From positions 330,001 to 362,000 of the forward strand of contig OZ245819.1 in the NCBI GenBank assembly GCA_965228485.1: DNA of 32,000 bases, in the 5' to 3' direction. Origin of the DNA: Candidatus Saccharimonadota bacterium (GTDB lineage Bacteria > Patescibacteriota > Gracilibacteria > UBA4473). The position numbers and the translations under genes are program-made. The notes under the pieces are model-generated. The model was given only the letters and a program-made list of their open reading frames with translations, made no database searches and was not told the DNA's origin. This document shows positions 1 through 32,000 of the stretch, piece by piece (positions within the stretch are counted from its first letter, which is position 1; every line of letters begins with the position of its first letter).

Positions 1-3000
1 TTTAATACTTAAACTTGTTTTTATATTATCAGCCACTGAACTTGCTGACCCTGTTCCAGCAGTTCCATGAAGAACAACATGCTGTAATTTTTTACCTTTA
101 GGGCGAGCCCAATTACAATAGTTGGGAGCATATTTCGCAAACTCAACCCATTCTGGCCGGATCACCGTCGCGATTACCCACCCCTCAATTTCCCCAGAAC
201 GAACTTTGTACCAACGACTCGTTTTATATTTATCAATATATTTAACTCCATCTTCAGCTTTTCCTAAAACTACTAACTCACTATTAACTTCTGGAATAGT
301 TACTAATATTTTAGAATTCTGACTCTTGGCTTCGTAAATCTTCACCCCTTTGATACTCGTTTTAAATTTTCTCTCTTCGATTTCTTTAGGCTCAGATATT
401 AACGGAATTTTCGCCCCTTCAACAAAGACATCATTTCTCAATACTCTAAGCCCAACATTGTTATCTTTAAGCGTCTCATAATCACCTTTAAATAGAACTT
501 TATAAACTTTAAAGCTATCAACTAAAACTTCTGATTCAAAAGGTTCAATTACCCACTCATCTTCCTCTATTAAAATATCTGAAATTAATTTCCACCTCCA
601 ATCAGAATACAATATATCCCATTTTCTTTTTCCAGTGTTTTTAAGTTCTACAAACCACTTGCAATGCAATTCACTACAATCTACTTCTGAAACTTTGTAA
701 TCATAACTGTAATCTCCTGCTTCGGATTCTAAATCTATTAACCATGAAACAACTTTTTGAATAAGTACTTTCCCTTGTTTGTTTTTAATAACAAAGCTTC
801 TTTCTGACGACTCATTGTAATCAAATAAACTTGTTTTTAAATATGGAGAAATATCTGATTTTATAGTCTCCTCCCAAATACCACTCCCTTTTGTCCATTG
901 GTACTTGGCAATAGCACTTTTAGAAGTTATATCTTCTGAATCTGGATGAGAAAAATTAAGATTTAAATTTTCTCCCTTCTTAGGGTAATCTTCTGTTTGA
1001 TCTTCAAAGATAATAAATGAATATTCCCAAATTCTTCTTTCTCCGTCATTTTCTTTGAGGGTAAATTCTATTTGGTTTTCGCAGCTATCAACGGCCTCTA
1101 TTTCTACCACTTCACTCAAATCTGAGGATTTATTGTTTGAGCCAACTGATATCCCCCCTAAATGAGTATAGGCTTCATTGAGTGAGCCTACTTTGTAAGA
1201 AACAAACCCATTTCCTTGATCTTGATAGTTATCAAGCGTAAGTGAGGTTTTTTGAGATGAAATATCTTCTCGAGATTGGCCAACGTAAACTTTTACTTGC
1301 TCTGCTTTATAGGGTTTATAAAAATTTAGATAAAGACTTTCTTCACACTGTAGGGCTCGAATTTGAGAAATTTTTTCTGGAGGTTTACTTCCACCACCAG
1401 ATACAACGGCTTCACTGAGTGTTTCTGGCATAATTTCTGACCCTAATACTCCCATTACGGCATGATCGTTTTCTGCTTCAATCCAGTAGGAAAAATCTCC
1501 ATCAGGAAAGGTCGTTCGATCAATCGTAATATTGAATTCATCAGGATTTATTGTTGGAACAAGGTTTGTCTGGCAGGTTCCAGTATTACAGGTATAGAAA
1601 ATCTCTGCCCGATTCAACTCTTGAGTACTAACAATAGTAACCGTTATTGTCGGGTCACCGCCATTTGCCCAATCGGTTGAATCTGTTACCAACGTAATAA
1701 CGGGCGCATCTAATTCGTGACCTGTTGGTGAATTTATAAATTGAACCGTACTAAAACTGGAATAAGAATCATCAACAAACTTTGTCCGATATCTCCAATA
1801 CCAATCCTGGCTCACCTTACTGTCAATATTATAAAAGTTATCCGTCAGAACAATCGCCGGATCCCAGGAGTTATACAGTGAAGCAAATTCTAATTCATAC
1901 TCAACCGCTCCTGGATCATCTACCCAGCGAACAAATGTATCATTAGGCGTATAAGTAGGACCTGTATTTAGAAAATCTTTAAGAACATTAATATTCGCGC
2001 CAGTAACAGTGCCTAACTGCTGGAAATCTCCAGCTACACGAGCGTCAACTCTCCCCGCAATATTATCTTGAATTGTTCCGTTATTGGTTAAGTTGCCACC
2101 TACCTCTAAATACCGATACCGTAAAACGCTGCTCGATTGAGCCGTTAAGATTCCTCCGGCGGCAATTTCTAAATCTCCAGTGATCCGAATTGGATCGAGC
2201 TCGGTAGAGTTATAAATTTGAACAGCATCTCCGGTTACCAAAACTTTTTCTGCCTGAATCTCAGCTCTAATTGACTGAAAATTATCACCGGCTAATTCGA
2301 CAACACCGGCACCAGTGGTTCTAAAAATATCTTTTATATCCTGATGTATTTTTAACGTACGACCGCTAGAAAGCGTAACGGTACTATTATTTTTTTGTGT
2401 TATCTCTCCGGTAAACTCCCAATCTTCTTGAGGCGTTACATCTACTTCTAAAAAGACATCACTAGCCATCAGTTCTGTTCCAATAAGAGATTTATTACCA
2501 GCCCCTAGAACATAAAGCTCATTTGCGGACCAAACGCCTTGGTTGTCGATATCTCCTTCTGCCCTGATAGTATAAGGATCAAAATTTCCTGTTGTTTGGA
2601 GTTTTCCCTGAACCGTTAAATTCAAACGCCCAGCCCCTTGATCTTGAACCGTCCCATTATTGGTTAAATCCCCCTGAACTTCCAAATAACGATAAGTCAA
2701 TGAGGCCGCAGAATGTGCCGTCAAAACTCCCCCACTCGCCACTTCCAGGTCTCCAGTAATTGTAATCGGATTTAGTTCTGTAGAATTATAGACTCTAATG
2801 TCGGTTCCTGTAATGAGAACTTTTTCAGCTTCAATGGTAGAACGAATTTCTTGAAAATTAGTCCCCGTTAACTCTACTGTTCCAGAACCTGTAGTCACGA
2901 AATCATTTCTAATCCCATGAGATAACTTTAAAACTCTTCCGCTGGTAAAATTAATTTTACTCCCATTGTTTTGGTTTATTTCGCCACTAAATTCCCAATC

Positions 3001-3543
3001 TTCCTCAGGCGTTACATCTACTTCAAAATAGATATCACTTGGCATTCCCGCCGTTCCTAAAAAACTACGATTTCCACTTCCTCCTTCCACATAAATTTCA
3101 TTTACCCCCCAGGTTCCCTGATTATCAATATCACCTTGAGTCCGTAACACATAAGGGTCAAAGTTTCCAGTTGTCTGTAGGTTTCCCTGAACCGTTAAAT
3201 TCAAACGCCCAGCCCCTTGATCTTGAACCGTCCCATTGTTTAGTAGGTTACCAACCACCTCAATATAATAATTTCGGATAACACTAAAGTCTCTACTCCT
3301 TAAAATCCCTCCCGAGTTTATCTGCACATTGTTAACCTTAACTGGATTATTTGAATCTGATGTATAGATATCGACTGGTCCCAGGATCAGAACATCGTCA
3401 TTTTCTCCTGGAACGGCTATTTCCTCCCAAGTCGTCGGATCCTCCCAATTTCCTCCTGCTAAAGTAGAAGTAAATGTTGCGGCTTGTGCAAAATTGAACA
3501 ATCCTCCTATCAAAAATAAACTCTTCCCCAATCCAAATCTCAT
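1..3543 (-). CDS. Giant secreted repeat protein, partial (3' end lies beyond the left edge). Signal peptide, about three 193-aa beta-helix-like repeats, Ig/FN3-like middle region, SH3b-like segment and a possible amidase-like C-terminal start.
   Basis: Absent from the ORF track because it is truncated by the window edge. Hand translation of the minus strand from ATG (3543-3541) stays open in frame to base 1: MRFGLGKSLFLIGGLFNFAQAATF... (signal-like N-terminus). Repeats contain NNGTVQDQGAGRLNLTVQG. Near the C-terminus, GVKIYEAKSQNSKILV...SRWYKVRSGEIEGWV resembles SH3b, followed by KLQHVVLHGTAGTGSA. Only short ORFs occur in the other frames over 3.5 kb. Confidence 0.8.
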   Translation of the reverse strand, partial: MRFGLGKSLFLIGGLFNFAQAATFTSTLAGGNWEDPTTWEEIAVPGENDDVLILGPVDIYTSDSNNPVKVNNVQINSGGILRSRDFSVIRNYYIEVVGNLLNNGTVQDQGAGRLNLTVQGNLQTTGNFDPYVLRTQGDIDNQGTWGVNEIYVEGGSGNRSFLGTAGMPSDIYFEVDVTPEEDWEFSGEINQNNGSKINFTSGRVLKLSHGIRNDFVTTGSGTVELTGTNFQEIRSTIEAEKVLITGTDIRVYNSTELNPITITGDLEVASGGVLTAHSAASLTYRYLEVQGDLTNNGTVQDQGAGRLNLTVQGKLQTTGNFDPYTIRAEGDIDNQGVWSANELYVLGAGNKSLIGTELMASDVFLEVDVTPQEDWEFTGEITQKNNSTVTLSSGRTLKIHQDIKDIFRTTGAGVVELAGDNFQSIRAEIQAEKVLVTGDAVQIYNSTELDPIRITGDLEIAAGGILTAQSSSVLRYRYLEVGGNLTNNGTIQDNIAGRVDARVAGDFQQLGTVTGANINVLKDFLNTGPTYTPNDTFVRWVDDPGAVEYELEFASLYNSWDPAIVLTDNFYNIDSKVSQDWYWRYRTKFVDDSYSSFSTVQFINSPTGHELDAPVITLVTDSTDWANGGDPTITVTIVSTQELNRAEIFYTCNTGTCQTNLVPTINPDEFNITIDRTTFPDGDFSYWIEAENDHAVMGVLGSEIMPETLSEAVVSGGGSKPPEKISQIRALQCEESLYLNFYKPYKAEQVKVYVGQSREDISSQKTSLTLDNYQDQGNGFVSYKVGSLNEAYTHLGGISVGSNNKSSDLSEVVEIEAVDSCENQIEFTLKENDGERRIWEYSFIIFEDQTEDYPKKGENLNLNFSHPDSEDITSKSAIAKYQWTKGSGIWEETIKSDISPYLKTSLFDYNESSERSFVIKNKQGKVLIQKVVSWLIDLESEAGDYSYDYKVSEVDCSELHCKWFVELKNTGKRKWDILYSDWRWKLISDILIEEDEWVIEPFESEVLVDSFKVYKVLFKGDYETLKDNNVGLRVLRNDVFVEGAKIPLISEPKEIEERKFKTSIKGVKIYEAKSQNSKILVTIPEVNSELVVLGKAEDGVKYIDKYKTSRWYKVRSGEIEGWVIATVIRPEWVEFAKYAPNYCNWARPKGKKLQHVVLHGTAGTGSASSVADNIKTSLSIK
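1990..3325. repeat. Tandem coding repeat with 579-bp (193-aa) period, about 2.3 copies, inside the 1..3543 CDS
   Basis: The string accgttaaattcaaacgcccagccccttgatcttgaaccgtcccatt occurs at 3191 and again at 2612 (offset 579). A third, diverged copy starts near 2167. The protein copies align over their whole length (SGGIL...ITGDLEVA / SGGVL...ITGDLEIA / AGGIL...). Confidence 0.8.
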
Positions 3544-3599
3544 TACTCTCTATTTAGAGATTGAGTATTATTTTGTTTAGCCCCAAACCTAATTAATTC

Positions 3600-4232
3600 T
3601 TAATCTTTAGGCTGAAAAATTTGAACCGCAGATTGTCCCGTAACTTTTTTGATATGCTCACCAATTCTCATAACTGGTACTCCAACGATATTTTGGAAGT
3701 CTCCATTCAAAGTTTCTAAGAAAAATATTCCTGGCCCTAAAATAGAATAAGCCCCACATTTCCCTGCCCAGTCTCCAAACTCAAGATAATCTTCAATTTC
3801 AACTTCTGTTACATCATTTCTAAACATAACATTTGTAGATTGGAAATCCGTAATTTGAAAATTCTCCCCCTTATAAGATCCTATCAAAGCAAAACCCGAA
3901 ACAATATTCTGAGGTTTTCCAATAAATGACTTTAACATTGTTTTCGCCTCTTCTTTATCTTGGGCTTTCCCCAGACTTTGTCCCTCAAACTCTATCATCG
4001 AGTCAAACCCCATAATCAGATAGTCTTCATCAATATCTAGGGAATCTTTCACCGACATGGCTTTCCCAACAGCAAATTCTTGAACCTGATCATAAGGTCC
4101 AATATTCCGATTTATAATCTCTTCATAATCTGGAGCAATCGCTTGATATTCGATTCCCATCCGATCAAAAAGTTCTCGTCTATTGGGTGATGTCGAAGCT
4201 AAAATAATCTTCATCCCTCCCATAATAGTCAT
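3600..4232 (-). CDS. maf: Maf-like nucleoside triphosphate pyrophosphatase / septum formation protein
   Basis: KIILASTSPNRRELFDRMGIEYQAIAPDYEE... matches the Maf/YhdE family over its full length. The start is trimmed from the track's 4310, because the extension MINRHFFVIISRNYNS covers both divergent promoters. ATGs at 4232, 4223 and 4214 are all possible starts. Confidence 0.85.
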   Translation of the reverse strand: MTIMGGMKIILASTSPNRRELFDRMGIEYQAIAPDYEEIINRNIGPYDQVQEFAVGKAMSVKDSLDIDEDYLIMGFDSMIEFEGQSLGKAQDKEEAKTMLKSFIGKPQNIVSGFALIGSYKGENFQITDFQSTNVMFRNDVTEVEIEDYLEFGDWAGKCGAYSILGPGIFFLETLNGDFQNIVGVPVMRIGEHIKKVTGQSAVQIFQPKD

Positions 4233-4244
4233 CTTTTTAAAAGA

Positions 4245-4273
4245 TTGAAAAAAAAGTGTTTTTGAGTTATAAT
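4245..4273 (+). promoter_or_regulatory. Sigma70-type promoter for the 4296 CDS
   Basis: TTGAAA (4245-4250), 17-nt spacer, perfect TATAAT (4268-4273), 22 nt upstream of the ATG at 4296. Confidence 0.6.
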
Positions 4274-4281
4274 TACGAGAT

Positions 4282-4290
4282 ATTATAACA
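4282..4290 (-). promoter_or_regulatory. Extended -10 promoter element (TGTTATAAT) for maf
   Basis: The minus strand reads TGTTATAAT (plus strand attataaca, 4282-4290), about 50 nt upstream of the maf start candidates. Confidence 0.45.
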
Positions 4291-4295
4291 AAAAA

Positions 4296-5129
4296 ATGAC
4301 GATTGATCACGAACCGAAATCACTAGAAATCAAACGATTTCCTCACCAATCACATGAAACTGAAGTTCCAGTTATTATCGATGAAGGCTTAAATGCCCAA
4401 TCTAGACTAAAAATTGGAACTAAGTTATATGTTAAGCCAGAATTAAGGCACCAACTTGCTCCTGATAATAGGAAAACACTGCCTCTTTATTATGAAGTTG
4501 TTGGCTTTTCTTACGACTCTTCTGATACCTTTGATCAATCTAATGAGGATATACAAAACAAGTATCGAAGAATTGGAACTCGAGGATTGTGTATTTACGC
4601 CAGAGCTGTAGGAGAAACCAAACTCGATTACAGTCGTTCTATTCGTGAAAATTTAGGTGAGGGAGGCGTCTATAAACTAGCTAACTTTGGTGAAGGACCT
4701 GAAGATTTAGGTGATTTTTTATCACTCGATGCTCCGGGAAATGTGCAAAATGAAATAGAGGCAACAAGTAGATATACTCTTGTCTGTCTAGAAACAGACG
4801 ATCCAACGGTCAGAATTTTATTAGAAGTTTTTCAGGGAGCCGAACGGCTTTCCCAGAATGAAAATATTTCAAAACAAGAAGTAGAAGCACTCGTCCATAA
4901 GCTAGAGGCTATTACAAATGTGCAATCTGGACAACATAATCGAGACGCCTGGGAGCGAGTGTTTGAAGCAACACTTAAAGCCTTTGAATTACAAGGAAAA
5001 ACTTTTGATGCTATTGGTATAGATAACCAAGCCATTCAACTTCTCAGAGACGGACGCCGAAATTTAGCTGGATTTAACACTAGAGAAGTTCAGTCTGTAA
5101 TTGAGATTATGCTATCAGAACTAGAGTAA
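4296..5129 (+). CDS. Hypothetical cytoplasmic protein, 277 aa, no family recognised
   Basis: Long ORF with host-like composition, an ATG start and an upstream consensus promoter. Its 3' end overlaps the convergent uppP by 23 nt. Confidence 0.65.
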   Translation: MTIDHEPKSLEIKRFPHQSHETEVPVIIDEGLNAQSRLKIGTKLYVKPELRHQLAPDNRKTLPLYYEVVGFSYDSSDTFDQSNEDIQNKYRRIGTRGLCIYARAVGETKLDYSRSIRENLGEGGVYKLANFGEGPEDLGDFLSLDAPGNVQNEIEATSRYTLVCLETDDPTVRILLEVFQGAERLSQNENISKQEVEALVHKLEAITNVQSGQHNRDAWERVFEATLKAFELQGKTFDAIGIDNQAIQLLRDGRRNLAGFNTREVQSVIEIMLSELE

Positions 5130-5886
5130 TTGCTACGACAAAACAATACGGAGCAAACCACATCCACTTAGTCTCAACCCAATTTTTCATCCAAAAGATT
5201 GCTCCTGTCGCCGCACAGAAGGCCACTCCACATCCAATCCATTGAGATAATGAGAGTGTCAGCTGCCAATCATTGCCTTTAAGCATAAATACCCCTGCAC
5301 CGAGAATTGTTGGAATGGAAAGAAGAAAAGAAATATCCGCCGCTTCTTTTCGTTTTACTCCTGTACTCAGTAAGTACGCAATCGTTATTCCTGAACGAGA
5401 AATTCCCGGGATTACTGCCAAACCTTGGGATATCCCCAGCAATACACTACTCCCCCATGATAAAGAAGTCGTATTTTTTTTCTGAGATAAAAGTTCTGAT
5501 ACAAGTATTAAAATTCCAGTTAAGACAAGCGTAACAGCTACTGTTTGTAGGTTTAAGATCGTTTCAAAATAAGGCTCTATTAAAAGTGCTACGATAACCG
5601 TGACTAATGTGGCGAGTATTAATTGCCAGGCTAAAATAGCTTTTATGTTCTTTTCTCGAGGATTTAAAAACCATCGAACCCAAGCGATTAGAAGATCAAA
5701 TATTTTTCGCCAATAGACCAAAACTACGGCCCCTAAAGTGGCGATATGCAGGGCTATCATAAAATCTATATTGGGTTCTAGTCCTAGAAAATACTCTCCT
5801 AAAAAAAGGTGACCACTTGAGGAAATCGGCAAAAACTCAGCCAGTCCCTGAACTAATCCCAAAATAATCCCCTGCCAAACTTCCAT
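5107..5886 (-). CDS. uppP: Undecaprenyl-diphosphate phosphatase
   Basis: MEVWQGIILGLVQGLAEFLPISSSGHL... and ...PGISRSG... are UppP/BacA signatures. The protein is polytopic and hydrophobic throughout. Confidence 0.9.
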   Translation of the reverse strand: MEVWQGIILGLVQGLAEFLPISSSGHLFLGEYFLGLEPNIDFMIALHIATLGAVVLVYWRKIFDLLIAWVRWFLNPREKNIKAILAWQLILATLVTVIVALLIEPYFETILNLQTVAVTLVLTGILILVSELLSQKKNTTSLSWGSSVLLGISQGLAVIPGISRSGITIAYLLSTGVKRKEAADISFLLSIPTILGAGVFMLKGNDWQLTLSLSQWIGCGVAFCAATGAIFWMKNWVETKWMWFAPYCFVVAITLVLIA

Positions 5887-5931
5887 GACTAGAACTATAA
5901 TAAAAATATTTAAAAAATCTATAAAGAAGTA

Positions 5932-5957
5932 GGACGAGAGGTGTGACCCTCTCGTCC
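5932..5957 (-). terminator. Hairpin terminator closing the small basic-ORF transcription unit
   Basis: 10-bp GC-rich stem ggacgagagg / cctctcgtcc with a 6-nt loop. On the minus strand it is followed by the U-rich tract UACUUCUUUAUAGAUUUUUU. Confidence 0.5.
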
Positions 5958-5974
5958 CGAGAGATCACGAGATA

Positions 5975-6121
5975 TTACTTCCGTCTACGACCTTTGTCGG
6001 GCTTTTTCGGACGTTTTTTGCCAGCATGAGGTCCAGACTTGGACACCCAACCGCCTTTTCGGGCGGCCTTGGTTCCACCACCAGGTCTTCCCCGGCGGCC
6101 TGAATGATTTCTTGTGGCCAT
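5975..6121 (-). CDS. Small, highly basic protein (48 aa), hand-called
   Basis: ATG at 6121 is preceded by AAGGA 6 nt upstream. Product: MATRNHSGRRGRPGGGTKAARKGGWVSKSGPHAGKKRPKKPDKGRRRK, ending in TAA at 5977-5975. It is below the track's size cutoff. A competing 72-aa ORF in another frame exists at 5965..6183. Confidence 0.35.
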   Translation of the reverse strand: MATRNHSGRRGRPGGGTKAARKGGWVSKSGPHAGKKRPKKPDKGRRRK

Positions 6122-6124
6122 GTT

Positions 6125-6265
6125 TTATCCTTGCCTTTCAAGCTGTCGGCGTTTACTCCGTCCCGGTTTGCTATTGCGGGCACGCCCGCATTTGCCTTTT
6201 ACGATGGGACGAGGCCCACCGCTTTTTTTCCGTCCACGGGGTTCACGCTGCTTGCTTTTTGTCAT
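6125..6265 (-). CDS. Small, highly basic protein (46 aa), hand-called
   Basis: ATG at 6265 with GGAG 11 nt upstream. Product: MTKSKQREPRGRKKSGGPRPIVKGKCGRARNSKPGRSKRRQLERQG, ending in TAA at 6127-6125. It is in the same frame as the 5975..6121 ORF, separated only by TAA-AAC. Confidence 0.35.
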   Translation of the reverse strand: MTKSKQREPRGRKKSGGPRPIVKGKCGRARNSKPGRSKRRQLERQG

Positions 6266-6461
6266 AATTAGACCGCTCCTGTCGGATAGATTATGCCGTC
6301 TTACTCCCCCACCAGAGATGCGGCTATAAATCTTTGCTAAAAAAACTTATAGCCACATCTAAGGGTTCAGTCGTAACGAAAATGAAAAGATCGTCGTGGC
6401 TTACGGTTCTTCTTAAGCATTAGGATAAAGCCTACGCTTAAAAAATGTCATAAGCATGTGG

Positions 6462-6490
6462 ATTATAACATTTATTTTGAAATTTTACAA
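6462..6490 (-). promoter_or_regulatory. Sigma70-type promoter driving a ~190-nt leader plus the small basic ORFs
   Basis: The minus strand reads TTGTAA (6490-6485), 17-nt spacer, perfect TATAAT (6467-6462). Confidence 0.55.
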
Positions 6491-6511
6491 ATATAATATT
6501 TATTTTAAATT

Positions 6512-6554
6512 AAACAAAAAAGGAGCCGAGACAGTAAACAAATACTGCCTCGAC
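6512..6554 (-). terminator. Rho-independent terminator of the 211-aa Arg-rich gene
   Basis: The minus strand reads GTCGAGGCAGTA-TTTGTT-TACTGTCTCGGC followed by TCCTTTTTTGTTT, about 40 nt after the stop at 6591. Confidence 0.7.
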
Positions 6555-6590
6555 TAACCCCTTTCAAAACTGTTTCAGGTCAAAAGCTGA

Positions 6591-7226
6591 TCAAGCGATC
6601 TGGCTCCCAAGCACCGGCAAAAGTGCAAAAATGGAGACCGTGCTCGCCAAAAGCATCATCGATATCGCCTGTGCGCCCCGAGGGAAACTCAGTGCGAAAA
6701 GGAAATTGCCCCTGAACGACTGAGGGAACCGCAACTGCAGTTCGATCTGGTTCGCCAGCATGTTACGCGCATAGCAAGCCAGGTCATACAGCACCTGACG
6801 ATCCCTCGCCACTGGTTCCCAACGTGCCGCCATAGGACAGCACGCCGCAAAGGAGGCCATTCTGGATTTGCTCTCTGCATAACGACGACGACCGGTCGGT
6901 ACGACATCGCAAGGCCCCACGAACTTACGTTCGGCGCCATAGTTGCAATGAGCAATCTGCCCCCGTTTGAATTTCCTCGGTGTGAAATTTTTGGTGGATT
7001 TGACGATTTTTCCCATGGCGATGGCGCGAGCCTTGCCATAGCGAGCATGGCGCCGTGCCGCAGCACGACGAACGCCAAACGGTTTCTTGTTCGGGCTGAT
7101 CAGGCGATAAGCGTTCTGCTTCGCCTTCCCAAATTTAACCCCTCCTCTCCCACGTCTGGAACGGTTTGAAGAGCCTTCTAGGCCCATTTTTTTAGCAACT
7201 TTGTTGCCGAGTCCTCTTCGAGACAT
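6591..7226 (-). CDS. Arg/Lys-rich protein with a C-terminal hydrophobic helix, 211 aa, no family recognised, compositionally foreign
   Basis: ATG with GAGGA 7-8 nt upstream. The N-terminal ~100 aa are extremely basic (MSRRGLGNKVAKKMG...RSRRGRGG...RRAAARRHARYGKARA). A Cys-containing core (HCNYG...GPCD...AACCP) follows. The C-terminus AISMMLLASTVSIFALLPVLG is TM-like. Codons are rich in CTG/GCG/CGT and the stop is TGA. Confidence 0.6.
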   Translation of the reverse strand: MSRRGLGNKVAKKMGLEGSSNRSRRGRGGVKFGKAKQNAYRLISPNKKPFGVRRAAARRHARYGKARAIAMGKIVKSTKNFTPRKFKRGQIAHCNYGAERKFVGPCDVVPTGRRRYAESKSRMASFAACCPMAARWEPVARDRQVLYDLACYARNMLANQIELQLRFPQSFRGNFLFALSFPRGAQAISMMLLASTVSIFALLPVLGSQIA

Positions 7227-7550
7227 TGTTCTATCCTCATTGATTTTAATTTTTGCCTGTAGCTTTTAAATGCTTCAGACTGCTCGTGACATCGACTTCC
7301 TCCCAAAAGGCAATCGACATCATAACAGCCTGAAACGATATTAAACAGTATAGTCTGAAAGGTCTCACTTCTCTTGTAAATGGAACTCTCTCAATCCTAG
7401 AAAGATAAGAAAAAACACGAAAATACAACAAAAATGAAGCGAATCAGACTATTTTAAAGCAACAAAATTTCAAAGATCGGTTATCAAATGCATTAACTTA
7501 TTAGTTAACTTGACTCTCCAGTAAATATTAATGCAAATTTAACCTATTTA

Positions 7551-7580
7551 ATAAAAAACTGATATTTTGTAAAGAATATC
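7551..7580 (-). terminator. Weak AU-rich terminator hairpin after the 7591..8388 gene
   Basis: The minus strand reads GAUAUU-CUUUACA-AAUAUC followed by AGUUUUUU, immediately after the stop. Confidence 0.35.
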
Positions 7581-7590
7581 CTATTAAAAA

Positions 7591-8388
7591 TCATTTATCT
7601 AGATCGATATCAATCCCCCCTGTATCATCGAGCTCTTTCTCTATTTCTGTATCATCAAGATTATCAAAATTTTTCTTTTGGAAGGTTTTTTTAACCACCT
7701 TTTTTGGTGCAGCAATTACGTTTTCAACTACCTCAGCCACTTCATCTGGGGCTTCTTCTGTAACCACAGGTCTTTTATATACCACTCTATTTGGAGCTCC
7801 ATCATCCCCAACATGCCGTTGAACCATATTGCTCAGCAACCCTTTAAGGGCTGATTCCTCTGTAAAGTTTTTATTATCCAAATAATTTTCTCGGTAAGTT
7901 TCAATAATTTTAGCGGTTCTCCCTGGGCGACTCAATCGAGCAATCAAGTGAGCATCTCCTCCATTTACCTTACTCAGTATTAAATTCCCATAGTTTAATA
8001 AAAAAGACCTAAACCCCAACCTCTCAACCGCAATTTCATCGAGGTTATGAAAATCAATTCGAGTAGAGCGACGTACAAAGAACTTCGGCCATTCAATAAT
8101 AATCAAGCTCTCATTGGTCATTACAAGAGCATTCACATACCAAAAAAACACTGGCCCCAAAGAATGAATAACTCCAAACACCAGAAGAATCTGCCAAACA
8201 TAATTTAGATCAAACCACATTCGTTTTTCAAAATTATAGGCTGGATAGAAAAACCAAAAGGCCCCTACAAGAAGAGCCCAAAGCACTACTCTTAATAAAA
8301 ACGATCTTCCCACAAAAAAGATAGGCTTTCTAAAAACCTTTATTACCCGCTCATCATCTTCTAAAAAACTTGAAAAACCTAATGCCAT
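7591..8388 (-). CDS. Membrane protein with a bacterial PH (YdbS/YdbT-like, bPH_2) domain and a charged C-terminal tail
   Basis: Two N-terminal TM helices are followed by LVMTNESLIIIEWPKFFVRRSTRIDFHNLDEIAVERLGFRSFLLNYGNLIL, which fits the bPH_2 pattern. This is the only host-type gene here that ends in TGA. Confidence 0.6.
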   Translation of the reverse strand: MALGFSSFLEDDERVIKVFRKPIFFVGRSFLLRVVLWALLVGAFWFFYPAYNFEKRMWFDLNYVWQILLVFGVIHSLGPVFFWYVNALVMTNESLIIIEWPKFFVRRSTRIDFHNLDEIAVERLGFRSFLLNYGNLILSKVNGGDAHLIARLSRPGRTAKIIETYRENYLDNKNFTEESALKGLLSNMVQRHVGDDGAPNRVVYKRPVVTEEAPDEVAEVVENVIAAPKKVVKKTFQKKNFDNLDDTEIEKELDDTGGIDIDLDK

Positions 8389-8492
8389 ACTTCAATTCTA
8401 AATCAGAAGTAAAAAATACAAAAATATTATTTAATTCTTGATTTGGTATTTTCGATTTTCAATTCTTTTTTTTTATCTATTATTTCTGCGAT

Positions 8493-9131
8493 ATGATAAA
8501 AGATAAAGATCAAAGTTGGCTCGCCTTTAGCATAGAAATGGCCTTACTTATAGCCTTAGTACTCTGTGTTCGATATTATGTATTTCAATTTTTCCGAGTG
8601 TCAGGACCTTCTATGTGTCCAACGCTTAATGAATTAAATGACGAATGTGAACATGGAAAGGGTGAGTTTATTTTTGTAAATCAATTCCTCTATAAATTTC
8701 TGGCCGAACCACAGAGAGGAGAAATTGTTGTTTTCCGACCGCCTAATAATAAAGTTTATTATGTAAAACGAGTTATTGGCCTTCCTGGAGACACTATCAC
8801 CGTTAAAAAAGGGAAAGTATATCTTTCAAATGAGGAATTTGAAAACTTCCCACTACCAGAAACTTATCTCTCAGCTAAAAACCAAGGAAGAACTTATAGT
8901 CAGATTGATGAATTCATCGTCCCAGAAGGCCACTATCTTCTTATGGGAGACAATCGTGCTGAAAGCTTGGATGCTAGGCAATGTTTCGGTAGCTGTTACA
9001 ACGAACGAACTCCATTTGTAGAAACAGACAAAATCAAAGGACGAGCGGAATTCGTAATCTGGCCATTCTGGACTACTCGATGGATGAAAAATGAATTAAG
9101 TCAATTATCAGGCCAAGCAAGTCAAGGCTAA
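8493..9131 (+). CDS. lepB: Signal peptidase I
   Basis: S26 boxes are present: SGPSMCPTL (catalytic Ser), YVKRVIGLPGD (catalytic Lys) and GDNRAESLDAR. There is an N-terminal TM anchor. Confidence 0.9.
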   Translation: MIKDKDQSWLAFSIEMALLIALVLCVRYYVFQFFRVSGPSMCPTLNELNDECEHGKGEFIFVNQFLYKFLAEPQRGEIVVFRPPNNKVYYVKRVIGLPGDTITVKKGKVYLSNEEFENFPLPETYLSAKNQGRTYSQIDEFIVPEGHYLLMGDNRAESLDARQCFGSCYNERTPFVETDKIKGRAEFVIWPFWTTRWMKNELSQLSGQASQG

Positions 9132-9203
9132 AATTGTCACGGTTTTTGATAAGTGGCGTTGATCGAGTTAGTATATCTTTGTTTTTTAATTATTTTTAAG
9201 AAA

Positions 9204-10367
9204 ATGAAATCTATGAAACGATTATCTTTGCTTATGTTAGGAATCTTTTTTAGTACTGCCTCAACATTTGCTGCAGATGAAGTTATTGACAATCTGCGAG
9301 TTACGGCTGACAACAATTACTTAAACATTCTTTGGGATGGTGCTCCAAGCTCTGTTATGGCAGAGGCTGATGGATATGCTCTCCAGTGGAGCGAGCGAGA
9401 GAGTGATGTCCGAAATGACAAACCAGCAAATATATATGAGCCTGGTAGTGGTACTGGGAAATCTCTACGAAGAGGAACTTTTACTAATGGAACTTGGTAT
9501 TATACTCGTATTTACACTTATACCGCTGAAGGTCGATACAACAAAGAAATTGGAAATGGTTCCAAAGTTCTAAAATGGAAAATCAACTATCAAAATGAGG
9601 TTGAATCAAGTCTTATTGATGCCAAAGATCCTGTTATTGTAAAAAACACAACTTCCAGTGATGGAAGTACTTCTAGTGCTGACTTTGGAACACTTAGAGC
9701 TTCCCATTACGATACCTTTGCTGACTTTGCTTGGTCTCATCCGAGAGGTCTAACGAGTAGTGATTATGATGGATTCTTAATCGAGCTTTCTAAAAATTCT
9801 GACATGGATGACCCTATTGAAGAATTCACTACCGACAGACAAAAACGATCCCTCAGAATCAAAGGATTAGATCCAGAAACTCAATACTACGCCCGGGGTT
9901 ATTTTTATGAGAAAAAAGGCGGAGAAAATGTAACTTTTGGAGACAGTAACATTAAAGGGTTCAAAACTATTGCTGAGGTTGCACGAGACGGAAAAACCGT
10001 CCGGTCTCGAAATATTATGAAAATTGATAAACGAGGAATCTACACGCTTACTCTTGACGGGAGCAGCTCTAGCTCTTCTTCTAGTAGTTCAAGCTCTTCT
10101 AGCTCAACAAGCACAACGGTTGATGAGAATGATAATGCCGCTATCAAAAAGAGAATTGCCGCTATCAAAAAACAGATTCGAGAATTACAGACTGAACTTA
10201 ATAAATGGGAAGATAAACTGGGAATTGCAAAAACAAAAGTTTCAACTTCTTCAAGCAGTTCAAGAACGACCACAACGAAGAAAACAACAACCAGCTCTTC
10301 TGGCCTAAGCGTTCGAGAACGACTAAAACAAATCTTAGCCGCTAAACGAGCTGCTAAAAATCAATAA
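9204..10367 (+). CDS. Secreted protein with two FN3-like modules, a poly-Ser linker, a coiled coil and a Ser/Thr-rich basic tail
   Basis: Signal peptide MKSMKRLSLLMLGIFFSTASTFA. The start is moved from the track's GTG at 9153 to the ATG at 9204. The sequence contains S15-TSTT, then AAIKKRIAAIKKQIRELQTELNKWEDKL. Confidence 0.7.
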   Translation: MKSMKRLSLLMLGIFFSTASTFAADEVIDNLRVTADNNYLNILWDGAPSSVMAEADGYALQWSERESDVRNDKPANIYEPGSGTGKSLRRGTFTNGTWYYTRIYTYTAEGRYNKEIGNGSKVLKWKINYQNEVESSLIDAKDPVIVKNTTSSDGSTSSADFGTLRASHYDTFADFAWSHPRGLTSSDYDGFLIELSKNSDMDDPIEEFTTDRQKRSLRIKGLDPETQYYARGYFYEKKGGENVTFGDSNIKGFKTIAEVARDGKTVRSRNIMKIDKRGIYTLTLDGSSSSSSSSSSSSSSSTSTTVDENDNAAIKKRIAAIKKQIRELQTELNKWEDKLGIAKTKVSTSSSSSRTTTTKKTTTSSSGLSVRERLKQILAAKRAAKNQ

Positions 10368-10382
10368 TCTTGCCATATAAAT

Positions 10383-11204
10383 ATGAAAATATTCTACCTA
10401 TCCCTCTCAGTTTTATTTCTTGCCTCAACAGCCCATGCTGAAGAAGCCTGCATTCAAACAACTCAACCCGCCGTAAGCCCTGATGGTGTCTGTGAAATTT
10501 TCTCAACCCCTTGTGATGTTCCTGATGATTGGAAATCAATTCCAAGTTGTGATCTTGTTTCAGGAGAAGGTCGAGAAGCTCGACTTAGTCTTGAAGCTAA
10601 GATGAAAAAACGGCTAGAAACACTCCGAAAAAGATTAGCTGAACGAAAAGCTAATCAAGAAAATGGAACTGATGGAGAAAAAGCCCAAAACCGCCCTAAA
10701 AGGCTGGGAAGTGGAAGCTTTACTCGACAAAATGCTCGATACAATGGACTCGAAACACAAGCTGGCTCTGGAAGTGATAGATCATTAAGAACCAGTACTC
10801 AAAAAAACTATAAAAATATAGGATTAAGAAAATATTTTTCTCAAAGAGGCGGATATGGCGATGACACAGAAATAGAAGATAGCAGTGAAACAACGAATCT
10901 AGGAAACGAGCGTGATGAACCAAGCAAAAATCGCCCAGCACAAATTAGTGCTACTAAAGCCAAAAGAAGTGGTAATCTAAAGAGCACTGTACATTGGAAT
11001 ACGCTCTCTAAACAACATATGAGACCTAAGAGTTATGGCAAAAATCCATATAGCCTGAAATCACGATATGCCGCTTCGCAGAAAGAAGCTCGAGATAAAT
11101 CTAACGAATCTGTGGATGTCGAAAAACGAAAAATGAATGGATATCGTATCTGGAGAGGAGAAAAGGAAGATGCAAGCCTGGAAGGAATTAATACCGATTC
11201 ATAA
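10383..11204 (+). CDS. Secreted, basic, low-complexity protein, 273 aa, hypothetical
   Basis: Signal peptide MKIFYLSLSVLFLASTAHA. A Cys-containing N-terminal segment is followed by K/R/E/S/N-rich sequence, and a terminator follows the gene. Confidence 0.6.
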   Translation: MKIFYLSLSVLFLASTAHAEEACIQTTQPAVSPDGVCEIFSTPCDVPDDWKSIPSCDLVSGEGREARLSLEAKMKKRLETLRKRLAERKANQENGTDGEKAQNRPKRLGSGSFTRQNARYNGLETQAGSGSDRSLRTSTQKNYKNIGLRKYFSQRGGYGDDTEIEDSSETTNLGNERDEPSKNRPAQISATKAKRSGNLKSTVHWNTLSKQHMRPKSYGKNPYSLKSRYAASQKEARDKSNESVDVEKRKMNGYRIWRGEKEDASLEGINTDS

Positions 11205-11224
11205 AGAATTTTAATTCTAAAGTC

Positions 11225-11258
11225 AAAGACCCAGCTGTTTATGCTGGGTCTTTTCTTA
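11225..11258 (+). terminator. Rho-independent terminator
   Basis: aaagacccagc-tgtttat-gctgggtcttt followed by tcttac. The 11-bp stem sits directly after the stop at 11204. Confidence 0.75.
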
Positions 11259-11260
11259 CA

Positions 11261-11293
11261 AAAAACCTTCAGTATAAAAAACTGAAGGTTTTT
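11261..11293. terminator. Bidirectional hairpin, likely the terminator of tRNA-Leu on the minus strand
   Basis: aaaaaccttcagt-ataaaaa-actgaaggttttt. The stem is flanked by A-run/T-run tracts on both strands and lies 18 nt downstream of the tRNA 3' end. Confidence 0.6.
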
Positions 11294-11310
11294 GATAAAT
11301 TACTCTTTAA

Positions 11311-11395
11311 TGGTACACGGGAAAGGACTCGAACCTTCACGCCTTGCGGCACTGGTGCCTAAAACCAGCGTGTCTACCAATTCCACCACCCGTGC
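11311..11395 (-). tRNA. tRNA-Leu (anticodon UAG), type II with a long variable arm and encoded CCA
   Basis: The minus strand reads GCACGGGTGGTGGAATTGGTAGACACGCTGGTTTTAGGCACCAGTGCCGCAAGGCGTGAAGGTTCGAGTCCTTTCCCGTGTACCA. Acceptor stem, D, anticodon (CTGGT-TTTAGGC-ACCAG), variable and T (GGTTCGAGTCC) arms all fold. Confidence 0.95.
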
Positions 11396-11410
11396 ATCAA
11401 GAGCTAGGTG

Positions 11411-11438
11411 ATTTTAAAAAAAAAATATTGCTACGCAA
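11411..11438 (-). promoter_or_regulatory. Sigma70-type promoter for tRNA-Leu
   Basis: The minus strand reads TTGCGT, 16-nt spacer, TAAAAT. The -10 element ends 15 nt upstream of the mature tRNA 5' end. Confidence 0.45.
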
Positions 11439-11459
11439 CATTTTTTACAGAGTTTCTCT

Positions 11460-12005
11460 TTAAGACTCTATTACTTTCTTAAAATTCTTTTTACAGTTAC
11501 TCCAGTCATAGGGGAATTTGAAAGTTTCATAGGCGCGTAGAACTGTTGCAAGCAAATCCCAATGATTATTGATGTCATAGGCAAAACAATTCCCTTTTTC
11601 TTGCTGAGGATCAAAGTTCTCAAGCCCTTCCAGAAGAGCTGCTTCAGGAATCACCGCAATGACTCCTTTTTTTGATAGTTTTTTTAAAATATCTTTCTCA
11701 GGTTTGTCGGTAAAAATTATAACCTGGCTATTACTAATTATAGTATCTTTATTCTTGGGTACTGATTCCAAGACATTAAATCTCTCCCTATATTTTTCAG
11801 CATAATCAAAACAAGCCTCCTGAGAGGATTCATCTCCAAAAGCCAAAACGCTCATATCAAAATCCAACTCACACAACGGCTCTATAATCTTAAAAAAAGA
11901 ATCTGCCTTCTTACTCACCGTAAGGGGAGTTATAAATCCAACCGAAAAAATACTTCTCCCTGCCTTAGTTCCCGTTCCTACGTCTTGAGCGATATCCTGT
12001 GTCAT
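11460..12005 (-). CDS. Glycogen/starch-synthase C-terminal-domain-like protein (stand-alone half of a GT-B fold glycosyltransferase)
   Basis: VLAFGDESSQEACFDYAEKYRERF...GVIAVIPEAALLEGLENF...GNCFAYDINNHWDLLATVLRAYETFKFPYDW follows the pattern of the C-terminal half of GlgA-type enzymes. It is only 181 aa and no N-terminal half lies adjacent. Confidence 0.4.
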   Translation of the reverse strand: MTQDIAQDVGTGTKAGRSIFSVGFITPLTVSKKADSFFKIIEPLCELDFDMSVLAFGDESSQEACFDYAEKYRERFNVLESVPKNKDTIISNSQVIIFTDKPEKDILKKLSKKGVIAVIPEAALLEGLENFDPQQEKGNCFAYDINNHWDLLATVLRAYETFKFPYDWSNCKKNFKKVIES

Positions 12006-12101
12006 AAAATTGAATTAATCCCCTAATTTTAACAAATTATTAATGTTTAGTCTATCAAATATAATTGCCTCATTATTAGAAAAATGTGAAAATATAACTA
12101 A

Positions 12102-13046
12102 ATGAAATCATTATTGATAGATGGCTACGCTATGATGTTTCGCAGTTTTTACGCTGTGAGGTTCTCGCCAATGTATAAAAATACTAATATAAATGCCGTT
12201 TATGGTTGTGCTACAACCATAATGCAGGCTATTGAACAGTTTAATCCTGATTACTTAACGGTCGCATTTGACGCTCCCGAAAAAACTTTTCGACACGAAA
12301 AAGATCAAAACTACAAGGCTCAACGAGAAAAGGCCCCAGATGAGTTTATCGCTCAAATTCCGTATGTATTTGAGCTGGTTGAAGCTTTTGGAATTCCCTT
12401 ACTTATCAAACCTGGTTTTGAAGCCGATGATATTATTGGGACACTCGCCACTCAAGCGGCTCAAAAATCGATAAAAACCTTTATTATGAGTGGAGACCTT
12501 GATTTTTTACAACTCGTCTCTGATGATATCAAGCTCGCTCGATTCAACGGTAAATTACCTGAAATTTTCGACCGAGATAAAACGATTGAAAAAATTGGAC
12601 TCCCCCCAGAAAAAATAATTGATTACAAAGCTATTTGTGGTGATAGTTCCGACAATTACAAGGGGATCCCAGGCATTGGCCCTAAAGGAGCCGTTGATTT
12701 ACTCACAAAATTTGAGTCTATTAATGGGATTTATAAAAATATCGATTCACTTCCAGACAAACAAAAGCAAAAATTTATAGACTTTAAAGATGACGTTTTT
12801 CACTGCCAAGACCTAGCAACAATTCATCTAAATGTTCCCATCGACTACAAAATACCAAATGAAAAAACCTATCAATATGATGGAAGTTCTGTAAGCAAAC
12901 ATTTATCATCATTATCACTCAATACTCTTTCTAAAAGAGCATTAAGCCTGAATAATAATAGTGATCAAAAAAAAGCATTTGAACAAAAAAATAATTCAAA
13001 AAATGAAGTCAAAAACACTCCTTCTGATCAACTTTCGTTCTTCTAA
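12102..13046 (+). CDS. Stand-alone 5'-3' exonuclease / flap endonuclease (Pol I N-terminal-domain family)
   Basis: LLIDGYAMMFRSFYA, GFEADDIIGTLA, GDLDFLQLV and the H3TH motif GDSSDNYKGIPGIGPKGA are present. There is no polymerase domain. The low-complexity tail ends in QLSFF. Confidence 0.9.
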   Translation: MKSLLIDGYAMMFRSFYAVRFSPMYKNTNINAVYGCATTIMQAIEQFNPDYLTVAFDAPEKTFRHEKDQNYKAQREKAPDEFIAQIPYVFELVEAFGIPLLIKPGFEADDIIGTLATQAAQKSIKTFIMSGDLDFLQLVSDDIKLARFNGKLPEIFDRDKTIEKIGLPPEKIIDYKAICGDSSDNYKGIPGIGPKGAVDLLTKFESINGIYKNIDSLPDKQKQKFIDFKDDVFHCQDLATIHLNVPIDYKIPNEKTYQYDGSSVSKHLSSLSLNTLSKRALSLNNNSDQKKAFEQKNNSKNEVKNTPSDQLSFF

Positions 13047-13336
13047 ACATCGAAAATAACAAAAAAAGTCTAATTTTGTTGTTTATAGGTGATCACATTT
13101 TTTGTTTTGTCACTTTTTTTTTTAGTAAACACAACTTTAAAGCAATGGCATAGGTAAGAAGTATAAATGTTCAAAAAAACAGTTCAACAAAGGCTTAGAA
13201 GAAAAAAAGATTTGCACATAAAAATAGATTTTGTTAACTTTTACTAGGTCAGACAAAGGAAAAACTTAGATTTAGAAACACCACAAATTGACTAAGATTT
13301 TTGACCCGCAACGAAAAATTTTACATATATATTTAA

Positions 13337-14569
13337 ATGGCAAATCCCAAAACCCTAGTAGGTCTTGACATTGGTTCATCAAAAATACGAACTATTGTTG
13401 GAACTATAGAAGACAAAAAAAGTGTTGTTAACATTATTGGAGTCGGCGTTTCACCATCAAATGGTATTCGAAAAGGAATGATTACCGACATTGATGAAGC
13501 AGCTTCAAATATTACCGCTGCACTTGATGACGCTGAACGAATGTCTGGAGAACCTATCCATCGAGTTTTTGTCGGAGTCTCGGGAACTCATATTGAAACT
13601 TATGACTCAAAAGGAGTTATTGCGATTAATGGTCAAAACGCTGAAATTACAGAAGACGATGTTGATCGAGTACTCGAAGCCGCTCAGGCGGTTTCATTGC
13701 CTGCTAACAGAGAAATTCTGAGAGTTATTCCAAAAAGTTTCTCAGTAGATTCACATAAAAGCGTAAAATATCCTGTAGGAATGACTGGAATTCGTCTAGA
13801 AGTAGAGGCTCATATTATTACTGGGCAAGTTTCAGCTATTAAAAATATTGATAAATGTCTTTACCAGACAGGAGTTGACCCACAAGAAATTGTACCATCA
13901 GTACTGGCTTGTGCAGAGTCTATGCTCAATAGAAAACAAAAAGAACTTGGAGTCGTATTAATCGAGGTTGGTTCTTCTTGTACTAATATGGCAGTATTTG
14001 AAGAAGGTTCAGTAATTTACTCCGCAGTAATTCCTGTTGGAGGAGAGCATGTAACCAACGATCTAGCCATCGGACTTAGATGCGCTATTGATACCGCTGA
14101 AAAAGTAAAAATTGAATACGGAACTTGTCTTCCAAAAGAAGTAAGCGAAAGAGAAGAAATTGATCTATCACAAATATCAAAGACTGACAGCCACTCAGTT
14201 TCAAAACATCAAGCGGCTAAAATTATTGAAGCTCGTTATCATGAGATTTTCCTTATGGTTCGTGACGAACTTTCAAAAATTGGACGAGATGGGATGCTCC
14301 CTGCTGGAGCAATTCTTTGCGGAGGTGCTGTAAAAATGCCTGGAACCGTTGATCTCGCTCGAGAAGCACTTCAACTACCGGTTCAAATGGGATTCCCAAA
14401 AGATATTGAAGGGATCGTAGACCGAGTAGATGATCCAAGTTTTGCATCACTTGTAGGACTCGTTCACTTCGGACACCGATATGGAACTGGAGGATCATTC
14501 TTTGATTTTAACTTTGGTAAATCATTTGATAGCACTTGGAGATGGCTTAAAGGTCTCCTTCCTAACTAA
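13337..14569 (+). CDS. ftsA: Cell division protein FtsA
   Basis: Actin-fold motifs VGLDIGSSKIRTIVG and VLIEVGSSCTNMAVF, plus a C-terminal amphipathic helix FDSTWRWLKGLL. The gene lies immediately upstream of ftsZ. Confidence 0.95.
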   Translation: MANPKTLVGLDIGSSKIRTIVGTIEDKKSVVNIIGVGVSPSNGIRKGMITDIDEAASNITAALDDAERMSGEPIHRVFVGVSGTHIETYDSKGVIAINGQNAEITEDDVDRVLEAAQAVSLPANREILRVIPKSFSVDSHKSVKYPVGMTGIRLEVEAHIITGQVSAIKNIDKCLYQTGVDPQEIVPSVLACAESMLNRKQKELGVVLIEVGSSCTNMAVFEEGSVIYSAVIPVGGEHVTNDLAIGLRCAIDTAEKVKIEYGTCLPKEVSEREEIDLSQISKTDSHSVSKHQAAKIIEARYHEIFLMVRDELSKIGRDGMLPAGAILCGGAVKMPGTVDLAREALQLPVQMGFPKDIEGIVDRVDDPSFASLVGLVHFGHRYGTGGSFFDFNFGKSFDSTWRWLKGLLPN

Positions 14570-14603
14570 ATAATTCCACAAAATTTCCTAACCTAACCCA
14601 GAA

Positions 14604-15758
14604 ATGAAAGATTTATTACAATCTGCAATGACAAAAACAGAAAGCGATAAAAAAGCTACTCAAGATACTCAACCTGCTAGCAATCCTATTCCCGACATTG
14701 CGCCAGTGGCTAACATTAAAGTTATTGGAGTTGGTGGAGGAGGATCTAATGCCGTGAATCGAATGGCAAGTTCAGACTTTGCTAATGTTGAATTCTTGGC
14801 TATTAACACTGATGCTCAAGCTCTATATCACTCTAAAGCAGAGCACAAAATCCACATTGGACGAGAAGCTACTCGAGGCCTGGGAGCTGGAGCCAATCCA
14901 GAAGTTGGAAAAGTTGCTGCAGAAGAATCTATCGAAGAAATCAAATCTGCTCTAAAAGGAGCTGATATGGTTTTTGTAACCTGTGGTCTTGGTGGAGGAA
15001 CTGGAACTGGAGCGGCTCCAGTTGTAGCGAGTATTGCTAAAGAACTTGGAGCTTTAACGGTCGGGGTTGTGACACGGCCTTTCTCTTTCGAAGGACAAAA
15101 TCGAGGGAAAAAAGCAGATGCTGGATACGAAGAACTAAAAAGTAATGTTGATACTCTTATCACTATACCAAATGATCGAATTCTCTCTATTATCGATCGA
15201 AAAACGCCTCTTACAGATGCTTTCTCTGTGGTAGATGAAGTATTACGACAAGGGGTTCAAGGAATTGCTGATCTTATCACCCTACATGGGCTTATCAATG
15301 TGGATTTCGCAGATGTAAAATCTGTAATGAAGGAAGCTGGAACCGCTCTTATGGGAATTGGTTATGGTGCAGGTGAAGATCGCTCTACGGCCGCTGCAAA
15401 AGCCGCTATCGAATCTCCGTTACTAGAACAATCAATTCGAGGGGCGAAAGGAATTCTCTTCAATGTAACTGGAGGAACGGATCTTTCAATGTACGAAATT
15501 GATGAAGCGGCAAAAGTTATCACCGAAGCGGCTGATCCAGAAGCCAATATTATCTTCGGGGCGGTTATCAATGAAAACTACACTGGAGAAATTAAAATTA
15601 CCGTAATCGCTACAGGGTTCTCAGCAGAAGACAAGAAAAAACCTGGACATTCTCAACTTATGAGAAAAGCCTTCAGCTTTGATGGACAACCAGCGCCTGA
15701 AGCTGACCCAGAAAACGATCTAGAAACACCAGCGTTCCTCCGAAATAAACTTCGGTAA
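14604..15758 (+). CDS. ftsZ: Cell division GTPase FtsZ
   Basis: [17 protein letters not shown] and the tubulin signature [13 protein letters not shown] are present, with the C-terminal FtsA-binding peptide [13 protein letters not shown]. Confidence 0.97.
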
Positions 15759-15783
15759 AATCCCCTCTCTTATATCTAGAACT

Positions 15784-15812
15784 AAAAAATCCCGCAGTGC
15801 GGGATTTTTTTA
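15784..15812 (+). terminator. Rho-independent terminator after ftsZ
   Basis: aaaaaatcccg-cagtg-cgggattttttt, 26 nt after the ftsZ stop. Confidence 0.8.
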
Positions 15813-15844
15813 TTTTTCCCAAAACTTCACTATACTGCCCTTCG

Positions 15845-16927
15845 ATGATCGATAAGTCTCAAGCTTTAGAAATTTTGAATCAAATCACCACCCAACTAAA
15901 AGCCGTAGGTGAAAAGCTTGATATTGAAAATAAACAAAAAGAAGTTAATTCTTTGAATGAAGAGATGGAATCCCCTACTTTCTGGGACAATCCAGAAAAG
16001 GCTCAAAAAGTGAGCCAATCAGCTTCCGAACTTCAAAAGTTTATTGAGACTTGGAAGTTCATCATATCTCAATCTCAGAACCTAAGAGAGCTCTTAGATA
16101 TGGTTGATGGAAAAGATTTAGAGGAAGTACTGACCGAAGTGCAACAACTTCAAAAACAGTTTTCACAAGCAGAAAATGAACTTCTTCTCTCAGACGATCA
16201 TGACCACAACAATGCTATTTTAACGCTCAATGTTGGAACGGGGGGGCAAGATGCAGAAGACTTTTGCCAGATGCTACTGAGAATGTATCTTCGATTTGCC
16301 GAATCAAAAGACTGGAAACCTCAAATTATTGAGGAATCAACCTCCGATGCAGGAATCAAATCTGCCACTATAGAGATCAAAGGAAAATTTGCTTACGGTT
16401 TTCTCAAAGGAGAACATGGAGTTCATCGCTTAATCAGACTCTCCCCTTTCAATGCAAAAAGCCTGAGGCAAACTTCCTTTGCTCGAGTTGAAGTCCTGCC
16501 AGAGATTGAAAATGAATCCGAACTTATTATTGAAGAAAAAGATTTGAGGATCGATGTCTTTCGTTCTAGTGGCGCGGGAGGACAGTCAGTAAATACCACC
16601 GATAGTGCCGTTAGAATTACCTATCTTCCGCTCAACCTTGTGGTTACTTGTCAGAATGAAAAATCACAACATCAAAATAAAGATGCCGCCATGAAAGTTT
16701 TACGTTCGAGACTAGCACAACTAAAACTTGAACAACAAGCCGCAGAACTCCAAGAACTTCGAGGTGACTTAATGGAAAATTCTTTCGGTTCTCAAATCAG
16801 AACCTATACTCTACAGCCCTACAAATTAGTAAAAGACCACCGAACGGACTTTGAACACAACAACCCAGAAAAAGTCTTTGATGGAGAAATCCAAGATTTC
16901 ATAGACCAAATGCTCCGATCTAAATAA
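15845..16927 (+). CDS. prfB: Peptide chain release factor 2, one uninterrupted frame
   Basis: SPF tripeptide (RLSPFNAK) and GGQ (SSGAGGQSVN) are present, with collinear similarity to RF2. The start is moved from the track's GTG at 15797, which lies inside the ftsZ terminator, to the ATG at 15845 (MIDKSQALEIL). Confidence 0.9.
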   Translation: MIDKSQALEILNQITTQLKAVGEKLDIENKQKEVNSLNEEMESPTFWDNPEKAQKVSQSASELQKFIETWKFIISQSQNLRELLDMVDGKDLEEVLTEVQQLQKQFSQAENELLLSDDHDHNNAILTLNVGTGGQDAEDFCQMLLRMYLRFAESKDWKPQIIEESTSDAGIKSATIEIKGKFAYGFLKGEHGVHRLIRLSPFNAKSLRQTSFARVEVLPEIENESELIIEEKDLRIDVFRSSGAGGQSVNTTDSAVRITYLPLNLVVTCQNEKSQHQNKDAAMKVLRSRLAQLKLEQQAAELQELRGDLMENSFGSQIRTYTLQPYKLVKDHRTDFEHNNPEKVFDGEIQDFIDQMLRSK

Positions 16928-17858
16928 AGCCAAAAAGCTTCCCAATGAAGAGAACATATAAAAAAGTCATTGCTAGACCTTCTTGCTTGGTGATTTTTCG
17001 ATCGATTGAAATCACCCAGTAAACGGCCGTTGCAGCAATAGCAAACGGAATAATAACCTTCATACTCAGATCTGAAACAAAAAGTGTAGAAAACATGCTA
17101 GTAGTCCCTAAAATCAACAAAATATTAAAGATATTCGAACCAATAATATTCCCAATAACAATTTCTACGTTGTTTCTTTTTAGAGCGGAATAGACCACCA
17201 TCATTTCTGGTAAAGACGTTCCGATAGCCACTAAAGTGGCCGCTAAAGCCGTCTTAGCAAAACCAAATAACTCTGCCATAAAAATCACAGAATCAATCAC
17301 AAACCTTGAAGCCAATATTAACCCCGCCAATCCAACAGCACAACCAACAACATACTTCCAAGAAAATTTTTCATGATGTTCTAGAATCTTCTTATGAGAT
17401 TTTGAATCGGCAAATAAAAACCATAAATAAGCTCCTAAAACGCCAAAAAAGAAAGTACTCTCTACTCTTGTAATATTACCATCTACGGCAGTCAAAACCG
17501 CCAGAGTCATGGCCATGATCAAGATTGGAAAGTGCACATCAAAGATATTATGTTTGAATGGCACTGTTCTATTAATAAGGAAAAACACTAAACCAAGGCC
17601 CAGAAAAATATTAGCAATATTACTTCCGAATACATTTCCTATTACCATATCTGTCTCTCCACGAAACACAGAAGCCATACTGGTTGCCAATTCTGGGAGG
17701 CTTGTTCCAATAGCCACTATTAGTACCCCTGTTAAGAAGTGTGGCCACTTAAGAGAACTTCCAAGCTTCTCCGCGTTATCAATAAAATAGTCTGAAGATT
17801 TTACGAGTATATAAGTCGCACCAACAAATATTAATGTTTGTAAAATAAAATTTTCCAT
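16920..17858 (-). CDS. Ca2+/Na+ antiporter, CaCA (YrbG-like) family
   Basis: Two alpha-repeats are present, GTSLPELATSMASV...GNVFGSNIANI and GTSLPEMMVVYSA...GNIIGSNIFNI. The protein is polytopic. Confidence 0.9.
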   Translation of the reverse strand: MENFILQTLIFVGATYILVKSSDYFIDNAEKLGSSLKWPHFLTGVLIVAIGTSLPELATSMASVFRGETDMVIGNVFGSNIANIFLGLGLVFFLINRTVPFKHNIFDVHFPILIMAMTLAVLTAVDGNITRVESTFFFGVLGAYLWFLFADSKSHKKILEHHEKFSWKYVVGCAVGLAGLILASRFVIDSVIFMAELFGFAKTALAATLVAIGTSLPEMMVVYSALKRNNVEIVIGNIIGSNIFNILLILGTTSMFSTLFVSDLSMKVIIPFAIAATAVYWVISIDRKITKQEGLAMTFLYVLFIGKLFGFI

Positions 17859-17868
17859 AGTGGTTTAA

Positions 17869-18606
17869 TTATAAAAGTGAATCATCAACAGTAAATCCCG
17901 CAAAGACTTCATCCGAATCATCTACTGCCTCCACGGCCTCAATAAAGTTTTCGATTTTATCCAAATTCTCTTTATTGGTAATAATTACTGGATCTTTGGC
18001 TCGGTAGATTGGTTCTGACTTTTTGATTTCTATTGCTGGAGATTCCAAAGATTGTCGAACCTTACCAAGAGTTTCAAAGGTAGTTATTACTTCAACTATT
18101 CCCTCTTCAATAGAGAAATCTTGTCCCCCACTTTCGGTTACTAATTCGAAAATTTCATCTTCCGAGTATTTACCTTTCTCAAAAGTAATAATGCCTAAAT
18201 GGTCAAACATAAAGCTTACAGATCCAGATGAACCAAGATTCCCTCCGTTTTTCATAAAAGCCGTTCTAATATCCGTATAAGCTCGATTACTATTGTCGGT
18301 TAAAGACTGAACAATAATAGGGATCCCGTTAGGACCAAAGCCTTCATAGACGTTTTCTGTATACTGACTTGCTTCACTCCCCTCTCCTGAAGCTTTTTTT
18401 AGAATTCTCTCAATATTATCTCGTGGAACTCCATCGGCTCGAGCATTGGTAAGAGCCGTTCTCAAGGAAGCATTCGTCTCAGGATTGGCATCGTTCCGGG
18501 CTACTACCATTAATATCTTTGCGTGTTTAGTCAGAACTTTCCCACGTTTTAGATCATTTGCGGCTTTTTTATGCTTAATTTGTTTCCACTTACTGTGACC
18601 AGCCAT
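17869..18606 (-). CDS. yebC: YebC/PmpR-family transcriptional regulator
   Basis: MAGHSKWKQIKHKKAANDLKRGKVLTKHAKIL... gives a full-length match to the YebC family pattern. Confidence 0.92.
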   Translation of the reverse strand: MAGHSKWKQIKHKKAANDLKRGKVLTKHAKILMVVARNDANPETNASLRTALTNARADGVPRDNIERILKKASGEGSEASQYTENVYEGFGPNGIPIIVQSLTDNSNRAYTDIRTAFMKNGGNLGSSGSVSFMFDHLGIITFEKGKYSEDEIFELVTESGGQDFSIEEGIVEVITTFETLGKVRQSLESPAIEIKKSEPIYRAKDPVIITNKENLDKIENFIEAVEAVDDSDEVFAGFTVDDSLL

Positions 18607-18733
18607 CCCTATTTATTTAATTCGAGCCTCAGTTTATCCAAAAAAGATATTTATAGAAAATAAAAACAGTGCTTAAAAATCCTTTTAATCAAAAGCTTAA
18701 GAGAAAGGTTTTAAGTTTTTTAGTAAAAAAGTT

Positions 18734-18762
18734 TTGACAAAATACTCATTCTTGATTACAAT
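18734..18762 (+). promoter_or_regulatory. Near-consensus sigma70 promoter with no protein gene downstream
   Basis: TTGACA (18734-18739), 17-nt spacer, TACAAT (18757-18762). The next plus-strand CDS is 870 nt away. Confidence 0.6.
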
Positions 18763-18768
18763 GCTCTG

Positions 18769-19141
18769 AACACTTCGCTTAGAAATTACAACAAAAACAA
18801 GCCAAAAGTGTTACACAACGAGACAGGGAAATAAATTGTTCTTTCACACATACAACACCGCGGAGAGGATCGAGCTAATGGTCTTACCAGACTCAGCTTA
18901 AAATAATTAGACAAATATAAAGCTCTTGAGCGCTTTAGTCCGTTTGTTCGATTCTCTCCGCTTTGCGATGAGGTTTCCAGGGCCTTAACCACTCTGAAAA
19001 TCCCCTCTCACAAAACGGTTGAGACGAAACGCTAGTCTTTGATCAAAAAAGATATTTCAATTAAGAAATAACTTAAAAAAGACATCTCTAGTAATAGAAA
19101 TGACTAAAAAACAAAAGACATTCCAGAATGAAATGCCTTTT
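18769..19141 (+). ncRNA. Candidate structured non-coding RNA (~370 nt), class not recognised
   Basis: The predicted start lies just after the 18734 promoter. The GC-enriched core at 18855-19045 has a long-range helix, CGGAGAGGATCGAGC (18860-18874) pairing with GTTCGATTCTCTCCG (18946-18960), enclosing local hairpins. The end is at the hairpin 19117-19137 plus UUUU. There is no credible ORF. Confidence 0.35.
19104..19141. terminator. Bidirectional terminator hairpin
   Basis: 8-bp stem gacattcc / ggaatgtc(minus strand: GGCAUUUC-AUUCU-GGAAUGUC). On the minus strand it is followed by UUUUGUUUUUU, and on the plus strand by UUUU. Confidence 0.6.
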
Positions 19142-19188
19142 CAGACCAACCACTAACGTTTTGTAGAGGTTTAAAAAACTTTTTACGA
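19106..19188 (-). ncRNA. Candidate small RNA (~80 nt) defined by a promoter plus a terminator
   Basis: It runs from the predicted TSS about 7 nt after the 19194 -10 element to the strong minus-strand terminator at 19104-19137. It contains no ORF. Confidence 0.35.
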
Positions 19189-19193
19189 TTCGC

Positions 19194-19222
19194 ATTTTAA
19201 ATAATTTTAACATTTTTGTCAA
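19194..19222 (-). promoter_or_regulatory. Sigma70-type promoter facing leftwards, convergent with the 18734 promoter
   Basis: The minus strand reads TTGACA (19222-19217), 17-nt spacer, TAAAAT (19199-19194). Confidence 0.55.
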
Positions 19223-19249
19223 AAATATTTAAAAGGCAATATGAATCCC

Positions 19250-19436
19250 GTAGGTATATCGGTAATTTATACCCAAGCAAGGCGAGAGCATTCGTAGGCT
19301 GGTAACCTACCGAATCTCCGGGCGGTAGATATTCACTCAAACCATAAAACTGAGACTCGAGTATTACATCCGCCCTAGATTCACCCTCTTTTCAAGATAA
19401 AAAACTTTGAAGCGACCTTTTAATAAGGTTTTTTTG
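19250..19436 (+). ncRNA. Candidate structured RNA, either a 5' leader of the SLH-domain gene or an independent sRNA
   Basis: A weak promoter (TTGTCA-18-TATGAA) lies at 19216-19245. Nested helices are GAATCT-CC-GGGCGG (19311-19324) with CCGCCC-T-AGATTC (19370-19382), and the hairpin GTAGG-CTGGTAA-CCTAC. It ends at ACCTT-TTAAT-AAGGT plus T6 (19415-19436). Confidence 0.3.
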
Positions 19437-19633
19437 TCGTATATAAAAAAACTATTGATAATTTTGAGTTTTATTTAAAATATATAAAATATAGCTTAAC
19501 CCTTTTTACAAAAGGGTTTTTATCATGTTTTTCGGATAATTTTTGTGTGCAGTAACAATTTTTGTGTTCAAAAAACCTTGATTTAAGTCATAAATAGTAA
19601 AACAATAGCTTAAATTAAAGCTTTAGCCTCACC

Positions 19634-20635
19634 ATGAACACACGATATTTGTTGAGTTTCGGACTTCTGTCTTTCATTATTTTTCCGTTAAAAAGCCTGG
19701 CTTTTACGGATATAACCATCGCAGATCATCTTTATCCTGATACTACCTACCTTGAACAGCACGAGGTTTTTAAAGGTTATGATGATGGAAGCTTTGGTCG
19801 AAATAGGCTTATTAATCGTGTAGAGGCCTTAAAGACCATCCTTACGGCAGCAGAAGCAGAGATTGCTGAACAGTATGATGGCGTTAAAGATTTTTCTGAT
19901 GTTCCAGCTGGTATCTGGTTTGAAAAATACGTCAAACATTCGGCCGCAAATGGAATTGTTTCGGGAGATGCTGATGGAGATACTTTTTCTCCAAACAGAA
20001 ACGTAAATAAAGCAGAGTTCTTAAAAATGCTCATGTTAGCTTTTGAGATCGATCCTACTCAATACGATCTTTCTGATATAACAATAAAAGACACTCCTGA
20101 TGAGATTTGGTTTGCGCCTTATATGAAATTCGGAGTTAAATTTCACATCTTTAGCCTAGATTCAAATGGAAATGGAAATCCTGGAAAAGAACTTACCCGT
20201 GGAGAAGTCGCTCAACTTATCTTCTCAATGCTTAGGCAGGGGCGAGGTCTAGAACCACAAACTCTTCTAAATCTTGCAGAAATACATCTAATCAAAGCTC
20301 TTGAGTTTATTGATAAGGAAGACATTCCAACCGCTTCACTTCTGGTTTCTATTTCTGAAAAATACGCTACTTACTCATTAGAGATTTTACCAGAGAACGC
20401 GATCGTTCAATCCGCTGATAAGATTGTTTCTTCATTAAAAAGTCTTGTTGGAGCTTATGCTTCAATGAATAGTAAACAATATGATGATGCCGTTACTAAC
20501 GCTAAACAATCTTGGCAAAGCGCTGATGAAAGCTTCGTATTGAATGCTGCCAATAAAAATCTGTCTGATAAAATTAAATCTATTGCCGCGAGTATGGCCG
20601 ATAAAGCCAGAAACCAAAAAGCTTCATCAGAATAA
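19634..20635 (+). CDS. Secreted protein with three S-layer-homology (SLH) domains and an alpha-helical C-terminal region
   Basis: Signal peptide MNTRYLLSFGLLSFIIFPLKSLA. Three SLH-like units follow: FTDI...FKGYDDGSFG...RVEALKTIL, FSDVPAGIWFEKYV...GIVSGDADGDTFSPNRNVNKAEFLKML and IKDTPDEIWFAPYM...LTRGEVAQLIF. Confidence 0.8.
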   Translation: MNTRYLLSFGLLSFIIFPLKSLAFTDITIADHLYPDTTYLEQHEVFKGYDDGSFGRNRLINRVEALKTILTAAEAEIAEQYDGVKDFSDVPAGIWFEKYVKHSAANGIVSGDADGDTFSPNRNVNKAEFLKMLMLAFEIDPTQYDLSDITIKDTPDEIWFAPYMKFGVKFHIFSLDSNGNGNPGKELTRGEVAQLIFSMLRQGRGLEPQTLLNLAEIHLIKALEFIDKEDIPTASLLVSISEKYATYSLEILPENAIVQSADKIVSSLKSLVGAYASMNSKQYDDAVTNAKQSWQSADESFVLNAANKNLSDKIKSIAASMADKARNQKASSE

Positions 20636-20694
20636 ATGAAGCTTTAGAAATTTAAAATTTTTGCTTTTCTGTTTCAGGAAAAAAAACAAAAAAT

Positions 20695-20730
20695 GAAAAA
20701 CCCCGGCATCTTGGTTGCTCGGGGTTTTTC
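20695..20730. terminator. Bidirectional terminator between convergent genes
   Basis: aaaaaaccccgg...ctcggggttttt: a GC stem flanked by an A-run and a T-run. Confidence 0.6.
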
Positions 20731-20776
20731 TGTATACCCACTCTCGTAGCATCTAACTTTTAATTGTCTTTACCTA

Positions 20777-22363
20777 TTATTTAACGTTTAGGTTAAATTT
20801 AATTGGTCCTAGGTAAGCTGGATTACGATCATTTTTTGTTGTTGCTTCAGAGCTAAATCTGAATCTAATCGTAATGTATTCTCCAGCAGTAAAGGTTCCA
20901 GCCGTCGAGAAAGTCACATCTGCATCCTCTACCCAAGTATCAGCGGTACTACTTACTAGATCAGCTCCTCCAGTAATCGCTCCTACAGAAGTCCCCGCAG
21001 TATCTAGAATTTCTACAATATCAATTTTATTGTCTGTAGAGGCTGTCGTGTCTGTTTTGTAATCAATTTCAATTGGTGTAGCTTGGAATGATACAAAATT
21101 TTCAGGTACTTGCCATTGGTATACAAGATCATAATCGTGTAGAGCGGCTGTTTTTCGAGTTGACCAAGCGTAGTAATTTTTATTAGCGGTACTATCGTGA
21201 TCTGCTTCGAATGTTCCTTTATTGTTTGTTCCATCAGCTTCAATTGTAAAGCTTGCGAACTCAGGCGCTTCGATAAGACTTACGGCTACTTCGGCCAGGT
21301 CTGTTCGAGAAACTGTACCATCTAGAATTTCATCTGTTGTTACCGCTCCTGTTGCGATCTCTGAAGCTGTTACTGCATCTGCTGCAATTTCATCTGAGTT
21401 TACTGAGTCAGTCCCTAGATCGTCAGCGGTAATACTTCCGTCTTGGATTACTCCTCCAACTCCCCCTTGAATCGCGTCATTAGCAATGTCTCCATTAAGA
21501 ATTGTTCCGTCCAAAATCTCATCTGTTGTTACCGCTCCTGTTGCGATCTCTGAAGCTGTTACTGCATCTGCTGCAATCTCATCTGAATCTACTGAGTCAG
21601 TTCCTAGATCGTCAGCGGTAATACTTCCGTCTTGGATTACTCCTCCAACTCCCCCTTGAATCGCGTCATTAGCAATGTCTCCATTAAGAATTGTTCCGTC
21701 CAAAATCTCATCTGTTGTTACCGCTCCTGTTGCGATCTCTGAAGCTGTTACTGCATCTGCTGCAATCTCATCTGAATCTACTGAGTCAGTTCCTAGATCG
21801 TCAGCGGTAATACTTCCGTCTTGGATTACTCCTCCAACTCCCCCTTGAATCGCGTCATTAGCAATGTCTCCATTAAGAATTGTTCCGTCCAAAATCTCAT
21901 CTGTTGTTACCGCTCCTGTTGCGATCTCTGAAGCTGTTACTGCATCTGCTGCAATCTCATCTGAATCTACTGAGTCAGTTCCTAGATCGTCAGCGGTAAT
22001 ACTTCCATCGGTAATCACACCTCCAAGTCCCCCACTTACTGAACCATCAGCTAGGGTAAAGACTCCTGTATTAGAGATCGTAGCGTCTCCTGACATCGTA
22101 ACTCCTGTAGCAATACCAGAAGCATTACCTACAAAGATTTGTGCTGAAGTAAGCGCTAGATCATTCGCAAAGTCTGCTAATGTTACCTCAGAGTAATCAA
22201 TTTCTGAATCTCCTACAGCATTGGCAGCAATTTCATCTGAGTCTACTGAGTCAGTCCCTAGGTCGTCAGCGGTAATACTTCCGTCTTGGATTACTCCTCC
22301 AACTCCCCCTTGAATCGCGTCAAGCAATGTCTCCATTAAGAATTGTTCCGTCCAAAATCTCAT
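20777..22363 (-). CDS. Repeat adhesin, downstream (C-terminal) fragment of a gene split by a frameshift
   Basis: Five copies of the 63-aa repeat (DGSITADDLGTDSVDSDEIAADAVTASEIATGAVTTDEILDGTILNGDIANDAIQGGVGGVIQ) plus a C-terminal ~170-aa module homologous to the C-terminus of the 27753..29921 product. The annotated ATG at 22363 is fortuitous and lies inside a repeat. Confidence 0.7.
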   Translation of the reverse strand: MRFWTEQFLMETLLDAIQGGVGGVIQDGSITADDLGTDSVDSDEIAANAVGDSEIDYSEVTLADFANDLALTSAQIFVGNASGIATGVTMSGDATISNTGVFTLADGSVSGGLGGVITDGSITADDLGTDSVDSDEIAADAVTASEIATGAVTTDEILDGTILNGDIANDAIQGGVGGVIQDGSITADDLGTDSVDSDEIAADAVTASEIATGAVTTDEILDGTILNGDIANDAIQGGVGGVIQDGSITADDLGTDSVDSDEIAADAVTASEIATGAVTTDEILDGTILNGDIANDAIQGGVGGVIQDGSITADDLGTDSVNSDEIAADAVTASEIATGAVTTDEILDGTVSRTDLAEVAVSLIEAPEFASFTIEADGTNNKGTFEADHDSTANKNYYAWSTRKTAALHDYDLVYQWQVPENFVSFQATPIEIDYKTDTTASTDNKIDIVEILDTAGTSVGAITGGADLVSSTADTWVEDADVTFSTAGTFTAGEYITIRFRFSSEATTKNDRNPAYLGPIKFNLNVK

Positions 22364-22745
22364 CTGTTGTTACCGCTCCTGTTGCGATCTCTGAAGCTGT
22401 TACTGCATCTGCTGCAATTTCATCTGAGTTTACTGAGTCAGTCCCTAGATCGTCAGCGGTAATACTTCCGTCTTGGATTACTCCTCCAACTCCCCCTTGA
22501 ATCGCGTCATTAGCAATGTCTCCATTAAGAATTGTTCCGTCCAAAATCTCATCTGTTGTTACCGCTCCTGTTGCGATCTCTGAAGCTGTTACTGCATCTG
22601 CTGCAATCTCATCTGAATCTACTGAGTCAGTTCCTAGATCGTCAGCGGTAATACTTCCGTCTTGAATTACTCCTCCAACTCCCCCTTGAATTGCGTCATT
22701 AGCAATGTCTTCATTAAGAATTGTTCCATCTAGAATTTCAGTTGT
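21315..22745. repeat. Near-identical 189-bp (63-aa) tandem coding repeats, about 7 copies in two blocks separated by unique sequence at ~22030-22200
   Basis: The marker cccccttgaa recurs at 21462, 21651, 21840, 22305, 22492 and 22681. Spacing is exactly 189 within each block, except 187 between 22305 and 22492. Confidence 0.9.
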
Positions 22746-23216
22746 AGTGATACTTCCTGTTCCAGCTGTATCTTCTACAGAATCCCATCCTCCGACACCC
22801 GTACAAACCATCATTTCGTTTGCTGTTGTGTCATAGTACATTCGACCAGCTTCACCAGCCAGAGTACAAGTAGGCGCTCCTGCTGTTGTGAAGCTTTCAA
22901 TTTTGAAATCTTCTAAAACGTTACCCCCAAGGTTTACATCCTTATTAAATGTAAATTGTCCCGTAGAATCATTATACGAGATAGAGGCTCCAAGATTTGC
23001 CCCGAAATTTAAGTCTAGGTCAGTATTTTCACTAACCGCCACTGTCCCATCCTGGTCCAATGTGTACGCATCCGCATCTACACCGTCTTCTTCAGTTGTA
23101 AAGATCAAACGGGCTTCTGCCGATGGTGAAAGCACAGAAAGTCCTAGTCCGCATAGTATCGCGAGACTAAGTAGCTTCTTGGCTTTTGCCGTCTGCCGAT
23201 TGTTTAAGTTGTACAT
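22320..23216 (-). CDS. Repeat adhesin, upstream (N-terminal) fragment: signal peptide, shared N-terminal module and 2.9 repeats
   Basis: Signal peptide MYNLNNRQTAKAKKLLSLAILCGLGLSVLSPSAEA, the shared module YTLDQDG...LNFGANLG...FTFNKD, and the Cys motif APTCTLAGEAGRMYYDTTANEMMVCTGVGGW. The ORF ends at a TGA created by the 2-bp deletion at 22322/22323. Confidence 0.7.
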   Translation of the reverse strand: MYNLNNRQTAKAKKLLSLAILCGLGLSVLSPSAEARLIFTTEEDGVDADAYTLDQDGTVAVSENTDLDLNFGANLGASISYNDSTGQFTFNKDVNLGGNVLEDFKIESFTTAGAPTCTLAGEAGRMYYDTTANEMMVCTGVGGWDSVEDTAGTGSITTTEILDGTILNEDIANDAIQGGVGGVIQDGSITADDLGTDSVDSDEIAADAVTASEIATGAVTTDEILDGTILNGDIANDAIQGGVGGVIQDGSITADDLGTDSVNSDEIAADAVTASEIATGAVTTDEILDGTILNGDIA

Positions 23217-23270
23217 GATTTCCTAAAAATTAATGCTATAAGAGTGATTTATACTTAAGAAAATCTGACC

Positions 23271-23299
23271 ATTGTATCAAACATTTATTCATGCGTCAA
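23271..23299 (-). promoter_or_regulatory. Sigma70-type promoter for the repeat adhesin
   Basis: The minus strand reads TTGACG (23299-23294), 17-nt spacer, TACAAT (23276-23271), about 55 nt upstream of the ATG at 23216. Confidence 0.6.
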
Positions 23300-23430
23300 A
23301 CTAAAATTAAGAAAAAACTAATAAACACTCTTAAAATCTTTATAAGTAAAGGAACAAAAGTATTAATATTTAAAGATTGAACTAATAAAATGTTCAGTAT
23401 AAATAAGTATACATTTTATACTCAGCTGAG

Positions 23431-24987
23431 TTATGGCTGCATAATATTCACCTTAAAGGTTTTTGTTCCTCCTGTGAGATTTTGTACTCCGATGGTGGTA
23501 TCTGAATGTAATCGTACTCGAGCTGTAGATTGATTCGTTTTTTGCCAATAGGTCTGAGTACTATAATTAAAGCTTATTCCAGAATGAACTGGAGTATTAT
23601 TTGTATCAGAAGTTCCAATTGAGACCGCATAATCCAAATTCCCAGTACCAGAATTTAAACCTCCTGATACGTTCCAATTCGCCGCAGAAAGAGATTCCAC
23701 CTGTGCCGAAGTCATTCCCACCGTTTCTATATCAGAAAGCGTTTGAGTCCCCCAAGCACTTCCATTAAAACTTTTCCAGGTCACCCCATCGTCAAAAGAG
23801 AAAAGGTACCTCAGTTCTGTACTGGCTGGTTGATTCTCAACGACATCTACAGAATTGATTTGAGACCAAGGAGAAGTAACGAGTGATTTTCCTGGTCGAG
23901 TCGTTACATAAGCAGGAGTGGCTGAATATCCTCCCCCAAGAGCTTCAAAGAAACGTCCTTCTCTAATTACAAAATACGTAGCATTTTGTCCTGTTACGCA
24001 GAAAAAACGCCAATATCTAAACGTTGCGGGTGTAAAATCCCAAGTCTCATCAGTCGTATCGCCCCCTACTGGATTTACCGTTGAAACCGTTGTCCAATTA
24101 CTTCCATCATTAGATCCTTCAATCCTCATAGTCGTAGCATGATAACTCGTGCTATACCAATTAATCTGAGCGCGCATAACCGTTGTTGGAGAACCTAAGT
24201 CGACCGCCCACCATTGATTCGCCGAAGAACTTTCTCCCTGATTATACCAAAAAGTAGAGGTACTATTGTCATTTCCTTCTGAAGGCGCTCTTGTCGTATC
24301 TGAAGCCAGAGCTGTAGCTCCAATTGATAAATTTGTACTTCCTGGAGTATAAGATCCTGCTGGCTGTAATTTTATGGTATCTCCCGAAAAATCTGTAATA
24401 TTGTTATCTTCCTGAGTATAAAGTCCTTCCTCTGAAGTCAAAACATCCCAAGAATTCCTATCATCTATGGTTTCAGCATCTTGATAATAAACATCAACGA
24501 CTCTTTCATAGTTTGGATCAGTATTATGAGTAAATATTTCCTCCGCACCATTATTTATTGAAGCCGTTAGCTGGGTGATATTCGTTCCACCTCCAGTGGA
24601 TATTGGCTCAAAACTCGCTCCATCATTACTCAATTCCCACTGATTATCTGTAGCGTTATAACGTATTCTTCCTGCATTATCACTTCCTTGATTGGCTACA
24701 ATATCAACATCAGCTCCCTCACCACCATTATCGGCATCTAGCGTCAAAACATTTCCATCCTGTTCCACATTTCCAAAGACTCTTAGGGTATCGTTGAGAT
24801 TAAATCTATTATTGGTTACATCCCACTCTAAGAACTTATTAAGAGTCGATCCAAACTGAAGGGTAATATTCCGAGAAGAATCGTCGTCTTCATCTAGTAC
24901 AAAAACCTCAAAACTTCCACCTCCATATTCTTGAGCCTGAATAGGGGTTATCCACAGTAAAACCAATATATATAATAAATTTTTCAT
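23431..24987 (-). CDS. Secreted protein with the shared N-terminal module and a discoidin (F5/8 type C)-like domain
   Basis: Signal peptide MKNLLYILVLLWITPIQA and the module FVLDEDDDSSRNITLQFGSTLNKFLEWDVTNNRFNLND. The segment ALASDTTRAPSEGNDNSTSTFWYNQGESSSANQWWAVDLGSPTTVMRAQINWYS...MRIEGSNDGSNWTTV fits the F5/8-C pattern. The start lies 4 nt after the upstream gene. Confidence 0.7.
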   Translation of the reverse strand: MKNLLYILVLLWITPIQAQEYGGGSFEVFVLDEDDDSSRNITLQFGSTLNKFLEWDVTNNRFNLNDTLRVFGNVEQDGNVLTLDADNGGEGADVDIVANQGSDNAGRIRYNATDNQWELSNDGASFEPISTGGGTNITQLTASINNGAEEIFTHNTDPNYERVVDVYYQDAETIDDRNSWDVLTSEEGLYTQEDNNITDFSGDTIKLQPAGSYTPGSTNLSIGATALASDTTRAPSEGNDNSTSTFWYNQGESSSANQWWAVDLGSPTTVMRAQINWYSTSYHATTMRIEGSNDGSNWTTVSTVNPVGGDTTDETWDFTPATFRYWRFFCVTGQNATYFVIREGRFFEALGGGYSATPAYVTTRPGKSLVTSPWSQINSVDVVENQPASTELRYLFSFDDGVTWKSFNGSAWGTQTLSDIETVGMTSAQVESLSAANWNVSGGLNSGTGNLDYAVSIGTSDTNNTPVHSGISFNYSTQTYWQKTNQSTARVRLHSDTTIGVQNLTGGTKTFKVNIMQP

Positions 24988-24991
24988 GAAT

Positions 24992-27610
24992 TTATGAACT
25001 TATAATCTGAACATTATCAATAGAACAGTCCCCCGTATAATCTGAACCAGAAGTATAAAGGAGGCGTATTGCTTCAACTTCAAAAGAAGACAAATCAACA
25101 AATTGATTCAAGTAAGCATCCCCCTGCCCTGTTTGTTGTTGTCCGCTAAGAGTAAATCTAGTCGTCCAAACTCCAGAACGTAGTGTTTGAACTTCTAAGT
25201 CTCCCATGGCCGCCCCATACATGTGATAATCAAAACTAACAGACTGAGCGACATTAAAATGAGTCGTTTCAAGCCCAAATGTAAAATCGGGAAAATTTGG
25301 ACTACTCGCCTCTGCAAACATATAGAATGTTCCATCAGAAGCGACTGTTGGTCCTGTACCGCCAGAAGGAGTTCCCCCGGAATTATTTGTCCAAGCAACA
25401 TCGAGTCCACTATCAGTCCAATTACCAAGCCCCGCTTCAAAACTCTCTGTATAGGTTCCAGCCGGTCCTGTTCCGGTTATTAGGGTGATATCAAAAATTC
25501 CTACTCCATTTCCAGACCAGGTCGTATTATCAATACCTCCATTATCAACAATGACATCATAAGTCCCCGTTGTGGCGGTTGTCGTCACATCAACATCTAT
25601 TTGAGTTGGAGAGACAACCGTTGTAGAGTTAATCGTCCCTGTAAATCCTGGAATAGAAACCGTACTAGTCGGTAAAAACCCTTCCCCATTAATGCTAAAA
25701 GTTTGAGTTGTACTCGGAGGGATTTCAATAGAAGCGGTATTAATAAAAGGTGCACCACTACTTCCTGCGGCTCTTAACTGAACAATTGAAAGAGTAGACT
25801 CGTTGGCATTCATATACACAGGCTGTGTTCCTCCCCCTTCTCGATCTACTAATATTTCAAAATATTCATTAGCAGCCAAATCCAGAATAATAGAGAAATT
25901 TAGAGAGGTTTCATCTTGACTTGAACTGTTACGAATATATCCAGGCTGAAATCGTGGACCCAAGACCGTTGATCCGTTTAAACGAAATTTTAGTTTCCCA
26001 TTATAACGAGTGTTAGCCCCACTAATTGAGACCGTTCCACTGACTAAATATTTTCCATCTTGAGCCACTTGAATTCGACTATTATTCGTTACGGTGTCAT
26101 GTACAAAAACATCAACGTCTTCAAAAGCTTCTATATTCCAAGGAACAAGATTGTCTGTGGTCGCCGCATTTATATTAGCAATTGAATTATCACTATAACG
26201 CGCCGCCGCCATATCATTCATAGCTTGAGCCGAAACATCCAATTGCTCCCAGGCCGTCCCATTACACACATAGGTATTCGCATTCGTGGTATTATAATAA
26301 ATTTTCCCTATCGCTGTTCCATCACAAGTAGGAGCTGAAGCTAAGTTTTCCAGGCGAACATCCTGAATTTCAGAATTACTCAACCCAAGATCATCACTTA
26401 ATTCAAATCGACTAAGCGTTCCATTCCAGGTAAGCGTCTCATTTAGTACCGTTCCAAAGACTAGTGAAATATCGGTAGCGGTATCATCATCATCGAGTGT
26501 AAAAGTATCGGAAGAGGTCCCCGCTCCTACAGAACCCGGATCCCCTTTCGAAACCATTAATTCCCAGTAAGTTGGATTAGAGGGCGGTTCATTAGAAACC
26601 GTATTCAAAATACAAACGTAACTCGATCCCTGATAACTTACTACTTGGTTTTGCAAATAGTTTTGAGAAACCCAAGCTCCTGCCCAAGTCATATCCCCAT
26701 CCGCTCCTGGAGAACCCGTCGCCCCTGTTGGCCCAGCTGGTCCCTGAGGAGCTCTTAGTTGTACGACCGAAAGTGATGACTGACCACTAATCATATTAGC
26801 AGGTCCAGCATTAGTATTTTCTCGGTCAACTAATATTTCAAAATAATCATTCGCATTTAAATCTAAAACGGTAGTAAAGACTAAAGAAGTTTCTGTTTGT
26901 CCTGTATCCTGACGAATATAACCTGGCTGAAATCTCATAGGGAGAACCGTTACCCCGTTAACTCTAAACTTTACCCGTCCGTTATAACGAAAAACTGAAG
27001 TTGTAGAATTTTGTACATTGATAGTTCCACTCACAAAATATTTACCGTCAGCCAAAACCTCAACTCGACTGTTATTAGTAACCGTATCATGAGCAAAGGT
27101 CGTTGCATCTTCTAAATCTTCGGTATCCCAGGGCACTAAATTATCAGTCGTACTGGCATTTAGGTCTGTAGTTGAAGTGTCTCGATAACGGGCAGTTGCT
27201 AACTCTCCCAAACCTCCAAGCATATCAAGCTGCTCCCAGACACTTCCATTACACACGTATGTATTTGAGTCAGCGGTATTATGATAGATCTTCCCAATAA
27301 CGGTATTGTCACAATTTGGAGCGGTTGCAGAGTTTTGAAGACGAGCGTTAACAATCTCGTTATCGGATAGATCAATATCTCGATTAACCACAAACTTATC
27401 AAGGATTACATCGTACCTTAGCTTGGCATCCAATGTCGCTCCAAACTCAAGATCAATATAGTCATCTGAAGTGTCTCCTGAATCCAGTATAAAGACTGGA
27501 CTGTGAACTCCATCGTTTTCAGTAGAAAACAACAATGCTGCCAACCCCTCTCCCGACAAAAGGGAGAAGATAAAACAAAAGACAAAAAATTTCTTTAAAA
27601 AGTTATGCAT
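24992..27610 (-). CDS. Secreted multidomain protein: 2x (shared module + Cys motif + C1q/TNF-like jelly roll), a collagen-like G-X-Y run, a CBM5/12-like segment, an IPT/TIG-like domain and a C-terminal MAM-like domain
   Basis: The start is set at the ATG at 27610 (MHNFLKKFFVFCFIFSLLSGEGLA), not the track's TTG at 27634. GPAGPTGATGSPGADGD lies at ~26690-26750. ADGKYFVSGT...LNANDYFEILVD and QDGKYLVSGT...LAANEYFEILVD resemble C1q. FESFEAGLGNWTDSG...TFYMFAEASS...VSFDYHMYGAAMGDLEV...GDCSIDNVQI resembles MAM. Confidence 0.75.
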   Translation of the reverse strand: MHNFLKKFFVFCFIFSLLSGEGLAALLFSTENDGVHSPVFILDSGDTSDDYIDLEFGATLDAKLRYDVILDKFVVNRDIDLSDNEIVNARLQNSATAPNCDNTVIGKIYHNTADSNTYVCNGSVWEQLDMLGGLGELATARYRDTSTTDLNASTTDNLVPWDTEDLEDATTFAHDTVTNNSRVEVLADGKYFVSGTINVQNSTTSVFRYNGRVKFRVNGVTVLPMRFQPGYIRQDTGQTETSLVFTTVLDLNANDYFEILVDRENTNAGPANMISGQSSLSVVQLRAPQGPAGPTGATGSPGADGDMTWAGAWVSQNYLQNQVVSYQGSSYVCILNTVSNEPPSNPTYWELMVSKGDPGSVGAGTSSDTFTLDDDDTATDISLVFGTVLNETLTWNGTLSRFELSDDLGLSNSEIQDVRLENLASAPTCDGTAIGKIYYNTTNANTYVCNGTAWEQLDVSAQAMNDMAAARYSDNSIANINAATTDNLVPWNIEAFEDVDVFVHDTVTNNSRIQVAQDGKYLVSGTVSISGANTRYNGKLKFRLNGSTVLGPRFQPGYIRNSSSQDETSLNFSIILDLAANEYFEILVDREGGGTQPVYMNANESTLSIVQLRAAGSSGAPFINTASIEIPPSTTQTFSINGEGFLPTSTVSIPGFTGTINSTTVVSPTQIDVDVTTTATTGTYDVIVDNGGIDNTTWSGNGVGIFDITLITGTGPAGTYTESFEAGLGNWTDSGLDVAWTNNSGGTPSGGTGPTVASDGTFYMFAEASSPNFPDFTFGLETTHFNVAQSVSFDYHMYGAAMGDLEVQTLRSGVWTTRFTLSGQQQTGQGDAYLNQFVDLSSFEVEAIRLLYTSGSDYTGDCSIDNVQIISS

Positions 27611-27752
27611 TGTATCAGGATTTAATTTTGTCAAAAAACGTAAAAAAATCCAATTTTATGCACCTTAAACCATGAAATTTAATTTACATTAAGTAAAAAT
27701 ATTTTCTGTTTACATAAATTGTTCAAGAACAATTTATTTGAAAACCAAAGAA

Positions 27753-29921
27753 TTAGTTCAGAACCATATTGAATTTAATATCCGCTACAGCGGTTTCAAA
27801 TCCTGTTTTCGCCTGCATTTTAATCTTAATCCAAATGATGTCTCCAGCAACCCAAGAAGCACCAGAAGCAATGGTGAAGTCTCTGCTATTCCAGGTATTA
27901 CTCGTCAATCCAATACCACTACTAGATAAGAAATCTCCTGCTAAACCTTCTTTTTCAAGAGTCACATCAATTTTTGCATCAGAAGATGTTCCTGAGGTTC
28001 TATATTCCAAAACCATATTATTGCTGGGTTTAAATTCTTTGAAATTTTCTGGAAGTTGATAACGAACCAAAATATCGTAATCTTGCATGTCAGACTGCTT
28101 AGTGTCCCACCTTAGGATCTGTTTATTCAGTCCTAAAACCGTTTCAACCTCCTCATACATAGAACCATGATTATCAGTCCCATCCCCCTCTAAAGCCGAC
28201 TTAGGATAACGAGGACTCAATATAAGTTCATAATCTCCTGAAGCGATATTTGCAGCAACAATATCCCCTGTTACCACTAAATTCCCAGAAACAAACAAAT
28301 CATCATTAAATTCAAATCTATCTAAGATATTGTTCCAGAGAAGCGATTTCCCAAGAGATGAACCAAACTCTAAAATCAAGTTATCAGACGGCGCTGCATC
28401 ACCGTCTTGATCTAACGTAAAGGTGTTATTATCGGTCCCTAATGTGCTCACTCCAGGTATAATCGAAGCATCTAACTTCCCTGAAGTATCGTCAATGTAC
28501 GGAATATCGCCTGGGTTTAGCCCTACATCTCGGTAATCCAATTTATTCGCATTAAAAGCATAAGGTACCGAAGAGATAACTTTACGATCTTCTGCTGGAT
28601 CAGAAGTATCGATATCAATCATCTCATAAAAAGAATCAGCATGAGTTGCCAACTTTACATCAACCTGCAAAAACATTGTGTCATCGTCAAACAATCCATC
28701 TGGAAAAGGATTTACTTTTCCAAGTCTAAAACTAAAACTTCCTCCACCACCAAGGTTCTGTGTTTGAACTTCTGTCCATCCTTTGTAGTTAGGTGCAGCT
28801 CCATTAATAGCTCCCAAAATTTCATCTGAATCTTCATGATCCACACTATCCCAAAAACTAAAGCGAAAGGTATAATCTCCCGCTAATGGCTGCCCCAGAT
28901 CATTTAATAATTCTCCTTCGTAAATCAGCATCTGAGGCGAGGTCGTTACGGCTTCCGCTGGCAAGATATTACCTGAGAAAACTATCCCCAGAACGGTAAA
29001 TACACTCAATAGTCTCTTCCAAAAACTCGTTTTTTGCTTTTTCCGTTTTCGATCATTGATGATCATTAAAACGATCAACACTACGAGTAGATAGAAGATA
29101 ATTAACAGCCCACAAACAAAGAACATGAGCTTATGAGCCAATACTTTCCAGAATTCATCATATTGGAACTGAGACCGAACATAAGTCGCACAATAAGTCT
29201 CTAGATCTGGTTCAGACTCATCAAGTAATGCTTCAGTCTCTCTCATTGGCGCTGACATTTTGAAATATCCTTCACTTTCATAATTTAAAAAATCATCCTT
29301 TGTAATTACCAACGCTGGAGACTCGGGTGATGGCGTTGAGCCTCCAGTCATTAGTTGAGGAGTTCTAATAGTAGCTTGGTTTTTAGGTTCTAAGGTTACT
29401 TGATTCACTTGCTCTGGTTTCGGGAAAGAAACGAGCAGGCTTTCATCAATAACCTCTGTATCAATTACACTTGTTTGCAAATTACTCGCTGGAATATCAC
29501 TTTCGTCTTCCAACGTCTCTGGATCTTCAAACTCCAGATTTTTCTTTGGTGCTTCTGGCGCAGAAGTTAGAAACTTCTCTTCTGCCTCGGAAAGTTTTAC
29601 CAATTCATCATACTTTCGCGTCAGTAACCAATCAGAAGCATCATACTTCTCACTGTTGTCTGACACAGAGGTTTGCGTTCCCCCTCCTGAACCTGGTATG
29701 GTAATGGTTTGAGAGACCACAACCTTGCTTGGTTCAATCCTTACTTTATCGTTTACTTTAAAACTCGCTGAAGAAGAGTCTGGCTTCGTAGCCATAACTC
29801 GAAACGAAGAACCATCTCTAATCTGATAAGCACCAGCAATTGAAGGCGTCAGAATGCACAAAGCCAAGAGGTACACCGTACCCCTTTTTAATGCTTTAGT
29901 ATTAAATTTTGAAAACGCCAT
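27753..29921 (-). CDS. Surface protein with an N-terminal signal/anchor, a central TM hairpin, a tail-fibre-like segment, the shared module and the shared C-terminal module
   Basis: The N-terminus is TVYLLALCILTPSIAGA. The central part is LMFFVCGLLIIFYLLVVLIVLMII-NDRKRKKQKTSFWKR-LLSVFTVLGIVFSGNIL. Further along come LIYEGELLNDLGQPLAGDYTFRFSFWD...VPYAFNA and FTLDQDGDAAPSDNLILEFGSSLGKSLLWNNILDRFEFNDD. The C-terminus aligns with that of the 20777..22363 product. Confidence 0.75.
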   Translation of the reverse strand: MAFSKFNTKALKRGTVYLLALCILTPSIAGAYQIRDGSSFRVMATKPDSSSASFKVNDKVRIEPSKVVVSQTITIPGSGGGTQTSVSDNSEKYDASDWLLTRKYDELVKLSEAEEKFLTSAPEAPKKNLEFEDPETLEDESDIPASNLQTSVIDTEVIDESLLVSFPKPEQVNQVTLEPKNQATIRTPQLMTGGSTPSPESPALVITKDDFLNYESEGYFKMSAPMRETEALLDESEPDLETYCATYVRSQFQYDEFWKVLAHKLMFFVCGLLIIFYLLVVLIVLMIINDRKRKKQKTSFWKRLLSVFTVLGIVFSGNILPAEAVTTSPQMLIYEGELLNDLGQPLAGDYTFRFSFWDSVDHEDSDEILGAINGAAPNYKGWTEVQTQNLGGGGSFSFRLGKVNPFPDGLFDDDTMFLQVDVKLATHADSFYEMIDIDTSDPAEDRKVISSVPYAFNANKLDYRDVGLNPGDIPYIDDTSGKLDASIIPGVSTLGTDNNTFTLDQDGDAAPSDNLILEFGSSLGKSLLWNNILDRFEFNDDLFVSGNLVVTGDIVAANIASGDYELILSPRYPKSALEGDGTDNHGSMYEEVETVLGLNKQILRWDTKQSDMQDYDILVRYQLPENFKEFKPSNNMVLEYRTSGTSSDAKIDVTLEKEGLAGDFLSSSGIGLTSNTWNSRDFTIASGASWVAGDIIWIKIKMQAKTGFETAVADIKFNMVLN

Positions 29922-29927
29922 CCAGAT

Positions 29928-29956
29928 ATTGTACCAAAAAATGACGTTTTTTTCAA
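29928..29956 (-). promoter_or_regulatory. Sigma70-type promoter placed for a leaderless transcript of the 27753..29921 gene
   Basis: The minus strand reads TTGAAA (29956-29951), 17-nt spacer, TACAAT (29933-29928), then only 6 nt (ATCTGG) before the ATG at 29921. Confidence 0.55.
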
Positions 29957-30000
29957 GAAAAAAAGTACTACTAAAAAGCTAAAACCAAAAGCGGAAAGAG

Positions 30001-30351
30001 TTAGAAATTCACAGCGACATTTTCGGCTTCTACAGAAATGAAATTCTTAGTATTGATTGATACCATTTCCTGCACAAATTCATCACTTTCTAACGCGTAA
30101 ATACTCGAAGGAATGGCGAGTAAAATATCCATGTCTTCTACTTCTTTTTGGTAAGACAATTGTTCTGCCTTCAAAGACTCCATATCAAACCCCTGTGTTG
30201 CTAATGCATTTAACATCATCAAATACACCACTCCAAGCACAATATTCAGAATAAATAAACCAATAAAAAAGTGTTTAACATAGGCTTGTAAACCTTTTTC
30301 AATATTAAATATAGGTTGAGCTGACGCAGGATCGAAGTAAGTAATATTCAT
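30001..30351 (-). CDS. ftsL: FtsL-like bitopic cell-division protein
   Basis: 116 aa with a single TM helix (FFIGLFILNIVLGVVYLMMLNAL) followed by a short heptad-like region (ESLKAEQLSYQKEVEDMD). It starts 6 nt after rsmH, the canonical ftsL position in dcw clusters. The assignment rests on position and topology. Confidence 0.5.
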   Translation of the reverse strand: MNITYFDPASAQPIFNIEKGLQAYVKHFFIGLFILNIVLGVVYLMMLNALATQGFDMESLKAEQLSYQKEVEDMDILLAIPSSIYALESDEFVQEMVSINTKNFISVEAENVAVNF

Positions 30352-30357
30352 ATTTTT

Positions 30358-31293
30358 TTAATTTTTTTGAGCCACTCTAAATTTTGCCGATCGGGCACGG
30401 CTATTTTGTTCAATTTCCCCTTCTGAAGGGGCTATTGCTTTTTTCGTTAGTAAGGTCAATTGCGCTGGAGTAACTGGTTCATGAAGTGAGAAATCAGTTT
30501 GAATTGTTTTTGGTTTTGAATGAAGTTTGAAAAACTTTTTTACAATTCGATCTTCTAATGAGTGATAAGAAATCACTCCAATTCGATCTCCCTCATTCAT
30601 CACTTCCAGAGCCGCTGAAAGCGCCTTTTCTAAATGACGAAGCTCATCATTAACCGCAATTCTAAAAGCCTGAAACACTCTCGTCAGAGCTTTTTTTCTA
30701 TCTTTTGGATGCACATTGGATTCAACAATGCCTCTTAACTCAGAAGTCATTTTTATCGGCTGATGCTGTCTATACTCGATCATTTTTCGAGCAATTTTTC
30801 TCGCTTGAGGCTCTTCACCAAAGTCTTTCAAAATGGTAGTCAACTCTTGTTCCGTAGAGTGATTTACCAGGTTATCACATTTTTCAACATCACTAGAAAA
30901 AGACATATTTAGTGGACCATCTCCCACAAAAGAAAAACCTTTTTCTGGATCATCAAAGTGATTCGAACAAACTCCTAAATCCAGTAAAATTGATAGTGTC
31001 CCATCTGAATCAGGAACACGCTCCATCATATCGGCGATATCTGAAAAATTCCCCTGATTGAGATAGAGTTTTTGACTCCAAGTTTTGAGTCGGTCTTTTG
31101 CAAAATCTAAATGCTGTACATCAAGATCTGACGCCACGTAAAAATCTAATTGAGGCACCGAAGAAAGAATAGCTTCTGCATGTCCCCCCAATCCTAAGGT
31201 TCCATCAAAAAACACCTTCGTATCTTCTGTAATCAAGAAATCCATAACTTCTTTTAACAGCACTGGGTGATGAGTTAGCTTTTCAACAGTCAT
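30358..31293 (-). CDS. rsmH: 16S rRNA (cytosine1402-N4)-methyltransferase RsmH (MraW)
   Basis: HHPVLLKEVMDFL, DGTLGLGGHAEAIL, SYHSLEDRIVKKFF and ARSAKFRVAQK are RsmH family signatures. Confidence 0.93.
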   Translation of the reverse strand: MTVEKLTHHPVLLKEVMDFLITEDTKVFFDGTLGLGGHAEAILSSVPQLDFYVASDLDVQHLDFAKDRLKTWSQKLYLNQGNFSDIADMMERVPDSDGTLSILLDLGVCSNHFDDPEKGFSFVGDGPLNMSFSSDVEKCDNLVNHSTEQELTTILKDFGEEPQARKIARKMIEYRQHQPIKMTSELRGIVESNVHPKDRKKALTRVFQAFRIAVNDELRHLEKALSAALEVMNEGDRIGVISYHSLEDRIVKKFFKLHSKPKTIQTDFSLHEPVTPAQLTLLTKKAIAPSEGEIEQNSRARSAKFRVAQKN

Positions 31294-31317
31294 TTAATGA
31301 TCAATTTTTTAGGCTTT

Positions 31318-31350
31318 GTGCAAAAGTTGTGCACAGTTCGTGTAAAACTC
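31318..31350. promoter_or_regulatory. Three tandem 11-bp direct repeats upstream of rsmH, a candidate operator
   Basis: GTGCAAAAGTT (31318), GTGCACAGTTC (31329) and GTGTAAAACTC (31340) are contiguous, giving one-helical-turn phasing. They lie 25-57 nt upstream of the rsmH ATG. Confidence 0.35.
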
Positions 31351-31578
31351 AAAACAGAATCTATCCCTTTACCAGAAAGGCTTATAACTAATATTTACCC
31401 AATATTAGAACAATTTTTGTGTTTATACAAGCTTTTTTTCCTTTTTATGATTGAGATAACGAATTTTCTGTTTTATTTTTTTGTTCAGTTAGATCAATTT
31501 TTTTATTCTACACATTTTTTACACAAAAATGTTTTAGTTTGAAAAAAAAACGACAAGCATTAGCATTCTCTGGAATTG

Positions 31579-32000
31579 ATGAAAGAATACTTTTACACAC
31601 TACTCATATCGGTCACTCCAGTACTTGAACTGAGAGCTTCTATTCCTATTGCCATATTGAAATACGAATTATCCCCTCTTGAGGCACTAATTATTTCCTG
31701 TATAGGAGGTATTATTGTAGCCGCTATATCGTTGGCACTACTACCTGTAATCGTCCATATAGCAGAGAAACATATTCCTTTTGTGGAATCTATTTTGAAT
31801 AAAATTTTTGCTCACACAAGAAAGAAGCATAGCGAAAAAATGAATCTATTAGGAGACATATTCTTGGTAATATTTGTTGCCATCCCCCTTCCCGGAAGTG
31901 GTTTTTTCAGTGGAAGTATTATCGCTTATCTATTTGGAATAAAGTTCTGGAAAGCCCTACTCCTTATAGGAACAGGAATAATTTTTAGTGGAATAATTGT
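31579..32000 (+). CDS. Small multidrug-export-like membrane protein (COG2426 / Sm_multidrug_ex family), partial at the right edge
   Basis: Absent from the track because it is truncated. Hand translation from the ATG at 31579 gives MKEYFYTLLISVTPVLELRASIPIAILKYELSPLEALIISCIGGIIVAAISLALLP...VAIPLPGSGFFSGSIIAYLFGI. The ELR..IP motif and the PLPG..TG-like motif fit the family pattern. Confidence 0.6.
   Translation, partial: MKEYFYTLLISVTPVLELRASIPIAILKYELSPLEALIISCIGGIIVAAISLALLPVIVHIAEKHIPFVESILNKIFAHTRKKHSEKMNLLGDIFLVIFVAIPLPGSGFFSGSIIAYLFGIKFWKALLLIGTGIIFSGII

Follow-up and report, generated by a model that had tools for sequence, protein, structure and literature searches.

A GC-rich module of orphan basic-protein genes in a variable slot of an AT-rich Patescibacteria genome

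Introduction

How does a 1.5-kb GC-rich stretch that encodes extremely basic proteins come to lie between two conserved genes of a small, AT-rich Patescibacteria genome? The genomes of CPR/Patescibacteria are very small and rich in genes of no assigned role, and how they gain and express genes is poorly understood. Genomic islands and horizontal gene transfer are common in Patescibacteria (PMC12455944). We analyzed a 32-kb stretch of DNA, hereafter the window, in which the GC-rich island stands at a reproducible site, within one bacterial group, for compositionally foreign orphan genes that bear Shine-Dalgarno (SD) sequences. These orphans follow conserved leaders that are structured, and the lineage hardly ever places SD sites before genes of its own. 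Should such cassettes prove to be exchanged or under special regulation, the locus would offer a tractable model in which to study gene flux and the control of translation among uncultured episymbionts, and it would establish one or more new families of extremely basic proteins; if they are neither, the island is one more small accessory islet. Our search of the literature found no account of the locus or of the protein family.

Results

Composition, codon usage and translation signals distinguish the island from the host

Within the window, segments of at least 50% GC (200-nt windows) were confined to 5901-6360 and 6521-7240. GC content was 0.53-0.57 over 6600-7200 and 0.55 over 6000-6300, compared with 0.29-0.42 in the flanks, and no 500-nt bin outside the island exceeded 0.456. 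Sliding-window analysis thus bore out the abrupt change in composition reported in a preliminary description of this DNA; of the two hand counts given there, 35 G+C in 60 nt at 6841-6900 was right, while 7441-7500 holds 16 of 60 and not 17.

The codon usage had likewise been described as atypical, and this held when the encoded protein was taken into account. GC at the three codon positions of the 211-aa ORF was.55/.51/.58, against a GC3 of.22-.34 in host genes; when this protein was recoded with the codon usage of the host, GC was.44 and GC3.29, compared with the observed.55 and.58 (z ~10). The GC excess of the island is therefore not accounted for by amino-acid composition. For the two small ORFs downstream, the deviation after recoding was smaller (z ~2.5-3.9). 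Mean log synonymous-codon probability was -1.52, versus -1.04 ± 0.05 for 22 host ORFs. The coding parts of the island have a GC3 of 0.45-0.58, prefer CTG and CAG codons and carry SD sites. As had been noted from the letters alone, the 211-aa ORF ends in TGA, in contrast to the TAA of 17 of 21 host ORFs, and its SD is of a kind rare in the host: a GGAG, GAGG or AGGA core lies upstream of all three island ORFs, but of only 2 of 21 host ORFs.

GC enrichment ends at the ORF boundaries, and the promoters and leaders of the island are AT-rich (36%) and host-like. A rise limited in this way is as compatible with a locus-specific or selection-driven cause as with import.

Gracilibacteria use genetic code 25, in which UGA is read as Gly, and the nearest genome found bears the label Ca. 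Altimarinota, i.e. Gracilibacteria. We therefore considered this alternative code and rejected it, as 22 long host ORFs contained no in-frame TGA.

The island comprises two predicted transcription units

Signals on the minus strand divide the island into two predicted transcription units (Table 1), in line with the earlier reading of promoters and terminators. Unit 1 (~7340 to 6520) would run from a promoter region through a 5' hairpin leader and an SD site to the 211-aa ORF and a terminator. Unit 2 (~6455 to 5925) would start at a sigma-70-type promoter and comprise a ~190-nt leader with a long hairpin, two small basic peptides and a second terminator.

Table 1. Features of the two predicted transcription units, in window coordinates.
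Feature	Position	Strand	Remarks
Upstream motif TGAGACCTTTCAGACTATA of unit 1	7349..7367	-	Same in L002 except at one R position
Leader-1 hairpin	7272..7336	-	~26 bp; at or near the predicted 5' end of the unit-1 mRNA
Shine-Dalgarno GAGGA of the 211-aa ORF	7234..7238	-	7 nt 5' of ATG
211-aa ORF	6591..7226	-	Homologues, tblastx sense frame, length versus shuffles, codon usage
Intrinsic terminator of unit 1	6524..6555	-	13-bp stem, then T-run
Promoter of unit 2	6462..6490	-	TTGTAA, 17-nt spacer, TG-TATAAT
Leader-2 hairpin	6316..6360	-	20-bp stem; inverted repeat ~50 nt before the first small ORF
Small ORF A	6125..6265	-	46 aa; SD AGGAG upstream
Small ORF B	5975..6121	-	48 aa; start 3 nt past the ORF A stop
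Intrinsic terminator of unit 2	5931..5958	-	11-bp stem, 7 G-C pairs

The TGAGACCTTTCAGACTATA motif occurs once in the window, where 0.02 matches were expected, and is followed by a -10-like TAATAT (7343-7338); the region is probably a promoter or operator. The promoter of unit 2 can be aligned to the palindromic TTGACnnnnnnTGTCAAA promoters of the metagenomic contig L002 and of relatives L010-L014, the alignment being weak for the window against L010-L014. The leader motifs include TGAGACCTTTCAGACT, GTTGTTCTTTCACGTTGG and GACAGGGA.

The two downstream ORFs of about 47 codons were confirmed as encoding very basic peptides, both Arg/Lys/Gly-rich: ORF A (39% K+R, pI 12) has a GC1/2/3 of.60/.60/.45 and ORF B (38% K+R, pI 12) one of.57/.67/.43. 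ORF B begins so soon after ORF A ends that translation of the two is probably coupled. A comparison of the three basic island products for paralogy was not significant.

The 211-aa ORF almost certainly encodes a protein and has two remote homologues

The 211-aa protein has a conserved, basic, helical N-terminal domain of ~110 aa, followed by a variable central part that contains Cys and by a hydrophobic helix at the C terminus, much as the preliminary description had it. Residues 1-100 are 30% K+R (overall pI 11.6), four of the five Cys lie within residues 101-170, and the last 41 residues have a GRAVY of 1.18. An exhaustive HMMER search of 1.84 billion representatives returned only two homologues, P0004 (E 2.5e-11) and P0005 (E 1.5e-9), both on contigs of ~1 kb. 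No further ones turned up when 5.8 billion proteins were searched with a profile and when JGI metagenomes and IMG/VR were scanned, and the 211-aa protein itself has a single database record. Orphan status among 5.8 billion sequences speaks against the proteins having been captured from an organism that is well sampled.

In 3000 shuffles of 6560-7260, the longest ORF had 209 codons, compared with the 211 observed. In tblastx the sense frame of the ORF scored best, and similarity at the DNA level was absent inside the ORF. Because the ORF is longer than any in the shuffles, has two homologues and resembles them at the protein level only, it is almost certainly a real coding sequence. An AF2 model built from three sequences was unusable (pLDDT 46), so the functions proposed here are read from composition.

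The same two-unit module recurs on L002: ORF, terminator, promoter, long leader and small basic ORF (MGTKNLPGRESKTPKK...), the last at the place equivalent to small ORF A. DNA similarity between the window and L002 was limited to the leaders and the terminator, where the terminator tail and T-run of unit 1 showed 85% identity over 33 nt. Both 5' leaders are conserved in L002, and each long hairpin is preserved there by compensatory changes. For leader 1, the alignment of the window with L002 had z=14.8, a score reached by 0/1000 shuffles, and RNAalifold predicted 35 pairs over the full leader, of which 9 were changed on both sides; the main stem (columns 53-117) accounts for 25 of the 35 pairs and for 7 of those changed on both sides. 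For leader 2, the corresponding values were z=6.9, again reached by 0/1000 shuffles, and 31 pairs with 9 changed on both sides. The homologues and the conserved leaders with their covarying hairpins had not been part of the preliminary description.

The island occupies a slot that is variable among relatives

The island is flanked by uppP and by a 265-aa conserved membrane-protein gene, both of them host genes in synteny, and the contig is 1.295 Mb long. The 265-aa gene had been labelled bPH, a label that was not confirmed: the gene drew no Pfam match at E ≤ 1. In nine relatives the order is lepB, 265-aa gene, variable stretch, RNR (ribonucleotide reductase), uppP, maf, and in the window the island takes the place of both the variable stretch and RNR. 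A comparison of synteny at the uppP junction had been proposed: the island genes were absent from the syntenic site in 9/9 relatives examined, and the nearest complete genome lacks the module there.

Two further observations were new, namely that RNR genes normally lie at this site and that the slot of relatives holds other GC-rich cassettes. Six of the nine relatives carry GC-rich (50-61%) orphan cassettes at the slot, in the same orientation, SD-bearing and unrelated to the island. GC3 and the use of CTG, CAG and AAG are raised in these cassettes, SD sites precede 8/13 cassette ORFs versus 3/45 host genes, and the cassette families are re-assorted between genomes. The slot cassettes of relatives showed no similarity to the window island, and the proteins of these cassettes had no matches in IMG/VR.

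The statistical link of the window's own leaders to the L010-L014 leader family is weak: an HMM of the relatives' leaders gave no significant match to the window and matched only the L002 promoter (E=0.005). Scanning JGI data with the relatives' invariant leader block recovered the L011 species only, plus one chance match, and a leader-motif scan of IMG/VR produced four matches that represent one unrelated phage coding region.

Known families and mobility signatures

The preliminary description recognized no family among the island products, and profile searches agreed. Pfam gave no family for any of the three ORFs, and NCBIfam gave none for either small ORF; small basic families of ribosomal or nucleoid-associated type in Pfam or NCBIfam were not matched by the small ORFs. 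The single NCBIfam match of the 211-aa ORF, to the tRNA-binding protein NF007495, was sub-threshold (E 0.071; 13.7 bits against a cutoff of 117). PHROGs returned no match for the window proteins, and PADLOC anti-phage defence models none for the island proteins. A PDB sequence search with the island proteins yielded nothing meaningful, and Foldseek of the AF2 model against the PDB came back empty. With Rfam 15 (OLE, GOLLD, ROOL, HEARO, riboswitches and others), only tRNA passed the gathering threshold and permissive thresholds gave noise; the slots of relatives were negative too.

No integrase, transposase, att site or flanking direct repeats were found at the island, and flanking or terminal inverted repeats were limited to weak ones at chance level. 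Integrases were absent from the 32 kb by Pfam/NCBIfam among the ORFs tested, the sole tRNA lies ~4 kb from the island, and we could identify no donor of the island genes.

Discussion

The reading that we favor, at a probability of roughly 0.55, is that the island is a two-operon accessory module in a hypervariable slot, of exchangeable, foreign-type composition and with polyanion-binding products. Since unrelated slot cassettes of relatives share the same signature, the module most likely comes from an exchangeable, foreign-type pool and not from the core genome. Among the origins first proposed, a horizontally acquired cassette is thus the best supported, given its absence from nine relatives and the variability of the slot. 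Judged by their composition, the products may bind DNA or RNA. Their own leader hairpins could be among the targets, an arrangement that would allow feedback control; by the same token, the large protein may be associated with the membrane through its C-terminal helix. The roles first suggested, in condensing nucleic acid or targeting membranes, would likewise be read from composition.

It is less probable, if by no means far-fetched, that these are native, fast-evolving genes of the lineage whose GC-rich, SD-bearing coding regions are kept up locally. This could occur if selection favors mRNAs that are very stable or are translated in a special way (5' hairpin, GC-rich CDS, strong terminator), or if the slot is a recombination hotspot with GC-biased gene conversion. 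Such an origin would account for a GC excess that stops at the ORFs and spares conserved AT-rich leaders and promoters, for a GC-rich signature shared by the unrelated slot ORFs of all six relatives, and for the lack of mobility genes and donors; moreover, the homologous ORF of L002 has only 44% GC, with flanks of 34-39%. However, a GC3 shift of +0.3 together with SD sites in an SD-poor lineage is typical of a different gene pool, presence/absence and mosaic re-assortment among relatives indicate exchange, and the module is missing at this site from the nearest complete genome. In AT-rich genomes, GC-rich islands are commonly structured non-coding RNAs, and the flat GC1/2/3 of the 211-aa ORF, folding z-scores of -3.0 (6515-7240) and -6.6 (5925-6455) and the long spurious antisense ORFs that such islands can hold (e.g. 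255 aa in L011) would all suit an RNA whose ORFs are incidental. We nevertheless consider this quite improbable: the folding signal comes mostly from leader hairpins and terminators, Rfam gave no match at gathering or permissive thresholds, homology is seen in protein and not in DNA, the ORF outruns every shuffle, all three ORFs carry SD sites and the small ones show codon-position periodicity.

The preliminary description had also raised a viral remnant and an assembly chimera, and neither fared well. A small virus or satellite whose capsid or J-like genome-packaging arm survives as the basic N-terminal arm would be suggested only by the extreme basicity of the products and by the shortness (~1 kb) of the homologue contigs, a length usual for most contigs in their source collection. 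These contigs showed no terminal overlap on direct reading, nearby replication or capsid genes are absent, and PHROGs, phage and plasmid tblastn, viral contigs (IMG/VR) and Foldseek against BFVD were all negative for the island, the last giving only E > 1 with a poor query model (pLDDT 46); we regard a viral remnant as very improbable. A chimeric or contaminant insert would explain the abrupt compositional break and a protein with a single database record, but is highly unlikely given that the island lies between syntenic flanks on a 1.3-Mb contig and that the module recurs with its leaders on the independent contig L002. In addition, its promoters, leaders and terminators are AT-rich and host-type, and analogous islands occupy the same slot in six genomes from different projects.

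A more far-reaching reading, which we think doubtful, holds that the slot past the 265-aa gene is a dedicated expression site. There, interchangeable cassettes of GC-rich, SD-bearing orphans would be expressed from a conserved nut-like leader made up of a palindromic promoter, a boxA-like block and a covarying hairpin, and the leader hairpins would be bound by the small Arg-rich peptides in the manner of N. If true, this would constitute an undescribed cassette-exchange and antitermination system of Patescibacteria.

Comparison with known systems

Chlamydial Hc1/Hc2 are protamine- or histone-like small basic proteins, and L34, L36, Thx and bS22 are tiny basic ribosomal proteins. The small ORFs resemble both groups in size (46-48 aa), pI (~12) and K/R/G/P-richness, but they are not conserved in relatives, lie in an accessory slot, have atypical codons and match no Pfam or NCBIfam profile. 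Integron cassettes, like those of the slot, are variable, compositionally odd and mostly orphan ORFs gathered at one site in a single orientation. Unlike in integrons, no intI was seen among the ORFs tested, each island unit has its own promoter and terminator, and the hairpins, which end in GTTTCAG...CTGAAGC and AGATGTGG...CCGCATCT, lack RYYYAAC...GTTRRRY attC cores.

With lambda N/nut (boxA-boxB) and the Nus-factor leaders of rrn operons, the island shares a long 5' leader, a small, Arg-rich, probably disordered first ORF and strong terminators downstream. In addition, the invariant leader block of L010-L014 contains GTTCTTTCACG, followed by a short hairpin with a covarying stem. The gamma-proteobacterial boxA consensus is GYTCTTTAANA (PMC5725501). 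The GTTCTTTCACG block agrees with it at 8/10 specified positions, whereas leader 2 of the window has a degenerate GATCTTTTCAT (~6/10), in both cases measured against a consensus that may not be the host's. The small ORFs show no sequence similarity to N proteins and drew no match in Pfam, PHROGs or NCBIfam. The Nus/boxA reading would entail an rrn boxA of the form TGTTCTTTCAC in the lineage.

Close parallels are small, horizontally acquired genomic islets, or ORFan cassettes in hypervariable chromosomal hotspots. Unlike these, the island lacks an integrase or transposase, a tRNA target, direct repeats and an identifiable donor, its GC excess is limited to the ORFs, and conserved AT-rich promoter and leader elements are present alongside the cargo. 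Yet it shares with them an atypical composition and codon usage, absence from relatives, and a slot of varying, orphan cargo whose gene families are mosaically re-assorted.

Composition and translation signals of the island

The anomalous GC-rich island reported in the preliminary description was borne out, and the hand counts and codon remarks behind it were correct on recount. GC across the window is 38.6%, and segments of at least 50% GC are confined to 5901-6360 and 6521-7240, separated by an AT-rich spacer of ~35% GC. We re-coded the 211-aa protein 2000 times using codon usage from 22 host ORFs; the observed ORF has a GC of 0.55 and GC3 of 0.58, compared with 0.44 and 0.29 after re-coding (z ~10), with smaller deviations for the 46-aa and 48-aa ORFs (z 2.5-3.9). 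Amino-acid composition alone is insufficient for the anomaly: the Arg/Gly/Ala-rich product contributes only some one-third of the excess in GC, and the remainder is codon choice (CTG, CAG, GGC, GCG and CGT).

A second non-host trait is the presence of SD sites. An SD core (GGAG, GAGG or AGGA) precedes all three island ORFs; for host ORFs of the window the count is 2 of 21, and for host genes of the related loci L010-L014 it is 3 of 45. Translation initiation in the lineage seems to proceed largely without SD sequences, and against these nearly SD-less genes, SD-bearing cassettes stand out. All recognisable signals of the island lie on the minus strand.

A collection of 15 billion proteins contains the 211-aa protein and both its neighbours a single time each, on one 1,295,315-nt contig. 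A uppP search recovered one related genome, OZ246423.1 (71% uppP identity), a MAG of 1.33 Mb that carries the label Candidatus Altimarinota (Gracilibacteria, Patescibacteria group). This phylum is noted for a code in which UGA means glycine. This code was ruled out for the window lineage: no in-frame TGA occurs among 22 long host ORFs of the window, so the code is standard and the TGA of the 211-aa ORF is a true stop, albeit a rare one (TAA closes 17 of the 21 host ORFs).

Features of the window and of related loci
Locus	Feature	Position	Strand	Remark
Window	211-aa ORF	7226 to 6591	-	SD GAGGA 7 nt upstream
Window	Unit-1 terminator	6555-6524	-	13-bp stem and T-run
Window	Unit-2 promoter, TTGTAA-17-TG-TATAAT	6490-6462	-	
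Window	Unit-2 leader	3' of promoter	-	~190 nt
Window	46-aa and 48-aa ORFs	after unit-2 leader	-	3 nt apart; SD-like site before each
Window	Unit-2 terminator	5958-5931	-	
Window	265-aa membrane-protein gene	7591-8388	-	
Window	277-aa ORF	4296-5129	+	overlaps uppP and maf
Window	Candidate ncRNA stretch	18606-19634		
L010	GTTGTTCTTTCACGTTGGTTATA block	8653-8675		
L011	GTTGTTCTTTCACGTTGGTTATA block	8529-8551		
L012	GTTGTTCTTTCACGTTGGTTATA block	6944-6966		
L013	GTTGTTCTTTCACGTTGGTTATA block	6954-6976		
L014	GTTGTTCTTTCACGTTGGTTATA block	6921-6943		
L012	Second hairpin-ATCCAGTC copy	8050-8078		
L012	Small GIY-YIG endonuclease gene	8160-8438	-	
L011	255-aa Arg-rich ORF	8697-9464	-	artefact
L008	Slot			M24 peptidase
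L009	Slot			two winged-helix-like ORFs
L020	Slot			nothing called
L010-L014, L019	Slots			orphan ORFs, 50-61% GC, one orientation

Coding capacity

A GC-rich island inside an AT-rich genome has the classic appearance of a structured RNA, and the folding z-scores of the two blocks (-3.0 and -6.6) are mainly due to leader hairpins and terminators; Rfam gave no match for the island at curated or permissive thresholds. That the blocks are non-coding RNA is unlikely. The 211-aa ORF exceeds the longest ORF of 3000 region shuffles, and when 1.84 billion cluster representatives were searched exhaustively with HMMER, exactly two relatives emerged, P0004 (178 aa, E 2.5e-11) and P0005 (209 aa, E 1.5e-9). 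In tblastx the sense frame scored best (E 4e-18 and 3e-11), with an antisense echo (E 1.5e-10) of the kind that Arg/Ala-rich codons produce, and blastn detected no DNA similarity within the ORF, similarity being limited to the non-coding leader and terminator. The three homologous ORFs have the motifs SPNKK, RRxAARR, AIAMGK and GQIAxCNYGSE in common within their first ~110 residues, despite GC contents of 44%, 55% and 59%. Taken together, these observations lead us to conclude that the 211-aa ORF is a protein gene, whose N-terminal domain is conserved and whose C-terminal half evolves fast. The small ORFs, with position-specific GC of.57-.60/.60-.67/.43-.45 and an equivalent basic ORF in the metagenomic contig L002, are probably real on thinner evidence. 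An Arg-rich 255-aa ORF antisense to real cassette genes in L011 was rejected as an artefact of GC-richness, and warns against long basic ORFs in such islands that lack homology support.

Conserved structured leaders

L002 (1159 nt, from an ENA metagenome) has the same order of leader, homologous ORF, terminator, promoter, leader and small basic ORF; its unit-2 promoter reads TTGACT-N5-TGTCAAA...TAGAGT, with a leader of ~195 nt behind it. A second contig, L003, also has a second unit, beginning ~165 nt past the homologous ORF. The window and L002 have in common, in leader 1, the motif TGAGACCTTTCAGACTRTA and a ~26-bp hairpin and, in leader 2, a 20-bp hairpin just 5' of the SD region. Nine predicted pairs per leader have changed on both sides with pairing kept, and the leader alignments score above all 1000 shuffles (z 14.8 and 6.9, respectively). 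The non-coding parts of the island are therefore more conserved in DNA sequence than its ORFs, and they function at least partly as RNA.

A variable slot with exchangeable cassettes

We retrieved nine related loci as orthologues of the neighbouring 265-aa gene, the anchor of the shared gene order, for which orthologues number at least 53; its product, called 'bPH' in the preliminary description, gave no match in Pfam, NCBIfam or PADLOC. The order in the relatives is FtsA, 5'-3' exonuclease, lepB, 265-aa gene, variable stretch, RNR subunits, uppP and maf, and the island stands where they have the variable stretch and RNR (5887-7590). Each of the nine relatives has its ribonucleotide reductase genes between the slot and uppP; the window genome has none at this position.

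The variable stretch differs in content in every genome examined. Cassettes of L010-L014 and L019 have promoters of their own, long leaders and strong terminators, and they are unrelated to the island genes. The non-host signature is nonetheless common to both: cassette GC3 is 0.46-0.55 versus 0.38-0.40 in the tested L011 and L013 host genes and 0.27 in window host genes, CTG, CAG and AAG are elevated, and 8 of 13 cassette ORFs have SD sites, compared with 3 of 45 host genes of these relatives. Families of cassettes are re-assorted between genomes: L019 combines a 136-aa family (L010, L011), a ~60-aa family (L012) and a 200-aa family (L013). Between the cassette slot and RNR genes of L012 lies a GIY-YIG gene, possibly a mobile gene of the homing type that shares this hotspot.

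Elsewhere in the window, the 277-aa ORF between uppP and maf has host-like codons (GC3 0.24) and has the appearance of a further insertion specific to the lineage; in L001, L008 and L011, the relatives in which both genes are whole or nearly whole, uppP is directly adjacent to maf or overlaps it. A family search with it returned nothing except a weak DUF7369 match.

The L010-L014 cassettes are preceded by a conserved AT-rich leader with a palindromic promoter and an invariant 23-nt non-coding block, GTTGTTCTTTCACGTTGGTTATA. In these genomes the flanking proteins share only 50-60% identity with those of the window. Outside L011, this block is followed by a short covarying-stem hairpin, identified by eye, and ATCCAGTC (ATCTAG in L013); the leader also has a long covarying hairpin and the motif CTGACAGGGAGGAA. 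Searched with an HMM of the whole leader, L002 gave a match at its unit-2 promoter (E=0.005) and the window gave none, so leader 2 of the window can be tied to the family only weakly, through L002 and position.

No ORF in the 1-kb stretch, which holds a candidate unannotated ncRNA, is longer than 68 aa, and those present (30-68 aa) are probably spurious. Near 18734 is a promoter, TTGACA...TACAAT, followed by GACAGGGAA and TGTTCTTTCAC (18812-18847), both present in the relatives' cassette leader, and then by a long-range stem, GGAGAGGATCGAGC...GTTCGATTCTCTCC; Rfam gave no match.

Origin and possible function

The simplest account, to which we give a probability of about 0.55, is that the island is an accessory module of an exchangeable gene pool of foreign-type composition, which would have settled in a lineage-specific hotspot. 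The interpretation in the preliminary description is upheld in part: its option of an acquired cassette stands, given the non-host composition and codons, the SD contrast and a variable slot holding other cassettes in relatives. The main rival, which we consider rather unlikely, is an origin of the genes within the slot itself, with fast turnover; selection or biased gene conversion would then maintain their GC-rich, SD-led coding regions. In its favor, the GC excess is sharply limited to ORFs, the regulatory DNA is host-like and conserved, and no mobility gene, repeat or donor was found.

Two other proposed origins fared worse. The island proteins matched nothing in Pfam, PHROGs, NCBIfam, PADLOC, PDB sequences, phage/plasmid records, IMG/VR or BFVD, and a viral remnant is unlikely, with phage records, PHROGs, IMG/VR and BFVD all silent. 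An assembly chimera is likewise unlikely, and neither option was upheld.

The module is a new protein family. The AF2 model of the 211-aa protein is unreliable (pLDDT 46); three helices at the N terminus, with pLDDT 55-71, are all that it shows. From the composition of the three products (K+R 30-39%, pI ~12) we infer polyanion (nucleic-acid) binding by all of them, and the hydrophobic C-terminal helix of the 211-aa protein would make membrane association possible. Because long leader hairpins adjoin Arg-rich protein genes, autoregulatory RNA binding is a reasonable guess.

The GTTGTTCTTTCACGTTGGTTATA block agrees at 8 of 10 positions with the boxA consensus GYTCTTTAANA (PMC5725501), a gamma-proteobacterial consensus that may not be the host's. 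This resemblance raises a nut-like antitermination reading of the slot leaders, which has a low probability; the window's own boxA-like version is degenerate. As an accessory islet in a hotspot, the module is a known kind of feature; its conserved structured leaders and SD contrast are unusual and deserve attention.

What the first reader, a model, noticed from the sequence alone, without database searches (positions are those of the whole stretch)
20777..29921. 9-kb block of four paralogous giant secreted proteins sharing modular N- and C-terminal cassettes and carrying eukaryote- or phage-like adhesion domains
All four genes are on the minus strand directly downstream of rsmH and the ftsL-like gene, and each encodes a signal peptide. 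All contain a ~45-aa module with the pattern F-[TVI]-LD-x-D...[LI]-x-FG-x-x-L-x(3-4)-L-x-[WY]-x(5-7)-F-x(3)-D. It occurs once in the 722-aa, 518-aa and split 814-aa proteins, and twice in the 872-aa protein. The 722-aa protein and the split adhesin also share a ~150-aa C-terminal module (YD[IL]V..[WY]Q[LV]PENF..F... ending IKFN[ML]). Different inserts sit between these cassettes: C1q/TNF-like jelly rolls, a collagen G-X-Y run, MAM-like, discoidin-like, IPT/TIG-like, a tail-fibre-type segment (LIYEGEL...G.PL.G.Y.F.F...VPYAFNA) and 63-aa acidic repeats. This resembles a cassette-shuffled host- or partner-attachment fibre locus, of the kind expected in an episymbiont or surface-attached cell. The combination and the shared module are not something I can assign to a described system.
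Basis: partly seen in the sequence, partly recalled or inferred. Interest (0 to 1): 0.72.

Follow-up and report, generated by a model that had tools for sequence, protein, structure and literature searches.

The report
Modular lectin-tipped surface fibre gene array
A small-genome (candidate phyla radiation) bacterium carries four neighbouring genes for secreted, phage-fibre-like surface proteins that share an undescribed ~100-residue stalk module and end in different sugar-binding heads, most likely used to stick to other cells.

Summary
Four same-strand genes lie at 20777-29921(-) downstream of rsmH/ftsL. One is split by a 2-bp deletion inside 189-bp repeats. All share an N-proximal module, and two share a ~160-aa C-terminal module (pairwise E 1e-5 to 1e-14).

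Confirmed inserts:
- MAM (Pfam).
- F5/8-C, CBM32-like (Pfam, PDB).
- Two TNF/C1q-like jelly rolls (AF2 model with Foldseek; homologues carry BclA_C).
- A 5-6 triplet collagen run next to a borderline CBM5/12 match.
- 63-aa acidic repeats matching phage tail-fibre PHROGs.

IPT/TIG was not confirmed. The proteins are 518-880 aa, not giant.

The shared module has two halves. n1 has no Pfam, NCBIfam, PHROG or PDB sequence match. n2 is a Cys-paired neck also found at the N termini of phage virion proteins. A profile of it finds 1,111 cluster representatives. All named genome loci are Patescibacteria (Gracilibacteria, Peregrinibacteria and others), often in tandem arrays and often multi-copy per protein. 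A syntenic locus in a distant relative has the same genes with different module counts.

Best reading: Sec-exported, probably trimeric, lectin-tipped surface fibres for host attachment, analogous to Bdellovibrio MAT fibres, BclA and phage receptor-binding proteins. Function is inferred, not shown. I rate it a new variant of a known kind.

The parts
27753..29921 (-). Gene A (722 aa): membrane-anchored fibre protein. Layout: leader, acidic ectodomain, TM hairpin, tf domain, n1, C module.
   Evidence: ORF. Hydrophobic segments at residues 16-34, 257-292 and 304-325. Module HMMs. Full-length orthologues in L001 (1333 aa) and L005.
28494..28949 (-). A722 'tf' domain (aa 325-476; LIYEGEL...VPYAFNA), predicted beta-sandwich
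   Evidence: Conserved in P0194-P0199. AF2 pLDDT ~80-88. No Pfam hit. One distant homologue, P0200, carries Peptidase_S74.
28281..28439 (-). A722 n1 module (aa 495-547)
   Evidence: HMM 9e-16. BLAST to D298 2e-9.
27759..28235 (-). A722 C module (aa 563-721), CBM-like beta-sandwich head
   Evidence: BLAST to E528 6e-14. AF2 pLDDT ~85-94. Foldseek finds CBM61, CBM86, CBM11, Klebsiella phage K2-2 tailspike, Kp7 gp52 and Bd1399 at E 5e-5 to 1e-3. Phage tail fibre and tip proteins appear in BFVD.
24992..27634 (-). Gene B (880/872 aa). Layout: leader, n1-n2-jelly roll, collagen run plus CBM5/12-like, second n1-n2-jelly roll, unassigned ~100 aa, MAM.
27212..27511 (-). B880 first n1+n2 module (aa 42-141)
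   Evidence: HMM 3e-20 and 1e-26. n2 matches phrog_8309/38707 at 6e-16.
26729..27199 (-). B880 first TNF/C1q-like jelly roll (aa 146-302)
   Evidence: AF2 pLDDT 80-96. Foldseek PDB finds EDA-A1, C1ql3, Caprin-2 C1q, ExsFA and phage 1358 RBP. Homologues carry PF18573 BclA_C.
26522..26743 (-). Collagen-like G-X-Y run (aa 298-313) plus CBM5/12-like segment (aa ~320-360)
   Evidence: Triplets. CBM_5_12 3e-5, 24.4 bits against a 26.2 cut-off. phrog_5073 tail fiber 5e-15. Hits carrying Collagen plus CBM_5_12.
26225..26521 (-). B880 second n1+n2 module (aa 372-470)
25745..26209 (-). B880 second jelly roll (aa 476-630)
   Evidence: 54% identical to the first unit. HMM result.
25001..25444 (-). MAM domain (aa 731-878)
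   Evidence: Pfam PF00629 7e-8, 32.9 bits against a 26.4 cut-off. PDB MDGA1 MAM 3.5e-3. About eleven orthologues carry MAM.
23431..24987 (-). Gene C (518 aa). Layout: leader, n1, n1', F5/8 type C (CBM32-like), unassigned C-terminal domain. Its start lies 4 bp after the stop of gene B.
   Evidence: Intact orthologue in L008, 50% identity.
23977..24288 (-). F5/8 type C / CBM32-like domain (aa 234-337)
   Evidence: Pfam 4.6e-17 and 2.7e-15. PDB chitosanase DD domains 1e-6, AlyQ and YeCBM32.
20777..23216 (-). Gene D/E (~813 aa if repaired). Layout: leader, n1-n2, ~9 acidic 63-aa repeats, C module. It is split into ORFs of 298 and 528 aa.
   Evidence: Intact 1602-aa orthologue in L001.
22320..22325 (-). 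Frameshift site: a 2-bp deletion creates an in-frame TGA
   Evidence: Five sister repeats read GCTAATGAC, whereas this copy reads GCTTGAC.
22758..23084 (-). D298 n1+n2 module (aa 45-153)
21281..22763 (-). 189-bp (63-aa) acidic tandem repeats
   Evidence: TRF finds period 189 with 96-98% matches. phrog_892 tail fiber 8e-29.
20783..21283 (-). E528 C module (aa 361-527)
19634..20635 (+). Convergent SLH-domain protein (333 aa), a possible cell-wall anchor or partner
   Evidence: Pfam SLH 3e-17. It neighbours family genes in L001/L002, L015 and L016.
30001..31293 (-). Upstream rsmH and ftsL-like genes (context)
   Evidence: The same order is found in L001.
29928..29956 (-). Promoter-like site ahead of gene A. 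A second lies at 23271-23299 ahead of gene D.
   Evidence: These are the two best minus-strand matches (10 of 12 with a TG extension). The total count is not above the shuffles, so this is weak evidence.

Best explanation
The block encodes a repertoire of Sec-exported, modular surface fibres of a Patescibacteria (CPR) bacterium.

Each protein starts, right after its leader, with a conserved stalk module. Its first half (n1) has the pattern F-x-LD-x-D...FG..L...L-x-W....F. In genes B and D/E it is followed by n2, a disulfide-braced beta-meander 'neck' (AP-x-C....G-x-IYYNT....Y-x-C-x-G..W). Gene A has n1 only, placed internally (residues 495-547) after the TM hairpin and tf domain. Gene C has n1 plus a degenerate second n1 copy. 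The stalk carries one or more distal binding heads: TNF/C1q-like (BclA_C-type) jelly rolls, MAM, CBM32/discoidin, CBM5/12-like, or a CBM-like C-terminal beta-sandwich. Spacers include a short collagen run and 63-aa acidic tail-fibre-type repeats that set fibre length.

By analogy with BclA, TNF/C1q proteins, phage receptor-binding proteins and Bdellovibrio MAT fibres, the proteins are inferred to form homotrimers that project from the cell and bind glycans on a host or partner cell. Having several differently tipped fibres would broaden or tune what the cell can attach to. Gene A is the one copy with a transmembrane hairpin. How the others are retained is unknown; candidates are the cell wall, the S-layer, the adjacent SLH protein, or gene A.

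Shown: the module architecture, the folds of the heads, secretion leaders, family size and taxonomic range, tandem arrays, and synteny with changed module content.
Inferred: trimerisation, surface display and host adhesion.
For: - Module sharing is statistically solid.
- Leaders: N-terminal hydrophobic stretches are present in all four genes. Across the family the first n1 starts at a median residue of 41, and 125 of 150 members have a hydrophobic N terminus.
- Disulfide: the n2 Cys pair is present or absent together (112 both, 67 neither, 13 mixed), as expected for an extracellular disulfide.
- Heads: the TNF/C1q jelly roll is modelled at pLDDT 80-96 and matches EDA-A1, C1q-like proteins, ExsFA and phage 1358 RBP. 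BclA_C is found in 23 of 82 members, C1q in 4 and TNF in 1. MAM and F5/8-C pass Pfam thresholds. The C module matches CBMs and phage tailspike or fibre C-terminal domains.
- Spacers: the 63-aa repeats and the collagen/CBM5_12 segment hit tail-fibre PHROGs. n2 hits the N termini of phage virion protein families.
- Family: 1,111 representatives at E<=1e-3 and 400 at <=1e-10, often multi-copy.
- Taxonomy: the 17 genome loci found are labelled Gracilibacteria, Peregrinibacteria/Peribacteria, Altimarinota, Saccharibacteria or Patescibacteria, or are unclassified MAGs.
- Arrays: tandem arrays with the same module vocabulary occur in L005, L007, L009, L015, L017 and L020.
- Synteny: rsmH-ftsL-[fibres]-SLH in L001, with different unit numbers and an extra gene.
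- Literature: MAT fibres with an invariant N domain and mosaic tips, including GlcNAc-binding TNF-like tips (PMC10769870). Glycan-binding adhesins are essential for epibiotic growth of a Saccharibacterium (PMC10633639). Surface proteins have been proposed as host-recognition factors in Absconditabacteria (PMC8080830, PMC13059738).
Against: - There are no expression, localisation or binding data.
- Trimerisation was not modelled. n1 and n2 have low monomer confidence (pLDDT 30-80), so their fold and role are unknown.
- n1 and n2 recur internally, so they are not simply an N-terminal anchor.
- No sortase, lipobox or other anchoring signal was seen by eye in genes B, C and D/E.
- One of the four genes is frameshifted, and an orthologue of another is frameshifted in the relatives. 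Some copies may therefore be decaying.
- The lifestyle of this particular organism is not known.
- The C-module fold matches are weak (TM 0.2-0.5).
Confidence: 0.6

Rival explanations
1. The proteins form a structural surface nap or coat, like the BclA hair layer of the Bacillus exosporium. They would shape surface properties such as hydration, protection or spacing, rather than recognise a host.
For: BclA_C-type jelly rolls and a collagen run. The ExsFA exosporium protein is among the fold matches. An SLH protein is recurrently adjacent. The repeats are very acidic.
Against: The heads are diverse lectin-type domains (MAM, CBM32, CBM5/12-like, CBM-like C module). There are several differently tipped paralogues per genome, and module content varies between relatives. 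These features fit recognition better than a uniform coat.
Confidence: 0.2
2. The proteins are secreted, non-anchored carbohydrate-binding proteins. They would scavenge or tether polysaccharides or cell-wall debris for a nutritionally dependent cell.
For: Several CBM-type domains are present. No retention signal was seen in three of the four proteins.
Against: No catalytic domain was detected in any of them. The fibre-type spacers and trimer-type domains suggest long projecting structures. Gene A has a TM hairpin.
Confidence: 0.12
3. The block is a remnant of a prophage or tailocin, that is, receptor-binding protein genes of viral origin.
For: PHROG tail-fibre hits. Fold matches to phage RBPs and tailspikes. 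n2 is present in Gordonia phage GMA6.
Against: No other phage gene lies nearby. The flanks are rsmH/ftsL, an SLH protein, YebC, RF2 and ftsA/ftsZ. The chromosomal position is conserved in a relative whose housekeeping proteins are only 35-60% identical. The proteins carry Sec-type leaders. n1 is absent from phage libraries. Only one viral contig was found in IMG/VR.
Confidence: 0.04
4. The block is a decaying, non-functional gene family in which the frameshifts mark pseudogenes.
For: Gene D/E is split by a 2-bp deletion. The gene C orthologue is split in L001-L004.
Against: Three of the four genes are intact long ORFs. The family has more than 1,000 cluster representatives with conserved motifs and a co-varying Cys pair. 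Intact orthologues exist for each gene. The deletion lies in near-identical repeats, where assembly errors are common.
Confidence: 0.04

Closest known systems
Bdellovibrio bacteriovorus MAT (mosaic adhesive trimer) fibres (PMC10769870)
   Same: Both are a multi-gene repertoire in a bacterium that lives on other bacteria. Both have an invariant N-proximal domain with no PDB homologue, phage-tail-fibre-like shafts, and swapped C-terminal tips that include TNF/C1q-like lectin domains. Bd1399 appears among the fold matches of the C module.
   Different: No sequence similarity to the crystallised MAT fragments was found. No S74 chaperone is present in the window proteins. The conserved module here is repeated internally (up to 14 n1 copies per protein). 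The organisms are monoderm CPR rather than Bdellovibrio. Homology of the N modules was not tested.
BclA / ExsFA exosporium proteins of Bacillus (Pfam BclA_C, PF18573)
   Same: The jelly roll is TNF/C1q-like. Family members hit BclA_C (23 of 82). A collagen-like G-X-Y run is present. ExsFA is among the fold matches.
   Different: The window protein itself does not reach Pfam BclA_C. The jelly roll is internal and duplicated rather than C-terminal. The collagen run has only 5-6 triplets. The N-terminal module is unrelated to the BclA targeting sequence.
Phage receptor-binding proteins, tail fibres and tailspikes (lactococcal phage 1358 RBP, Klebsiella K2-2 TSP, PHROG 892/5073/8309)
   Same: The layout is a neck plus jelly-roll head, with a CBM-like C-terminal domain, acidic beta-helix-type repeats, and a collagen plus CBM5/12 segment.
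   Different: These are chromosomal, Sec-exported cellular proteins in a conserved housekeeping neighbourhood. The n1 half of the module is not found in phage libraries.
Large surface adhesins proposed for CPR epibionts (Vampirococcus, Strigamonas, Southlakia; PMC8080830, PMC13059738, PMC10633639)
   Same: Both are secreted or membrane proteins with lectin or adhesion domains in Patescibacteria, proposed or shown by Tn-seq to be needed for life on a host.
   Different: The domain sets differ: fn3, VCBS, integrin, PKD and dockerin there, against n1/n2, BclA_C, MAM, CBM32 and the C module here. None of the papers I read describes this module or these tandem arrays.

Membership tests
C1q/TNF superfamily (BclA_C type) | Compact ~10-strand jelly-roll beta-sandwich of ~130-160 aa | tested here: met
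   The AF2 model has pLDDT 80-96 over residues 120-270. Foldseek PDB gives prob 1.0, E 2.5e-8 to 3e-6 and TM (target) 0.69-0.79 to EDA-A1, C1ql1/3, Caprin-2 C1q, APRIL, BAFF and ExsFA.
C1q/TNF superfamily (BclA_C type) | Profile match to PF18573, PF00386 or PF00229 | tested here: inconclusive
   The window protein has no hit at E<=0.1. Homologues at 33-38% identity carry PF18573. Of 82 family members, 23 hit BclA_C, 4 hit C1q and 1 hits TNF.
C1q/TNF superfamily (BclA_C type) | Homotrimer around a three-fold axis | not testable with these tools
   Only monomer AF2 was available.
MAM domain (PF00629) | Profile match above the gathering score | tested here: met
   32.9 bits against a 26.4 cut-off, E 7e-8, covering profile positions 2-153 of 158.
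F5/8 type C / CBM32 | Profile match above the gathering score, and similarity to solved CBM32 domains | tested here: met
   PF22633 62.9 bits and PF00754 57.1 bits. PDB 4zy9, 2rv9, AlyQ and YeCBM32.
Collagen triple helix (PF01391) | Extended G-X-Y repeat that passes the profile threshold | tested here: not met
   There are only 5-6 triplets. The score is 15.8 bits against a 27.2 cut-off. Relatives have longer runs that pass.
IPT/TIG | Profile match to an Ig-like TIG domain | tested here: not met
   Pfam gives no hit on B880 620-730 even at E<=10. The only signal is NCBIfam CoaZ_rpt_PGGG at 27.5 bits against a 30 cut-off.
Peptidase S74 tail fibre / endosialidase chaperone | C-terminal S74 intramolecular chaperone domain | tested here: not met
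   It is absent from all four window proteins. It is present only in the distant homologue P0200.
Bdellovibrio MAT superfamily | Sequence or fold homology of the invariant N-terminal domain and the trimeric beta-prism shaft | not tested
   No MAT N-domain sequence or structure was available. The window proteins have no PDB sequence hit to the crystallised MAT fragments. There is only a weak fold hit to Bd1399 (E 1e-3).
Bdellovibrio MAT superfamily | Repertoire of fibres with one conserved N-proximal domain and mosaic adhesive tips | tested here: met
   Module maps. This shows how the system works like MAT, not that it shares ancestry.
Prophage / tailocin locus | Neighbouring phage structural, lysis or integration genes | tested here: not met
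   The flanks are housekeeping genes. The chromosomal synteny is conserved.

The most novel reading that the evidence does not exclude
n1-n2 is a lineage-specific 'fibre chassis' of Gracilibacteria, Peregrinibacteria and related Patescibacteria. On this reading it is a trimerising stalk or docking module onto which interchangeable lectin heads are shuffled, so that the tandem arrays form the host-range determinant of these uncultivated episymbionts. That would make them a cellular counterpart of phage receptor-binding-protein cassettes, evolved independently of the Bdellovibrio MAT system, and sharing its neck (n2) with phage virion proteins.
Probability: 0.3. Interest if true: 0.8.

Novelty: new variant of a known kind. 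Interest (0 to 1): 0.6.

Why it matters
No Gracilibacteria or Peregrinibacteria are in culture, and only a few members of the related Absconditabacteria are. How these bacteria find and hold their hosts is unknown beyond type IV pili and a few generic adhesion domains.

A large protein family of more than 1,100 cluster representatives, without a library model, placed in tandem arrays and tipped with identifiable lectin folds, offers concrete candidates for host-recognition molecules. Recombinant heads could be screened on glycan arrays or used as baits to identify hosts. The n1/n2 profile could be used to annotate these 'hypothetical proteins' across thousands of MAGs.

It would also be a second, independent case after Bdellovibrio MAT fibres of a bacterium-dependent bacterium using phage-like mosaic fibres.

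Tried and rejected
- The profile search of the 5.8-billion-protein index with the five window modules returned only one hit, because of word-index and E-value limits. The exhaustive HMMER search was needed.
- An rsmH-based scan of genome contigs found no close relative, so the organism itself was not identified. The look-up of paralogue P0005 by exact sequence also failed.
A narrower alignment worked, but its search pattern came from n2, so the taxonomic picture is biased towards Cys-type n2 carriers.
- The PDB profile search with the module gave only noise (TMEM106B, E 0.3).
- Pfam and NCBIfam on 35 module copies gave only noise.
- Alternative genetic code (UGA = Gly, as in Gracilibacteria sensu stricto) was rejected. 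Long ORFs are uninterrupted under table 11. An RF2 with the SPF motif is encoded at 15797-16927. Reading TGA as Gly does not restore the repeat frame at the D/E break.
- Phase-variation tract at the frameshift was rejected. There is no simple-sequence repeat there.
- Prophage origin was rejected (see rivals).
- A DGR or reverse transcriptase nearby was not seen in the Pfam scans of the window ORFs.
- Rfam found only tRNA-Leu.
- Literature searches found no description of this module.

Full report
**What is there**

The window comes from a low-GC (~38%) small-genome bacterium. The proteins of the finding sit on a single 1,295,315-bp contig held by NCBI and ENA.

The block 20777-29921 holds four minus-strand genes directly after rsmH (30358-31293) and a 116-aa ftsL-like ORF:
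- A: 722 aa.
- B: 880 aa from TTG, 872 from ATG.
- C: 518 aa, starting 4 bp after the stop of B.
- D/E: two ORFs of 298 and 528 aa.

D/E is one gene. Inside an array of 189-bp repeats (96-98% matches), one copy reads GCTTGAC where five sister copies read GCTAATGAC. This 2-bp deletion creates an in-frame TGA. The repaired product is ~813 aa.

UGA is a genuine stop here. Long ORFs are uninterrupted under table 11, and an RF2 with the SPF motif lies at 15797-16927.

A convergent SLH-domain protein (19634-20635) closes the block. The remaining flanks are housekeeping genes: YebC, a Na/Ca exchanger, RF2, ftsA/ftsZ, signal peptidase and BacA.

**The shared modules are real**

Pairwise BLAST links the N-proximal module of all four genes, with E from 2e-5 to 7e-14. 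It links the C-terminal ~150 aa of A and E at 6e-14 with 30% identity. B contains an internal duplication of ~250 aa at 54% identity.

Custom HMMs resolve the following vocabulary:
- A = leader, acidic ectodomain, TM hairpin (257-325), tf (325-476), n1 (495-547), C module (563-721).
- B = leader, [n1-n2-jelly roll], collagen/CBM5_12-like, [n1-n2-jelly roll], ~100 unassigned aa, MAM.
- C = leader, n1, n1', F5/8-C, unassigned C-terminal domain.
- D/E = leader, n1-n2, about nine 63-aa repeats, C module.

**Domain calls**

- MAM and F5/8 type C pass Pfam gathering scores. The F5/8-C domain resembles solved bacterial CBM32 domains.
- The jelly rolls have no direct Pfam hit. An AF2 model built on 20 homologues has mean pLDDT 76, with the jelly roll at 80-96. 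It matches EDA-A1, C1q-like proteins, Caprin-2 C1q, APRIL, BAFF, the exosporium protein ExsFA and lactococcal phage 1358 RBP, at Foldseek E 2.5e-8 to 3e-6 and TM(target) 0.7-0.8.
- Homologues carry Pfam BclA_C.
- The collagen run has only 5-6 triplets. It abuts a borderline CBM5/12 match. This pairing is common in hits annotated with Collagen plus CBM_5_12, and in tail-fibre phrog_5073.
- The 63-aa repeats have 14 acidic and 0 basic residues. They match tail-fibre PHROGs, for example phrog_892 at 8e-29.
- The C module is modelled at pLDDT ~90. It weakly resembles CBM61, CBM86 and CBM11, the Eph ligand-binding domain, the C-terminal domains of Klebsiella phage tailspikes and fibres, and Bdellovibrio Bd1399. 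It also resembles phage tail-fibre and tip proteins in BFVD.
- IPT/TIG was not found.
- The tf segment is a conserved, confidently modelled beta domain with no library match.

**The shared module is an un-modelled family**

A profile of the five window copies, searched exhaustively against 1.84 billion representatives, finds 1,111 proteins at E<=1e-3 and 400 at <=1e-10. Many have several copies, up to 23 matched stretches.

Among the best 150 hits:
- The first n1 starts at a median residue of 41.
- 125 have a hydrophobic N terminus.
- Most have at least 2 n1 copies.

The module splits into two halves. n1 has no match in Pfam, NCBIfam, PHROGs or PDB sequences. n2 matches the N-terminal ~50 positions of phrog_8309 and phrog_38707 and some 'virion structural' or 'tail fiber' PHROGs. 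n2 also occurs in Gordonia phage GMA6.

The two n2 cysteines are present or absent together: 112 both, 67 neither and 13 mixed among 192 distinct copies. This suggests an extracellular disulfide, although the sequences are related and so not independent observations.

Source databases name these proteins only 'hypothetical'.

**Taxonomy and genomic context**

Genome loci encoding the module are labelled Gracilibacteria, Peregrinibacteria/Peribacteria, Altimarinota, Saccharibacteria or 'Patescibacteria group', or are unclassified MAGs. One cluster is labelled Pacearchaeota. A homologue of gene A is from Peribacteraceae.

Family members commonly lie in same-strand tandem arrays that use the same vocabulary (L005, L007, L009, L015, L017, L020).

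A 203-kb contig (L001) has the same layout: rsmH, ftsL-like, fibres, SLH. Its module content differs:
- The A orthologue is 1333 aa and carries repeats instead of n1.
- An extra 1076-aa gene is present.
- The B orthologue has one n1-n2-jelly unit instead of two.
- The C orthologue is split by a +1 frameshift, identical in four assemblies.
- The D/E orthologue is intact at 1602 aa with many more repeats.

Housekeeping proteins of the two genomes are only 35-60% identical. This shows long-term modular divergence at a conserved site, not recent cassette exchange.

SLH homologues also neighbour family genes in L015 and L016. A further paralogue (P0005, 886 aa, 67% identical to B over 43% of its length) lies elsewhere on the same 1.295-Mb contig.

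**How it most likely works**

Shown:
- Secretion leaders.
- A conserved stalk module, with a probable disulfide in its n2 half where that half is present.
- Lectin-type heads of several folds.
- Fibre-type spacers.
- Multi-gene arrays.

Inferred:
- The proteins trimerise. TNF/C1q and BclA_C domains and collagen are obligate trimers in known cases.
- They project from the cell and bind glycans on another cell.
- Several tips widen or tune the range of targets.
- Gene A is membrane-anchored. Retention of the others is unexplained.

I put this at about 0.6. Rivals are a BclA-like structural nap (0.2), free glycan-binding proteins (0.12), a prophage remnant (0.04) and decaying genes (0.04).

**Comparison with known systems**

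Functionally, the closest system is the Bdellovibrio MAT family. It has an invariant N domain with no PDB homologue, phage-like shafts, and mosaic tips that include GlcNAc-binding TNF-like domains (PMC10769870).

Membership in the MAT family is not established. There is no sequence similarity to the crystallised fragments, and the N domains could not be compared.

BclA and ExsFA share the head fold, and phage RBPs share the overall design.

Work on CPR epibionts proposes or shows that surface adhesins matter, but with other domain sets (PMC8080830, PMC13059738, PMC10633639). None of the papers I could search describes this module.

**Verdict**

I rate it a new variant of a known kind, namely mosaic lectin-tipped fibres, built on an undescribed and widespread CPR module. 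Interest is 0.6.

Noticed in passing
window 1-3549 (-): An ORF of at least 1183 aa runs off the left end of the window. It has a hydrophobic leader and internal repeats of ~230 aa (GNLLNNGTVQDQGAGRLNLTVQGNLQTTGNFDPY...). The only library signal is a weak G8 domain hit (E 9e-4, below the cut-off). It contains none of the n1, n2 or C modules, so it is a second, unrelated large surface protein.
   Followed up: partly
window 19634-20635 (+); L001 16476-17477; L015 ~4380-5285; L016 ~4501-5073: An SLH-domain protein with a helical C-terminal half lies next to module-family genes in this window and in three other CPR loci. It is a candidate cell-wall anchor or partner for the fibres.
   Followed up: partly
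L001 10360-10420 (same sequence in L002, L003, L004): The orthologue of gene C is split into 138-aa and 345-aa ORFs by a +1 frameshift at GGTGGTGGCGGATGAAGGGG. The sequence is identical in four independent assemblies. As with D/E in the window, the break leaves a free-standing 'leader plus N module' product.
   Followed up: partly
window 15797-16927 (+): This release factor carries the SPF motif (RF2), so UGA is read as stop, unlike in code-25 Gracilibacteria. The listed GTG start with an odd N-terminal extension may hide the usual prfB frameshift.
   Followed up: partly
L022 8001-8150 (Gordonia phage GMA6, KR063280 75592-75942): A phage protein, annotated 'head decoration' or hypothetical, shares the n2 neck motif at 31-42% identity. 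n2 also matches the N termini of phrog_8309 and phrog_38707.
   Followed up: partly
n2 copies in family hits (alignment): The two cysteines of n2 co-occur almost perfectly: 112 both, 67 neither, 13 one only. Variants without cysteines have an aromatic residue (Y or W) at the second position.
   Followed up: yes
same genome, outside the window (protein P0005): An 886-aa paralogue on the same 1.295-Mb contig has the layout n1-n2 ... n1-n1-n2-jelly roll ... n1. It is 67% identical to gene B over 43% of its length. Its locus could not be retrieved.
   Followed up: partly
window 13337-15758 (+) vs 30001-31293 (-): The division/cell-wall cluster is broken up. rsmH-ftsL is followed by the fibre genes instead of ftsI and the mur genes. 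ftsA-ftsZ lie ~15 kb away on the other strand.
   Followed up: no
window 20696-20730: A GC-rich hairpin (CCCCGG...CGGGG) flanked by an A-run and a T-run lies between the convergent SLH gene and gene D/E. It looks like a bidirectional terminator, but the scanner did not list it (sequence printed).
   Followed up: no
window 4296-5129, 6591-7226, 7591-8388, 10383-11204, 11460-12005: Five ORFs of 181-277 aa have no Pfam match. Two of them (6591-7226 and 7591-8388) are the only ORFs listed, apart from the broken 298-aa ORF of gene D/E, that end in TGA. Region 6001-7000 has raised GC (0.49).
   Followed up: no
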